Position numbers and translations under genes: made by a program. Below, piece after piece: positions 1-49,437 of a stretch of DNA of 49,437 nt. The stretch is taken from positions 1 to 49,437 of the forward strand of contig VXPH01000185.1 of the NCBI GenBank assembly GCA_009839615.1, written 5' to 3'. Under the pieces are notes generated by a model that was given only the letters and a program-made list of their open reading frames with translations, did not search any database and was not told where the DNA came from. The stretch comes from Nitrospinota bacterium. Lineage in GTDB: Bacteria; UBA8248. Every line of letters begins with the position of its first letter. The first letter of the stretch is position 1.

Positions 1-33
1 CATCAGCCTTCGCACAAACCGCTCGGCTTCTGC

Positions 34-147
34 GACTCCCCCTCAAGGGGGGAGTTGATTCTTTGATTTCAGCAAAAAGTGACAAAACCCTCAAGCGGGG
101 GAGCAAATTTCCCCTCTCATTGGGAAGTAATGTCCCTCTACAGGGGA
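34..147. repeat. Cluster of short REP-like CCCC...GGGG palindromes
   Basis: GACTCCCCCT-caa-GGGGGGAGTT hairpin at 34-56; degenerate copy CCCTCAAGCGGGGGAG at 88-103; further C-run/G-run hairpins at about 109-128 and 133-147. Confidence 0.5.
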
Positions 148-222
148 ATGTACCTTGTTCTTTCATCTATCGCGCCGAACCCTCGTTCATCGGGATGACG
201 CAACAGCCACCATGCGCGCGGC

Positions 223-1215
223 ATGAAACGTAACGCTTCTAGTCCCACCCCCCCATTCCGTCCGGCCTGGTTCTGCCTGGGGCGTCATCTCCAGAGCGTG
301 TGGGGATATTTTTTGCGGAAAAACCCGCGTATCCCCTGGCGTCGCGAGCGTTGGGATACGCCAGACGGCGATTTTCTGGACGTCGACTTTTTAGACGCAG
401 ACGATCCCGACGCCCCGACGCTCCTCGTCCTGCACGGTCTGGAAGGCTCGGCCGATTCCCATTACGCGCGCGGCGCGGCGTCCAGGGCGCGCGCCCTCGG
501 CTGGCGGACACTGGCGATGAACTACCGCTCGTGCAGCGGCGAGCCGAACCGAAAGCCCAGGTTCTACCACTGCGGGGAAACGGGGGATTTGGGCTTCGTG
601 GCGGGGCGGATTCTGGAGAGGTTCAGCGGGCCGCTCGTGCTGGCGGGCTTCTCCCTGGGAGGGAACGTCCTGCTCAAGTGGCTGGGAGAGTGCGGCGATG
701 ACGCCTCCGCGCGCGTACGCGGGGCCGCCTGTATATCCGCGAGCCTCAGGCCCGCCGCGTGCGCAAAGGTGCTCGATTCCGTTCCGGGCTATTTCTACAG
801 GTGGCACCTGCTGAGCAGCGTCAAGGAAAAGGCCGAGCGTTTCGAGCAGCTGCACCCCGGCCTCATCGACATCGAGGGGGTGCGGCGCGCGCGGACTTTC
901 CACCACTTCGACCGCCTCGTCATCGCGCCGCTCTATGGGTTCCGGGACGAACTCGATTACTACGAACAAGCGGACGCTTCGCCTTGGCTGCCCCGAATCC
1001 GCGTGAAAACGCTCATTCTCTCCGCAGCGGACGACCCCATCGTGCCGGCCCATGTTTTTCCTCACGCACAGGTGGAGGAAAACAAGTGGCTGAGGGGCGT
1101 ATTGGTGAAAAAGGGCGGGCACGTGGGCTTCGTGTCGGGCGGCGACCCCCGCGCGCCCCTCTTCTGGGCCGAGGAGCGCGCGTTCGGGTTTCTGGACGAT
1201 TGCCTGCGAGCGTGA
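223..1215 (+). CDS. YheT-family (UPF0017) alpha/beta-fold hydrolase
   Basis: HLQS, DGDFLD, LHGLEGS, NYRSCSG, nucleophile elbow GFSLGGN, DDP acid, GGHVGF catalytic His. Confidence 0.88.
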   Translation: MKRNASSPTPPFRPAWFCLGRHLQSVWGYFLRKNPRIPWRRERWDTPDGDFLDVDFLDADDPDAPTLLVLHGLEGSADSHYARGAASRARALGWRTLAMNYRSCSGEPNRKPRFYHCGETGDLGFVAGRILERFSGPLVLAGFSLGGNVLLKWLGECGDDASARVRGAACISASLRPAACAKVLDSVPGYFYRWHLLSSVKEKAERFEQLHPGLIDIEGVRRARTFHHFDRLVIAPLYGFRDELDYYEQADASPWLPRIRVKTLILSAADDPIVPAHVFPHAQVEENKWLRGVLVKKGGHVGFVSGGDPRAPLFWAEERAFGFLDDCLRA

Positions 1216-1260
1216 CGTGGAGACCCGGTGCGGGAATTGGCGGTGAGGAGATGGATTTCA

Positions 1261-1371
1261 GTAGGGGCGGTTCGCGAACCGCCCCTACAATCCCAGGACA
1301 ACCGTCATTCCGGCATGCGCCGAAATGACGATCAAAAACAAAATCGGGCGGACACGGGGGTCCGCCCCTAC
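1261..1371. repeat. Cluster of REP sequences (two GTAG-type, one CGTC-type)
   Basis: Perfect 28-nt palindrome GTAGGGGCGGTTCGCGAACCGCCCCTAC (1261-1288); CGTCATTCCGGC-atgc-GCCGAAATGACG (1303-1330); GGGCGGAC-acggg-GGTCCGCCCCTAC (1346-1371, GTAG on the minus strand); located between convergent genes. Confidence 0.75.
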
Positions 1372-1445
1372 GGCTTCATCCCGATTTACGGCCCCATAGG
1401 ACAGGCGGTATCACGCGCATCGACGTTGCAAAGGGGGTGAAGCGA

Positions 1446-2540
1446 TCAGGCGTTTCTGTCGTATTCGCGGGCTTGCAATTTCTCGTGGCGCGCCAGTGCG
1501 CAGGCGATCAGGCGGTCCAGCATTTCGGGGTAGGAGACGCCCGCCGCCCGGATCATGCGGGGGTACCCGCTCAACTGCGTGAAGCCGGGCAGGGTGTTCA
1601 CCTCGTTGATGTAGGTCTCGCCCGTCCGCTCGCGGTAGAAGAAGTCCACGCGCGCGAGCCCCGAACAGCCCAGCGCGCTGAACGCGCCCCGCGCGTAGAG
1701 GCGGGCGTGGTCGGCGAGAGGTTCCTCCACCGGCGCGGGGATGATCAGTTCGGCGCGGCCTTCCTCGTATTTCGCCTCGTAGTCGTACCAGCCCGAATGC
1801 GTCCTGATCTCCATGAGGGGGCTGGCGAGGAATTCACCCAAAGCGGGGCCTTCCAGCACGGAGCATTCGAGTTCGCGGCCCTGGGCGTGCTCCTCGATTA
1901 AAACTTTACTGTCGAAGCGGAAGGCGTCCGCCACGGCGTCGCCTAATTCACCTGTCTTCTCCACCAGGTGGACGCCGACGCTGCTGCCCGAAGACGAAGG
2001 CTTGACGAACAGGGGATATCCGATCTTGGAGGCCGCCTCCTCCGAGACGGCGTCGCGGTCTGCATCCCAGGTTTCGGGAAACACCGTGAGCGATGGCAGG
2101 ACGGGCAGCCCCGCCGCGCGCAGCACCGCCTTGGCCACGGCCTTGTCCATCGTGACGGCTGAAGACGCGCACCCCGAACCCACGAAGGGGACCTCCGCCA
2201 GCTCGAAGAGTCCCTGGAGCGTGCCGTCTTCCCCGAAGGTGCCGTGAATGATGGGGAAGAATACGTCGATCGCGAGAGGCTCACCGCTTTTGGCGTAGCG
2301 CAGCGGCGCTTCGTTCGGCGTGCCCGAGAAGAGCACTTCTTCGCCTTCTTCTTCCGGCGCGGCGGGGGCGGGGAGGGCGATCCACGCGCCCGATTTCGTG
2401 ATGAGGATGGGATGGACGTCGTATTTCCCGGCGTCGAGTTCGGCCATGATGGCCCGGCCCGAGTTGCAGCTCACCTCGTGCTCGGTCGATCTGCCGCCGA
2501 ACACGACGCCGACGCTCGTCTTGCGGGATGCTGACGCCAT
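1446..2540 (-). CDS. ddl: D-alanine--D-alanine ligase
   Basis: FGGRSTEHEVS, HGTFGEDG, MDKA, FVKP...GSSVGV, GRELECSVL, YDYEAKY omega loop, RVDFF, NEVNTLPGFT. Confidence 0.95.
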   Translation of the reverse strand: MASASRKTSVGVVFGGRSTEHEVSCNSGRAIMAELDAGKYDVHPILITKSGAWIALPAPAAPEEEGEEVLFSGTPNEAPLRYAKSGEPLAIDVFFPIIHGTFGEDGTLQGLFELAEVPFVGSGCASSAVTMDKAVAKAVLRAAGLPVLPSLTVFPETWDADRDAVSEEAASKIGYPLFVKPSSSGSSVGVHLVEKTGELGDAVADAFRFDSKVLIEEHAQGRELECSVLEGPALGEFLASPLMEIRTHSGWYDYEAKYEEGRAELIIPAPVEEPLADHARLYARGAFSALGCSGLARVDFFYRERTGETYINEVNTLPGFTQLSGYPRMIRAAGVSYPEMLDRLIACALARHEKLQAREYDRNA

Positions 2541-2593
2541 TTGCGGCGAATCCTTCCTCGGGGCGTGCGAAGCGTTTCAGGTGGGCGTGGAGT

Positions 2594-3160
2594 TTAACGT
2601 ATCAGTTTCGAGAGGATTTTGAAATCCTCGGTGCCCGCCACGCGGAGAAGCTCGAAGAGCACCTGCTCGGTCGTGGCGGGAATCGCGCCTGCGCGCTCGA
2701 GCGCCGATAGCCCCGTCCGCCAGTTCAGCTTCGATCGCGAACAGGTGGCGTCAGCCACGGCGTGGACGATGAAGCCGTTATCCAGCAGGTCGAGCGCCGT
2801 CTGGTAGCAGCACACGTGCGTCTCCGCACCCGTGAGCAGTATCTTCGTCCGGCCCGTCTCGTGCAGGCGCGGCAGGAACGTCTCCTCCGCGCAGCAGCTG
2901 AACGCGATTTTCTCGATGGGGGCGAACCCCGGCACCTTCTCCGCCACCGCTTCGACGGTGGGCCCGAGTCCTTTGGGGTATTGCTCGGTGACGAGGACGG
3001 GAAAATCGAGGCGAGAGGCCGCCTCCGCCAGCGTCAGGATGCGTTCGACGACCTGCGCGCGCACGTCCTCACTCATGGCGGACATGAGCCGCTCCTGCGC
3101 GTCGACGATGAGCAGGAGGCAGTCTTCGGGGCTGAGCCGGAACGAGGCGATGTCGGCCAT
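2594..3160 (-). CDS. Isochorismatase-family cysteine hydrolase (YcaC-related)
   Basis: IVDAQERL (Asp), EQYPKGLGPT, EKIAFSC (Lys), GAETHVC (Cys), DATCSR. Confidence 0.9.
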   Translation of the reverse strand: MADIASFRLSPEDCLLLIVDAQERLMSAMSEDVRAQVVERILTLAEAASRLDFPVLVTEQYPKGLGPTVEAVAEKVPGFAPIEKIAFSCCAEETFLPRLHETGRTKILLTGAETHVCCYQTALDLLDNGFIVHAVADATCSRSKLNWRTGLSALERAGAIPATTEQVLFELLRVAGTEDFKILSKLIR

Positions 3161-3324
3161 GCGCTCTCCGCCTTTCTGGATAAGGGAAACCAGGGAAAAG
3201 GCTATTACAGCGTCTTGCGCGGGTCAAGGAATGCGCCCCAAAGCCTTGATTCCCTTATGCCCGTGGGATAGCATCGCCCCATCAATTTTCAGGCCATCAT
3301 GGAAACCAACAGAAGGGGAACAAC

Positions 3325-4317
3325 ATGCCGGACAAGGCGAAAGTCGTCCTGACCGATTACGTCTGGGAGTCCCTGGACGTGGAGAACGAGATTCTGGGGG
3401 AACTGGCCGATATCGTCGCCATGCAGACGAAGACGCCCGCGGAATTCCTGGCGGAAGCCGCCGACTGCGACGCCGTGCTCAACACCTACGCCGGCCCCAT
3501 CACGCGAGATGACATGGCGGGGATGCCGAACTGCAAGATCATCGCGCGCTACGGCATCGGCGTGGACACCATCGACCTGGACGCCGCCACGGAGGCGGGC
3601 ATCATCGTCACGAACAACCCCACCTACTGCATCGAGGAGGTCGCCGAGCACACGATGGCGCTCCTGCTCGCATCGGCGAGGAAGGTGGCCTTCTACGACC
3701 GCCGGGTGCGCGCGGGCGAATGGGCGGTGCCGCCGGGCAAGCCCATGTTCCGCCTCGTGGGCGCGACGCTGGGGCTCGTGGGCTTCGGGAACATCGCCCG
3801 CATGGTGGCTGTGCGCGCTGCCTCGTTCGGGATGCGTGTGCTCTTCAACGACCCCTTCGTGGAGCAGGGCCAGTTCGATGCGCCGGGCGAGAAGACGGCG
3901 GAGTTGGCCGACATGTTCGCGGAGTCTGATTTCGTCTCCATCCACCCGCCGCTCATCCCCCAGACGCGCGGGATGATGAACGACGAGGTTTTCGCGCAGA
4001 TGAAGAGCACCGCCGTCGTCATCAACTGCTCGCGCGGCCCCATCATCGACACCGACGCCCTCGTGCGCGCGCTTGATGCGGGCGAAATCGCGGGCTGCGC
4101 GCTGGACACGACCGACCCCGAGCCCCTGCCCGACCCGCACCCCGTAAGGGGGCGCGAGAACGTCATCATCAACCCCCACGCGGCATGGTACAGCGAGGAG
4201 TCCATGGTGGGCTTGCAACAGGGCGCGCCGGGCGAGGTGCGGCGCGTATTATCGGGCGAATGGCCTGTGAACGTCGTGAACAGGGGCGTCAAGGAGAACA
4301 ACCGCGCGGGGTTGTAG
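3325..4317 (+). CDS. D-isomer-specific 2-hydroxyacid dehydrogenase (CtBP-like)
   Basis: RYGIGVD, EEVAEH, GxGxI Rossmann motif GFGNIA, NCSRG, D..DPEP, PHAAWYS; RBS GAAGGGG. Confidence 0.9.
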   Translation: MPDKAKVVLTDYVWESLDVENEILGELADIVAMQTKTPAEFLAEAADCDAVLNTYAGPITRDDMAGMPNCKIIARYGIGVDTIDLDAATEAGIIVTNNPTYCIEEVAEHTMALLLASARKVAFYDRRVRAGEWAVPPGKPMFRLVGATLGLVGFGNIARMVAVRAASFGMRVLFNDPFVEQGQFDAPGEKTAELADMFAESDFVSIHPPLIPQTRGMMNDEVFAQMKSTAVVINCSRGPIIDTDALVRALDAGEIAGCALDTTDPEPLPDPHPVRGRENVIINPHAAWYSEESMVGLQQGAPGEVRRVLSGEWPVNVVNRGVKENNRAGL

Positions 4318-4334
4318 GGAAAAGGGCCGTCGTC

Positions 4335-4640
4335 CTAGGTGCCCTTTGATACGAGCGTTGGTATACCGCTGACGTCAATCGACCGTTCAGCGCGCGCCAG
4401 ATCGTAGTTGCGCTGCAGGTTGATCCAGAAGCCCGGGCCGTTGCCGAAGAGCTTGCCGAAGCGAACCGCCATTTCGGCGGTCACCGGCTGCTTCTCGTTG
4501 ATGATGTCGTAGAGCGTCTGCCTGGATATGCCGAGGGCCATGGCCACCGCCGACTTGCTCATGTCAAGAGCGGGCAGGATGTCTTCGCGCAGGAGTTCTC
4601 CCGGATGTATCGGGTCTATGGAATCGTGCCTCTCGCTCAT
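4335..4640 (-). CDS. higA: HigA-family addiction-module antitoxin (XRE HTH)
   Basis: HPGELLREDIL, HTH ALGISRQTLYDII, VTAEMAVR, FWINLQ..YDL; overlaps the upstream toxin stop by 1 nt. Confidence 0.92.
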   Translation of the reverse strand: MSERHDSIDPIHPGELLREDILPALDMSKSAVAMALGISRQTLYDIINEKQPVTAEMAVRFGKLFGNGPGFWINLQRNYDLARAERSIDVSGIPTLVSKGT

Positions 4641-4918
4641 CAGTGATAGTCCTCTATATCTACGTTCGTTGCGCCGTCGTCGTCCCGCCCGAAAGTCACG
4701 CGCATATTGGCGTTCAGACGAATGGCGTAGCGCCCGGGCCGTTCGCCCTTCAACGGATGAAAATACGAGCCGGGATAGTTCATCTGCTCCGGCCTCTCGG
4801 CGGCTTCAAGGGCGGAGAGAATTCGACGCAACTTTCGAATCCAATCGGCGTTCAGGCCCCTCGCCTGTCCTCTCGTCCAATAATCCCGAAGAGCCTTGTG
4901 CCGGATGCTCCTGATCAT
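4640..4918 (-). CDS. higB: HigB/RelE-family toxin (plasmid maintenance system killer type)
   Basis: MIRSIRHKAL, FHPLKG, YAIRLNANMRVTF, C-terminal DYH; toxin-before-antitoxin order typical of higBA. Confidence 0.9.
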   Translation of the reverse strand: MIRSIRHKALRDYWTRGQARGLNADWIRKLRRILSALEAAERPEQMNYPGSYFHPLKGERPGRYAIRLNANMRVTFGRDDDGATNVDIEDYH

Positions 4919-4924
4919 GGATGC

Positions 4925-4966
4925 AAACTAACCGGAAACAGCAGGGATGTCAAGTGACACCTTACA
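4925..4966 (-). promoter_or_regulatory. Sigma70 promoter of higBA with overlapping palindromic operator
   Basis: Minus strand TTGACA (4953-4948)-17 nt-TAGTTT (4930-4925); inverted repeat TGTCA-ag-TGACA (4948-4959) over the -35 element. Confidence 0.7.
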
Positions 4967-5023
4967 GATATGAAATGGCTACGGGGCGGCCGTCATGTAA
5001 TTGTGAGAAACGCGCATCCGCCC

Positions 5024-5052
5024 TTGACATCGTTTGCTTTCGCCCGTAATAA
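5024..5052 (+). promoter_or_regulatory. Possible sigma70 promoter of the cytochrome bc operon
   Basis: Perfect TTGACA at 5024-5029 followed after 17 nt by TAATAA (imperfect -10). Confidence 0.4.
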
Positions 5053-5254
5053 GAATCTTGTCGATAGTTGATATCCCTATGGTCTCGGCGTCCGGCGAGG
5101 CCATGCGCCGCCCGTGGCGAAACCAAGCGAATCGGTTTCATTATCCGTCGTGATCGGGGATAATGCATCCGTGCGACGCTTGGCGGGAAGCAGGCTGTCG
5201 GATGCGCGAAGTCGAAAGGTGGTTTGAGTCTCGAAACAGGAGTGCAGATTCAGC

Positions 5255-5809
5255 ATGAACACTCGCTTGAAAGCCCCTCCGGTGAAACTGCCGGCTGATT
5301 ACGAGTCGGAGGCGAAAGAGAAAAAGCCGTTCATCGACCGCAGGCGGTTCATGAACTACATCGGGTGGCTCGGCGTCCTGGGCGCCATCAACGTCGCGTT
5401 GCTGGGATTTCTGCGCTTCATGTTCCCGCGCGTTCTGTTCGAACCGCCCACCGAGTTCAAGGCGGGGGACCCGGCGGACTACGCCGTGGGCGTGGTGGAC
5501 ACCCGCTACGTGAACAGCGAGCGCGTGTGGATCATCCGCGAAGAGAACGGATTCTACGCCCTGAGCGCGATTTGCACCCATCTGGGATGCACGCCGAAGT
5601 ACCTGGGCTCCGAGGACAAGTTCAAGTGCCCGTGTCACGGGAGCGGATTCCGGAGATCCGGCATCAACTTCGAGGGTCCGGCCCCGAGGCCGCTCGAGAG
5701 GCTGAAAATCGGCTTGGCCGAGGATGGACAGTTGATTATCGACAAGGGCAAGCTTTTTCTCCACGAGAAGGGGCAATGGAGCGACCCGGGTTCCTTTCTC
5801 TTTACGTGA
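5255..5809 (+). CDS. petC: Rieske [2Fe-2S] subunit of a cytochrome bc/b6f-type complex
   Basis: Twin-arginine DRRRF plus TM helix; Rieske boxes CTHLGC and CPCHGS; GPAPRPL; RBS AGGAG. Confidence 0.93.
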   Translation: MNTRLKAPPVKLPADYESEAKEKKPFIDRRRFMNYIGWLGVLGAINVALLGFLRFMFPRVLFEPPTEFKAGDPADYAVGVVDTRYVNSERVWIIREENGFYALSAICTHLGCTPKYLGSEDKFKCPCHGSGFRRSGINFEGPAPRPLERLKIGLAEDGQLIIDKGKLFLHEKGQWSDPGSFLFT

Positions 5810-5855
5810 TGTAGGTTTTCATGTTTGTTCGATGCGAGTTCGTGGGGGTTTATAG

Positions 5856-6644
5856 ATGCCGAGTTTGAAGGAACGCTTGAATCTGGACCAGGTGAAACGC
5901 AGTGTGCTCGACTCCCAGGTGTGGAGGTCGATGTTCCGCCACGGGTATGAGGACACGCCGAGAAACCGCGTTCTCATGGTGGTGGACAACCTCTGGCTGC
6001 ACCTGCACCCCACGAAAATCAGGCGACACGCCATCCGCATCCGCTTCACCTGGTGCATGGGCGGGGTGACGTTCCTGCTGTTCCTCTACCTCGTCGTCAC
6101 CGGCGTGGTCCTGATGTTCTATTACCGGCCCGTGGGCGAGTACGCCTACGCCGACATCAAGTACCTCGAATTCGACGCCCCCTTCGGCATGTTCATGCGC
6201 AACATGCACCGCTGGGCGGCGCACGCCATGGTCATCGCCGTGTGGCTGCACATGCTGCGCGTCTTCATGACGGGCTCCTACAAGCCGCCGCGCGAGTTCA
6301 ACTGGGTCATCGGGGTGCTGCTGCTCACGCTCACGCTCCTGCTCAGCTTTACCGGCTATCTGCTCCCCTGGGACCAGCTCGCCATCTGGGCGGTGACGGT
6401 GGGAACCAACATGGCGCGGGCGACGCCGCTCTTGGGGTCCGAGGGTCCGTTCGCCGAAATGGTGGGCGTCACGCCGCGTTTCGACGCGCGCTCGGCACTC
6501 CTGGGCGGGACCATCGTCGGCCCGCCCACGCTTTTGCGCTTCTACGTGCTGCACTGCATCGTCGTACCGCTGATAGCGGCGATCCTGATGATGGTGCATT
6601 TCTGGAGAATCCGGAAAGACGGGGGCATCTCGGGCCCCCTGTAG
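5856..6644 (+). CDS. petB: Cytochrome b6-like subunit (N-terminal cytochrome b)
   Basis: WCMGG (CxGG), TGVVLMFYY, heme His in MHRWAAH...[31 protein letters not shown]...HFW, GISGPL end. Confidence 0.93.
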
Positions 6645-6676
6645 GTTTCATGGAATAAAAGGGAAGGGCGATAACA

Positions 6677-7456
6677 TTGGCGAAGGAAGACAAGGTAGTC
6701 GGCTCTGCCGATGAAATGGCCAAGACGAGTTGGGAGCGGGTGAACGACAAGGTTCACGTGTGGCCCTACCTCACGCGCCTTGAATTCATGTGCGCGATCA
6801 TCATCACCATATTCCTGGTGGTGTGGTCCATTGTTATCGACGCGCCGCTCGAAGAGCCCGCGAACCCTTCCGTCACGCCGAACCCCTCGAAGGCGCCGTG
6901 GTATTTCCTGGGCCTTCAGGAGTTGCTCGTCTATTTCGACCCGTGGATGGCGGGCGTCGTGCTGCCCACCCTCATCATCGTGGGCCTGATGGCCATTCCC
7001 TTTATCGACGTGAACCCCAAGGGGAACGGCTACTACACCTTCCACGAGCGCAGATTCGCCATCTTCACCTTCCTGTTCGGATTTCTGGTCCTGTGGATTT
7101 GGATGGTGGTGCAGGGCACCTTCCTGCGCGGCCCGGGGTGGAACTTCTTCATGCCTTGGGAGTATTGGGATCCGCACAAGGTCGTGGCGCTCACGAACGT
7201 GGACCTGCCCTACATGCTCGGATTCAGGAGCTACTGGGGCCAGGCGGCGGCGGGTACGGCGTTGATCGTGCTCTGGTACGCCACCATACCGGCATATTAC
7301 ATCTGGCGGCGCGAGCGCATGAAGAACGTGGGCCTGGTGCGCTATCTCATCAAGGCGTCGCTCAACATGACGATGATGGGTATCGTGGCGAAAATGGTCC
7401 TGCGTATCGGGTTCAACGTCAAATACGTTCTCGTCACGCCCTGGTTCAACATCTAG
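6677..7456 (+). CDS. petD: Cytochrome b C-terminal / subunit IV-like protein
   Basis: KVHVWPYL, APLEEPANP..TPNPSKAPWYFLGLQE (PEWY-equivalent), IPFID, GTFLRGPGWNF; TTG start with purine-rich RBS. Confidence 0.85.
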   Translation: MAKEDKVVGSADEMAKTSWERVNDKVHVWPYLTRLEFMCAIIITIFLVVWSIVIDAPLEEPANPSVTPNPSKAPWYFLGLQELLVYFDPWMAGVVLPTLIIVGLMAIPFIDVNPKGNGYYTFHERRFAIFTFLFGFLVLWIWMVVQGTFLRGPGWNFFMPWEYWDPHKVVALTNVDLPYMLGFRSYWGQAAAGTALIVLWYATIPAYYIWRRERMKNVGLVRYLIKASLNMTMMGIVAKMVLRIGFNVKYVLVTPWFNI

Positions 7457-7480
7457 GTTTTCTTAACCCGAGCGGAGAAG

Positions 7481-7588
7481 ATGGTTCAGGATAGACAGCG
7501 TAAGCATCTGTGGTGGGACGCCTGTGGCGTGAAGGTGGCCGCGGTTGTTCTGATCGTCGTCTCGGGCGTGATTTATCTGTTGGTTTAG
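7481..7588 (+). CDS. Unannotated 35-aa single-TM protein, last gene of the bc operon
   Basis: GGAGAAG-ATG; translates to MVQDRQRKHLWWDACGVKVAAVVLIVVSGVIYLLV*; sits between petD and the terminator; absent from the ORF track (below its length cut-off). Confidence 0.6.
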   Translation: MVQDRQRKHLWWDACGVKVAAVVLIVVSGVIYLLV

Positions 7589-7638
7589 GGGATTCACAAG
7601 GCCACTGAGCCTGTAAGCTAAACTTTTCGAAAATTATT

Positions 7639-7675
7639 AAACCGCTTCCCGGACAGGGAGGCGGTTTTTTGTTTT
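7639..7675 (+). terminator. Intrinsic terminator of the bc operon
   Basis: AAACCGCTTCCC-ggaca-GGGAGGCGGTTT stem followed by a T-rich tract. Confidence 0.85.
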
Positions 7676-7868
7676 GGGAATTACCCAGATGATGGAATTT
7701 CCAAGTAGTTGTTTCTACACAGAGACATATTTTGTAGCGCGACCTGTCCCGACGGTTCTCTCTTCGCGGGCGGATTGCGACTTTACTCCCTTTCTCGTGT
7801 TGCAACCTACGGGGTGTCTTGCGAAGGCCGGTTCCATGCCGCCGGCGCATCCTGGAGAGGGTCAGAAG

Positions 7869-8837
7869 TCAGTTCTGGCGAAAATGCTCCGCCATGACGT
7901 CGGCGGCGCGCCGGACATCCTCGGGATTGTCATAGAAGTCGAACTGAGTGACGTTCTCGAGCCATCGCAGCGTCGCCTGGCCGGCAAGGCCTTTGACGAA
8001 GGTTTTGACGCCGCTGGGGATCGCGGCGGCCTCGGAATGGACGACAGCCAGCGGCTTGTTCAGACGCCCGGGATTTTCTGCCGGGTGATACGTCAGCCAG
8101 CCTTCCCAGCCCGCCTGGTTCCACTTGTTGTCGTACTGGGGGACCGCACCGCGGTTCGGGTCGTGGTAGTAGCCGCCGATCGGCATGAGCACGCCTTTGG
8201 CTCCCTTCGGGCCGGCCGCCGGAATGATCTCGCCGCCCTTGGCTGCGGCCGCCCGGCTGACAGAGACCAAAGCATTGACGCCCTTTTCGCCGCCGTAGAC
8301 GGCCCTGACGATTTCATCATTTTGCAGCCAGGGAGCGACCAGGCCAACACGGCGGACCAGCGGATTGCCCGAAACCGCATCGACCATGTAACCGGAAGAA
8401 GCGCAAATCCCCAGTCCGTTGATTCGCCTGGCGTCGACCTCGGCCAGCGTAGAGACGAACTCGATGGCTGCGCGGATGTCTGAAATCTTCGCCTTGGGGT
8501 CTTCCTTGAAGCGGGCCCGGCCGGGCAGATCGCCTGACTTGCCCCAGCCGCGGAAGTCGAATGTGAAGGCTGCGAAACCGCGCTCGACCATGGCGCGGGC
8601 ATAGACGCTGGGCATCTGTTCTTCGACGCTGGTCCAGGCGCCCGTGACGACGACAACGGGCAAGCGCGCGTCGGGTGCGTCGGCCGGCAGATAGAGGGTG
8701 CCGGACAGCGCCGCGCCCTCGTTCCTGAAGGTCAAGGTGCGGGTGGTAATGCCGGCCAACGCCGACGAGGCCGTCAGGATTACGGCCACGGCAGTTGCGA
8801 GCAAAACGGTTGTTCTTTGTCTGCTTTTCGGTTTCAT
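7869..8837 (-). CDS. Exported alpha/beta hydrolase (YcjY/dienelactone hydrolase-like, Cys nucleophile)
   Basis: GGAGG RBS before ATG 8837; signal peptide ending ALA; LSGTLYLP, GAWTSVEEQM, FDFRGWGKS, GLGICASSGY, C-terminal QFDFYD. Confidence 0.8.
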   Translation of the reverse strand: MKPKSRQRTTVLLATAVAVILTASSALAGITTRTLTFRNEGAALSGTLYLPADAPDARLPVVVVTGAWTSVEEQMPSVYARAMVERGFAAFTFDFRGWGKSGDLPGRARFKEDPKAKISDIRAAIEFVSTLAEVDARRINGLGICASSGYMVDAVSGNPLVRRVGLVAPWLQNDEIVRAVYGGEKGVNALVSVSRAAAAKGGEIIPAAGPKGAKGVLMPIGGYYHDPNRGAVPQYDNKWNQAGWEGWLTYHPAENPGRLNKPLAVVHSEAAAIPSGVKTFVKGLAGQATLRWLENVTQFDFYDNPEDVRRAADVMAEHFRQN

Positions 8838-8863
8838 GGGGTGGTATCCTCCAAACCGCCGCC

Positions 8864-9376
8864 TCACTCCGTACCAGGCCAGGCCATGTCGTGAGCGTGG
8901 AGTATCTCGCGGAGTTTCGCGACGTTGATGAGTTCCATGGGAGCGCCTTCGGAGTATTTCTGCACCTCTTCGGTGAAGTACCCCGTCGATATGAGGATTC
9001 CCTTCAAGGCCCTTTCGGCGCGCACGGTGTCGGAGAGGCCGATGACCCGTATCGAACTCACGAAATCGCCCTCGGGCACGAGGATGCCGTGGATGATGTA
9101 GTCGCCCCCGAGAATGGGCGCGGGGTTGTGCGCGAGGATGTCGATTTCCTCCTCGTTGACCCAGTGAACCTCCACGATGCGCATGTTCATGCCTTCGAGC
9201 AGCTCGATGAGCATGCGCTCGAACGCCTGCGGCGAGATCTTGCGCAGGGACTCGATTTCCGAATCGTTTCTGGTTTGCTCCGCGTCCGCTTCGAGCGCGA
9301 TGTTCGAGGTCGTTCGCTTCACGAACAATATCGTGATGAACCCCAGGATGAGCGCGACGAAGATGAGCTCTAGCAT
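8864..9376 (-). CDS. Membrane-anchored Mrr-catalytic-domain (restriction endonuclease-like) protein
   Basis: N-terminal TM helix; ISPQAFERMLIELL, IDILA, KGILISTGYFT, MELIN...L match the Mrr_cat pattern; QxK motif appears replaced by IHG. Confidence 0.72.
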   Translation of the reverse strand: MLELIFVALILGFITILFVKRTTSNIALEADAEQTRNDSEIESLRKISPQAFERMLIELLEGMNMRIVEVHWVNEEEIDILAHNPAPILGGDYIIHGILVPEGDFVSSIRVIGLSDTVRAERALKGILISTGYFTEEVQKYSEGAPMELINVAKLREILHAHDMAWPGTE

Positions 9377-9491
9377 GTCGGCATCCGGAAGGAGGGTGAG
9401 CGGAAATGCGCCGCGCTGCGGCCGTTCATCAAGGATTCAAGAGTCCATGCAAAGGGGCGATTGACGTGGGGGTGAGTGAAGCCCAAGGCGC

Positions 9492-9659
9492 TTATCGGAT
9501 CATCTCGTCGTAGACGTCGTCTTTTTTCCCTTTCTTGATGAGCCTGTCGTGTCTGAGGCCCTGGGAGATGGCCAGCCAGACGAAAAACGCCACCAGGGGA
9601 ATCATGAACGCGATGGGGATGTTGTCGGGCTTCGTCAGAATGAGCAGGAAATTTTCCAT
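9492..9659 (-). CDS. 55-aa membrane peptide with KPDNIPI motif (probable cytochrome bc accessory fragment)
   Basis: AAGGA RBS before ATG 9659; MENFLLILTKPDNIPIAFMIPLVAFFVWLAISQGLRHDRLIKKGKKDDVYDEMIR. Confidence 0.7.
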   Translation of the reverse strand: MENFLLILTKPDNIPIAFMIPLVAFFVWLAISQGLRHDRLIKKGKKDDVYDEMIR

Positions 9660-9787
9660 CTCGAATCCTTTTTTCTCGAATTGGCGGTAAAAAAGCAACG
9701 TTGCTATTCTGACGCAATTCCGGGCCGAGGGCAAGAGAATCGAGAGTTTCGCTCCAGATTATGAGGGTATTTCTACGGTGAAACGCC

Positions 9788-9817
9788 TTGACAAAGCGCG
9801 CGAGGAATGGATATATC
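9788..9817 (+). promoter_or_regulatory. Possible sigma70 promoter for the ferredoxin
   Basis: TTGACA at 9788-9793, 18 nt, then TATATC. Confidence 0.4.
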
Positions 9818-9901
9818 TTTGGTATCGAGAGTATGTCGCCGGGATGTTGTTTCTACCGGCGGGTCGCCCATTGTGAATCGAGTTAGTAAAGAGGCGCAGA
9901 T

Positions 9902-10381
9902 ATGCCCCATTTCATCTTCGACGCTTGCATCGGGTGTTCGGTCTGCGAGCCCGTCTGCCCCACGAAGGCCATCACGGGCGAGCCGCGCGATATCTACATG
10001 ATCGACCCCACGCTCTGCATCGACTGCGGCGTGTGCGGCAAGTATTGTCCGGCTTTTGCGATTCAGGACGATACGGGCGACATCATCAAGAACATCAAGC
10101 ACAAGGAGATGCCCAAGGCTTTCGTGCTCGAGGAGAACTGCACGGGCTGCATCTGGTGCGTGGACGTCTGCCCGTTCGACTGCATCCGCATGGCGCCCTC
10201 CTCCGTGGAGCGCGACCACAGCGCGGTGGCCGTGGTGGATCAGTCCACGTGCGTCGGCTGCCGCCTGTGCGAGGAGATTTGCAACAAGGGGGCGATCATC
10301 GTGCCCAAGCACGAGGACGAGTCCGAATACATGACGCCGTTCATGCACGAATTCGTCACATCGCCGCTTCGCGCATATTAA
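9902..10381 (+). CDS. Polyferredoxin with four [4Fe-4S] motifs
   Basis: CIGCSVCEPVCP, CIDCGVCGKYCP, CTGCIWCVDVCP, CVGCRLCEEIC. Confidence 0.92.
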   Translation: MPHFIFDACIGCSVCEPVCPTKAITGEPRDIYMIDPTLCIDCGVCGKYCPAFAIQDDTGDIIKNIKHKEMPKAFVLEENCTGCIWCVDVCPFDCIRMAPSSVERDHSAVAVVDQSTCVGCRLCEEICNKGAIIVPKHEDESEYMTPFMHEFVTSPLRAY

Positions 10382-10399
10382 GACGAGAGATATCAGGAG

Positions 10400-10433
10400 A
10401 AGACTCCCCCGGCTCGGGGGAGTCTTTTTTTTT
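10400..10433 (+). terminator. Intrinsic terminator
   Basis: AAGACTCCCCCG-gct-CGGGGGAGTCTT followed by a run of T. Confidence 0.9.
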
Positions 10434-10444
10434 GAGCGAACTCC

Positions 10445-10473
10445 TTGACGCTATATGGGCGCTCAGGTAGCGT
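10445..10473 (+). promoter_or_regulatory. Sigma70 promoter of rel-nfi
   Basis: TTGACG-17 nt-TAGCGT immediately after the ferredoxin terminator. Confidence 0.55.
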
Positions 10474-10565
10474 TTCTTTTGCAAGAGGCCCTATATTCAT
10501 CGAGAGGGCCTGATTTTGCTCTTTTTCGTCATCAGGCCGAGCAAGTCGAATGAGGAGGAAAATCG

Positions 10566-12800
10566 TTGCCTCCAGTTTTGACGCCGCGCCCGCCCGCCCG
10601 GATCATGGACATCGTCGATCTGGTCGAGGAATACTCGCCCGACTGCTCGGATCTGCTCACCAAAGCCTATATCTTCACGGCGAAGGTCCATAAGGGACAA
10701 TCCCGCATTTCCGGCGAACCCTACATATCCCATCCATTGGAGGTGGCCCGGCTCCTGGCGGAGTTGCGCCAGGACCCCGAAACCGTATGCGCGGGGCTTC
10801 TCCACGACACCGTGGAGGACACCGCCACGACGCTGGGGGAAATTGACGGGCATTTCGGAAAAGACGTCGCCGAACTCGTGGACGGCGTCACGAAACTCGC
10901 CAAGATCGACGTTTCGAACACGCAGGTCCGCCAGGCGGAAAGCTACCGCAAGATGTTGATCGCCATGGCGAAGGATATTCGCGTCATCATCATCAAACTC
11001 GCGGACAGGCTCCACAATGCGCTGACGCTCCACCATCTCCCCCAGAAAAGCAGAGAGCGCATTGCGCGGGAGACGGCGGAAATATACGCCCCGCTCGCCA
11101 ATCGCATCGGCATCGGCTGGCTCAAGGGCGCGCTCGAGGACGTGGCGTTCAAACACCTGCATCCCAAGGAATTCCTGGAGATCGACGAGTCGCTCCGTGA
11201 CGGCCTCGAAGACCGCGAAGCGTATATGGAGCTCGTCATGGAGCAATTGAAGGAGAACCTCGAGGAATCCGGCATCGACGGCGCCGCGTCGGCGAGATTC
11301 AAGCTGCACTCCAGCATTTATGAGAAAATGCAGACGCAGAACCTCGATTTCCACCAGGTATACGACATCTGCGGCGTGAGAATCATCGTGGGCGACGTGC
11401 AGGATTGTTACGGGGTGCTGGGGGTTCTGCACTCGAAATGGACTCCCATCCCCGGACGCTTCAAGGATTACATCGCTCTCCCCAAGGCGAATCTGTACCA
11501 ATCTCTTCACACCACCGTCGTGGGGCCGGAGGGCCAGCGGGTGGAATTCCAGATTCGCACCCGGGAGATGCACCGGGTGGCGGAGGAGGGCATCGCCGCG
11601 CACTGGAAGTACAAGGAGGGCGATGAGGCCGACGACGGCATGGCCGACAAGTTCGAGTGGATCAGGAGAATCGTGGAAAGCCTGAATGAAGAATCCGACC
11701 CCAGGAATCTGGTCGACTCCGTGAAAGTCAATCTGTTTCAGGACGAGGTGTTCGTCTTTACGCCCCGGGGCGAGGTGAAGAGTCTCCCGCGCGGGGCGAC
11801 GCCGGTGGATTTCGCCTTCTCCATCCACACGGAGGTGGGGAGCCGTTGCGTGGGCGCCAAGGTGAACGGAAAAATCACGCCGCTGAGCACGCTGCTCGAG
11901 AACGGCGACATCATCGAGATCATCACGAACCCGCACCGAAAGCCCAGCGCCGACTGGCTGAAGTTCGTCGTCACCGCCCGGGCGAAGCAGAAAATCAGAA
12001 ACTGGATCAGGCAGGAACAAAAGGATCGCTCCCTCACGCTCGGCCAGGAATTGCTCGAACATGAGTTGGAGCGGTGCGTGGAGAAGAAGGAAGTCGCAAG
12101 GTACATGAAGCCCAAAGAGTTGAGAGAGGTGGCGCGATTCTTCGGGGCTCAAACAGATCGAGACGTATTGATATCGGTTGGTTTCGGGCGCGTGTCCGCG
12201 CGGCAGGTGGCGCACAAGCTGCTGCCCGAACAACTCGTGCGCGAGCGGGAGAAGCGGGAGAAGTCCCGTCTCAGGCGTCTCGTGAACCGCGTGAGCCGGC
12301 ACAAGAACAGGGCGGGGATACTCGTCAAGGGCCAGGACGACGTTTTGATTCGTTACGGGAAATGCTGCCAGCCGATTCCGGGCGACGGGATCGTGGGCTT
12401 CATCACGCGCGGACGCGGCGTGACGGTGCACAACGAGAGTTGTCCCAACATCAAGGCGTTGATGGATGATCAGGAGCGCCTGGTGGAAGTCGCCTGGGGC
12501 GAAGTCGACAAGAATCAGATGCACCTGGTGACGCTCGTCGTCGAGGCGCGCGACAGGCCGGGCGTGCTGGCGAGCCTGAGTGCCGATATCGCGACTTGTG
12601 ATACGAACATCTCGCGTGTCGAAGCCGAGACCGCCGGGAGCAGGGCGAAGATTCGCCTGGACGTGCAGGTGCGTGATCTGGCCCAGCTCAACGAAGTCCT
12701 CAAGAAGGTTCGCGGCGAAAAATACATCTTCTCCGTCAACCGCATCGCACCCGAGGTGGCCCCGCTCAAGGGTAAGGTTCCGCAGATTCCCATGGAATAG
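10566..12800 (+). CDS. rel: Bifunctional (p)ppGpp synthetase/hydrolase, long RSH with TGS and ACT domains
   Basis: HKGQSR.SGEPY..HP, intact HDTVED, KLADRLHN, RFKDYIA.PK.N.YQSLHT, EFQIRT, TGS (TPVDFAF.IHT), CC.PIPGD, ACT (DRPGVLA); GAGGAGG RBS with TTG start. Confidence 0.95.
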   Translation: MPPVLTPRPPARIMDIVDLVEEYSPDCSDLLTKAYIFTAKVHKGQSRISGEPYISHPLEVARLLAELRQDPETVCAGLLHDTVEDTATTLGEIDGHFGKDVAELVDGVTKLAKIDVSNTQVRQAESYRKMLIAMAKDIRVIIIKLADRLHNALTLHHLPQKSRERIARETAEIYAPLANRIGIGWLKGALEDVAFKHLHPKEFLEIDESLRDGLEDREAYMELVMEQLKENLEESGIDGAASARFKLHSSIYEKMQTQNLDFHQVYDICGVRIIVGDVQDCYGVLGVLHSKWTPIPGRFKDYIALPKANLYQSLHTTVVGPEGQRVEFQIRTREMHRVAEEGIAAHWKYKEGDEADDGMADKFEWIRRIVESLNEESDPRNLVDSVKVNLFQDEVFVFTPRGEVKSLPRGATPVDFAFSIHTEVGSRCVGAKVNGKITPLSTLLENGDIIEIITNPHRKPSADWLKFVVTARAKQKIRNWIRQEQKDRSLTLGQELLEHELERCVEKKEVARYMKPKELREVARFFGAQTDRDVLISVGFGRVSARQVAHKLLPEQLVREREKREKSRLRRLVNRVSRHKNRAGILVKGQDDVLIRYGKCCQPIPGDGIVGFITRGRGVTVHNESCPNIKALMDDQERLVEVAWGEVDKNQMHLVTLVVEARDRPGVLASLSADIATCDTNISRVEAETAGSRAKIRLDVQVRDLAQLNEVLKKVRGEKYIFSVNRIAPEVAPLKGKVPQIPME

Positions 12801-12906
12801 GACTCCCTCCCGCCGTTTTGGCGCAATGGCGCGCATCCCGGTTGTCTGAAACCCAAGGCGAATGACGCCGGAAACCTCCCGCCCCTCAAGAATCGATGAC
12901 GGATCA

Positions 12907-13596
12907 ATGACCGACTCGCTCCACCATTCCTGGGAGATCGCGCCCCCCGAAGCGGTTCGGGTCCAAAAGGCGCTCGCAAAACGTCTGGCCCTGCACCCGC
13001 TGTCCAACGTGCCGAGGACGATTGCGGGCGCCGATATCTCATGCGAGTGGCGCGGGCGATTCGGCGTCGGGGGGGTGGTCGTTTACTCCTGGCCGGATTT
13101 TCAACTCATCGACGAATCGTTCCACAGCGGAGAACTACGCTTTCCCTATGTACCGGGACTGCTCTCTTTCAGGGAAGGGTTTTTGCTCGAAAAAGCCTTT
13201 CTGGGCTTGAGGGAAAAACCCGACCTCGTCATCTTCGATGGGCAGGGCACGGCCCATCCCAGGGGACTCGGCATCGCCTCGCACCTGGGCCTCCGCCTGG
13301 GCGTGCCTTCCATCGGGTGCGCCAAGAGCCGCCTGTTCGGCGACGCGGCCGATCCGCCCGGGGAAGAAAAGGGGGATTGGCGATACCTGCGTTCACCCGA
13401 TGGGCGGGAGATAGGCGCGGTTCTCAGGACGAGGAGGGGTGTGAAGCCTGTCTACGTCTCTCCCGGCCACCTCATCGACATCGAAGACTCGGTTCGCTGG
13501 GTGCTTGCGGCCACTTCCCGATACCGCCTGCCCGAGGTGATTCGCGCCGCCCACAGGCGCGTGGGCGAGGAGCGGACGAGGCGAAAGATGAAATGA
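12907..13596 (+). CDS. nfi: Endonuclease V (deoxyinosine 3' endonuclease); start uncertain (12862 or 12907)
   Basis: AGADIS, FPYVPGLLSFRE, DGQGTAHPRGLGIASHLG, IGCAKS, PVYVSPGH, RYRLPE. Confidence 0.95.
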   Translation: MTDSLHHSWEIAPPEAVRVQKALAKRLALHPLSNVPRTIAGADISCEWRGRFGVGGVVVYSWPDFQLIDESFHSGELRFPYVPGLLSFREGFLLEKAFLGLREKPDLVIFDGQGTAHPRGLGIASHLGLRLGVPSIGCAKSRLFGDAADPPGEEKGDWRYLRSPDGREIGAVLRTRRGVKPVYVSPGHLIDIEDSVRWVLAATSRYRLPEVIRAAHRRVGEERTRRKMK

Positions 13597-13625
13597 AAAA
13601 GCGCCCCGGTAAGGGCGCTTCTTTT
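13596..13625. terminator. Probable bidirectional intrinsic terminator
   Basis: AAAAAGCGCCC-cggtaa-GGGCGCTTCTTTT between convergent nfi and cytochrome c genes. Confidence 0.8.
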
Positions 13626-13642
13626 GTGTGGAAATTTGAGGT

Positions 13643-16570
13643 CTAGCTCGGCGATGCGCCGCTGTCGGCCGCTTTGTCCTCGGCCTCTTTTTCGGATTTT
13701 TCGGTTTGAGGCGCTTCGTTTTTCGCGCTGGACTCAGTGGCTTTGAGGAAGTTCGTCTCGATCATCAGGTAATCGCGCATCGCGCGGATCTGCCGGTACG
13801 CATCTCCACCGAGGAGTTCCTCGTCGATGGGCTCGCCGTGGCTCTCTATCACCCCCTCCCCGATGGTTTTTCCGAGATCGACGGGCGAGGAGATGGTGAG
13901 CTTGTTCTCGTCGATGCCCGTCACCTTCACGCGTTGTGTTATGTCCCCGACTCGCAGGGTGGCGAACTGCTCTTCAGGCAACTCGGCTTCTTTTGTGGTC
14001 TCGAGTTCGTAGATGAACAGGTCGTCTTCCTTCTCTCCCTGGACGCCCTTCACGATTTCGGCCTCAGAACCCGCACCCTCGAAGAAGTTGGGCATCTTGG
14101 TTCCCGGCTGTATTCTGCCCGGGTATATCAGCCAGTCGACGACCCAGTCGGGACGCAGGCGCTCCTTGGTGAACAGCAGGTTCGGCGCCGTCGGTGGCTC
14201 CTGCCCCGGCGGTGGCGGCCATTCCCCGTGACAGGCGAGGCATTCGGCCATCGTGAAGAGTTGCTTTCCGGCTTTCAGGTTTTCCGCGCTCACGCTCTTG
14301 GCGTCGAAATGGATGTAGGGGTTCAGTTTCGAATCCAGCGCGGCGAAGTAATCCACGAGCGCCGCAGCGTCTTCATCGGGCATCTCGAAGCTGGGCATCC
14401 GCACCTTGAGCCACGGTCTCAGCGTCACGACATTGCGCAGGAAGCCGAAGAACCACTCGGGCTGCACCTTTCTGCCCTCGCCGTTCAGCAGGGGCGGGCC
14501 GTTCGTCTTGTCCTCGTAGCGCCTGAGCAGGTCGCCGCCCCAGTTCTCGATGACGTGGCAGCCGTTGCAGTTGTATTTCTCGATCATCCGTCGGCCGTTT
14601 TCGATTCGCCGGGCGCGGGTGTCGAGCACCTGATGGACGCTGTGCGGCGCGCCGTGCGGCGTCATGGAACGCAGCAGGGTGCGAATTGAGGAAACTTCGG
14701 GGTCCGAGAATTCGAAGTTGGGCATGAGCAGCGTTTCGCGCTCGGTTTGGTAGAGTTGCGGATTCTTCAGCTTGCCGAACGTCCACGCCTCCCAGGTGTG
14801 GGGCATGTCGACCACGTTGCCGAACGAGAGCTCGAACGGCTTTTTGGCCGCGAAGCGCGTGAGGTCCGGCCCGATTTTGGAGAGCTTCTCGGTGCCGGGG
14901 ATGACGTGGCAGCCGAAACAACCGCGCGTCGCCACGAGCTTCTTGCCGCGCTCAAAGGAGGCCTCATCGCCCAGCTTCCGGGGTTTGGGCCGCTTCGAGG
15001 CGGGCGTGAGGCTGACGAGATAAGCGGTGACGGCACTCGCTTCCTCATCCGTGAGGCGAAGGCTCGGCATCTTGGTGTCGTGCCAGTACGCCTTCGGATT
15101 TTTCAGCCACCGGAACAGCCAGTCGGGCTGGATCTTGGCGCCGATGTTCTGGAGCGCCGGTGCGAAGTCGCGGTTCCTGTACACGATGGGCCGGCCGTTC
15201 ACGCCCTCGAGCGGGGGGCCGAGTTCGAGGTCTTTTTCATCCCGGATGTGGCAACCCAGACACCCGACTTCTTCGAAAATGGATTTTCCTTTTTGAATCT
15301 GAGCGGCGTCGTCCAGATTCGGGGATTCGGCCGATTCCACCTTGCGCGGGCCCTGCCGCCAGACGTACGTGGCGATGTCCAGCGCTTCCTGGTCGGTGAA
15401 GCTGAAATACGGCATGCGTGTGCGCGGATTGTAGTCTTTTGGCTTCTTGACCCAGGAGACGAGCCAGGCGGGCGCCACCTTCTCTTGGATTCTCGAGAGG
15501 TCCGGCCCCACCTTGCGCAGGCCTTCCGTGCCCGGGAGGGTATGGCAGCCGTTGCAGCCCAGTTCCCGGGTGAGGGAGATGCCGCGCGAGATTTTGGGCG
15601 CCTCGGGGATGTTGAATATCTCGGTGTGGCAGCTTCTACACTTGGTTTGCGTTTCGCTGCCGTGCAGAAGGGGGTCTTCCCAGAATTGGACGTGGCCGTG
15701 GGCCGTATTGAGGCTGGTGACGGCCGTTCCCTGACCGCCGTGGCAAAGCGTGCAGCCGACCTTGTTGAATTCGTGCGTCGAGAGATACAGGCGCCTGTTG
15801 GGGTGCGTGCGAAACGGTTGGGGCGCATCCTCGAAGCCCGCCCTGTTGATCCCCAAGTGGCAGGTCTGGCACCGCTCCACCTTCATCACCGGCTCGTTGA
15901 AGTTGTTGCGCTCGTATTCGCGCAGGACGAGCTGGCTGATCTCATAGGGGCGGGCGGCGATGCCTTGCAGCCGCCGCTCCTGGAAGGAAATATCGCCCGC
16001 TACTTTCCGCCGCGTCGCCCGGAGCGTTTTGAGCTCTTTTTCCTTGGCCGCAATCTTCGCCTTTATCGCGTCCCTGGCGGCTTCGGCCTTCGCGGCGACG
16101 GGTGTTATCTCATCGAGCAGGGCCTTGGCCTCGTCGACTTCTTTTTGCTCGGCTTCCTTGTCATGTCCCTGCCGGATGGCTTCCTGGAGATAGAAGTAGG
16201 ACTGGTCGAAGAGCGCTTTTCTGAAGCCAAGCTCCTGCACCTGCTCGAAAGCGTCGAGTTCGCTCTTCGTGAGTTCTTCTTTGAGTTTCCTGAGCTCTTC
16301 GTCGCCCGCGAGCTTTTGTTCTTGCGCGGCGATTTTCTTGTCGAGTTCGGTGACCGCGGAGCCGGTGGTTTTCTTGAGTCTGGCGAGTTCCTTCTCTACC
16401 TGGGCCTTTTCATAGGCGTTGAACTGTTTCTGGTATTGCTTCCAGGGTCTGCGCGTGAACGCCTCGTCCCAGACGGTCCAGAACGTCACCGCGACCATCA
16501 AGAGGCCCAGGATGAAAAACGAGATAGGACTGGTTTTCTCTTCCGGAGGTTTGAAGTCTCGACCTTGCAT
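13643..16570 (-). CDS. Membrane-anchored octaheme cytochrome c with coiled-coil stalk (start 16570 or 16591)
   Basis: Eight CxxCH: CQTCH, CTLCH, CRSCH, CNGCH, CLGCH, CFGCH, CNGCH, CLACH; N-terminal TM plus RPWKQYQ and a long charged helical region; repeated GPDL...W...P....P.TxMP class-I cytochrome c modules. Confidence 0.92.
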   Translation of the reverse strand: MQGRDFKPPEEKTSPISFFILGLLMVAVTFWTVWDEAFTRRPWKQYQKQFNAYEKAQVEKELARLKKTTGSAVTELDKKIAAQEQKLAGDEELRKLKEELTKSELDAFEQVQELGFRKALFDQSYFYLQEAIRQGHDKEAEQKEVDEAKALLDEITPVAAKAEAARDAIKAKIAAKEKELKTLRATRRKVAGDISFQERRLQGIAARPYEISQLVLREYERNNFNEPVMKVERCQTCHLGINRAGFEDAPQPFRTHPNRRLYLSTHEFNKVGCTLCHGGQGTAVTSLNTAHGHVQFWEDPLLHGSETQTKCRSCHTEIFNIPEAPKISRGISLTRELGCNGCHTLPGTEGLRKVGPDLSRIQEKVAPAWLVSWVKKPKDYNPRTRMPYFSFTDQEALDIATYVWRQGPRKVESAESPNLDDAAQIQKGKSIFEEVGCLGCHIRDEKDLELGPPLEGVNGRPIVYRNRDFAPALQNIGAKIQPDWLFRWLKNPKAYWHDTKMPSLRLTDEEASAVTAYLVSLTPASKRPKPRKLGDEASFERGKKLVATRGCFGCHVIPGTEKLSKIGPDLTRFAAKKPFELSFGNVVDMPHTWEAWTFGKLKNPQLYQTERETLLMPNFEFSDPEVSSIRTLLRSMTPHGAPHSVHQVLDTRARRIENGRRMIEKYNCNGCHVIENWGGDLLRRYEDKTNGPPLLNGEGRKVQPEWFFGFLRNVVTLRPWLKVRMPSFEMPDEDAAALVDYFAALDSKLNPYIHFDAKSVSAENLKAGKQLFTMAECLACHGEWPPPPGQEPPTAPNLLFTKERLRPDWVVDWLIYPGRIQPGTKMPNFFEGAGSEAEIVKGVQGEKEDDLFIYELETTKEAELPEEQFATLRVGDITQRVKVTGIDENKLTISSPVDLGKTIGEGVIESHGEPIDEELLGGDAYRQIRAMRDYLMIETNFLKATESSAKNEAPQTEKSEKEAEDKAADSGASPS

Positions 16571-16638
16571 CTTGAAAAAACGCTCCCCCACCGGCGTTCT
16601 GAGCGGAAAATCCGGGTTTCTTGGCTAAAATCCGGCTG

Positions 16639-16667
16639 ATTATAGGTATGGGCATGGCGGGCGTCAA
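16639..16667 (-). promoter_or_regulatory. Near-consensus sigma70 promoter of the octaheme cytochrome
   Basis: Minus strand TTGACG (16667-16662)-17 nt-TATAAT (16644-16639). Confidence 0.8.
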
Positions 16668-16792
16668 CTGCGGGGCGGATAGTTTCGGCTTCGGGCGATT
16701 CCGCCTGTATGCGGGGAGAATATGCTGAAAATAGGAGGTGGTTCACGAAGAGAATAGCGGGCGTTCACGCCCCGCGTTCGTCTTTCCTCCAG

Positions 16793-19700
16793 CTATTCGT
16801 TTTGGCTTCTGATAATGCCGGCGAGTTGGCCGATGATGGCGATGGAGATGGTCGGGTGCTCGTATATCAATTCGAGCAGGGGTTCTTTCTCGATACCCAG
16901 CAGTGAGGTGTCCTTGCTCGCGCGCGCGCCTGCGCTTCTGCCCTCATCGCCGAAGAGCGCGATTTCACCGAACGAGGTCGGGGGGCCGAGCGAGGCCAGA
17001 GTCTTCGCCTCTCCGTTCTCCTGGTCGAGGATGATCTCTATTTCCCCGTCGACGATGACGTAGAGATAATCGCAGGGGTCTCCCTGCTCGAAAAGAACCT
17101 TTCCTTCTTCTATCTGGATTTCCCTGGAAATGTTGCTCAGTATCTTCAGTTGATCCGCGCTCATCGCCTCGAACATGCCGACGCCTTTCAGGAACAGGGC
17201 TTTTTCGATGGTCGAGAGCATGATTTTCTCCTGTCTGGATAGATTCTCGCCGCTTCCCTCATAGCGCAGGAATTCACGGCGCACTTGAAGGCGAACCTGT
17301 TGACTCTCGTCATTTTCCATGGTTCTCAAAAACGCCTCAACATCTTCTTCATCTTTCCCGATAATTTTCAATGCGGCAACTGCGGCCTCGCGGAGGTAAG
17401 CGTCGCCCTCAGCGGCCCGCGCCTTGAATTGCGCGCGCCACTCGGCGGCGGCTCCTTCCGCTTCGCTTTGGAGGTGTTTGCCCGCCGCGTCGACGGCGAT
17501 GGCCTGGAGCCAGGCGTTCCCGGAATTCATATAGGTCGTCAGCACCTCGTCAATCGATTGTTCGGGCATCTCCCAGAGTTTCCTGCCTTCGGATACTTTA
17601 TCGGCGGTCGATCTGCCCAGGAGCAGGGGCTCGAGCGCCAGAATCAGGAGTCTCGTGTTGCCGGTCGAGGAGAAGTTCGAGAGCGTCTCGATGGCGATCG
17701 CCCTGGACGAGGAGCCGCCTCGCGCGAGGGATTCCGACACGGTGTCCACCGTTTTCTCATCCCCTATCACCCCCAGCAGCTCCAGCAGGACGAGTTTTCT
17801 TTCCTCGACGACGTCTTCGAGCGCCTTTTTCAACATCGTGAAGGCGGATGCGTTCTCCCGGCACTCGATGACGTGGAGGTGCTTGATGACGTCGTAGACT
17901 TCCTTCAGGTGCTCCACGGCGAACCCGGAGAGGGCGTCCACGATTTCCTGCGCGCTCATCTCGCGGGAGCCGTTTTTTGCGCTTCTGAACAAAAGCGGGG
18001 CGAGGAACGAAAGCATCCCGGAGCCTTCGAGAGAGAGGGTTCCTTTTCGCTTCATGTTCTTGAGGGACTCGACGACCTCCCGTCTCACCAGAAAGTCGAC
18101 GTCCGCGAGAGCGGTCAGGGCGCGCTCGAAATTCTCCCGCGAGCCGTTGTTGCCCAGTTGCCGGACGCCTCTGCGCCTGATGGCCGCGCTCTCATCCGAG
18201 GTGGTCATCCGGATGACCTCTTCCATATTCTCCTCATCGACTCCCTGGTTCATGGCCAGAACTTCTATCGCTTCCAGTGCGGCTTCGCGGACTTTCTCCT
18301 CGTTCTGGTGGAGATAGGGAATCAAGCGTTTGATGAATCGCGGGTTCTGAAGCTCCCCCATGCACCGCAGGGCGCAAACCCTGGCCGCCGCGTCTTCTTC
18401 GTTCAGCATCCGGTGGAGCGTTTGCAGGCCGTTGGCGAGCCAGAACAGATCATCGGAGCGCACGAGCAGCTCGACGGCGCGGGCCCGGACTTCGGGGGAG
18501 CCGCTCTCCAGATTCTCATGGACCAGCTCCGCCGTCTCCTCCGTCAGTCCGATGGTTTCCGCCGCATCCATGGCGGCGCACTGAAGGACGGGCTCCCCGC
18601 AAGTGAGGTATTCCTCCAGCAGGGGCCGCATTTTCTCGCCCTCTTCGGCTCCCGGAACCCTGGCGAGAATTTTCAGCAACTCGGCCGCTGCTTCTCCTTT
18701 TCGCCGGGGGATTTCTTCGAGAATGATTTGATAAGTTTCGCTTCTGCCGCTTTCCGCCATCATCTGCGCGGTGAAGACGCAAAGATCGTCGTCCCCCTCG
18801 CGGATGTTTTTTCTGAGTATCTCCATGCTCTCGTCGTCAACCGGGCCGAACCCCTCCTTGGCGTAACGGAACAGCCCCAGGTTCCTCTCCTCGAGCATCC
18901 GGCGCAGGGCGGCGCCGTATTCGCGGCGCACGAAGAAGCCGGTAGCCAGGTAGGCGAATGCGATGAACAAGGAGATGAGCGCCAACTGGCCGGGGCTGAG
19001 CGGGAATAGGGCGAGGCCGGTGGGCTTGATGATGAGCAGGGCGACGCCGCTCACGATGCTGGCCACGGCGACCACCTGGCCCGCGACGAACGCGCCGACT
19101 CTCGCGCGGATCGAGGGGGAAACGGCGTTGTAGAGCAGGGCGTTGATGGCGTTTCGAATCGATTCCTGGAGGTTCTTGTTGTTGAAGCGCAGGAAGACGG
19201 CGGAATAGAAGCCGGGCGAAATCGCCATGCCGGCGAGGCCGATGATGGTCGTCAGCGGGTAGAGGAGGTTCGCCGTCCCCAGGCCGAGCCGCTTGATGAT
19301 GCGCGGGGTGATGAACGTCTGGACGAGCAGGGAGAAGGCGCTCCCGATGGCGGTGAAGTATCCGAGGAACGAGGCGAGTTGCGCCCGATCGGGAAAGACT
19401 TCGCGAAAGACGAGGCTGTATTGAAAGTCCTGAAAACTCCGGAGAATCACGACGATGAAGCTGAAAAGCGCGAACGCACAGACGTATCTGTTTGTCTTCA
19501 TGAGCGCGAGATTGCCGCCCTTTGAGGCCGCCTTGGTTGTTTTGCGCTTTTTGGGGCCGGCATCGTCGATCATGTGGTCTTTCAGCCGCCATTCGGCGTA
19601 TTGCACCACGCCGACGCTGACGACGATGGCGCCGATCCATACGTAGAGCAGATTCGAGACGCTCCCCAGGATGGGGATGAGCAGTGGAATGGCCAGGCCG

Positions 19701-20191
19701 CCCAGGATGCCGCCGTAGCGCCCTCCCGTGAGGATGATCGGAACCAGCCGCTTGGATTGCAGGACGTCGAGATACTGCCCGTAGAGGGCGCGGAAATTGT
19801 TCGGCAGCATGTTCGTGAACATGACGAACAGCGTATGGAGGAGCGGAAATGCGATTGGCATCGCGTAGGCGCGAAAATCGGCGAAGATGAGCAGCTTGAT
19901 GCCGAAGATGAGCACGATAAAAAATACCAGGACGGTCTTGAACATCGCCGGAATCGAGAGTTTTTCGGTCAGGGAGGAGTAGAAGGTGCTGATGAAGATG
20001 ATCATCAGGGCGTTGAATATGTACATGTACGGCAGAAAGCCCGGACCGACTTCCGAGAGGAACAGGGCTTCGGATACGGTGAGCCCGATGGAGAACTGAA
20101 CCCCGATCAGGAAATAGAAGAAAAAGAACACCGAGAAGACGAGCAACTCCTCTTGCTGGATGTTGAAGGCTCTTTTGAGGAGTTTCGTCAT
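16793..20191 (-). CDS. NTT/TLC-like MFS transporter fused to HEAT repeats and a C-terminal cyclic-nucleotide-binding domain
   Basis: N-terminal ~430 aa multi-TM (ALFLSEVG...LPYMY, QSKRLVP, LASFLGYF, QTFITPRIIKRLG); central HEAT-like repeats (EVRARAVELL, KVREAALEAI); C-terminal LSTIEKALFLK...LFEQGD..YVIVDGEI..FGEIALF..RSA. Confidence 0.88.
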   Translation of the reverse strand: MTKLLKRAFNIQQEELLVFSVFFFFYFLIGVQFSIGLTVSEALFLSEVGPGFLPYMYIFNALMIIFISTFYSSLTEKLSIPAMFKTVLVFFIVLIFGIKLLIFADFRAYAMPIAFPLLHTLFVMFTNMLPNNFRALYGQYLDVLQSKRLVPIILTGGRYGGILGGLAIPLLIPILGSVSNLLYVWIGAIVVSVGVVQYAEWRLKDHMIDDAGPKKRKTTKAASKGGNLALMKTNRYVCAFALFSFIVVILRSFQDFQYSLVFREVFPDRAQLASFLGYFTAIGSAFSLLVQTFITPRIIKRLGLGTANLLYPLTTIIGLAGMAISPGFYSAVFLRFNNKNLQESIRNAINALLYNAVSPSIRARVGAFVAGQVVAVASIVSGVALLIIKPTGLALFPLSPGQLALISLFIAFAYLATGFFVRREYGAALRRMLEERNLGLFRYAKEGFGPVDDESMEILRKNIREGDDDLCVFTAQMMAESGRSETYQIILEEIPRRKGEAAAELLKILARVPGAEEGEKMRPLLEEYLTCGEPVLQCAAMDAAETIGLTEETAELVHENLESGSPEVRARAVELLVRSDDLFWLANGLQTLHRMLNEEDAAARVCALRCMGELQNPRFIKRLIPYLHQNEEKVREAALEAIEVLAMNQGVDEENMEEVIRMTTSDESAAIRRRGVRQLGNNGSRENFERALTALADVDFLVRREVVESLKNMKRKGTLSLEGSGMLSFLAPLLFRSAKNGSREMSAQEIVDALSGFAVEHLKEVYDVIKHLHVIECRENASAFTMLKKALEDVVEERKLVLLELLGVIGDEKTVDTVSESLARGGSSSRAIAIETLSNFSSTGNTRLLILALEPLLLGRSTADKVSEGRKLWEMPEQSIDEVLTTYMNSGNAWLQAIAVDAAGKHLQSEAEGAAAEWRAQFKARAAEGDAYLREAAVAALKIIGKDEEDVEAFLRTMENDESQQVRLQVRREFLRYEGSGENLSRQEKIMLSTIEKALFLKGVGMFEAMSADQLKILSNISREIQIEEGKVLFEQGDPCDYLYVIVDGEIEIILDQENGEAKTLASLGPPTSFGEIALFGDEGRSAGARASKDTSLLGIEKEPLLELIYEHPTISIAIIGQLAGIIRSQNE

Positions 20192-20288
20192 GCCGATCAC
20201 TTGTAGAGCAGTGGAGAGGATCCTTCGTGAGATTATCGCCTCCCGAAAGCCCCGGCGTGGAAGCGAACCTGATCCGGTTGATTCTAGC

Positions 20289-21905
20289 TTAGACTTTTTG
20301 AGATTTCCATGAGTAGAACGACAGGGCGTCCTCCGTCCACTGCGCGCAGTTTCGGCTGAATCTATCCCAGCGGCTGTTGGCGCATTGAGCGCGGACGGGG
20401 TCGGCGTTGCCCTCGACGATCAGGCCGTTGAGCGGCGAGAGGTCGAATTCGGCCCGAACCGGAACCCTGCCGAGCTCCTCGGGGCCGAGGAGAGACAAAA
20501 AGCGCGCAAACGCGTCGAAGGCGCCGCGAAGCTTCCCGCACAGGCGTTCCGCGCCTCCCGCAAATGCGACCAGGGGCGGAACCAAAGGCACGTAGCGGTT
20601 CAGTTCCATTCCTCCTTCGGTGCGGTTCGTGATGCTGTCCACGCCGACGCCCCCGATGGAATCGTCCGTAAATTCCACCGGAAAGAGTCTGGCGTAGAGC
20701 GTTTCCACGACCGGCCCCTCGCGGCTGAGCCTCAGATGAACGCGAACGCTGAACAGGCCGAAATCGATCCAGTCGCATATGAGCGGCCGGTAGCGCGCGT
20801 CGAACACCTGCTCGTAGTTCTCGATGGCGCTCGCCAGGAGGCGGATCGAATCCTCACGTGTGCGGGACGCTTCGCGCAGTTCGGATTCGAGTCTGGGCGC
20901 GCAGTTCTTGAGTATCTGCCCCAAAACGTCCGGGGAGGCGCCGCCTCCCGCCCTTCGGGTCTTGACGTAGGCTTTCGCGGTCGCCGGGCTGGCCTGGAAC
21001 CGGTGAACGAGCCAGTCCATCGCCTGGAGGTGCTCGTGGTTTTCGGCGTCGAGAGACAGGGGGAGGGGAATCGCATGGTCCGTCGCGACGCCGAGCCTGC
21101 TCAAGTCCGGAAGCCCGAACCCGTTGGGGTAGACGTCCAGCCGGAAGCATCCGCGTCCCCCGCCGCCTTCCAGCGGTTTGACGAAGAAAGTCCCCGTCCC
21201 CCGTTTCCGTGACAGGGCGGAGGCCCCCTCCAGAATGGCGGCGGCGGTGTCCGCAGGCCTTCCCCCGTTTAACTCCACCACTTCATAGCCGGCCGTGAGG
21301 CGACGATCAGGAGCGTCCGCTTCGGGGTTGTTCGCGTCCGTCCCGTTTCCGTTCAGGAGTTCGTACGTGGTTTTCTTGTTGGAGAGCGGGCCGCCGGGGG
21401 CGGTGATAGACCCCGGGGCCACGACGATTCCGCGCTCTTCCAGGACCCTGGCGAGGGTGGCGTCGTAGAGGCTTCTCTGGGCGGTCTGGCTGATGACGAG
21501 CAACTCTTTCGGCGCTCTGGCGGTGCGGGCCAGAAGCTCCTCCCGCCGGTTCAGGACCCTGACGGGGATGGACAACCCGAGTTGTCTCAGGTGCGCTCTC
21601 ATCACCCGCGCCGTTTCCATGGTGAGGGGCAGCCGGCTCGGGGAGCCATCCAGCAAGAGGATTTCCCCCGGACGCCGAACGGGTGGCGTGTCTTCCAGAA
21701 TGCGCAAGCCCCCGAAACGGGGCTCGCGCGACGCCCAGTGGTTGAGGCTTTCGATGAGCGTTTCGTTCAGATCACCGTCAGGCGAATCGAACTCCTGGCT
21801 CACGCGGTACAAATCCCAGACGCCGCCGCTCGCATCGGGCGTGAGATGATAGAGAGAGGGTTCCCGCGCGATGCGGGGATGGCTTGGTGTTTTCCGTGAG
21901 GCCAA
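20289..21905 (-). CDS. Divergent ATP-grasp-fold ligase; probable TTG start at 21905
   Basis: LSNKKTTYELL, FFVKPLEGGGGRGCF, terminal EFDL...IVEGNAD (ExN); the ORF-track extension to 22148 overlaps the DUF1611 gene; GAGAG precedes TTG 21905. Confidence 0.7.
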   Translation of the reverse strand: MASRKTPSHPRIAREPSLYHLTPDASGGVWDLYRVSQEFDSPDGDLNETLIESLNHWASREPRFGGLRILEDTPPVRRPGEILLLDGSPSRLPLTMETARVMRAHLRQLGLSIPVRVLNRREELLARTARAPKELLVISQTAQRSLYDATLARVLEERGIVVAPGSITAPGGPLSNKKTTYELLNGNGTDANNPEADAPDRRLTAGYEVVELNGGRPADTAAAILEGASALSRKRGTGTFFVKPLEGGGGRGCFRLDVYPNGFGLPDLSRLGVATDHAIPLPLSLDAENHEHLQAMDWLVHRFQASPATAKAYVKTRRAGGGASPDVLGQILKNCAPRLESELREASRTREDSIRLLASAIENYEQVFDARYRPLICDWIDFGLFSVRVHLRLSREGPVVETLYARLFPVEFTDDSIGGVGVDSITNRTEGGMELNRYVPLVPPLVAFAGGAERLCGKLRGAFDAFARFLSLLGPEELGRVPVRAEFDLSPLNGLIVEGNADPVRAQCANSRWDRFSRNCAQWTEDALSFYSWKSQKV

Positions 21906-21922
21906 GGTTTCGCTCTCGATGC

Positions 21923-23092
21923 CTAAAACACCGACTTGCGCTGGCGCATGAAGTGTTTGACCACCCAGTCCGCAATGGCGCCGCCCACGGCGTTGTCGGT
22001 GGCCAGGGAGGAGGGGTTCGGGGCGATGCAGCTCAAGGCGCGTATCCCCGTCATGCGGTACGCCTCCTCGCGCGCGTGCGCTTCGTTCGCGAGTATTCCG
22101 GAAATGAGCATGTTTTCCTCCTCCACCCCCAGGTGGCTTCTGAGCCAATGGACGATGAGCGTGGATTCCAGCGTATCACATGCGCAGACGATCAACCCTC
22201 TGCGCGAGAGCCAGTCTTTGACCCAGGGGTCGCTCGCCACGTCGAGGCTGGCGTCCGCGGAGGGGGAATCCGCCAGTTCCGCGATGACGATTTCCGCCTT
22301 CGCGCATGCGTGGCGAAGCAGGTTCTGGGCGCATCGCCTGATCTTGTGCCTGGAGACGCCGCACGTGGAGGCAAGGCCCGCATCGACGAAATCCCAGCCG
22401 AGTCTCGCGGAGTCGAAAAACCCGAGCGGTCTTCCGTAGTTCACCTGCATGAGATCCCGCATCCGGCCTGTTCCGGTGAGTTTCACGTATGAGACGTGGA
22501 TGCCCGAGGAGTGCAGGGCGGAGGCGAGCGAAGAGGCACACGTCGTTTTGCCCACGTCCATATCGGAGCCGGTGACCAGGATGATGGGAGCGCAGGGAAC
22601 CCCCTCTTCATCCACGGGGCAGCGGGTATCGGGGATGACAGGGAGGTCGGAAAGCAGGGCGGGTTCGCCCCGGAGCGCGACGCCCCCTTTCACCTCTATT
22701 TTCACGCACGGCGTTTCGGCGTTCGCACGGATCCCGCATACGCCGCCGACGTTCAGCAGGTCGAGCACGGCGCCCGGCGCTGCGGGGGAGTCCGGCGCAC
22801 GGCCCGAAACGCTGCGATTCGCATACCGCCCGCCGATCGCGACGACCACGTTCATCTTTTCGCGCAATTTTATTTCGCTCGTCTTCCAGGCGTCTTCCGT
22901 TCCCTGGAGGACTTCGAGCGTTTCCAGGCGATTGATGGGAGCGTTCTCGGGCGCGGCGACAACTTCACCCAGCGCGATCCCGTTCGAGGGAACGGGCCCG
23001 GGGTCGGGCGTGAAATCCGTCTGAAACGCATACGGGCTTTCAGGAGACAGGAGCAATCCTCGAGCGGTAGTTGCGAAATAATCGGTTTGCAA
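21923..23092 (-). CDS. DUF1611-family P-loop protein
   Basis: VVVAIGGRYA, LDLLNVGGVCG, Walker-like VTGSDMDVGKTT, VKLTGTGRMRD, DFVDAGLAST, IAELAD, ISGILAN. Confidence 0.8.
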   Translation of the reverse strand: MQTDYFATTARGLLLSPESPYAFQTDFTPDPGPVPSNGIALGEVVAAPENAPINRLETLEVLQGTEDAWKTSEIKLREKMNVVVAIGGRYANRSVSGRAPDSPAAPGAVLDLLNVGGVCGIRANAETPCVKIEVKGGVALRGEPALLSDLPVIPDTRCPVDEEGVPCAPIILVTGSDMDVGKTTCASSLASALHSSGIHVSYVKLTGTGRMRDLMQVNYGRPLGFFDSARLGWDFVDAGLASTCGVSRHKIRRCAQNLLRHACAKAEIVIAELADSPSADASLDVASDPWVKDWLSRRGLIVCACDTLESTLIVHWLRSHLGVEEENMLISGILANEAHAREEAYRMTGIRALSCIAPNPSSLATDNAVGGAIADWVVKHFMRQRKSVF

Positions 23093-23105
23093 TTGTCACC
23101 TTGTC

Positions 23106-24572
23106 CTAAGCGGGAGAAAGAGCAAGACGGTGCGTGAAAACATCTATCATTTCCCGGGCGGCGGGGGATATCTGCTCCTCGCCCCCTTCATAGATGGATG
23201 AGACGCCCTCGAGCTTACAGAATGCTCCCCTCGGCTCTACTATGGTGCCTTTCGCCGGGGGAGAGCAAGTGACAAGCGCCTCGTTCTCGTCTTGAACGTC
23301 GCTCAGGCGATAACCCCGCCGGATGAATTCGGGCCTCCCGTTTTGGATGGCGTAGATGCCGGGTTCCAGCGAATGGCCGATTCGCACTCTCGAAGGACTC
23401 GTGTTTCGAATCAAAAGCTGGAAACCGGACAAATCCGGGCGGCTGAGTTCGGCGGGCAAATCCCGGTGCGCGTCGAGCGCGGCGCCCGGCTTCAGGAATT
23501 CGGCCAAATGCCAAAATGTGGTGGTGGGTGCGCTGCCGTGTATTTCCTCGAGTTCGGTCATCAGTTGCGTCGTTCCCAGGACGCGCGGGTTGAGTTCGAG
23601 AGCGTAGGGTTCGTCCTCATGGACGATGAAATCGACGCCGTATATTCCCCGGTAGCCCGCCTCGGCGATCCACTCGCCGATTTTCAGGGTGAATTCCTCG
23701 ATTTTACGCCGGCTCTCCTCGGAAACCAGCCGATACGCCGCATAGTCGCTGCCCGCGTAATCGAATCGGTGCATGGAGCAGCCGGGAATTCCCGTGAACA
23801 TCACCGAGGGGTGAGACATCCAGGGCTTGCCGTCATAAATCAGCCCCGCCGTGCCGACGGCGGGGCCGCTCAGAAACGTGCTCACGATCACCGGCGCATC
23901 AACGCCCAGCTTTTCGATGAGTTGATCGCGTTTACTCGCGAGCGCCTCGGCCGAGTCGATGAAGTGCGTCTGGTTGCCCGAGGAGCCGATTCGCTCCGAA
24001 ACGATCATGACCGGCCCGAATTCTTCCAGATGCTTGAGTCCAAGATCGCCCAACGCCGCCACGTCGCCCGGGGGAACGTCGAACCCCGCTTCGACCGCCT
24101 GGCGCCGGAACGCTATCTTGTCGTCGAACCTCGTCTTGATTTCCACCGGGTTCGCCAGGATGCGGAGCCGGCCCTCGGCTTCTTCTGCGAGTTTGCCGAG
24201 GAATTCCGTGGAACGGTAGGGGATGACGTACCGTGGGGCATCCCCTTGCGAGAGATATTGGCGAATCTGCTCACCCAGGGCTCCTTCGTAGGCCTCTACG
24301 AGCGATGAATGCGTCCATACGATTCGCCTGTTCCGCCCGCGCTCCACGGCGAAATAGCGCAGGCGCCTGTCCCATTCGGGCCCGTCGAGCCCGTAGTCGC
24401 ATGCGATGAGGAAATCGAGGGGGACGATGTTTTCCACCGTAATCGAATCGACTGCGCGCAGGCCCTGGAAACCGAACGTCGCGCCGTCCGGAACGGCGGA
24501 TGTCAAGATGTCGTTGAAATCACTTTTCGTGTGAGCAGGCAAGGAGGGTGTTCCTTCACCGAGAATCATCAC
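23106..24572 (-). CDS. ATP-grasp ligase (PGM1/biotin-carboxylase-like peptide ligase type)
   Basis: FDDKIAFR, GSSGNQTHFI, YAGSDY, IGEWIAEAGYRGIYGVDFIV, LELNPRVLGTT, C-terminal PGIY. Confidence 0.82.
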   Translation of the reverse strand: MMILGEGTPSLPAHTKSDFNDILTSAVPDGATFGFQGLRAVDSITVENIVPLDFLIACDYGLDGPEWDRRLRYFAVERGRNRRIVWTHSSLVEAYEGALGEQIRQYLSQGDAPRYVIPYRSTEFLGKLAEEAEGRLRILANPVEIKTRFDDKIAFRRQAVEAGFDVPPGDVAALGDLGLKHLEEFGPVMIVSERIGSSGNQTHFIDSAEALASKRDQLIEKLGVDAPVIVSTFLSGPAVGTAGLIYDGKPWMSHPSVMFTGIPGCSMHRFDYAGSDYAAYRLVSEESRRKIEEFTLKIGEWIAEAGYRGIYGVDFIVHEDEPYALELNPRVLGTTQLMTELEEIHGSAPTTTFWHLAEFLKPGAALDAHRDLPAELSRPDLSGFQLLIRNTSPSRVRIGHSLEPGIYAIQNGRPEFIRRGYRLSDVQDENEALVTCSPPAKGTIVEPRGAFCKLEGVSSIYEGGEEQISPAAREMIDVFTHRLALSPA

Positions 24573-24765
24573 AAGTGTCCATGTGGCCCCGAAATCGAAA
24601 AACAGGCGATTCTAATTCGTTCGCCTCACGGATATCAAGACGATTCGACGATTCGGGAAACGGCGATTTCACTTTTGGGGGCTTCTGCAACGCGCAGCGC
24701 GCTATGCTAGGATGCGGGGCGTCCCAACTCCCCAAATATTGGCACCCAGGCGCGGGAACAGGTGA

Positions 24766-25698
24766 ATGTCCGAAGATAGAAAAATGTCCGACTCTGCTTT
24801 TGGTGCGGATGAGTACCCGATGATGTCGGAATCGGAACTCAGGTGGGAGATATTCCGCCGGAGCCTGATGCGCGCCAAACCGGCGATGCTCGGCGGCGTT
24901 TTTCTCATTCTGCTGGTGGTCGTTTCTCTTTCCGCCCCCCTCATCGCGCCGCAAGACCCGGGCATGGTGGACGTCAACCTGCGCCTGAAGCCTCCCGTCT
25001 GGATGGAGGGAGGAAGCGCGAGCTATATGCTGGGAACCGACGCGCTGGGCCGGGACATTCTGAGCCGGCTCATATACGGAGGGCGCGTCTCTATCCTGGT
25101 GGGCTTGAGTTCGGTGGTGATTTCCGGGGTCATCGGCATCGTCCTGGGTCTGGTCTCGGGCTTTTTCGGCGGGAAAATCGACGATCTCATCAGCGGGTTC
25201 TCCGAAATTCAACTGGCGTTTCCTTTCATTCTGCTTGCCATCACGATCATGGCGGTCGTCGGGCCGGGGCTTCTGAACATCATCGTGGTGCTGGGGATCA
25301 GCCGGTGGGTGGCGTACGGCCGCGTGGTGAGAGGGCAGGTCATCTCGATCAGGGAGCGCGAATTCGTGGAGGCCACCCGCGCCCTGGGCTATCCTTTGTA
25401 CCGCATATTGTTCATGCAGATTCTGCCCAACACCCTCTCGCCTCTCATCGTCATCGCCACCTTCGCCGTGGCGGGAAACATCATTTCCGAATCATCCTTA
25501 AGTTTCCTGGGGCTCGGTGTACCGCCTTCTGTCGTCACCTGGGGGGGCATGTTGTCCGAGGGACGCGAATATCTGCGCGGCGCCTGGTGGATGGCGACGT
25601 TTCCGGGTCTCGCCATCATGGCGACGGTATTGAGCATCAACCTTATCGGCGACTGGCTGCGGGACTACATGGACCCCCGCCTCGGCGATGATATGTAG
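24766..25698 (+). CDS. dppC: Peptide/nickel ABC transporter permease (DppC/OppC)
   Basis: LGTDALGRDILSRLIYGGRVS, AFPFILLAI, EAA loop REFVEATRALG, ILPN, ESSLSFLGLGV, INLIGDWLRD.MDPR. Confidence 0.92.
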   Translation: MSEDRKMSDSAFGADEYPMMSESELRWEIFRRSLMRAKPAMLGGVFLILLVVVSLSAPLIAPQDPGMVDVNLRLKPPVWMEGGSASYMLGTDALGRDILSRLIYGGRVSILVGLSSVVISGVIGIVLGLVSGFFGGKIDDLISGFSEIQLAFPFILLAITIMAVVGPGLLNIIVVLGISRWVAYGRVVRGQVISIREREFVEATRALGYPLYRILFMQILPNTLSPLIVIATFAVAGNIISESSLSFLGLGVPPSVVTWGGMLSEGREYLRGAWWMATFPGLAIMATVLSINLIGDWLRDYMDPRLGDDM

Positions 25699-25729
25699 GC
25701 GTTTCGTTAATTTTGAAGGGAATTTGCGC

Positions 25730-27277
25730 ATGAAAAGGGCCTTGTTGTGCGGATTTTGCCTGCTGCTCGTGGCGCTCGCCGCCTGCGGCCGTGAAGCGAA
25801 AGACGGGCCCTTTACGGTTCTCCTCTCGGTGGAAGCCAACACGCTCGACCCCCATTTCGCCACGGCCACCATCGAGTGGAGCATATTGATGAACATGTTC
25901 GACCCGCTCATCGAGCGGCGCGCCGATATGACGCTGGGCCCCGCTCTGGCCGAACGCTGGGAGGTGGACGAGACGAAAAAAATCTGGACGTTTCATCTCC
26001 GCAAAGGCGTGAAGTTTCATAACGGCGAGCCGTTCGACGCCGAATCCGTGCGCTACACGTTCGAGCGGATGCGCGATAAGAAACTCAAGCCCCGCATCAC
26101 GGTTTACCGGAGGATTTTCCTGGACAGGATAGAAAAGGTGGACTCCCACACCGTGAAGATTCACACCAAGCGCCCGGTCGCCACCCTGCCGGTGTGGATG
26201 GTGAACGCCTTCATGTTGCCGCCAAAGTATTATTCGTCGACCCCGCCCAAGGAGTTGCTTAAAAAACCCGTGGGCACGGGGCCATACAGGCTGGTGCGAT
26301 GGATCAAGGACGACCGCATCGAGATGAAGGCCAACGAGGGCTGGTGGCGGGGAAGGCCCGCGATAGAGAAGGTGATCTGGCGGCCGGTGGCGGAGGCTTC
26401 GGCCCGCATAGCGGAGCTTGAAACCGGTGGGGCCGACGTCATCATGAATATCTCGCCCGATCAGTCGAAAGCCATCATCAACAACGAAGAGGGCCTCCAG
26501 TTCAAGGGGGCGCGGGGCGGACGCAGGATCTATCTGGGGATTCGCACGGACCATGCGGTGCTCGGCGACTCCCGCGTCCGACGGGCGCTGAACCACGCGA
26601 TTGATTTCGAGGCCATCATCAAGAACGTTTTTCTGGGCCATGGCTCGCGAATGCGGAGCATCGTCAACGCCCCTAACGCCGCTCCGGACATCAAGGCGTA
26701 TGCCTACGATCCCCAAAAGGCGAAAGCGCTCCTCGCCGAGGCCGGCCTCGAGGACACGAATGGGGACGGTGTGCTGGAAGCGAATGGAAAGCCGTTTAAG
26801 ATAGAACTTGAAGTACCTTCTTCCAGGTATTTGAAAGGAAAGGAGATGGCGGAATTTTTGGCGGCTTATTTCCGCGACGTGGGCGTCCACGTGGAGGTCA
26901 TCCCCCTGGAGTGGTCCGTTTTCCTCGCCAGAAGAAGGAAAAAGACGCTGGCGCCCTTGTATTTTCACGGGTTCAGCTCCGCCTTCAACGAAGAACTCGA
27001 TTTGGGCGTACTGAGGCCCAACCTTTTTGCGAACCTCACCGCCTGGAGAAACCGCGAGTTCATTCAAAATTACAAGTCGCTCGGCCAGACGTTCGACCCC
27101 GCCGGACGCAAGCGGATCAGCTACCGGATGCAGCGCATCGTTCATGAGGAAAGCCCGTGGGTGTTCCTCTGGAACCAGTATGATTTTTTCGGCTTGAGCG
27201 CGAGGACGCAGTGGACGCCGAGGCCGGATGAGAGAATCTACCTGCCCACGATTCGCTTGAAAGAGACGAAAGGCTAG
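25730..27277 (+). CDS. dppA: Family-5 ABC substrate-binding lipoprotein (DppA/OppA-like)
   Basis: Lipobox LAAC; TLDP, PALAERW, WTFHLRKGVKFHNGEPFDA, PVGTGPY, RVRRALNHAID, YDPQKAKALLAEAG, DTNGDG loop. Confidence 0.92.
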   Translation: MKRALLCGFCLLLVALAACGREAKDGPFTVLLSVEANTLDPHFATATIEWSILMNMFDPLIERRADMTLGPALAERWEVDETKKIWTFHLRKGVKFHNGEPFDAESVRYTFERMRDKKLKPRITVYRRIFLDRIEKVDSHTVKIHTKRPVATLPVWMVNAFMLPPKYYSSTPPKELLKKPVGTGPYRLVRWIKDDRIEMKANEGWWRGRPAIEKVIWRPVAEASARIAELETGGADVIMNISPDQSKAIINNEEGLQFKGARGGRRIYLGIRTDHAVLGDSRVRRALNHAIDFEAIIKNVFLGHGSRMRSIVNAPNAAPDIKAYAYDPQKAKALLAEAGLEDTNGDGVLEANGKPFKIELEVPSSRYLKGKEMAEFLAAYFRDVGVHVEVIPLEWSVFLARRRKKTLAPLYFHGFSSAFNEELDLGVLRPNLFANLTAWRNREFIQNYKSLGQTFDPAGRKRISYRMQRIVHEESPWVFLWNQYDFFGLSARTQWTPRPDERIYLPTIRLKETKG

Positions 27278-27280
27278 ACG

Positions 27281-28198
27281 ATGGGCGCCTATCTTTTCAG
27301 ACGATTTCTCAGGGCCGTCGTGGTCGTGGTCGGCGTGAGCTTCATCTCGTTCGCCGTCTTGTTTCTATCGGGCGCCCCGACCGACACCATGGTGGGCGAG
27401 GACTGGACTGTCGAGGAGGTCCAGAAGCTCAAAGAAGACTTAGGCCTCGACAAGCCCTGGTTTGTCCAGTACGCGCTCTACGTGGGCCGTGCGGTGCAGG
27501 GGGACTTCGGAGAAAGCCTGCGCTACCGCCAGCCTGCATTCGAACTCATCATGGAGCGTCTGCCGGCGACTCTGGAGCTCGCCCTCGTGGCGCTGGTTCT
27601 CTCGATTATCCTGGCGTTTCCGGTAGGGGTCATCAGCGCGACGCAGCGCGGTTCCCCGTATGATCACGGGGGGATGCTGTTCGCGCTCCTGGGACAATCC
27701 ATGCCTGTTTTCTGGCTCGGTTTGATGCTGATCCTCATCTTCGGGGTGAGTCTGCGGTGGCTGCCCGTCAGCGGAAGGAGCGGCTGGGAGCATCTGGTCC
27801 TGCCCGCCATTGCGCTTTCCACATACTCGATTGCGAGAAATGCGCGGGTGGTCCGAAGCTCCATGCTGGAGGTTCTGCGCCATGAATACGTGAAGACCGC
27901 CCGCGCAAAGGGACTCTCCGAGTGGATCGTCATCAACCTGCACGTGCTCAGAAATTCCATGATCCCGGTGATCACCATCATCGGCCTGGAGTTCGGGCAC
28001 TTGCTGGGAGGGGCTGTGATCGTCGAGACGATTTTCTCCTGGCCGGGGGTGGGCAGGCTCCTGATTCAGGCCGTCTACGCCAAGGATTTCCCCCTGGTTC
28101 AGGCCTCGGTGACCATCACCGCCCTGATTTTCGTGTCCTTGAACCTCATCGTTGACATGATGTATTCCGTCCTCGACCCAAGGGTGAGACTCCATTGA
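27281..28198 (+). CDS. dppB: Peptide/nickel ABC transporter permease (DppB/OppB)
   Basis: LGLDKP..VQY, GDFGES, RLPATLEL, SMPVFWLG, HLVLPA, RSSMLEVL..EYVKTARAKGL, ETIFSWPGVG, DPRVR. Confidence 0.93.
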   Translation: MGAYLFRRFLRAVVVVVGVSFISFAVLFLSGAPTDTMVGEDWTVEEVQKLKEDLGLDKPWFVQYALYVGRAVQGDFGESLRYRQPAFELIMERLPATLELALVALVLSIILAFPVGVISATQRGSPYDHGGMLFALLGQSMPVFWLGLMLILIFGVSLRWLPVSGRSGWEHLVLPAIALSTYSIARNARVVRSSMLEVLRHEYVKTARAKGLSEWIVINLHVLRNSMIPVITIIGLEFGHLLGGAVIVETIFSWPGVGRLLIQAVYAKDFPLVQASVTITALIFVSLNLIVDMMYSVLDPRVRLH

Positions 28199-29133
28199 GC
28201 AGAACCGCCTATTTCTGGACGCCCGAATCACTCATGCACGACAACGGCCGGCATGTGGAGAACATGGAGCGCGCCAGGCGCCTGACGCCCGAGAGAATTC
28301 TCCCCCAAGTCCCGTCGCTCGGGCGCATGGAGATCACGCCCCACGACGCGAGTGAATGGGTGTTGCGAGTGCATGAGGAATCGCACCACAGTTTCGTGCG
28401 GGAGGCATGCGCCGGCGGCAGGTGCATTCTCGATGCCGGGGACACGCAGGCCGGCCCCGGAAGCTATGAGGCCGCCCTGGCCTCCGTCGATGCGGCTTTG
28501 AGTGCGGCGGATGCCGTCATGGCCGGTGAAGTGGATAACGCCTTTTGCGCCGCCAGACCTCCGGGCCACCACGCCTTGCCCTTTCAGTCGATGGGTTTCT
28601 GCCTGTTCGCCACCGCCTCCATCCTGGTCCGGTATCTACAGGAAAAACACCGCCTTCAGAGAATCGCTGTCGTGGATTGGGACGTGCACCACGGGAACGG
28701 TACGCAGCATATCTTCTGGCGAGATCCGGATGTGCTTTTTGTCTCTTTGCATCAGCATCCCCACTATCCCGGTACGGGGCTTGCGGGCGAGACGGGAGAA
28801 GGAGCCGGGGAGGGTGCGACGCTGAACATTCCCGTCGCAGCGGGAACGCCTGAAGAGGAATATCTGGCGAAGTTTCAAGAGAGCGTCATACCCGCCATCG
28901 AGGCGCAAGGGCCGGAGGCGATCGTCGTATCGGCGGGATTCGACGCGCACCGAGACGATCCGCTCGGGGGGCTGATGATCACCGAAGACGGGTTCGCCCG
29001 CCTGACCGGGTGGGTGAAGGCGCTTGCCGAGAGCCTTTGCGGGGGGCGGCTCGTCTGTCTGCTCGAGGGCGGGTACAACCTCGACGCATTGGAGCGCTCC
29101 GTCGTCGCGCACTTGCGGGAACTCTCCGCATAA
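28195..29133 (+). CDS. Histone-deacetylase-family (class II-like) amidohydrolase
   Basis: RPPGHHA, GFCLF, DWDVHHGNGTQ, SLHQ..YPGTG, SAGFDAH..DPL, LEGGY; TTG start overlaps the dppB stop (TTGA). Confidence 0.93.
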   Translation: MSRTAYFWTPESLMHDNGRHVENMERARRLTPERILPQVPSLGRMEITPHDASEWVLRVHEESHHSFVREACAGGRCILDAGDTQAGPGSYEAALASVDAALSAADAVMAGEVDNAFCAARPPGHHALPFQSMGFCLFATASILVRYLQEKHRLQRIAVVDWDVHHGNGTQHIFWRDPDVLFVSLHQHPHYPGTGLAGETGEGAGEGATLNIPVAAGTPEEEYLAKFQESVIPAIEAQGPEAIVVSAGFDAHRDDPLGGLMITEDGFARLTGWVKALAESLCGGRLVCLLEGGYNLDALERSVVAHLRELSA

Positions 29134-29167
29134 CGGATTTCAGACTTGTTTCAAGGCCGGGCCGTAA

Positions 29168-29201
29168 TTTAGTTGACTAACTAACTAAAAAAGATTATAT
29201 T
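29168..29201 (+). promoter_or_regulatory. Sigma70 promoter with overlapping palindromic TetR-type operator
   Basis: TTGACT (29173-29178)-17 nt-TATATT (29196-29201); inverted repeat TTAGTT-gact-AACTAA (29169-29184) covering the -35. Confidence 0.7.
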
Positions 29202-29278
29202 GTTTTGTGAGTCGCTTGGCGGCCCATTGCGGAGCATTTGTCCGCAAGACGAATTTCCACTCACCGGAGCGAGAGCGC

Positions 29279-29911
29279 ATGAAAGCAGCAACGGCGACGC
29301 CCAAGGGGCCAAAGGCGTCCGCGACAAAGCGCAAAATCATCGAAGCGGCCGCGCGGCTTGTCTATCAAAAAGGCTTTCATGCCACGTCGCTCGATATGGT
29401 GGCGCAGGCCGCCCGGGTGAACCGGGGGAGTCTGTACTATTTTTTCCGCTCCAAGAAGAATCTGGGCCTCGCCGTTATCGGGCATTATGAATTTCTCCTT
29501 CACCAGAATTACCTGTCCCCCTCGTTCGATATCGAAGCGAGTGGGCGGGAGAAAATCAGGCGTCTGGCGGAATCCTATGCCCGTATGCCGATTCAGGACT
29601 CCCCGTGCTGCGGATGCCCCATCGGCAACCTCTCGCTGGAGTTGAGCGCCTTGGACGAGGAGATGCGCTTGCGGTTGAAAAGGGTGTGGGACGGGGTTTT
29701 CGAGAGAATCGTCCTCGTGTTGACGCAGTCCCAAGAGGAGGGTGACCTTCCGGATGAGCTTGAGCCGCTCGCGCATGCGCGTTCTTTTTTCTCGCAGATT
29801 CAGGGCGCGCATATCATCGCGAGGTGTTCGCAGGATGAGGCGTTTTTGCGCGAAGACTGCGGGCGTGCTTTTATGAGCCTGCCTTGGGTACAAAACGGGG
29901 AGTCGAAATGA
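29279..29911 (+). CDS. TetR/AcrR-family regulator (NemR/LmrA-like) with CCGC motif
   Basis: HTH IIEAAARL..QKGFHATSLD.VA..ARVNRGSLYYFF.SK; C-domain CCGCPIGNLSLEL; GGAG RBS before ATG 29279. Confidence 0.9.
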   Translation: MKAATATPKGPKASATKRKIIEAAARLVYQKGFHATSLDMVAQAARVNRGSLYYFFRSKKNLGLAVIGHYEFLLHQNYLSPSFDIEASGREKIRRLAESYARMPIQDSPCCGCPIGNLSLELSALDEEMRLRLKRVWDGVFERIVLVLTQSQEEGDLPDELEPLAHARSFFSQIQGAHIIARCSQDEAFLREDCGRAFMSLPWVQNGESK

Positions 29912-31056
29912 ACGGGGGAGGTCGTGAGTTCAGGCGTGGAGGCGTAACCTATTCCAGCGGATGGCGGTGGATCGTCTGGTGTGTTTTCGTGCTGGGCGTC
30001 GTTCTCGCATGGCTGTTCGCAAGGGGTTATTTCGACACCCTTCACGACCCCGACGCCGTGCCCCGCGTCGTCACCCCGCGCGGAGATCTCGCCGCCGAGG
30101 AAAAATCCAACATCGAGCTGTTCCGTCTCTCTTCCCCGTCGGTCGTCTACATCACGAAGCTGGCGATGCGGCGCGATGGGTTCAGCCTCAACTTGTTCGA
30201 GATTCCCCAAGGCACGGGTTCGGGTTTCTTCTGGAACGATCAGGGCCACGTCATCACGAACTTTCACGTCATCCGGGGAGCGAGCGCCCTGCGCGTCACC
30301 CTCGCGGATAATTCCGAGTGGGATGCGCGCGTGGTGGGGGTATCGCCGGATCAGGATTTGGCGGTCTTGTTCATCAATGCGCCGAAAAGCCGCCTGAAAC
30401 CGATCGCCATCGGACAGTCCGCGAACCTGCAGGTGGGCCAGCGGGTGTTCGCCATCGGCAATCCCTTCGGACTGGACCAGACGCTCACGACGGGGATCAT
30501 CAGCGCACTGGGACGCGAGATCAACAGCGTATCGGGCCGCAAGATCAGCGGCGTCATCCAGACCGACGCCGCGATCAATCCGGGCAATTCCGGGGGGCCT
30601 CTGCTGGACAGCGCCGGGCGCCTCATCGGCGTGAACACCGCCATTTTCAGCCCCTGCGGCTCCAACGCAGGCATCGGCTTCGCGGTTCCCGTGGATACCG
30701 TGAACAGGGTGGTGCCAGAGTTGATCCGCCACGGCCGCGTCATCAGGCCCGGGCTCGGCATCCATGTGGCCGACAGGGGGACGGCGGAGCGCTTCGGCGT
30801 GCGGGGCGTGCTGATCCTTCGCGTGCAAAAAGGCAGCGTGGCCGAAGGGGCGGGGCTGCGCGGCACCGGGAGGAACCGGACGGGGAGCCTCGTGCTCGGC
30901 GACGTGATAGTCGGCGTGGGGGAAAAATCCGTGTCCTCGCTTGATGACTTGCTGGACGCCCTCGATGCGCACAAGGTGGGCGACGTCGTCGAAGTGCACC
31001 TGATGCGCGACGGGAGCCGGATGAGCGTGAGCGTGAAGCTTCAGGCCCTGGGCTAG
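29908..31056 (+). CDS. HtrA/Deg-like trypsin serine protease with N-terminal TM and a single PDZ domain
   Basis: GTGSGF, TNFHV (His), DLAVL (Asp), AIGNPFGL, QTDAAINPGNSGGPL (Ser), PDZ RPGLGI...GDVIVGV; ATGA overlap with tetR. Confidence 0.92.
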   Translation: MNGGGREFRRGGVTYSSGWRWIVWCVFVLGVVLAWLFARGYFDTLHDPDAVPRVVTPRGDLAAEEKSNIELFRLSSPSVVYITKLAMRRDGFSLNLFEIPQGTGSGFFWNDQGHVITNFHVIRGASALRVTLADNSEWDARVVGVSPDQDLAVLFINAPKSRLKPIAIGQSANLQVGQRVFAIGNPFGLDQTLTTGIISALGREINSVSGRKISGVIQTDAAINPGNSGGPLLDSAGRLIGVNTAIFSPCGSNAGIGFAVPVDTVNRVVPELIRHGRVIRPGLGIHVADRGTAERFGVRGVLILRVQKGSVAEGAGLRGTGRNRTGSLVLGDVIVGVGEKSVSSLDDLLDALDAHKVGDVVEVHLMRDGSRMSVSVKLQALG

Positions 31057-31065
31057 GGGTGTGAC

Positions 31066-33477
31066 ATGTCCATAAATTCCATTCCCGAAATGCTGGAGAT
31101 TCCGGTCGAGGGCATGTCGTGCGCGGCGTGTTCCACGAGGCTGGAAAAACGACTCGACGCGCTCGACGGCGTTTTGCGCGCGAACGTGAATCTGGCCCTC
31201 GCGCGCGCGCAGGTCGAGTTCGTTCCCGCCCAGGTGACGCCCGCCGACATCACCAGAAGGGTGGAAAAAACGGGATTCCGCGTTCCGAATACTCGCGTCG
31301 AGTTCACGATAGAGGGGATGGAGGAGGCGGCGGACGCCACGGGCCTGGAGGAGCAATTGAGCGGGTTGGACGGCGTCATGTCCGCCGACGTGAACCTTGC
31401 AAGCGGCCGCGGTCGTGTGGAGTTCCAGCCGGCCCTGGCTCGCGCCGATGAGATTCTTGATTACGCGGCCAGAGCGGGGTATTCGGTCCGTCCCGTGACG
31501 GATGAGGAGCAGGACGCGGAAAAAATCAAACGGGAGCGCGAATTCAGGAAAAGCGTGCGTCTGCTCGTTCTCTCCGCGGTTTTATCCACACCTCTTCTCA
31601 TACAGATGGCGGGGATGCTCCCCGGCGCGGGGGGATGGGAGTTGCCCAGGTGGTGGCAGCTCGCGCTCGCTACGCCCGTGCAATTCATCGTCGGCCGGCG
31701 GTTTTACCAGGGCGCGTATCATTCGCTCATGGGCGGAGGCGCGAACATGGACGTTCTCGTCGCCCTGGGTACGAGTGCGGCCTGGCTGCACAGCAGCGCC
31801 GTGACGCTATGGGGCCTGAGCGGGCATCACGTGTATTTCGAGGCGTCCGCGGTTCTGATCACGCTCATCGTGCTGGGGAAAGTGCTCGAAGAGCGCGCCA
31901 TGGGCAGAACCTCGGAAGCCATCAGGAAACTCATGGGCCTTCAGGCGAAGACGGCGCGCGTGCTCCGCGGCGGGGAAGAACGCGAGGTTCCCGTGGACGA
32001 GGTCCGCGTGGGCGACGTCGTGATGGTGCGCCCGGGCGAGAAATATCCCGTGGACGGGATCATCCTGGAGGGAGCCACTTCCGTCGATGAATCCATGCTG
32101 ACGGGCGAGAGCGTTCCCGTGGCGAAAGAGGTGGGAGACGCCGTTACCGGGGCCACGATCAACATCGACGGGGCGGTGAAGTTCCGTGCCTTGAGGGTGG
32201 GGAAGGAAACGGTGCTCGCGCAGATTATCCGCATGGTGGAGCAGGCGCAGGGCTCCAAGGCGCCGATTCAGCGCACCGCGGACAGGGTGTCGGGCATATT
32301 CGTGCCCATCGTCCTTGGAATCGCTCTCGTCACATACATTCTCTGGGACTTTATGGGGCCGTTCACGCCCGCGCTCATCAACGCCGTCGCCGTTCTAGTC
32401 ATTGCCTGCCCGTGCGCCTTGGGATTAGCGACGCCTACGGCGATCATGGTGGGTACGGGGAAAGGGGCCGAGGCCGGGGTTCTCATCAAGGGCGGCGAGG
32501 CACTCGAGACGGCGCACCGGCTGGACGCCGTCATTCTGGACAAAACGGGCACGCTCACGAAGGGGACGCCCGTGGTGACCGACCTGTTGCCGCTGGGTGG
32601 ACTCTCCCAGGAGGAATTGCTCCGGCTCGCGGCGAGTGCGGAGCGGGGTTCCGAGCATCCCTTGGGAAAAGCGGTAGTGGATGAGGCCAAAACGCGCGGC
32701 GCGGAGTTGCTCGAAATGCGGGATTTCCGCGCCTTCCCGGGGCATGGCCTGGAAGCGAATGTGGGTGAGCGGAAAATATATCTGGGCAACGAGAAGTTCA
32801 TGGCGGAGCGGGGCGTGGATGCAACCGGCTCAGTCGATGAAGTTCGCCGTCTCGAATCGCAGGGGAAAACCGTAATCTTCATCGCGGATGGAGATAGCCT
32901 GCTGGGCGTCATCGGCGTCGCCGACAGCTTGAGGGAGAATTCTGCGGAAGCGGTGGCAGCTCTCCAGAACATGGGAATCGAGGTTTACATGATGACGGGC
33001 GACAACGAGCGGACGGCGCAGGCCATAGCGGCGGAAGCGGGGGTTTCTCACGTGATGGCGGAGGTGATGCCGGATGAAAAGGCCGCCATGGTGCAGCGGC
33101 TCAAGAGAGAGGGCAAGAAGGTGGGCATGGTGGGCGACGGCATCAACGACGCGCCCGCACTGGCCGCCGCGGACGTGGGCTTCGCCATCGGCACGGGCAC
33201 GGACATCGCGATGGAGGCATCGGACATCACGCTGATGCAGGGCGATCTGACGGGCGTCGTATCGGGAGTACATCTTTCCAAGACCGTGTTGCGAAAAATA
33301 CGCCAGAACCTTTTCTGGGCGTTTTTCTACAACATCCTCGGCATCCCCCTGGCGGCGTTCGGGTTCTTGAGCCCCGTCGTCGCGGGGGCGGCCATGGCGT
33401 TCAGTTCCGTATCTGTCGTCTCGAACACCTTGCTGCTCAGAAACTGGAAGCCCCCTCGTTCGGGGAGTGTGAGCTAG
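31066..33477 (+). CDS. copA: Cu(I)-translocating P1B-type ATPase
   Basis: [46 protein letters not shown] and MAFSS Cu(I) TM signatures. Confidence 0.95.
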
Positions 33478-33528
33478 ATTCGGGCTGAGATCTTGACGAT
33501 TCGGTTTTCTTGATTGGAGAAACAGAAA

Positions 33529-33735
33529 ATGGCCAAAGTGGAGATAATTGTCGGCGGAATGAGTTGCGGGATGTGCCAATCCGCTGTTCAGGAGGCGTTA
33601 AGCGGCGTGGAAGGGGTGGCCGAGGCCGCTGTCGATCTGGAAGGAGGCAGGGCGACGGTCGTTTTCGATGAGGAGGCGACGAATCTCGACGCCTTGCGCA
33701 CCGCCGTTGAAGACGCCGGATTTGATGTTGAATAA
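33529..33735 (+). CDS. copZ: Copper chaperone (HMA domain)
   Basis: GMSCGMC, ~68 aa ferredoxin-like fold ending AVEDAGFDV; follows copA. Confidence 0.9.
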   Translation: MAKVEIIVGGMSCGMCQSAVQEALSGVEGVAEAAVDLEGGRATVVFDEEATNLDALRTAVEDAGFDVE

Positions 33736-33806
33736 AGCACGTATTAACAGATAGTTATATGATTTATATAAAGTAAATTCTTGGCTCATTTGAGCCGATA
33801 TCGACC

Positions 33807-34430
33807 CTACCTCGGCTGTCCGTCCTGGAAACTTCTCTCCAGAAACTCCCCGAGCGTGCACTGCCAGAAGCCGTTCAGGCGGCCGATGGGTTCGAGCTTT
33901 TTCATGTCGATATAGGCGCCCGTCATGACGTCGGGGTTGACGTGGAAATAGACGACTTCCCCGATCAGGAGCGGGTGCTTGTTCGGTCCCAGTTCGAACA
34001 CGTTGTGGGTCTTGCACTCGAAGTGAATGGGTGCGTCCTTGATGCGCGGCGCCTTCACCTTCTTTGCGGGTATCGGCTCGAGGCCTGTGGCGTCGAATTC
34101 GCTCTCCTCCGCCGGGATGCCGTTCGCCGTGTCCACCATCTGCTCCCAATGGCGGTGGGTGACGACGTTGAAGCAGAATTCCCCGGTTTCCTGCGCGTTG
34201 ATGAGGGTGTGCTTCTTGGTGCCGTCGGGGTTTCTCGCCACGGTGAGCGATATCATCGGCGGCGCCACGCAGACGCAGGTGAAGAAGCTGAAGGGCGCGA
34301 TGTTGTGGATCCCCTCCTTGCTGATGGACGACGCCCAGCCGATGGGGCGGGGGACGATGGAGCCCGTGAGCAGGCGGTAAATCTCGCGCCGCTCTATCTC
34401 GTCGGGGTCGAATTCCAGGTATTCGCTCAT
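33807..34430 (-). CDS. Flavin reductase-like (DIM6/NTAB) FMN-binding protein
   Basis: YRLLTGSIVPRPIGW, NIAPFSFF, KHTLINAQETGEF, SEFDATGL, PRIKDAPIHFEC, PIGRL. Confidence 0.88.
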   Translation of the reverse strand: MSEYLEFDPDEIERREIYRLLTGSIVPRPIGWASSISKEGIHNIAPFSFFTCVCVAPPMISLTVARNPDGTKKHTLINAQETGEFCFNVVTHRHWEQMVDTANGIPAEESEFDATGLEPIPAKKVKAPRIKDAPIHFECKTHNVFELGPNKHPLLIGEVVYFHVNPDVMTGAYIDMKKLEPIGRLNGFWQCTLGEFLERSFQDGQPR

Positions 34431-34476
34431 CAAAAAAGTCCTCAAAATGGCTGTAAGCACCTATGAATTATCGCAA

Positions 34477-35244
34477 TTACGACATGTAGCGTCCCGCGTT
34501 CACGGCGATGGTCTGGCCCGTGAGGTAGGCGGATTCGCGCGAGGCCAGCATGAGCACCCAGCCCACCATATCCTCCACGTCGGCGATGCGGCCCAAAAGC
34601 GTGCCCTTGCCGATCATCTCGCGCTGCTCTTCCGAGCGCACCGCGATGACGCGTTCTGTCGCCGTCGTTCCGGGTGCGATGGCGTTCACGCGCACGTTGT
34701 ATTTCCCCAGGTCGTAGGCGAGCACGCGGGTCAGGGCGTGGACGCCCGCCTTGGCCGCCGCATAGGGCGGGGATGAGGGCTGGAGCGTCGTGATGCCCGA
34801 CATGGAGCCCAGGTTGATCACGCAGCCGCTGTTTTGCTTCTCGAAAACGGGCGTGAGGTATTTCGAAGTCAGGAACACGCTTTTCAAGTTCCTGTCCACC
34901 ACGGCGTCCCACTCGTCTTCGGAGGTATCGCCCATGGAGAGCTGCTGGTGAAAACCGCCGGCGGAATTGACGAAAATGTCGATGGCGCCCGCCTCGCTCG
35001 CGATGCGCCCTATCATCTGTTTCACGGCCACCGAATCCGTGAGGTCGCAGTCGATGAAAGTGGCGTCGCCTCCACCCTCGCGGATGGCGGCAGCGGCCGC
35101 TTCTCCGGGTTCGACGTCGATGTCGACGAGATACACTTTGGCACCCGCCTCGGCGAACCGCTCCGCCGATCCTTTGCCGATGCCGCGCGACCCACCCGTG
35201 ATGACGGCGACCTGTCCGGAAAAATCAAAACTCGTCTTGCCCAT
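34477..35244 (-). CDS. Classical SDR oxidoreductase (FabG-like)
   Basis: TGGSRGIG, NSAG, NLGS, YAAAK, RVNAIAPG, LTGQTIAVNAG. Confidence 0.92.
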   Translation of the reverse strand: MGKTSFDFSGQVAVITGGSRGIGKGSAERFAEAGAKVYLVDIDVEPGEAAAAAIREGGGDATFIDCDLTDSVAVKQMIGRIASEAGAIDIFVNSAGGFHQQLSMGDTSEDEWDAVVDRNLKSVFLTSKYLTPVFEKQNSGCVINLGSMSGITTLQPSSPPYAAAKAGVHALTRVLAYDLGKYNVRVNAIAPGTTATERVIAVRSEEQREMIGKGTLLGRIADVEDMVGWVLMLASRESAYLTGQTIAVNAGRYMS

Positions 35245-35273
35245 GAATCGTTCTCCTCAGGGATGATGAATCT

Positions 35274-36080
35274 TTAAGATCTCAAGAATTTCAATACGCG
35301 TTCGTTGAAAATACCGGGTTGCTCCCACTGGGCCATGTGCCCGGCGCCCGGAATGATTTCCAGTTCTGCATGGGGGGCGGCTTTTTGGCAAGCGCTCCGG
35401 CGTTCTTCGAGCGTGGGGTAGGCGATGACGTCGGCGTCTCCCCACAATATGAGCAGCGGCATGGAACACGCCGGAAGCAGATCGGGCAGGTAGGGCTCGC
35501 GGTTCATGGCGTAGATGTTCATCCTCGAGTTTTTGAGGTTCGCCCATGCCCGGGAGAGGTACGCCTCATCGGCGCACTCCGGATTCTTGAACATCAGCGC
35601 CTTTTGGTTGTGAACGAACACCGCGTGCTTCTCCTCCGGGCTCATCTCCCTGGTGGCGCGGCGCTCATCGCCGATCTTGACGTCGCCCGTGATCCCCAGG
35701 CCCCCCGGACCCAGCAGAACGAGTTTTTGGAATCGCGAGGCGTTTTCCTGGCAATACGTCGCGCTCATCGTCGCGCCGAACGAAAATGCCACGCACAGGC
35801 ATTTCTCGATTCCAAGCCCGTCGAGCAGCCGTCCGATGCCCTGCGTGACGGAGGCTGCCGTGTGCGGTTTCGGCGGCCGATAGCTTTCTCCGAAGGCGGG
35901 AAGATCGATCGCCAGGGTGCGGTAGTGTGCGGCGAAGAAAGCCTGGTTCTTGAGCCAGTGGTTCGCCGCCCCGAAGCCGCCGTGCACCAAGAGAAGGGGT
36001 TCTTTATCGCCGCCTCCCGCCTCGGTATAGGCGAGCGGGCCGTCGGGGGTTTGCAGTGCTTTGGATATGAGACGAGCCAA
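35274..36080 (-). CDS. Alpha/beta-fold hydrolase
   Basis: LVHGGFG, IDLPAFGES, nucleophile elbow AFSFGA, WGDAD, GAGHMAQWEQP. Confidence 0.88.
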   Translation of the reverse strand: MARLISKALQTPDGPLAYTEAGGGDKEPLLLVHGGFGAANHWLKNQAFFAAHYRTLAIDLPAFGESYRPPKPHTAASVTQGIGRLLDGLGIEKCLCVAFSFGATMSATYCQENASRFQKLVLLGPGGLGITGDVKIGDERRATREMSPEEKHAVFVHNQKALMFKNPECADEAYLSRAWANLKNSRMNIYAMNREPYLPDLLPACSMPLLILWGDADVIAYPTLEERRSACQKAAPHAELEIIPGAGHMAQWEQPGIFNERVLKFLRS

Positions 36081-36287
36081 TGAGGATCCTCTGATGATTG
36101 CGATTTGGTGGAGGCTATCACTTTTCGCCCGAAGCTGTGTAGTTGGTTCGGGGTTTTCGCCCGCCGGATTTTGTTTGCTCCGAATCCATGATATGGCGAT
36201 TCGTTCGTTTGTATATTATACGTCGAATTTCAGAAGGAGCCTGCGGACCTTGCGAGAGAGGAAGCGCGATTCTCAAGCGCTAGAGTT

Positions 36288-36449
36288 CTAGAGAGCGCCT
36301 TTGATGAGTTCGATGAACGTGTCGATGATTCCGTTGTCATAGAGCGTCCACGCCGTTACCAAGACGACGAGCAAGAGAACGCTCAGGAGCAGGTATTCGA
36401 GAAAGCCGTGCTTGACGGCGGCGGGTTTTTGGGGATTTCTTTTCGCCAT
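36288..36449 (-). CDS. Unannotated 53-aa Flp/Fap-pilin-like membrane peptide
   Basis: Translates to MAKRNPQKPAAVKHGFLEYLLLSVLLLVVLVTAWTLYDNGIIDTFIELIKGAL*: basic leader, EY, hydrophobic helix, amphipathic tail; S-rich third codon positions. Confidence 0.55.
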   Translation of the reverse strand: MAKRNPQKPAAVKHGFLEYLLLSVLLLVVLVTAWTLYDNGIIDTFIELIKGAL

Positions 36450-36636
36450 ACGGTGGTTTCCCGGCGCTTGGATGAAATGCTGGGCGGGCTGTTTGCTGGA
36501 TTATAGACGCAATTTCCCGCCTGTGAAACCTGATACGCACGTGAGGAAAGTTTGAATAGACAAGGGTGGGACATCCGTTTATGGTATACACATCACGAGC
36601 CGTCTCATCTTCGAATCGCGGAGTTTTATATCGCAC

Positions 36637-37215
36637 ATGGATTCTGCCAAACATAATTTCGGCGAAGTCAAAAAAATCAGAACCGAAGCGATCGGCGTCG
36701 CGGGAAAGAGGATTTTCCGCATCCTGATCGATTGTCCCACGAAGGCGGCCGCCACGCTCTGGCTGGAGAAGGAACAGGTCTACGGCCTTTCGATGGCAAT
36801 GAAAAAAATGGTGGAGGCGAAAGGGCAAGGGGAACGCTCGGACGAGGAACCGGATTTTCCCGACATTGCCGAGGTCGACTCCACCCCGGTGAGTTCTGAA
36901 GGGTTGCTCGAATTCAAGGTGAGCCGATTGGGGCTGGCGTATGGCCCGGGCAAGAGTTGCGTCACGGTCTTTTTCTACGATGAACGCGACGAAGTTGCCT
37001 CGGAGAGTGGTTCTTCCGAAACAGAGGAATACGAAGAAGAAACCGTCGGCCCCGCCGCGCTGCAGGTGAGTCTCGAACATGCGCAGTTGGATGACTTCAT
37101 CACCCAGAGCCTCGATGAATGCTCCTCCGGGCGGGGGACGGATGCACTCTCTCGTCATGCCATGGTGGCCACCGGCAAGGTCGACCCCAATACGAACGGG
37201 CATTTTCGTCACTAA
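36637..37215 (+). CDS. DUF3090-family conserved protein
   Basis: EAIGVAGKRIFRI, LWLEKEQV, EFKVSRLGLAY, C-terminal SSGR...DPNTNGH; sits directly before a SCO1664-family gene as is usual. Confidence 0.72.
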   Translation: MDSAKHNFGEVKKIRTEAIGVAGKRIFRILIDCPTKAAATLWLEKEQVYGLSMAMKKMVEAKGQGERSDEEPDFPDIAEVDSTPVSSEGLLEFKVSRLGLAYGPGKSCVTVFFYDERDEVASESGSSETEEYEEETVGPAALQVSLEHAQLDDFITQSLDECSSGRGTDALSRHAMVATGKVDPNTNGHFRH

Positions 37216-37247
37216 ATCGCCCTTATTCTACTCGACAGGAATATCTC

Positions 37248-38021
37248 GTGGCCCGGAAATTTTCTCCTCCTGAAGGCCCCGAAACGGTGGATGCGACCGA
37301 ATCGCAGGCCTATCGCTTCGAGCCGTCGGAAATCGAGAACCTTCTTCTAAACTCGGAGATTCTGGGCGGGGAGCTGGTACCGCAGGGCTCGAACTACACG
37401 TTTGCCGTAAGGATGGGCACGGAGGATTTCCAGTTCTGGGGGATATACAAGCCCGCGAGCGGGGAGCGCCCGCTGTGGGATTTTCCCTACGGAACGCTCC
37501 ATTTCCGGGAGCGGTGCTCTTTTCTGGTGAGCCATCATCTGGGGTGGCACCTCGTTCCTCCCACGGTGATTCGCGAAGGCCCGCACGGGGAGGGCTCCAT
37601 GCAGTTGTGCGTGCCCTATGACGGGAAATCGAACTATTTCACGCTCCGGGCGGAGGGCCGCCCGGAACTGGTGCTGCTCGCTGCGTTCGACATCATGGTG
37701 AACAACACGGACCGCAAGGGCGGCCATTGCTTCAAGTCCGAAGACGGCCGCGTCTGGGGAATCGACCACGGCCTTACGTTTCACGCCGAGCCCAAGCTGC
37801 GCACCGTCATCTGGGACTATGCGGGCGTTTCCCTGCCCGAGGCGCAGGTGAACGACGTCAAAAGACTGGAGGCCGGCCTGCGCGATAGCGATAGTTCTTT
37901 GAGGCGTGAGATGGACGAGCTCCTGGAACCCGAGGAAGTGGAAATTTTCCTCGACAGGGTGGTTCACTTCCGGAAGAACCCGTGCCTGCCGACGCCGGAG
38001 GAGTACCGGCGTCTGCACTGA
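37248..38021 (+). CDS. SCO1664-family PI3/4-kinase-like protein
   Basis: GSNYTF, IYKPASGERPLWDFP.GTL..RE, VPPTVIREGPHGEGSMQ, FDIMVNNTDRKGGH, GIDHGLTFH.EPKLRTVIW; AGGA RBS before GTG 37248. Confidence 0.85.
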   Translation: MARKFSPPEGPETVDATESQAYRFEPSEIENLLLNSEILGGELVPQGSNYTFAVRMGTEDFQFWGIYKPASGERPLWDFPYGTLHFRERCSFLVSHHLGWHLVPPTVIREGPHGEGSMQLCVPYDGKSNYFTLRAEGRPELVLLAAFDIMVNNTDRKGGHCFKSEDGRVWGIDHGLTFHAEPKLRTVIWDYAGVSLPEAQVNDVKRLEAGLRDSDSSLRREMDELLEPEEVEIFLDRVVHFRKNPCLPTPEEYRRLH

Positions 38022-38078
38022 CATTTCGAATAGTTTCGAAAACGCCCGGAAAGATGGTGAAACGCTGAGGTGTAGGCG

Positions 38079-39395
38079 ATGCGCGCCCATACGGGCCTGA
38101 CCGGGAATCGGCTGCTTTTCTTTCTGTTCTGCTTCGTTCTCTGCTCGACTCTCGTCGGGTGTCTGGAGACTTCGCGCGTGCGCAGGAGGGCGCCGCGCGA
38201 TGTGATGAACGAAAAGCGCTGGTTCGTTCACGACAACCCCGCTCATCCACAATCGAAGGTATTTCTGGCGGAACTCGATGAGTTCGATTTTGAAAGGGCG
38301 ACCCGAACGCACACGGCCCGCGCGTACAAGGAGTATCTAGAATATCATTTTACTGGCAAATACTTCCGCCGGGCGCGCTACTGGCGGGAACGCCTGCTGT
38401 ATCAGGAAGCGCTCGGATCGAAAGAGCCCGGCGCCCTCGAAGAGTTCCTGAAGCGCTTTCCCGAAGGCTGGTTCGAGACGCCTCCCGGCGTAGAAATTCA
38501 AAAGAGTGAATATGAAGTTTTGAGGGGAAAAGACGAGGTCGCATCCTACAGGGCCTTTATTGAAAAATACGAAAAGGCGCGGAGCGAATGGACCGAAGCG
38601 GCGACCCAGCGCCTTGAAAGACTCCTGCTCGATGCAGCGAAAGCCTCGGGCGATGTTCTCCGCCTCGAAAGGTTTGTCTTCGACAATCCCTTCAGCCCGT
38701 ATCTCGAAGAGGCGAAGGACGCTCTGCGCGCGGCGGGATTCGAGAGGGCGATGCGATCCGGGAAGGAGGCGGACTGGAAAGCCTTCATTCGCAGATTCGA
38801 AGGCTCGAAAGAGGCGGCCCTCATGCAGCAACACATGGAGGCGCGGGCGCTGGCAGGGGCCGAGCGCTCGGGCCGCGTTGCGGCGCTGGAGGAGTTTCTC
38901 GTGCGCTACCCCGGTTCGGCGCACAAAGAGCGAATCTTCTCCTCCATCAACAAGATGGCGCAGGAGAGGAATCAGCAGGTTCATCGTTGGGTGCGTGTCG
39001 AGAACGCCGAAGTCGAGGTATTCAGAAAGCTCAGGTGTAAATCCTGCAGGCCCTATCTGCGCGCCCAGGGCGCGCTGCTCAATACGGATCCCGATTTTTC
39101 CTTCGACGTGGGGCTGCAGGTCGAACTCATCCAGAGCGGGAAAAAATGCTGCCGCACCAGGTACTGGCTCAGGGGTTTGAGACCCGGGGAGAGTCGTCCG
39201 TTTTCATTCCCGATACGCGGGAAATCTCCCAAAAGAGGCAGTCCTGCTCCCCGGTACGAGATCGAAGTGATATCGGGCTCCGCGTATCGCAATCCACAGG
39301 AGGAGCGAATCATGGAAATCGAGGGTTTGGGCGGGAGAGGGAAGGGTCCCCAAAGCGATCGATTCGCGCCGGTACGAGTTCCCAATCTGAATTAG
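38079..39395 (+). CDS. Putative lipoprotein with short helical-hairpin repeats and a C-terminal FxLYD-like beta-sandwich
   Basis: LVGC lipobox-like motif; repeats AYKEYLEYHFTGKY, ALEEFLKRFPEGWF, SYRAFIEKY, LERFVFDNPFSPY, WKAFIRRFEGS, LEEFLVRYPGSAH; C-terminal GALLNT...LRPGESRPFSF. Confidence 0.6.
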   Translation: MRAHTGLTGNRLLFFLFCFVLCSTLVGCLETSRVRRRAPRDVMNEKRWFVHDNPAHPQSKVFLAELDEFDFERATRTHTARAYKEYLEYHFTGKYFRRARYWRERLLYQEALGSKEPGALEEFLKRFPEGWFETPPGVEIQKSEYEVLRGKDEVASYRAFIEKYEKARSEWTEAATQRLERLLLDAAKASGDVLRLERFVFDNPFSPYLEEAKDALRAAGFERAMRSGKEADWKAFIRRFEGSKEAALMQQHMEARALAGAERSGRVAALEEFLVRYPGSAHKERIFSSINKMAQERNQQVHRWVRVENAEVEVFRKLRCKSCRPYLRAQGALLNTDPDFSFDVGLQVELIQSGKKCCRTRYWLRGLRPGESRPFSFPIRGKSPKRGSPAPRYEIEVISGSAYRNPQEERIMEIEGLGGRGKGPQSDRFAPVRVPNLN

Positions 39396-39471
39396 AATCT
39401 TTTATATATCAGTGTGTTATGTAGCTTTATTGAAGTGATATAGAGATAATCATCCCGGTTCTCAGGGGATG

Positions 39472-40374
39472 TTAGCGATTCTTTCGTTTGAGTCTGCGCC
39501 GATTCACTTTCTTGATGTGTTTCGCGATGTAATTCACGAGAGCGGGGTTGCCGATAAGCAGGGATTGCCGCCATTTGCGCGCGGCGTCCAGGTCTTTGGG
39601 CGTGTTCTCCCCGGAGAAGAAGCTATCCAGTTCGCTCCACCTGTTCGTGCGGTCCCGCCGGGCGAGTGTGACGCCCCCCGCTTCTTTCACGATGATGGCC
39701 CCTGCCGCCACGTCCCAGATGCTGGGAACGCCGAAGAGCGTATAGTGCAGGCCGCCGCGCGCCACGAGAGCCTGCTCGTAGCACATCGAGCCCGTGGCGC
39801 GCACCTCACCCAGGTTTTTCTTGAGCGGCCCCGTGGGGCGAAATTGCGTCCAGTATGAGCCGGGGAGCGCAACGATGCGCTTTCCCGTGGGCTTGTCCTC
39901 TCCCGCCACCTCGATTCGGTGATCGTTGCGATACGCTCCGCCCCCCTCAAAAGCGTGGTAGATGGTGCCTTTCTCTTCCGGCGTGAAAATCGCGCCCGCA
40001 ATCGAGCGTCCGCGCTGCAGGACTCCCACGGAACACCCCCAGACGTGCAAACCGTTCAAAAAATTCTTCGTGCCGTCCAGAGGGTCCAAGACCCACAGAT
40101 ACTCGGGCACCACGCGCGCGCCCTGCGCTTTGGCCTCTTCTTCATCTTCGGGTTTTTCCTCGCCCAGGACGCCATGCCCCGGAAATTTCTCGTTTATCGC
40201 CTTAGTCAGAAACTCCTGGCTCGCACGGTCGGCTTCGCTCACCGGGTCGGTTTTGGCCTTGTTCTTGTAGTCGACCTCCACCTGTTTGCCGAAAAGCCCC
40301 ATCAGGATTTCTCCCGCTTCGCGGGCGAATTTGGAAGCGGCTTCGGCCAACTCGTGGGGAGTAGGGTCGTTCAT
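39472..40374 (-). CDS. Inositol monophosphatase-family phosphatase
   Basis: DPVSEADR, VLGEE, WVLDPLDGTKNF, RATGS, WDVAAG..IVKEAGG. Confidence 0.92.
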   Translation of the reverse strand: MNDPTPHELAEAASKFAREAGEILMGLFGKQVEVDYKNKAKTDPVSEADRASQEFLTKAINEKFPGHGVLGEEKPEDEEEAKAQGARVVPEYLWVLDPLDGTKNFLNGLHVWGCSVGVLQRGRSIAGAIFTPEEKGTIYHAFEGGGAYRNDHRIEVAGEDKPTGKRIVALPGSYWTQFRPTGPLKKNLGEVRATGSMCYEQALVARGGLHYTLFGVPSIWDVAAGAIIVKEAGGVTLARRDRTNRWSELDSFFSGENTPKDLDAARKWRQSLLIGNPALVNYIAKHIKKVNRRRLKRKNR

Positions 40375-41420
40375 TGTCCACGCTCCAGCGGGGGTAAATC
40401 GAGCCTTCGGGCGATTTCATCGAGTTCCGCCAGACGTTCGGGCGATAACTCGAAACCGTTTTTCCTGCGTTCCATCTCGCTTTGATGCTCGATCTCGCCG
40501 GGCATGAAAATCGTCTCCACATCCGCGGCTTTGGGCGTCGCCTTGATGATGGAGATGAAGGCGCCTGCGGCGGCCCGGAATTGCGACACCGGGAGCAGCG
40601 CCTCGACGTTGATAGCGGCGAAAACGCTGGTGACGCGGCTTTTCCCGTGAAACTCGTTGATGCCCACGATCTCGTGGCTGTGGCCTCCACCCGCGAGGGA
40701 ACCCAGAATGGCGTCGATCGCGATGGAAAGCCCGCTGCCCTTATATCCCGCAATCGGGGAGAGCAGGGAGCTTTCGAGAACCTGATGGGGGTCGGTGGTG
40801 GGTCTTCCCTCCTTGTCCAGTCCCCAGCCCTCGGGGATGAGTTCGCCCGCGCGCGCCGCTTCGATGATGTAGCCTCGCGCCACGACAGAAAGCGCCATGT
40901 CCAGCACCATGGGCGGGTCGCTCGGCAAGGCGACCGAGACGGGATTGTTGCCGATTTTGGGTTCCTTGCCTCCTGCCGGAGGCAGAACGCGCAGCGTATT
41001 GGTAGTTACCAGGCCCACCATGCCCGCTTCGGGTGCCATGGCCGCATACGTCGCGGCGGCGCCGAAATGGTTGCTCTCCTTGAGCAGGACGACGCCCACG
41101 TTGTGCTCTCTGGCGCGGGCGATGGCCTCTTCCATCGCGCGTTTGGATACCACCTGGCCCATGCCGTTGTCGCCGTCTGCGAGCGCGAGTGCGCCTGCAT
41201 CCTTGACGATGCGGAAATCAGGCGCCGGATTGGCCAGCTTGACCTCCAGACGCCTGGCGTAGTGCGGCATGCGGATCACGCCGTGGCTGGTGACGCCGCG
41301 CAACTCGGCCGTTACGAGCGTATCCGCCGTCCATGCGGCGTCCTCATCCGGCATGCCCAGCTTGGTGAATACCCGGTTCAAAAAAACGTGGAGTTTCTCG
41401 CCCGTCGTGTGTCCGCTCAT
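40371..41420 (-). CDS. Ldh_2 family (malate/L-lactate/sulfolactate/ureidoglycolate) dehydrogenase, copy 1
   Basis: AELRGVTSHG, DGDNGMGQ, SNHFG, GNNPV, DMALS, IPEGW.LD.EG.PTTDP, YKGSGL, MPGE. Confidence 0.92.
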   Translation of the reverse strand: MSGHTTGEKLHVFLNRVFTKLGMPDEDAAWTADTLVTAELRGVTSHGVIRMPHYARRLEVKLANPAPDFRIVKDAGALALADGDNGMGQVVSKRAMEEAIARAREHNVGVVLLKESNHFGAAATYAAMAPEAGMVGLVTTNTLRVLPPAGGKEPKIGNNPVSVALPSDPPMVLDMALSVVARGYIIEAARAGELIPEGWGLDKEGRPTTDPHQVLESSLLSPIAGYKGSGLSIAIDAILGSLAGGGHSHEIVGINEFHGKSRVTSVFAAINVEALLPVSQFRAAAGAFISIIKATPKAADVETIFMPGEIEHQSEMERRKNGFELSPERLAELDEIARRLDLPPLERGQ

Positions 41421-41993
41421 TCACTCCTCACGCGTGAACAGATAGGCCATCCCGTGCCGGACGTGCTCGCCCGAGTCGACTTCGCTCAGAAAATCAGCCC
41501 GCGAAACCGACCAGCGGTTCACCTCGTTCAATTCCCGCACGCTCCAGTCGTGCGCTTCCCAAAGTGCTTCGCTCCCGGCGTAGCCCGGCCCCTGCTGCAC
41601 CACCGCCAGATACCAGCGTAGGCGCTTCGCCTCCAATATCTGTCGTTCGGCGCCTGAATCATACGGCAACCAGCAGGAGAACGCGAAATCGGGCGCATGG
41701 GCGTTGAGCGCATCCCGCGCATCAAGGGTTTCTACTCCATCACGTCCGGCGGGATCGGTAAGTTTCAGGTTCACACCGCGCGCCTTAAGCGCTTTTCCGA
41801 TCGCCCCGTCGCCAGCCCCCACTTCCAGGAGCGTTTCGGGAGCAAGGGCCAGGATTTCCTCTGCCAGCGCATTCAGCCACTCGACCACGGGAAGCTGGTA
41901 GAGATTTTCCCTCTCGCAGTACACGAGCCAGCCGTCCCCCCGCTCCTCTTCGGCGAGCATCGCGATGGCCTCGGCGTAGGGAAGGGGATTCAT
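41421..41993 (-). CDS. Class I SAM-dependent methyltransferase-like protein
   Basis: Motif I LLEVGAGDG, acidic residue in LTD, FSCWLPY. Confidence 0.6.
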   Translation of the reverse strand: MNPLPYAEAIAMLAEEERGDGWLVYCERENLYQLPVVEWLNALAEEILALAPETLLEVGAGDGAIGKALKARGVNLKLTDPAGRDGVETLDARDALNAHAPDFAFSCWLPYDSGAERQILEAKRLRWYLAVVQQGPGYAGSEALWEAHDWSVRELNEVNRWSVSRADFLSEVDSGEHVRHGMAYLFTREE

Positions 41994-42037
41994 CTAAGGC
42001 CTCGGGCAATGAGCATCCGCATTGCCTGCCGCGTGAA

Positions 42038-42066
42038 ACAAACCCCCGGAGGGCATCCTCCGGGGG
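42038..42066 (-). terminator. Intrinsic terminator after the UxaA/SuyB-like gene
   Basis: CCCCCGGAGG-atgc-CCTCCGGGGG 10-bp perfect stem followed on the minus strand by TTTGT. Confidence 0.75.
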
Positions 42067-42081
42067 CCGGTGATGAACCTC

Positions 42082-43290
42082 CTAGACGCTGGGCCCATTC
42101 CTGTTGATGGCGAAGGCGTTGTCCTCGTGCAGAATCTCGGCCTTCGTCATCTTCCCGCTCGCGACGTCGATCACCTCGTCATAGACGCGCCGTCCCGCCA
42201 CCTCGATGGGCGCGCCCTCGAAGATGTCCGTCACGTCCACGTCCGTGGTATCGGCCTGCAGCTTCGCCGAGAGCGGGTTGCCCGTGATGCGGATGGTGCT
42301 CATCAGGGGGTGATTGATGGTATGGCCGCCGCCCGTGGAGAAGATGAGCACCTGCGATCCGCCCGCCGCGATTCCGGTGATGGACTCTCCCCCGTGGCCC
42401 GGGGTGTCCATCACGTGGAGGCCGCTTCTGCGGTTCGCGCGCTTCGCCCAGGGAATCACGTCCACGATGGGGGCGGAGCCCGCCTTCTGGATGGCGCCCA
42501 GGGATTTTTCCTCAATCGTGGTCAGGCCGCCCTCCATGTTGTCGCCTGTGGGCTGGCTGCCCCTCAGGTCGACGCCGCAGGCGAGGATGCGCTCTTCCAT
42601 CTCCTCCACTATCCTCCAGATGCGCTTGCCCAGGGCCGGCCTCACGCATTTGTCGGCCAGCACGCCTTCGCCGCCCATCATCTCGGTGGTTTCCGCCAGG
42701 AGCGCGCGTCCGCCCAGCTTGACGACCTGGTCCGTCACCCAGCCGGTGGCCTTGTTGTGCGAGAGGCCCGACGTGGTGTCCGACGTTCCGCAGTTGAGCC
42801 CCAGCAGGAGCTTGCTCACCGAGACTTCCTGGCGGCGCTCGTTCGTGAGTTCTCTCAGCATCTCCATGCCGATGCGCGTGGCCTTGGCGGTGGCGTCTAT
42901 CGCGCCGCCGTCCTCGCGGATGTTGATCGCCTCCACCCGTTTTCCCGTTTTGGCGATTTCATGAGCGATCTCGTCCGCCGTACAGCCTTCCTCGCGGTGG
43001 TGATCGATGACGATGACGGCGCCCGCGTTGGCGTTCTGTCCGTGACCGACGAGGGTCTCGAACGTGCGCTGGATGTCGGGGCCGATCTGGCAGCGGCCCA
43101 GCGGGTGGGTGAGGGCCACGCTATGCCGCAGCGTTCTGGCGACGCGCTCACACGTGGGGTTGGCGTAAAGGGTGCCGCTCAGCACGAGCAGGTAGTTTCT
43201 CGCACCCACGTCCCCGTTTTCTCTGGGGTATCCCCACCAGGTTTTTCTCAGACGTTTCGATCTCGTAGCGCTTCCGTTTCTTCCGGCCAT
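42082..43290 (-). CDS. UxaA/GarD-family dehydratase/lyase large subunit (SuyB-like)
   Basis: GYPRENGDVGARN, THPLG.C, GLNCGTSD..SG, ETTEMMGGE, QPTGDNMEGGLTTIEEKSLGA..KAG, MDTPG, FSTGGG. Confidence 0.88.
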   Translation of the reverse strand: MAGRNGSATRSKRLRKTWWGYPRENGDVGARNYLLVLSGTLYANPTCERVARTLRHSVALTHPLGRCQIGPDIQRTFETLVGHGQNANAGAVIVIDHHREEGCTADEIAHEIAKTGKRVEAINIREDGGAIDATAKATRIGMEMLRELTNERRQEVSVSKLLLGLNCGTSDTTSGLSHNKATGWVTDQVVKLGGRALLAETTEMMGGEGVLADKCVRPALGKRIWRIVEEMEERILACGVDLRGSQPTGDNMEGGLTTIEEKSLGAIQKAGSAPIVDVIPWAKRANRRSGLHVMDTPGHGGESITGIAAGGSQVLIFSTGGGHTINHPLMSTIRITGNPLSAKLQADTTDVDVTDIFEGAPIEVAGRRVYDEVIDVASGKMTKAEILHEDNAFAINRNGPSV

Positions 43291-43305
43291 GGTGGACCTC
43301 CTTCT

Positions 43306-43599
43306 CTACGCGAGGTCGCCGCGGCCGCGGGCGCTCTCTATGTTGTGTACGTGAATGTAGTCGCCCACCTTGATGTCCTTACTCGCCACACCGATGGACA
43401 GGCCGTATTTCATGCAGTGCTCGCCCTTTTTGAGGGGCTTGATGCAGATTTTGTGGATGTAGGGAATCGCTTGATTGGCCTTGAGCGTCTTGCCCATCTT
43501 TCCGTTGAGCATGAGGCGAACCGAGCCTCCCTTCGCCACCTTTTGGAGACAGGTGGCGACGTTGTCTCCTTCTTCGATGATCATCGCAGTTACCGGCAT
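43306..43599 (-). CDS. SAF-domain small subunit of a split UxaA-family enzyme (SuyA-like)
   Basis: DNVAT, IPYIHKICIKPLKKGE..MKYG.SIGVA..DI.VGDYIHVHN.ES.RGRGDL; GAAGGAG RBS. Confidence 0.88.
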   Translation of the reverse strand: MPVTAMIIEEGDNVATCLQKVAKGGSVRLMLNGKMGKTLKANQAIPYIHKICIKPLKKGEHCMKYGLSIGVASKDIKVGDYIHVHNIESARGRGDLA

Positions 43600-43742
43600 G
43601 TCTTCTCCTTCAAAAATTCAGGGCGCGAATACGCCTCGCACCCAGCCATATGATGGATATGTGAGGAACGTCCAATCAACGAGCCATAAAACTAGCGCAT
43701 GGGGGCCGACACTTCAACAAAGGCGGGGGGTTTTCATTACAC

Positions 43743-44792
43743 TTATCTCCCGGACAAGGGCGCCACGCCCACCTCCGCTGCTATCCGCTCCAGATCCTGC
43801 GCGAGCGCTTCTTTGATCGTGATGCCCTCGGTCAGTGCGGCCTGGTACCTGCGGTGAGCGCCTTCGCCCGGGATGCGGATTTCATCGAAGCCGGGTGCGA
43901 GCCCCGACGCCTTGATGCGCGTCACGGCCTCATCCACCGCCGCCTTGTAGTCGCCGCCCAGGCATCTCTCCGGGTCAATCGCCATGGCGAACATCGGCAG
44001 GCCGAAGGGTTTGTCCGTCTCCAGCCAGTCGGGCTGGTCGGCGTCGAAGCCGTTGCCCGAAAGCGCGCCCGTCAGGAAGGTGAACATGAGCGCCAGTCCG
44101 TACCCCTTGTAATCACCCAGGGGCAGCATCGTTCCCTGGGCGGCGAGGGCGGCGTCCGTGGTCGGGTTGCCCGCAGGGTCGAGCGCCCAGCCCTCGGGAA
44201 TCGGCTCTCCCGTCCTGGCGGCGAGGAGCACGTAGCCTCTCGCCACCTTGGACGTGGCGATGTCGAAGAGTATGGGATATTCCTGGTTCGAGGGCACCGC
44301 GAAGGCGACCGGGTTGTTCCCGATCATTCGCTCGAAACCGCCCCACGGCGCGAGGTTTCCCACCGCACCGCTGATGACCATGCCGATCATGCCGTGCTCG
44401 AGCGCCATCGCGGCGAAATAGCCGATGTGGCCCGTATGGGAGGATTTGCGGATCGCAGCAGCGCCGATGCCGCCGTCTTTCGCCTTTTCGATGGCGACCT
44501 CCATGGCGCGCCGCGCGACGACGGCGCTCATGCCGTAGTCCCCATCCAGCAGAGAAAAAGCGGGCAGATCTGTGATGGTTCGCACGTGAGGTCTCGGGTT
44601 CGCCGTCCCGCTTTTCAGGCGTTCCACAAAAACCCCGAAACGGACGCACCCGTGTGAGCTTACGCCCCTGAGTTCGGCGTCCACAATCTGGGCTGCGCAC
44701 GCATTGGCGTCCGCCTCGGGCAAGCCGAGAGCCTGGTAGACGCGCGCGAGATAGGCGTGCAGGTCTTTCGCGTGAACCTTGATGTCCGGCAT
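43743..44792 (-). CDS. Ldh_2 family dehydrogenase, copy 2
   Basis: AELRGVSSHG, DGDYGM, SSHTG, GNNPVAF, DIATS.VARG, IPEGWALD..GNPTTD, YKGYGL, IPGE; GGGGAG RBS before ATG 44792. Confidence 0.92.
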   Translation of the reverse strand: MPDIKVHAKDLHAYLARVYQALGLPEADANACAAQIVDAELRGVSSHGCVRFGVFVERLKSGTANPRPHVRTITDLPAFSLLDGDYGMSAVVARRAMEVAIEKAKDGGIGAAAIRKSSHTGHIGYFAAMALEHGMIGMVISGAVGNLAPWGGFERMIGNNPVAFAVPSNQEYPILFDIATSKVARGYVLLAARTGEPIPEGWALDPAGNPTTDAALAAQGTMLPLGDYKGYGLALMFTFLTGALSGNGFDADQPDWLETDKPFGLPMFAMAIDPERCLGGDYKAAVDEAVTRIKASGLAPGFDEIRIPGEGAHRRYQAALTEGITIKEALAQDLERIAAEVGVAPLSGR

Positions 44793-44919
44793 GTTTTCTC
44801 CCCGCACGGGCTGGAAGGCCGCGCGCAAACAAATCCCCGGTCTCGTCTTGGCGGATGGGGAAAAGAGTGTTAAGAGCTATTGCGGTGAGTTTGCCTTTAC
44901 AAGTGGAGGGTTCGCAAGC

Positions 44920-46008
44920 ATGAAAGCGTGGCGTTTCTACGCCTTTGGCGATATGCGATTGGATGAAGTGCCGGACCCTGACGTGAAGCCGGGTTGGGCC
45001 GTGTGCAAGGTGCGGCGGGTGCAGCCGAGCATCACCGACGTGCAGAGGTCTTTGGGAATCGGGACCATCAATTCGGCGCTTTTGAGGGAAATGCTCGAAA
45101 AGCACGCGCCCGTCCAGTTGCTGGGGCACGAGATGAGCGCCGAAGTCGTCGAGGTGGGCGATGGCGTCGAGCATCTCAAGCCGGGTGACAGGGTGTGCAC
45201 CTCGGGTCACGTTCCGTGTCTTGCGTGCAGTTTCTGCCGCGAGGGTCGGGAGATGTACTGCGTCGACAAGCTGCACGTGGGCATCAACACGCCGGGCGCG
45301 TTCGCCGAATACATCTCGCTACCGGCGCACGGCCTCGTGAGGCCGCCCCAGACGCTGGACGATTCCTCCATCGCATGTCTCCAGCCGCTCTCCTCCACGG
45401 TCGCCGCCATGCGCGACGCGAAGGTACAGCCGGGCGAGACGGTGGCCATCACCGGCCAGGGCGTGATGGGCCTCTACGCGTTGCAGGCCGCGCGCACCTG
45501 CGGGGCGGGTGCCGTCTACGTGAGCGACGTGAAGGATGAAGCCCTCGCCTTGAGCCGTAAGTTCGGGGCGGATGAGGTCATCGACGCGAGAGCCGACGAC
45601 CCCGTCGAGAGAGTGATGGGGATAATGGAGGGCAGGGGCGTCGACCTCGTATTCGAGTGCGCCGGCGGCAACGCGGATCAGGGCCTCTCGGGCCACACCA
45701 CGCTTCACCAGGCGACGCGCATGGTGCGCATCGGCGGGCGCGTCATCCAGATAGCGGGTTTGATCGGAGACGTGAAATTCGACCCGGTCTTCATGCGCGC
45801 ACAGGGGGTACAGTGGGTTTTCCCCGAGGGTCATGGCGCGGACACCGTGGCCCTCGGTGGCAAGTGGGTGGCCAGCGGAAGGATAGACGTGAACTCTCTG
45901 ATCACCCACGAGGAGCACGGGATCGAAAACCTGCCCCGCGTGATGGAGATCACCGACAAGAAGGCCGAATACCGGGCCACGAATCCTTGCCAGCTCGTGC
46001 TGGCTTAA
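44920..46008 (+). CDS. Zn-binding medium-chain dehydrogenase (MDR) with atypical catalytic ligands
   Basis: GHE, GDRV, structural Zn CLACSFC....C, GAFAEY, GQGVMG, FECAG; QPSITD replaces GxCxxD; GGAGG RBS. Confidence 0.85.
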   Translation: MKAWRFYAFGDMRLDEVPDPDVKPGWAVCKVRRVQPSITDVQRSLGIGTINSALLREMLEKHAPVQLLGHEMSAEVVEVGDGVEHLKPGDRVCTSGHVPCLACSFCREGREMYCVDKLHVGINTPGAFAEYISLPAHGLVRPPQTLDDSSIACLQPLSSTVAAMRDAKVQPGETVAITGQGVMGLYALQAARTCGAGAVYVSDVKDEALALSRKFGADEVIDARADDPVERVMGIMEGRGVDLVFECAGGNADQGLSGHTTLHQATRMVRIGGRVIQIAGLIGDVKFDPVFMRAQGVQWVFPEGHGADTVALGGKWVASGRIDVNSLITHEEHGIENLPRVMEITDKKAEYRATNPCQLVLA

Positions 46009-46055
46009 GCAGCAACATTTCATCGTTATATTCATGATTTTCTAAGGAGAAAAAG

Positions 46056-46844
46056 ATGGATCTTGGTCTGACGGGAAAGATTGCGATCGTAACGGGAGCG
46101 AGCCGGGGCATCGGCAGGGAATGCGCGATTGCGCTGGCGAGAGAGGGCGCTCGCGTGTGTGTCACGGCGCGCGATGAGGGACTTTTGGCTACAGCGGTGG
46201 AAGATGTAAACGCCGCAGGCGGTGAGGGTATGTCCGTCTCCTCCGATCTGAATTCTCTTGATGGCTGCCAGAAGGTGGTCGATGCGTGCGTCGCGAATTT
46301 CGGCGGCGTGGACATCCTCATCAACAGCGCGGGCGCGGCGCGGGGCGGAGACATACTTGAACTCGACGCGGAGTTCATCACCGAAGCGCTTACGCTCAAG
46401 ACCTATGGATATCTGCGCATGTCGCAGTTGGTGATTCCCCACATGAAGAAAAACGGCTGGGGCCGCATCGTGAACATCGCGGGCGGAGCGGGCGCGAGTC
46501 CCGCGCGGGGGAACATCCCCACCAGTGCGGCGAACATCACGGTGCTCAACAACACGAGAGCGCTCTCGGACGCCGTGGCAGGGGAGGGGATTCAGGTGAA
46601 CACTCTGTGCCCCGGCATGACGAACACCCAGCGCGCGCGCGACCTCATGCAAGGGCCTGCGGAGAAGGCGGGCAAGGACGTGGAGGAATTCTTGAAAGAA
46701 GTCGGCGCGCGGACGCCCGCCGGCAGAATCGCCGAGCCTGAGGAGGTGGCGAACGTCGCGACGTTCCTGGCCTCCGCCGCGTGTTCTTATGTGAACGGCA
46801 GTTCCCTCTACATGGACGGCGGCGGCCGCAGAGCGACCCCGTAA
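46056..46844 (+). CDS. Atypical SDR oxidoreductase
   Basis: TGASRGIG, NSAG, GRIVNI, VNTLCPG, GRIAEPEEVA, DGG; TSAAN in place of YxxxK. Confidence 0.85.
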   Translation: MDLGLTGKIAIVTGASRGIGRECAIALAREGARVCVTARDEGLLATAVEDVNAAGGEGMSVSSDLNSLDGCQKVVDACVANFGGVDILINSAGAARGGDILELDAEFITEALTLKTYGYLRMSQLVIPHMKKNGWGRIVNIAGGAGASPARGNIPTSAANITVLNNTRALSDAVAGEGIQVNTLCPGMTNTQRARDLMQGPAEKAGKDVEEFLKEVGARTPAGRIAEPEEVANVATFLASAACSYVNGSSLYMDGGGRRATP

Positions 46845-46864
46845 ATTGTAACTGACGCGTTTTC

Positions 46865-46909
46865 TCCTCCGGGCGGGCCCTGCAGCCGGCCCGGAGGATT
46901 TTTCTTTTG
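46865..46909 (+). terminator. Intrinsic terminator-like hairpin between the SDR and OYE genes
   Basis: TCCTCCGGGC...GCCCGGAGGA stem followed by TTTTTCTTTT. Confidence 0.7.
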
Positions 46910-46929
46910 TTTTCTAAGGATAAAACAAG

Positions 46930-48003
46930 ATGGCGAAACTCTTCGATGAATTCTCTTTGCGGGGCGTCACGCTCAGGAACCGGATTTGCGTGTCCCCCAT
47001 GTGCCAGTACAGCGCGGATGACGGCAAGCTCACCGACTGGCACCTCGTGCACCTGGGCGCACGCGCGGTCGGCGGGGCGGGGCTGGTGATGGTCGAGATG
47101 ACGAACGTGGAGGCTCGCGGGCGCATCACGCGGGGATGCTCGGGCATCTGGTCGGATGAGCACGTCGAGCCGCTGGCGAGGGTCGCGCGTTTCGTCTTCG
47201 GTCAAGGGGCCGTCGCCGGAATTCAGATAGGGCACGCGGGCCGCAAGGGCAGTTGCGCGCCCACCTGGGAGGGCGGAGGCTATCTCTCCAACGAGGAGGG
47301 CGGCTGGGAGATCGTGGCGCCCAGCGCAGTGCCGTTTCATGATAAGGCGCGCGTCCCCAAAGCGTTGAGCGTCGGGGAGATCGTCGAGATTCAGGAGGCG
47401 TTCCGCCAGGGCGCGAGACGCGCCGACGAGGCGGGTTTCGGGTGGCTCGAAATCCACGGCGCGCACGGGTATCTCTTCCACAGTTTCCATTCTCCGGTTT
47501 CGAACCAAAGAAAGGACAACTACGGCGGCAGTTTCGAGAACCGCATCCGCTTCACGGTGGAGACGGTCCGGATTGTGAGGGAGCAATGGCCGGAGGGTAA
47601 GCCGCTCGCCATCCGTCTCTCGTGCACGGACTATTACGAGGGTGGCTGGACGCTCGATGAAACGATAGAACTCGCCGAAATCCTGAAAACCGAAGGGGTC
47701 GACCTCATCGATTGCAGCGGGGGCGGGGGAACGCCGCTGGCGAAGATTCCGGTGGGGCCGGGCTATCAGGTGCCGCTATCACAGGCCGTGCGTAAAGGAG
47801 CCGGAATTCCCACCGCCACCGTGGGCATGATCACCCAGGCGTGGCAGGCGGATCAGATTGTCCGAAACGGCGAGGCCGACATCGTTTTCATGGCGCGCGA
47901 GATGCTGCGCGAACCCTACTGGCCGCAAAAGGCGGCCGCCGCGCTAGGGGTGATGGATGAGGCCTATGTCGCCGACCAGTATCACCGCGCCCACGGGAGG
48001 TGA
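46930..48003 (+). CDS. NADH:flavin oxidoreductase / old yellow enzyme (YqjM/NamA-like)
   Basis: RNRICVSPMCQYS, GGAGLV, IQIGHAGRK, EIHGAHGYL, NQRKDNYGGSFENR, GPGYQVP, AREMLREPYW, QY.R. Confidence 0.93.
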   Translation: MAKLFDEFSLRGVTLRNRICVSPMCQYSADDGKLTDWHLVHLGARAVGGAGLVMVEMTNVEARGRITRGCSGIWSDEHVEPLARVARFVFGQGAVAGIQIGHAGRKGSCAPTWEGGGYLSNEEGGWEIVAPSAVPFHDKARVPKALSVGEIVEIQEAFRQGARRADEAGFGWLEIHGAHGYLFHSFHSPVSNQRKDNYGGSFENRIRFTVETVRIVREQWPEGKPLAIRLSCTDYYEGGWTLDETIELAEILKTEGVDLIDCSGGGGTPLAKIPVGPGYQVPLSQAVRKGAGIPTATVGMITQAWQADQIVRNGEADIVFMAREMLREPYWPQKAAAALGVMDEAYVADQYHRAHGR

Positions 48004-48062
48004 CGCTCAAATCGCCGCTCATCGAGATTTCTACCGCGCCTGTTGATTGCCTCGCGCAAACG

Positions 48063-48092
48063 TTGACACGGAACAAAGGCCCATGTTGTAAT
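48063..48092 (+). promoter_or_regulatory. Possible sigma70 promoter of the binding-protein gene
   Basis: TTGACA-18 nt-TGTAAT with a TG extended -10. Confidence 0.5.
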
Positions 48093-48148
48093 TTTCGCAC
48101 TCTCAAACAGTAGAATTCTGAATCCATATCCACACGGGAGAAAAGTCG

Positions 48149-49333
48149 ATGAACCACATTTTCTCGCGCGTTTTGAAACGCGCTACTTTCTGGGTTGCGC
48201 TCATCGTAGCGATTGGCTTGTCGGGCGGCCCGCTCGTTGGTGACGCACCTGCGGCCAAGAAGAAACCGCTTCGCTTCGGGGTTGCGGATCCGTTGACCGG
48301 GCCCGCCGCGATTTTCGGCAAGGATCAGATGCAGGCGGTCCGCTGGGCGGTCGAGGACATCAACGCCAAGGGCGGCGTCAACGGCCATCCGCTCGAAGCC
48401 ATCATTCTGGATCACCAGGCGAAGCCCGAAGTCGGTATCGCAGTGGTGAACCGTTTCGTCCATGTGGAGAAGGTGCCCGTATACATCACCGCGTTCAGCA
48501 ACGTGGTCAAGGCGGTCGCGCCCATCGCCAACCGCGAGAAGGTGCTGATGCTCAGCGTAGGCGCAAATGCGCCGGCCATCGCGCGGCTGGGCGATTACGT
48601 CTATACGACTTTCCCGCTGGCCGACGTGGACATGAACGCGCTCGGTAAATACGCTTATCAGAAGATGGGCAAGCGCCGCGCAGCCGTGTTGCACGTGAAC
48701 CACGAGACGGGCAGGGACGGCGCCAAGGTCTTCAGTGAGAGCTTCAAGAGGGCTGGCGGCAAAATCGTTGTTTACGAGTCCTATGAGCAGGAGCGTTCGG
48801 ACTTCACCGGCCTGGTGCTCAAGGTGAAGGCGGCGAATCCCGACATCATCCACATCCACAGCGTAATCCGCGATTTCACGGCCGTCGTCGCGCAGATGCG
48901 CCAGCTTGGCGTGAAGACCCAGATCACCAGCTACCAGACGGCTTTCAACCCCAAGATGATCCAGCAGTTGGGCAAGGGTGCGGAGGGCATCATCGTGACC
49001 GCGCTGGCTCCCAGCGTGGAGGACAACAAGAACCTGCCCGCCTATATCGAGCGCTGGAAGAAGGCGTACAAGCGCATGCCCATCGGGCTGCCCTATACGC
49101 AGTATTTCTACGATGCGCCCTACATCGTGGCGGCGCTCTACAAGTGGGTGCTGGACAAGAAGCTGCCGATCACCGGCGAGAACATGCGCAAGGCGCTGGT
49201 GGCCATAAAGACGTTCGAGCAGCCTTTGACCAATACGGTGACCATCAACGACGATCACACCGTCAAGAAGCCGGTCTATTTCTGGCAGGTCAAGGGCGGC
49301 AAATTCACGCTTATCGGCTCCCAGAAGGATTAG
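48149..49333 (+). CDS. LivJ/LivK-family (HAAT) ABC substrate-binding protein
   Basis: Signal peptide; PLTGPAAIFG, AVEDINAKGGVNG, DHQAKPE, DFT...KVKAANPD, YDA. Confidence 0.9.
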   Translation: MNHIFSRVLKRATFWVALIVAIGLSGGPLVGDAPAAKKKPLRFGVADPLTGPAAIFGKDQMQAVRWAVEDINAKGGVNGHPLEAIILDHQAKPEVGIAVVNRFVHVEKVPVYITAFSNVVKAVAPIANREKVLMLSVGANAPAIARLGDYVYTTFPLADVDMNALGKYAYQKMGKRRAAVLHVNHETGRDGAKVFSESFKRAGGKIVVYESYEQERSDFTGLVLKVKAANPDIIHIHSVIRDFTAVVAQMRQLGVKTQITSYQTAFNPKMIQQLGKGAEGIIVTALAPSVEDNKNLPAYIERWKKAYKRMPIGLPYTQYFYDAPYIVAALYKWVLDKKLPITGENMRKALVAIKTFEQPLTNTVTINDDHTVKKPVYFWQVKGGKFTLIGSQKD

Positions 49334-49349
49334 TTCCGTATGTTTCCTC

Positions 49350-49437
49350 TGCGTGGGGGGGGCCGCGGGGGCGGCGCCCCGGGGGGTTTGGGGGGGGTGG
49401 GGGGGAAAAAAGGGGGGGGGGGGGGGTGTGGGGGGGG
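49350..49437. other. G-run low-complexity tail, probable sequencing/assembly artefact
   Basis: Long G homopolymers at the very end of the window, no reading frame. Confidence 0.6.

What the first reader, a model, noticed from the sequence alone, without database searches (positions are those of the whole stretch)
16793..29133. Candidate undescribed system: twin ATP-grasp ligases + DUF1611 + NTT-HEAT-cNMP transporter, back-to-back with a peptide importer and deacylase
Seen: four leftward genes with short gaps (about 13, 17 and ~100 nt): ATP-grasp A (23106-24572), a DUF1611 P-loop protein, an unrelated ATP-grasp B (20289-21905) and an ~1130-aa NTT-HEAT-cNMP transporter. They share a ~190-nt divergent region with dppC-dppA-dppB-HDAC. 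Established: ATP-grasp enzymes form amide bonds; PGM1-type members are peptide ligases; DUF1611 includes the D-glutamate N-acetyltransferase DgcN; NTT-HEAT-cNMP proteins have no firmly assigned substrate; bacterial HDAC homologues deacylate small molecules. Inference: a non-ribosomal peptide or amino-acid-conjugate pathway with synthesis and regulated transport on one arm and uptake and deacylation on the other. I know of no described pathway with this gene set.
Basis: partly seen in the sequence, partly recalled or inferred. Interest (0 to 1): 0.85.

Follow-up and report, generated by a model that had tools for sequence, protein, structure and literature searches.

The report
Seven-gene ligase, exporter and importer module
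A group of nitrite-oxidiser relatives (Nitrospinota) carries a block of seven genes, gained or lost together, that most likely makes a small peptide-like compound, pumps it out and takes it back up, and that nobody has described.

Summary
Four leftward genes and the divergent dppC-dppA-dppB-HDAC genes lie at the stated coordinates with the stated gaps.

Three labels need correcting:
- "ATP-grasp B" has no sequence family, but its predicted fold is ATP-grasp of the RimK/LysX/DcsG/Ddl type.
- The "DUF1611" protein matches that family only below threshold. By fold it ties with the CTP-synthase synthetase domain, DUF1611/DgcN and BioD.
- The transporter has no direct Pfam TLC match. It is a divergent relative of proteins that carry TLC, HEAT and cNMP domains.

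Across 51 genomes of the phylum, grA, the P-loop gene, grB, the transporter and the adjacent dppA share one presence/absence pattern (8 of 15 genera). Four genomes show the block lost between intact HDAC and cytochrome genes, two cleanly and two leaving gene remnants.

HDAC has a different distribution and survives every loss, so it is a flank and not a member.

In Elusimicrobia-type genomes the grA-grB pair sits beside a MATCAP-type carboxypeptidase instead.

Best reading (confidence 0.45): two ligases plus a P-loop enzyme build an amide-linked small molecule. A cNMP-sensing transporter exports it and DppCAB re-imports it. The product is unknown. My literature searches found no description of this gene set.

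The parts
16759..16772 (-). Terminator-like hairpin 21 nt after the transporter's stop codon. Probable end of the leftward transcription unit.
   Evidence: Consensus scan only. The scan found 23 such sites in the region against 15.0 expected, so this is weak evidence.
16793..20200 (-). Transporter of 1135 aa. It has an N-terminal membrane domain (about residues 20-424), HEAT repeats and a C-terminal cyclic-nucleotide-binding domain. It is a divergent member of the NTT-HEAT-cNBD group.
   Evidence: HEAT_2 77.4 bits and cNMP_binding 74.1 bits. Thirteen partly overlapping hydrophobic windows, about 10-12 separate segments, all lie within residues 20-424 and none later. There is no direct Pfam TLC match. 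Residues 1-460 searched alone hit proteins that carry PF03219 plus HEAT and cNMP domains, at E from 3.9e-112 down to about 1e-10.
20289..21905 (-). grB: an orphan ATP-grasp ligase of 538 aa. The fold is of the RimK/LysX/DcsG/Ddl type, with an N-terminal extension and a helical insert.
   Evidence: No Pfam or NCBIfam match. AF2 model pLDDT 85.5. Foldseek gave 171 matches at E<=0.001, and every listed row is an ATP-grasp enzyme. VIA scores: DcsG Z 19.6, ArgX 19.3, LysX/ArgX 18.2, RimK 17.0, Ddl 16.6, GshB 15.3. Residues K243, the G247-G252 loop, D488, E498 and N500 are invariant in 19 sequences.
21923..23092 (-). P-loop protein of 389 aa. The N-terminal domain (about 1-165) is rich in beta strands. 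The C-terminal domain is a SIMIBI-class P-loop domain of the BioD / CTP-synthase synthetase / DUF1611 kind.
   Evidence: AAA_26 22.4 bits and DUF1611_C 20.4 bits, both below cut-off. AF2 pLDDT 83.0. VIA scores: CTPS synthetase domain Z 14.3, DUF1611 2obn 14.2, 2g0t 13.8, DgcN 7xrj 13.2, FTHFS 12.8, BioD 12.8. The Walker A motif G175...G181-K182-T183-T184 is invariant in 14 sequences.
23106..24572 (-). grA: an ATP-grasp ligase of 488 aa, of the class with an E-x-N-P-R motif (carboxylase / L-amino-acid-ligase-like).
   Evidence: ATP-grasp_3 31.5 bits, above the cut-off of 23.2. PRK06524 scores 71.4 bits, far below its cut-off of 684. S197-S198-G199, D314 and E326-x-N328-P329-R330 are invariant in 13 sequences, Elusimicrobia included.
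24573..24765 (.). Divergent 193-nt control region. It holds a promoter-like site for the leftward genes (24638-24609, TTGATA-18-TAGAAT) and two sequence blocks that are conserved in relatives.
   Evidence: Promoter scan. An alignment of nine loci shows conserved ATCCTAGCATAG and ATCGAATTAGAATCG blocks. No conserved small ORF was found.
24766..25698 (+). dppC-type ABC permease.
   Evidence: BPD_transp_1 102.6 bits and OppC_N 41.9 bits. The best NCBIfam rows are Opp4C, DppC and NikC, all below their cut-offs.
25688..27277 (+). dppA-type family-5 solute-binding lipoprotein.
   Evidence: SBP_bac_5 294.4 bits. Signal peptide with a lipobox-like LAAC. It is about equally distant from NikA, DppA, GsiB/YliB and HbpA. 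Its orthologue tracks the four ligase/transporter genes across the phylum.
27281..28198 (+). dppB-type ABC permease, the last gene of the module. Its stop overlaps the start of the HDAC-type gene, which is a flank and not a member.
   Evidence: BPD_transp_1 159.2 bits. Remnants of dppB mark the deletion end-points in G020 and G050.

Best explanation
The functional unit is a seven-gene module, grA / P-loop / grB / NTT-HEAT-cNBD transcribed leftward and dppC-dppA-dppB transcribed rightward from one 193-nt control region. It works as a make, export and re-import cassette for a small amide-linked (peptide-like) metabolite.

Inferred steps:
1. grA, an ATP-grasp ligase of the E-x-N-P-R class, joins two building blocks through an acyl-phosphate.
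2. grB, of the RimK/LysX/GshB/Ddl-type fold, adds a further residue to a free carboxylate.
3. The BioD/CTPS/DUF1611-like P-loop enzyme makes a third nucleotide-dependent modification: amidation, ring closure or N-acylation.
4. The NTT-like 12-helix transporter exports the product. Its cytoplasmic HEAT and cNMP domains tie this to a cyclic-nucleotide signal.
5. The lipoprotein DppA with DppB and DppC brings the compound back, free or loaded (for example with a metal), using ATPase subunits encoded elsewhere.

Shown: gene identities and folds, the boundaries of the unit, its co-inheritance and its repeated loss as a block.

Inferred: the direction of transport, the order of the reactions and the nature of the product.

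The HDAC-type gene is an older resident of the locus. It is co-transcribed with dppB by position only.
For: Unit and boundaries:
- Across 51 genomes of the phylum, grB is present in 35, the P-loop gene in 36 and grA in 36.
- The transporter orthologue (E<=1e-77) is present in 34.
- The adjacent-type dppA (>=48% identity) is found in 35 of the 36 genomes with grA.
- All five occupy the same 8 of 15 genera.

Loss as a block:
- G040 and G041 have HDAC directly next to the cytochrome gene, with all seven genes absent.
- G050 keeps only transporter residues 832-1134 and dppB residues 270-300 between intact cytC and HDAC. That is one deletion from inside one end gene to inside the other.
- G020, of the same genus as the window, keeps remnants of dppB, dppC and grA. 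It has lost grB and the transporter, while HDAC, TetR and cytC are intact at about 90% identity.

Enzymes:
- The ATP-grasp catalytic motifs are invariant in grA and grB.
- The grB fold scores Z 15-20 against peptide- and amino-acid-ligating ATP-grasp enzymes.
- The P-loop domain scores Z 12.8-14.3 against the CTPS synthetase domain, DUF1611/DgcN, FTHFS and BioD. All are nucleotide-dependent enzymes and most form C-N bonds.
- No hydrophobic segment was found in any of the three enzymes, so they are cytoplasmic.

Other points:
- DppA has a lipoprotein signal.
- The grA-grB pair is kept as a pair in a second phylum, beside a MATCAP-type carboxypeptidase. This fits a product with a removable C-terminal residue.
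- There is a promoter-like site before grA and a terminator-like hairpin after the transporter.
Against: - No substrate is known for any component.
- Characterised NTT proteins are nucleotide importers or exchangers, not peptide exporters (Major et al. 2017, PMC5381601, passages read). Export is an assumption.
- The whole neighbourhood, RelA-EndoV-cytC on one side and HDAC-TetR-HtrA on the other, is also syntenic in this clade. Adjacency alone is therefore weak evidence, and the case rests on the loss patterns.
- Kin genomes are not independent. The number of separate losses (at least three by genus labels) assumes that the genera are monophyletic.
- The dpp arm is not adjacent in L040, where an aldo/keto reductase, a pentapeptide-repeat protein and MgsA lie upstream instead.
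- It is also not adjacent in L021, where a methyltransferase lies upstream.
- The module has no ABC ATPase genes.
- In G020 the P-loop gene is still intact.
- MAG assemblies can contain errors.
- No RNA data were available.
Confidence: 0.45

Rival explanations
1. A system that modifies the C-terminus of a protein or peptide. grA and grB add amino acids to the C-terminal carboxylate of a protein or ribosomal peptide encoded elsewhere, as RimK, LysX/ArgX and tubulin ligases do. The MATCAP-type carboxypeptidase in Elusimicrobia is the eraser. The transporters in Nitrospinota then serve another, linked purpose.
For: The nearest folds to grB include ArgX and LysX, which ligate onto the C-terminus of the LysW carrier (Z 19.3 and 18.2), and RimK (Z 17.0). 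TTLL11 is further down at Z 13.4. MATCAP-grA-grB is conserved in 6 of 6 Elusimicrobia-type loci with enough flank.
Against: There is no small carrier or precursor gene in the module. The gaps are 13, 17 and 88 nt, and the 193-nt intergenic region has no conserved ORF. This reading gives no role to a dedicated transporter and peptide importer that are lost together with the ligases. The own genome has a separate true RimK-family ligase.
Confidence: 0.15
2. An import-only module. The NTT-like protein imports a nucleotide or nucleotide-like substrate, as characterised NTTs do. DppCAB imports a peptide. The three cytoplasmic enzymes join or process the imported compounds, as salvage or as use of a compound from a host or the community.
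For: Every characterised NTT imports or exchanges nucleotides or related cofactors (Major et al. 2017, passages read). The P-loop fold relatives bind nucleotides or CoA. Runs that hold this DNA include ones labelled sponge metagenome, so a host-associated life is possible.
Against: The membrane domain is so divergent that Pfam TLC does not detect it, so substrate transfer from characterised NTTs is unsafe. Relatives with the module also come from records of open-ocean and groundwater MAGs (record titles). Ligases are biosynthetic enzymes.
Confidence: 0.15
3. One arm synthesises and exports an N-acylated peptide. The other arm takes it up and deacylates it with the HDAC-type enzyme, giving an eight-gene system.
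For: The dppB stop overlaps the HDAC start (28195-28198), so they are probably co-transcribed here. DgcN, an N-acetyltransferase, is among the tied fold matches of the P-loop protein (Z 13.2). HDAC is adjacent in 29 of 32 loci with enough flank.
Against: The HDAC orthologue is present in 9 of the 15 genomes without the module. It was not found in G008 and G009, which have the module. It is intact in all four loss loci. In L030 dppB is followed by a convergent znuABC-like set, not by HDAC.
Confidence: 0.07
4. No common function. These are neighbours kept together by vertical inheritance in a clade with a stable gene order.
For: RelA, EndoV, cytC, HDAC, TetR and HtrA are conserved around the module just as well.
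Against: Only the seven genes disappear together, while both flanks stay intact, in four genomes of four genera. The five profiles tested coincide, whereas that of HDAC does not. The grA-grB pair persists in another phylum.
Confidence: 0.1

Closest known systems
NTT-HEAT-cNBD fusion proteins (Major et al. 2017, Genome Biol Evol, PMC5381601; passages read)
   Same: The architecture is the same: a membrane domain, HEAT repeats and a C-terminal cyclic-nucleotide-binding domain. Relatives found with the membrane domain alone carry PF03219 together with HEAT and cNMP domains.
   Different: The membrane domain here is below Pfam TLC detection. That paper gives no function and mentions no ATP-grasp genes (0 occurrences of the term). 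The fixed link to two ligases, a P-loop enzyme and DppCAB is new.
RimK / LysX-ArgX / DcsG / D-Ala-D-Ala ligase / glutathione synthetase branch of the ATP-grasp superfamily
   Same: The grB model superposes on these at Z 15.3-19.6 over 270-290 residues. It keeps the Lys, the Gly-rich loop and the D...E-x-N metal ligands (the roles of these residues are recalled).
   Different: There is no detectable sequence relation to any of them. No Pfam, NCBIfam or PDB profile match was found. A profile search of 1.84 billion representatives returned only 44 proteins at E<=0.001, apart from two very long multi-stretch proteins apparently all of the grB family or fragments of it (family membership checked by BLASTP for 39 of the 41 new hits; P0180 and P0183 gave no match at E<=1e-3). 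grB is about 240 residues longer, with an N-terminal extension and a helical insert.
L-amino-acid ligases and peptide ligases of the E-x-N-P-R ATP-grasp class (BacD, RizA/RizB, TabS, PGM1, BesA; names recalled)
   Same: grA has the ATP-grasp_3 domain and an invariant ELNPR motif. It has weak matches to BesA and LdmS. Two such ligases in one cluster build tripeptides in rhizocticin synthesis (recalled).
   Different: Every NCBIfam match is far below its cut-off (best 71.4 bits against 684). No PGM1-specific domain was detected. The grA family is small: 60 clusters, named only 'ATP-grasp domain-containing' or 'hypothetical'.
Metallophore cassettes of the staphylopine (cnt) type and the glutathione export/import cycle (CydDC / GsiABCD); both recalled, neither tested as homology
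   Same: The layout is the same: cytoplasmic synthesis genes, a dedicated exporter and a family-5 SBP ABC importer side by side. DppA here is about as close to NikA, CntA and GsiB as to DppA itself.
   Different: There is no opine or nicotianamine synthase. The enzymes are ATP-grasp and P-loop types. The exporter is NTT-like with HEAT and cNMP domains. The importer lacks its own ATPases. No metal or thiol link was shown.
DUF1611 / DgcN (PDB 2obn, 2g0t, 7xrj) and BioD / CTP-synthase synthetase domain
   Same: The C-terminal P-loop domain superposes on all of them at Z 12.8-14.3. The Walker A motif GSDMDVGKTT resembles the BioD-type loop (the motif resemblance is recalled).
   Different: The Pfam DUF1611_C match is below cut-off and limited to the P-loop. 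The N-terminal domain is predicted to be beta-rich and has no family match.
MATCAP (PF08014, formerly DUF1704) carboxypeptidase with a tubulin-ligase-like add/remove cycle
   Same: In Elusimicrobia-type genomes a MATCAP-family gene (150-166 bits) directly precedes grA-grB.
   Different: No MATCAP match was found in the window's own genome, though the control genomes did not ring either. The target is unknown.

Membership tests
ATP-grasp superfamily (grA) | Pfam ATP-grasp domain above the gathering score, with conserved ATP- and Mg-binding motifs | tested here: met
   ATP-grasp_3 31.5 bits against a cut-off of 23.2. SSG loop, D314 and E326-x-N328-P-R330 are invariant in 13 sequences.
ATP-grasp superfamily (grB) | A sequence match to any ATP-grasp family model | tested here: not met
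   No Pfam or NCBIfam match, even at E<=10. The PDB profile search gave only chance-level hits, best E 0.012.
ATP-grasp superfamily (grB) | ATP-grasp three-domain fold with Lys, a Gly-rich loop and D/E-x-N metal ligands | tested here: met
   pLDDT 85.5. 171 Foldseek matches at E<=0.001, with only ATP-grasp enzymes among the listed rows. Z 19.6 to DcsG and 17.0 to RimK. K243, G247-G252, D488, E498 and N500 are invariant.
PGM1-type / PRK06524 peptide ligase (grA) | A score above the family's curated cut-off | tested here: not met
   PRK06524 scores 71.4 bits against a cut-off of 684. No other equivalog comes near its cut-off. No PGM1-specific Pfam domain was listed.
DUF1611 (PF07755 plus its N-terminal domain) | DUF1611_C above the gathering score over most of the profile | tested here: not met
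   20.4 bits against a cut-off of 25, covering profile positions 12-55 of 201 only. The L030 orthologue scores 21.3 bits.
DUF1611 (PF07755 plus its N-terminal domain) | A fold closer to DUF1611 structures than to other SIMIBI P-loop enzymes | tested here: inconclusive
   2obn Z 14.2, 2g0t 13.8 and 7xrj 13.2 are tied with the CTPS synthetase domain at 14.3, and close to BioD and FTHFS at 12.8. The N-terminal domain was not tested separately.
NTT / TLC nucleotide transporters (PF03219) | A direct match to the Pfam TLC model | tested here: not met
   No TLC match for residues 1-460 at E<=10. The whole-genome search gave none either, but the control genomes also gave none, so that search says little.
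NTT / TLC nucleotide transporters (PF03219) | Significant homology of the membrane domain to proteins that carry PF03219 | tested here: met
   Residues 1-460 alone match P0102 (E 3.9e-112, 44% identity, PF03219 on record) and many PF03219+HEAT(+cNMP) proteins at E from 6.8e-41 to about 1e-10.
NTT-HEAT-cNBD fusion architecture | A membrane domain followed by HEAT repeats and a C-terminal cNMP-binding domain in one protein | tested here: met
   HEAT_2 77.4 bits and cNMP_binding 74.1 bits at residues 1029-1112. Hydrophobic segments occur only in residues 20-424.
Complete Dpp/Opp/Nik-type ABC importer | An SBP, two permeases and two ATPases encoded together | tested here: not met
   The SBP and two permeases are present. 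There is no ATPase gene in the module in the window, nor next to dppCAB in L030. Three oligo_HPY-type ATPase genes lie on other contigs.
Graspetide / RiPP cluster | A precursor-peptide gene next to the ATP-grasp ligases | tested here: not met
   The gaps are 13, 17 and 88 nt. ORFs in the 193-nt region are not conserved in the nine-locus alignment.
   HDAC is found in 9 of the 15 genomes without the module and is missing from G008 and G009, which have it. It is intact in all four loss loci.

The most novel reading that the evidence does not exclude
This subclade of the enigmatic NTT-HEAT-cNBD proteins is not a nucleotide importer. It is a cyclic-nucleotide-gated exporter for a new non-ribosomal peptide-like metabolite. 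That metabolite is made by two orphan ATP-grasp ligases and a BioD/CTPS-like enzyme, and a dedicated ATPase-less DppCAB takes it back up. The whole would be a previously unknown extracellular or periplasmic shuttle (metallophore or redox carrier) in Nitrospinota.
Probability: 0.3. Interest if true: 0.8.

Novelty: new variant of a known kind. Interest (0 to 1): 0.62.

Why it matters
NTT-HEAT(-cNBD) proteins are widespread in bacteria, cyanobacteria, chlamydiae and oomycetes. In the one survey that describes them they have no known function (PMC5381601). My search for the term found no later functional work.

This module gives one subclade a fixed set of partners and so a testable hypothesis. 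It also defines two very small ATP-grasp families:
- grB: 44 representatives among 1.84 billion proteins
- grA: 60 clusters

These two always occur as a pair in two phyla.

Record titles place the carriers in Nitrospinota, a phylum that includes the main marine nitrite oxidisers (Lücker et al. 2013, PMC3578206, abstract and passages seen). A secreted and re-imported metabolite could therefore bear on their trace-metal or redox ecology.

The natural loss variants (G020, G040, G041, G050) are ready-made comparison strains.

Tried and rejected
- The direct TLC test failed. I kept the NTT label only through homologues.
- Relocation idea: I first read L030 as the module sitting in a new neighbourhood. 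I rejected that when EndoV and a RelA fragment turned up downstream of the transporter and L030 proved to lie in G008, which is of the same order. Only the dpp-side flank differs.
- RiPP or carrier-protein idea: no conserved small ORF was found.
- Glutathione-like thiol idea, which gained no support in either direction:
  - The own genome's only GSH-S_ATP match is a RimK-family ligase.
  - There is no PF04262 match.
  - There are two GCS2 matches.
  - There is no GST_N_3 match.
- Metallophore idea: the SBP is equidistant from NikA, DppA, GsiB and HbpA, so it does not discriminate.
- grA-grB complex prediction gave no answer: score 0.01 against a mark of 0.32. I draw nothing from it.
- Expression: no RNA holder was listed among the 22 runs. 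Read laying was not used, because contigs cannot show transcription.
- The two Atlas searches gave only leads. For the P-loop protein: unnamed clusters of 335-376 aa with minority CbiA, DUF1611 or MobB labels. For grB: RimK, GSH-S and YheCD-type clusters.
- Literature: the pairs ATP-grasp+DUF1704, DUF1611+ATP-grasp and MATCAP+ATP-grasp returned no papers. The DgcN search returned only unrelated papers.
- Supplements were closed. Table S1 of Lücker et al. 2013, which lists the 'genes for siderophores' of N. gracilis, could bear on this and was not seen.
- L017/G028 shows a broken dppA and HDAC. I took this as a possible assembly error and did not use it.

Full report
**What is in the sequence**

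Leftward genes:
- a 1135-aa transporter (16793-20200)
- grB (20289-21905, 538 aa)
- a P-loop protein (21923-23092, 389 aa)
- grA (23106-24572, 488 aa)

The gaps between them are 88 (or 97), 17 and 13 nt.

Rightward genes, after a 193-nt divergent region:
- dppC (24766-25698)
- dppA (25688-27277)
- dppB (27281-28198)
- an HDAC-family gene (28195-29133)

Next come TetR, HtrA and a P1B-type ATPase. To the left lie a 982-aa multihaem cytochrome c, endonuclease V and RelA/SpoT.

A sigma-70-like site (TTGATA-18-TAGAAT, 24638-24609, minus strand) precedes grA. A terminator-like hairpin (16772-16759) follows the transporter. These are consensus matches only.

**The proteins**

*grA.* It passes Pfam ATP-grasp_3 at 31.5 bits against a cut-off of 23.2. 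It keeps an invariant SSG loop, D314 and E326-L-N-P-R330 in 13 sequences from two phyla. Its best NCBIfam row, PRK06524, reaches 71 bits against a cut-off of 684. The 'PGM1-type' label is therefore not established.

*grB.* It has no Pfam, NCBIfam or PDB sequence relative. An AlphaFold model built on 19 relatives is confident, with pLDDT 85.5 and pTM 0.88. Foldseek gives 171 PDB matches at E<=0.001, and every listed row is an ATP-grasp enzyme.

An independent all-against-all structural search ranks these first, each over 270-290 aligned residues:

| Structure | Z |
|---|---|
| D-cycloserine synthetase DcsG | 19.6 |
| ArgX | 19.3 |
| LysX/ArgX | 18.2 |
| RimK | 17.0 |
| D-Ala-D-Ala ligase | 16.6 |
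| Glutathione synthetase | 15.3 |

The residues expected to bind ATP and Mg are invariant: K243, the G247-G252 loop, D488, E498 and N500 (their roles are recalled).

*P-loop protein.* It matches AAA_26 (22.4 bits) and DUF1611_C (20.4 bits) below cut-off, and only around the Walker A loop. Its model (pLDDT 83.0) has a beta-rich N-terminal domain and a SIMIBI-class C-terminal domain. That domain superposes about equally well on several enzymes:

| Structure | Z |
|---|---|
| CTP-synthase synthetase domain | 14.3 |
| DUF1611 2obn | 14.2 |
| DUF1611 2g0t | 13.8 |
| N-acetyltransferase DgcN 7xrj | 13.2 |
| Formate-tetrahydrofolate ligase | 12.8 |
| BioD | 12.8 |

'DUF1611' is one possibility among several tied ones.

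*Transporter.*
- Hydrophobic segments occur only in residues 20-424.
- These are followed by HEAT repeats (77.4 bits) and a cNMP-binding domain (74.1 bits).
- Pfam TLC does not detect the membrane domain.
- That domain searched alone finds 97 proteins. Beyond the orthologues, many carry PF03219 with HEAT and cNMP domains, at E from 6.8e-41 to about 1e-10. One Nitrospinota relative at 44% identity is named an Npt1/Npt2-family transporter.
- The protein therefore belongs, as a divergent member, to the NTT-HEAT-cNBD fusions of Major et al. 2017. That paper reports no function for them (PMC5381601, passages read).

*DppA.* It has a lipoprotein signal. It is equally distant from NikA, DppA, GsiB/YliB and HbpA.

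*ATPases.* No ABC ATPase gene lies in the module. Three oligo_HPY-type ATPase genes lie on other contigs.

**How rare the ligases are**

grB has 54 clusters among 5.8 billion proteins by the word-indexed search. A profile read against 1.84 billion representatives found only 44 at E<=0.001. grA has 60 clusters.

Source names are only 'ATP-grasp domain-containing protein', 'HEAT repeat domain-containing', 'cyclic nucleotide-binding domain-containing' or 'hypothetical'.

**Synteny**

Forty-six related loci were fetched. By their record titles they come from Nitrospinota, Nitrospinaceae, 'Tectomicrobia' and unnamed MAGs, with two from Elusimicrobia.

Counting only loci with enough flank:

| Gene next to grB | Loci with it | Misses |
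|---|---|---|
| grA | 41 of 41 | none |
| P-loop gene | 39 of 41 | the two Elusimicrobia loci |
| Transporter | 33 of 35 | the same two |
| dppC, divergent | 35 of 38 | L021, L033, L040 |
| HDAC | 29 of 32 | L030, L033, L040 |
| cytC | 27 of 30 | L030, L032, L033 |

RelA, EndoV, cytC, TetR and HtrA are conserved just as well. Adjacency by itself therefore says little in this clade.

**The decisive evidence: presence, absence and loss**

In the 51 genomes held for the phylum:
- grB is found in 35, the P-loop gene in 36 and grA in 36.
- The transporter orthologue (E<=1e-77) is found in 34.
- All occupy the same 8 of 15 genera.
- A dppA at 48% identity or more occurs in 35 of the 36 genomes with grA.
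- Among the 15 genomes without grA, it occurs only as a lone two-piece 57-60% match in G050.

The HDAC orthologue behaves differently. It is present in 9 of the 15 genomes without the module. It was not found, at E<=1e-40, in G008 and G009, which have the module.

I then read the locus in genomes that lack the module:
- In G040 (genus g6) and G041 (g7), HDAC and the cytochrome gene are direct divergent neighbours about 200-280 nt apart. All seven genes are absent.
- In G050 (g9, whose sister species keep the module), the space between intact cytC and HDAC holds only the last 300 residues of the transporter and residues 270-300 of dppB. That is one deletion running from inside one end gene to inside the other.
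- In G020, of the window's own genus, HDAC, TetR, HtrA, cytC, EndoV and RelA are intact at 87-93% identity.
- G020 retains only dppB residues 254-305, dppC residues 1-57 and grA residues 11-71 and 416-488.
- G020 has lost grB and the transporter, while its P-loop gene is still whole.

The unit that comes and goes is therefore dppB...transporter, seven genes, and HDAC is outside it. By genus labels this is at least three separate losses: G020 within g1, part of g9, and g6-g8. That count assumes the genera are natural groups.

In G008 (locus L030, same order, 35-47% identity for the enzymes, the transporter and dppA; 65-71% for the two permeases), the seven genes are together. dppB is followed there by a convergent znuABC-like set. 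EndoV and a RelA fragment remain beyond the transporter.

**Exceptions, told in full**

- L040, a metagenome contig, has the four leftward genes with an aldo/keto reductase, a pentapeptide-repeat protein and MgsA upstream, and no dpp genes within 5.3 kb.
- L021 has a methyltransferase upstream of grA. In that genome (G036) a dppA fragment and HDAC lie on another contig.
- The synthesis/export half and the uptake half can therefore be separated.

**A second context for the ligase pair**

In the phylum of the two Elusimicrobia records, grB is found in 8 of 26 genomes. One of the eight is only a fragment.

In all 6 loci with enough flank the order is MATCAP-family metallocarboxypeptidase (PF08014, 150-166 bits), then grA, then grB. 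The seventh locus ends inside grA.

Two of these genomes were searched and show no P-loop orthologue and no transporter orthologue. The second search had no positive control.

The invariant core is thus the pair of ligases. A carboxypeptidase partner suggests a product with a removable C-terminal residue.

**Mechanism proposed**

Shown:
- two catalytically intact ATP-grasp ligases of different classes
- one nucleotide-binding enzyme of the BioD/CTPS/DUF1611 kind
- a cytoplasmic location for all three enzymes
- one cNMP-domain transporter
- one periplasmic binding lipoprotein with two permeases
- one shared divergent control region with conserved blocks
- inheritance and loss of the seven genes as a unit

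Inferred:
- The three enzymes build a small amide-linked compound.
- The NTT-like protein exports it under cyclic-nucleotide control.
- DppCAB retrieves it, perhaps loaded with a metal or changed in redox state.

The layout parallels metallophore cassettes and the glutathione export/import cycle. Those parallels are recalled and were not tested as homology.

I put this reading at 0.45. The rivals are:
- a protein or peptide C-terminal tagging system (0.15)
- an import-only salvage module (0.15)
- mere synteny (0.10)

**Novelty**

No paper in the searchable library joins these families:
- ATP-grasp with DUF1704, DUF1611 or MATCAP: 0 papers each.
- Nitrospina with ATP-grasp: 2 papers. One was read in passages and mentions the fold only for ATP-citrate lyase. 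The other was seen only as a listing and is on PafA/Dop.
- 'NTT-HEAT': 3 papers, of which only Major et al. was read. The other two were seen as listings.
- The wider amidoligase search listed 78 papers, of which I saw 10 titles and abstract openings.

The parts are of known kinds. The combination, the two tiny ligase families and the context they give to an NTT-HEAT-cNBD protein are new. I rate it a new variant of a known kind, with interest 0.62.

**Limits**

- All genomes are MAGs.
- There is no expression data.
- No substrate is known.
- The complex prediction gave no answer.
- Supplements were closed.

Noticed in passing
window 24766-28198; own genome contigs C99 and C189: The dppC-dppA-dppB set has no ATPase genes, either here or in the distant L030. 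Pfam PF08352 (oligo_HPY, the C-terminal domain of Opp/Dpp-type ATPases) gives three matches in the own genome, all on other contigs, two of them adjacent on C189. The importer must borrow its ATPases.
   Followed up: partly
L047 (G020:C1:2741000-2757000) and L064 (G050:C168): Both are natural decay states of the module. G020 shows three separate deletions that leave remnants of dppB, dppC and grA, with an intact P-loop gene. G050 shows a single deletion that leaves the transporter's C-terminal 300 residues and 30 residues of dppB.
   Followed up: yes
L032, L033, L059-L063 (Elusimicrobia-type genomes): A MATCAP-family (PF08014) carboxypeptidase gene directly precedes grA-grB. There is no P-loop gene, transporter or dpp genes nearby. 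Downstream neighbours (a DUF2092-AhpC fusion, CobA, MTHFR) are also syntenic.
   Followed up: partly
window 24573-24765 and the same region of eight relatives: Two conserved blocks lie in the divergent intergenic region: ATCCTAGCATAG, and ATCGAATTAGAATCG followed by a T-run. They may be the two -10 regions or an operator.
   Followed up: no
window 13643-16591 (-): A 982-aa multihaem cytochrome c with Cytochrom_C, CBB3-type and FixO-like segments. It has its own strong promoter-like site (TTGACG-17-TATAAT, 16667-16639). It stays in place whether or not the module is present.
   Followed up: no
window 1446-2540 (-): A canonical D-Ala-D-Ala ligase (Dala_Dala_lig_C, 213 bits) lies in the same window. 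grB is therefore not the housekeeping Ddl.
   Followed up: no
window 38079-39395 (+), 42070-43653 (+), 47888-49258 (-): Three long ORFs (438, 527 and 456 aa) have no Pfam match at E<=1e-4. Overlapping ORFs exist on the opposite strand, so some of them may not be genes.
   Followed up: no
L017 / G028:C10: In this relative, dppA and HDAC appear in pieces, with one in-frame TGA in dppA, inside an otherwise intact module. This could be an assembly error or early decay. The bin is 8.0 Mb.
   Followed up: no
window 16700-25700: Near-identical DNA stands in contigs of 20 listed runs from 8 coded studies, several of them labelled sponge metagenome. None is on record as RNA.
   Followed up: no
G036, G046, G047, G048 (other contigs): These genomes hold a second, short (433-445 aa) distant relative of the transporter's membrane domain, at 21-24% identity and without a HEAT or cNMP part.
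   Followed up: no
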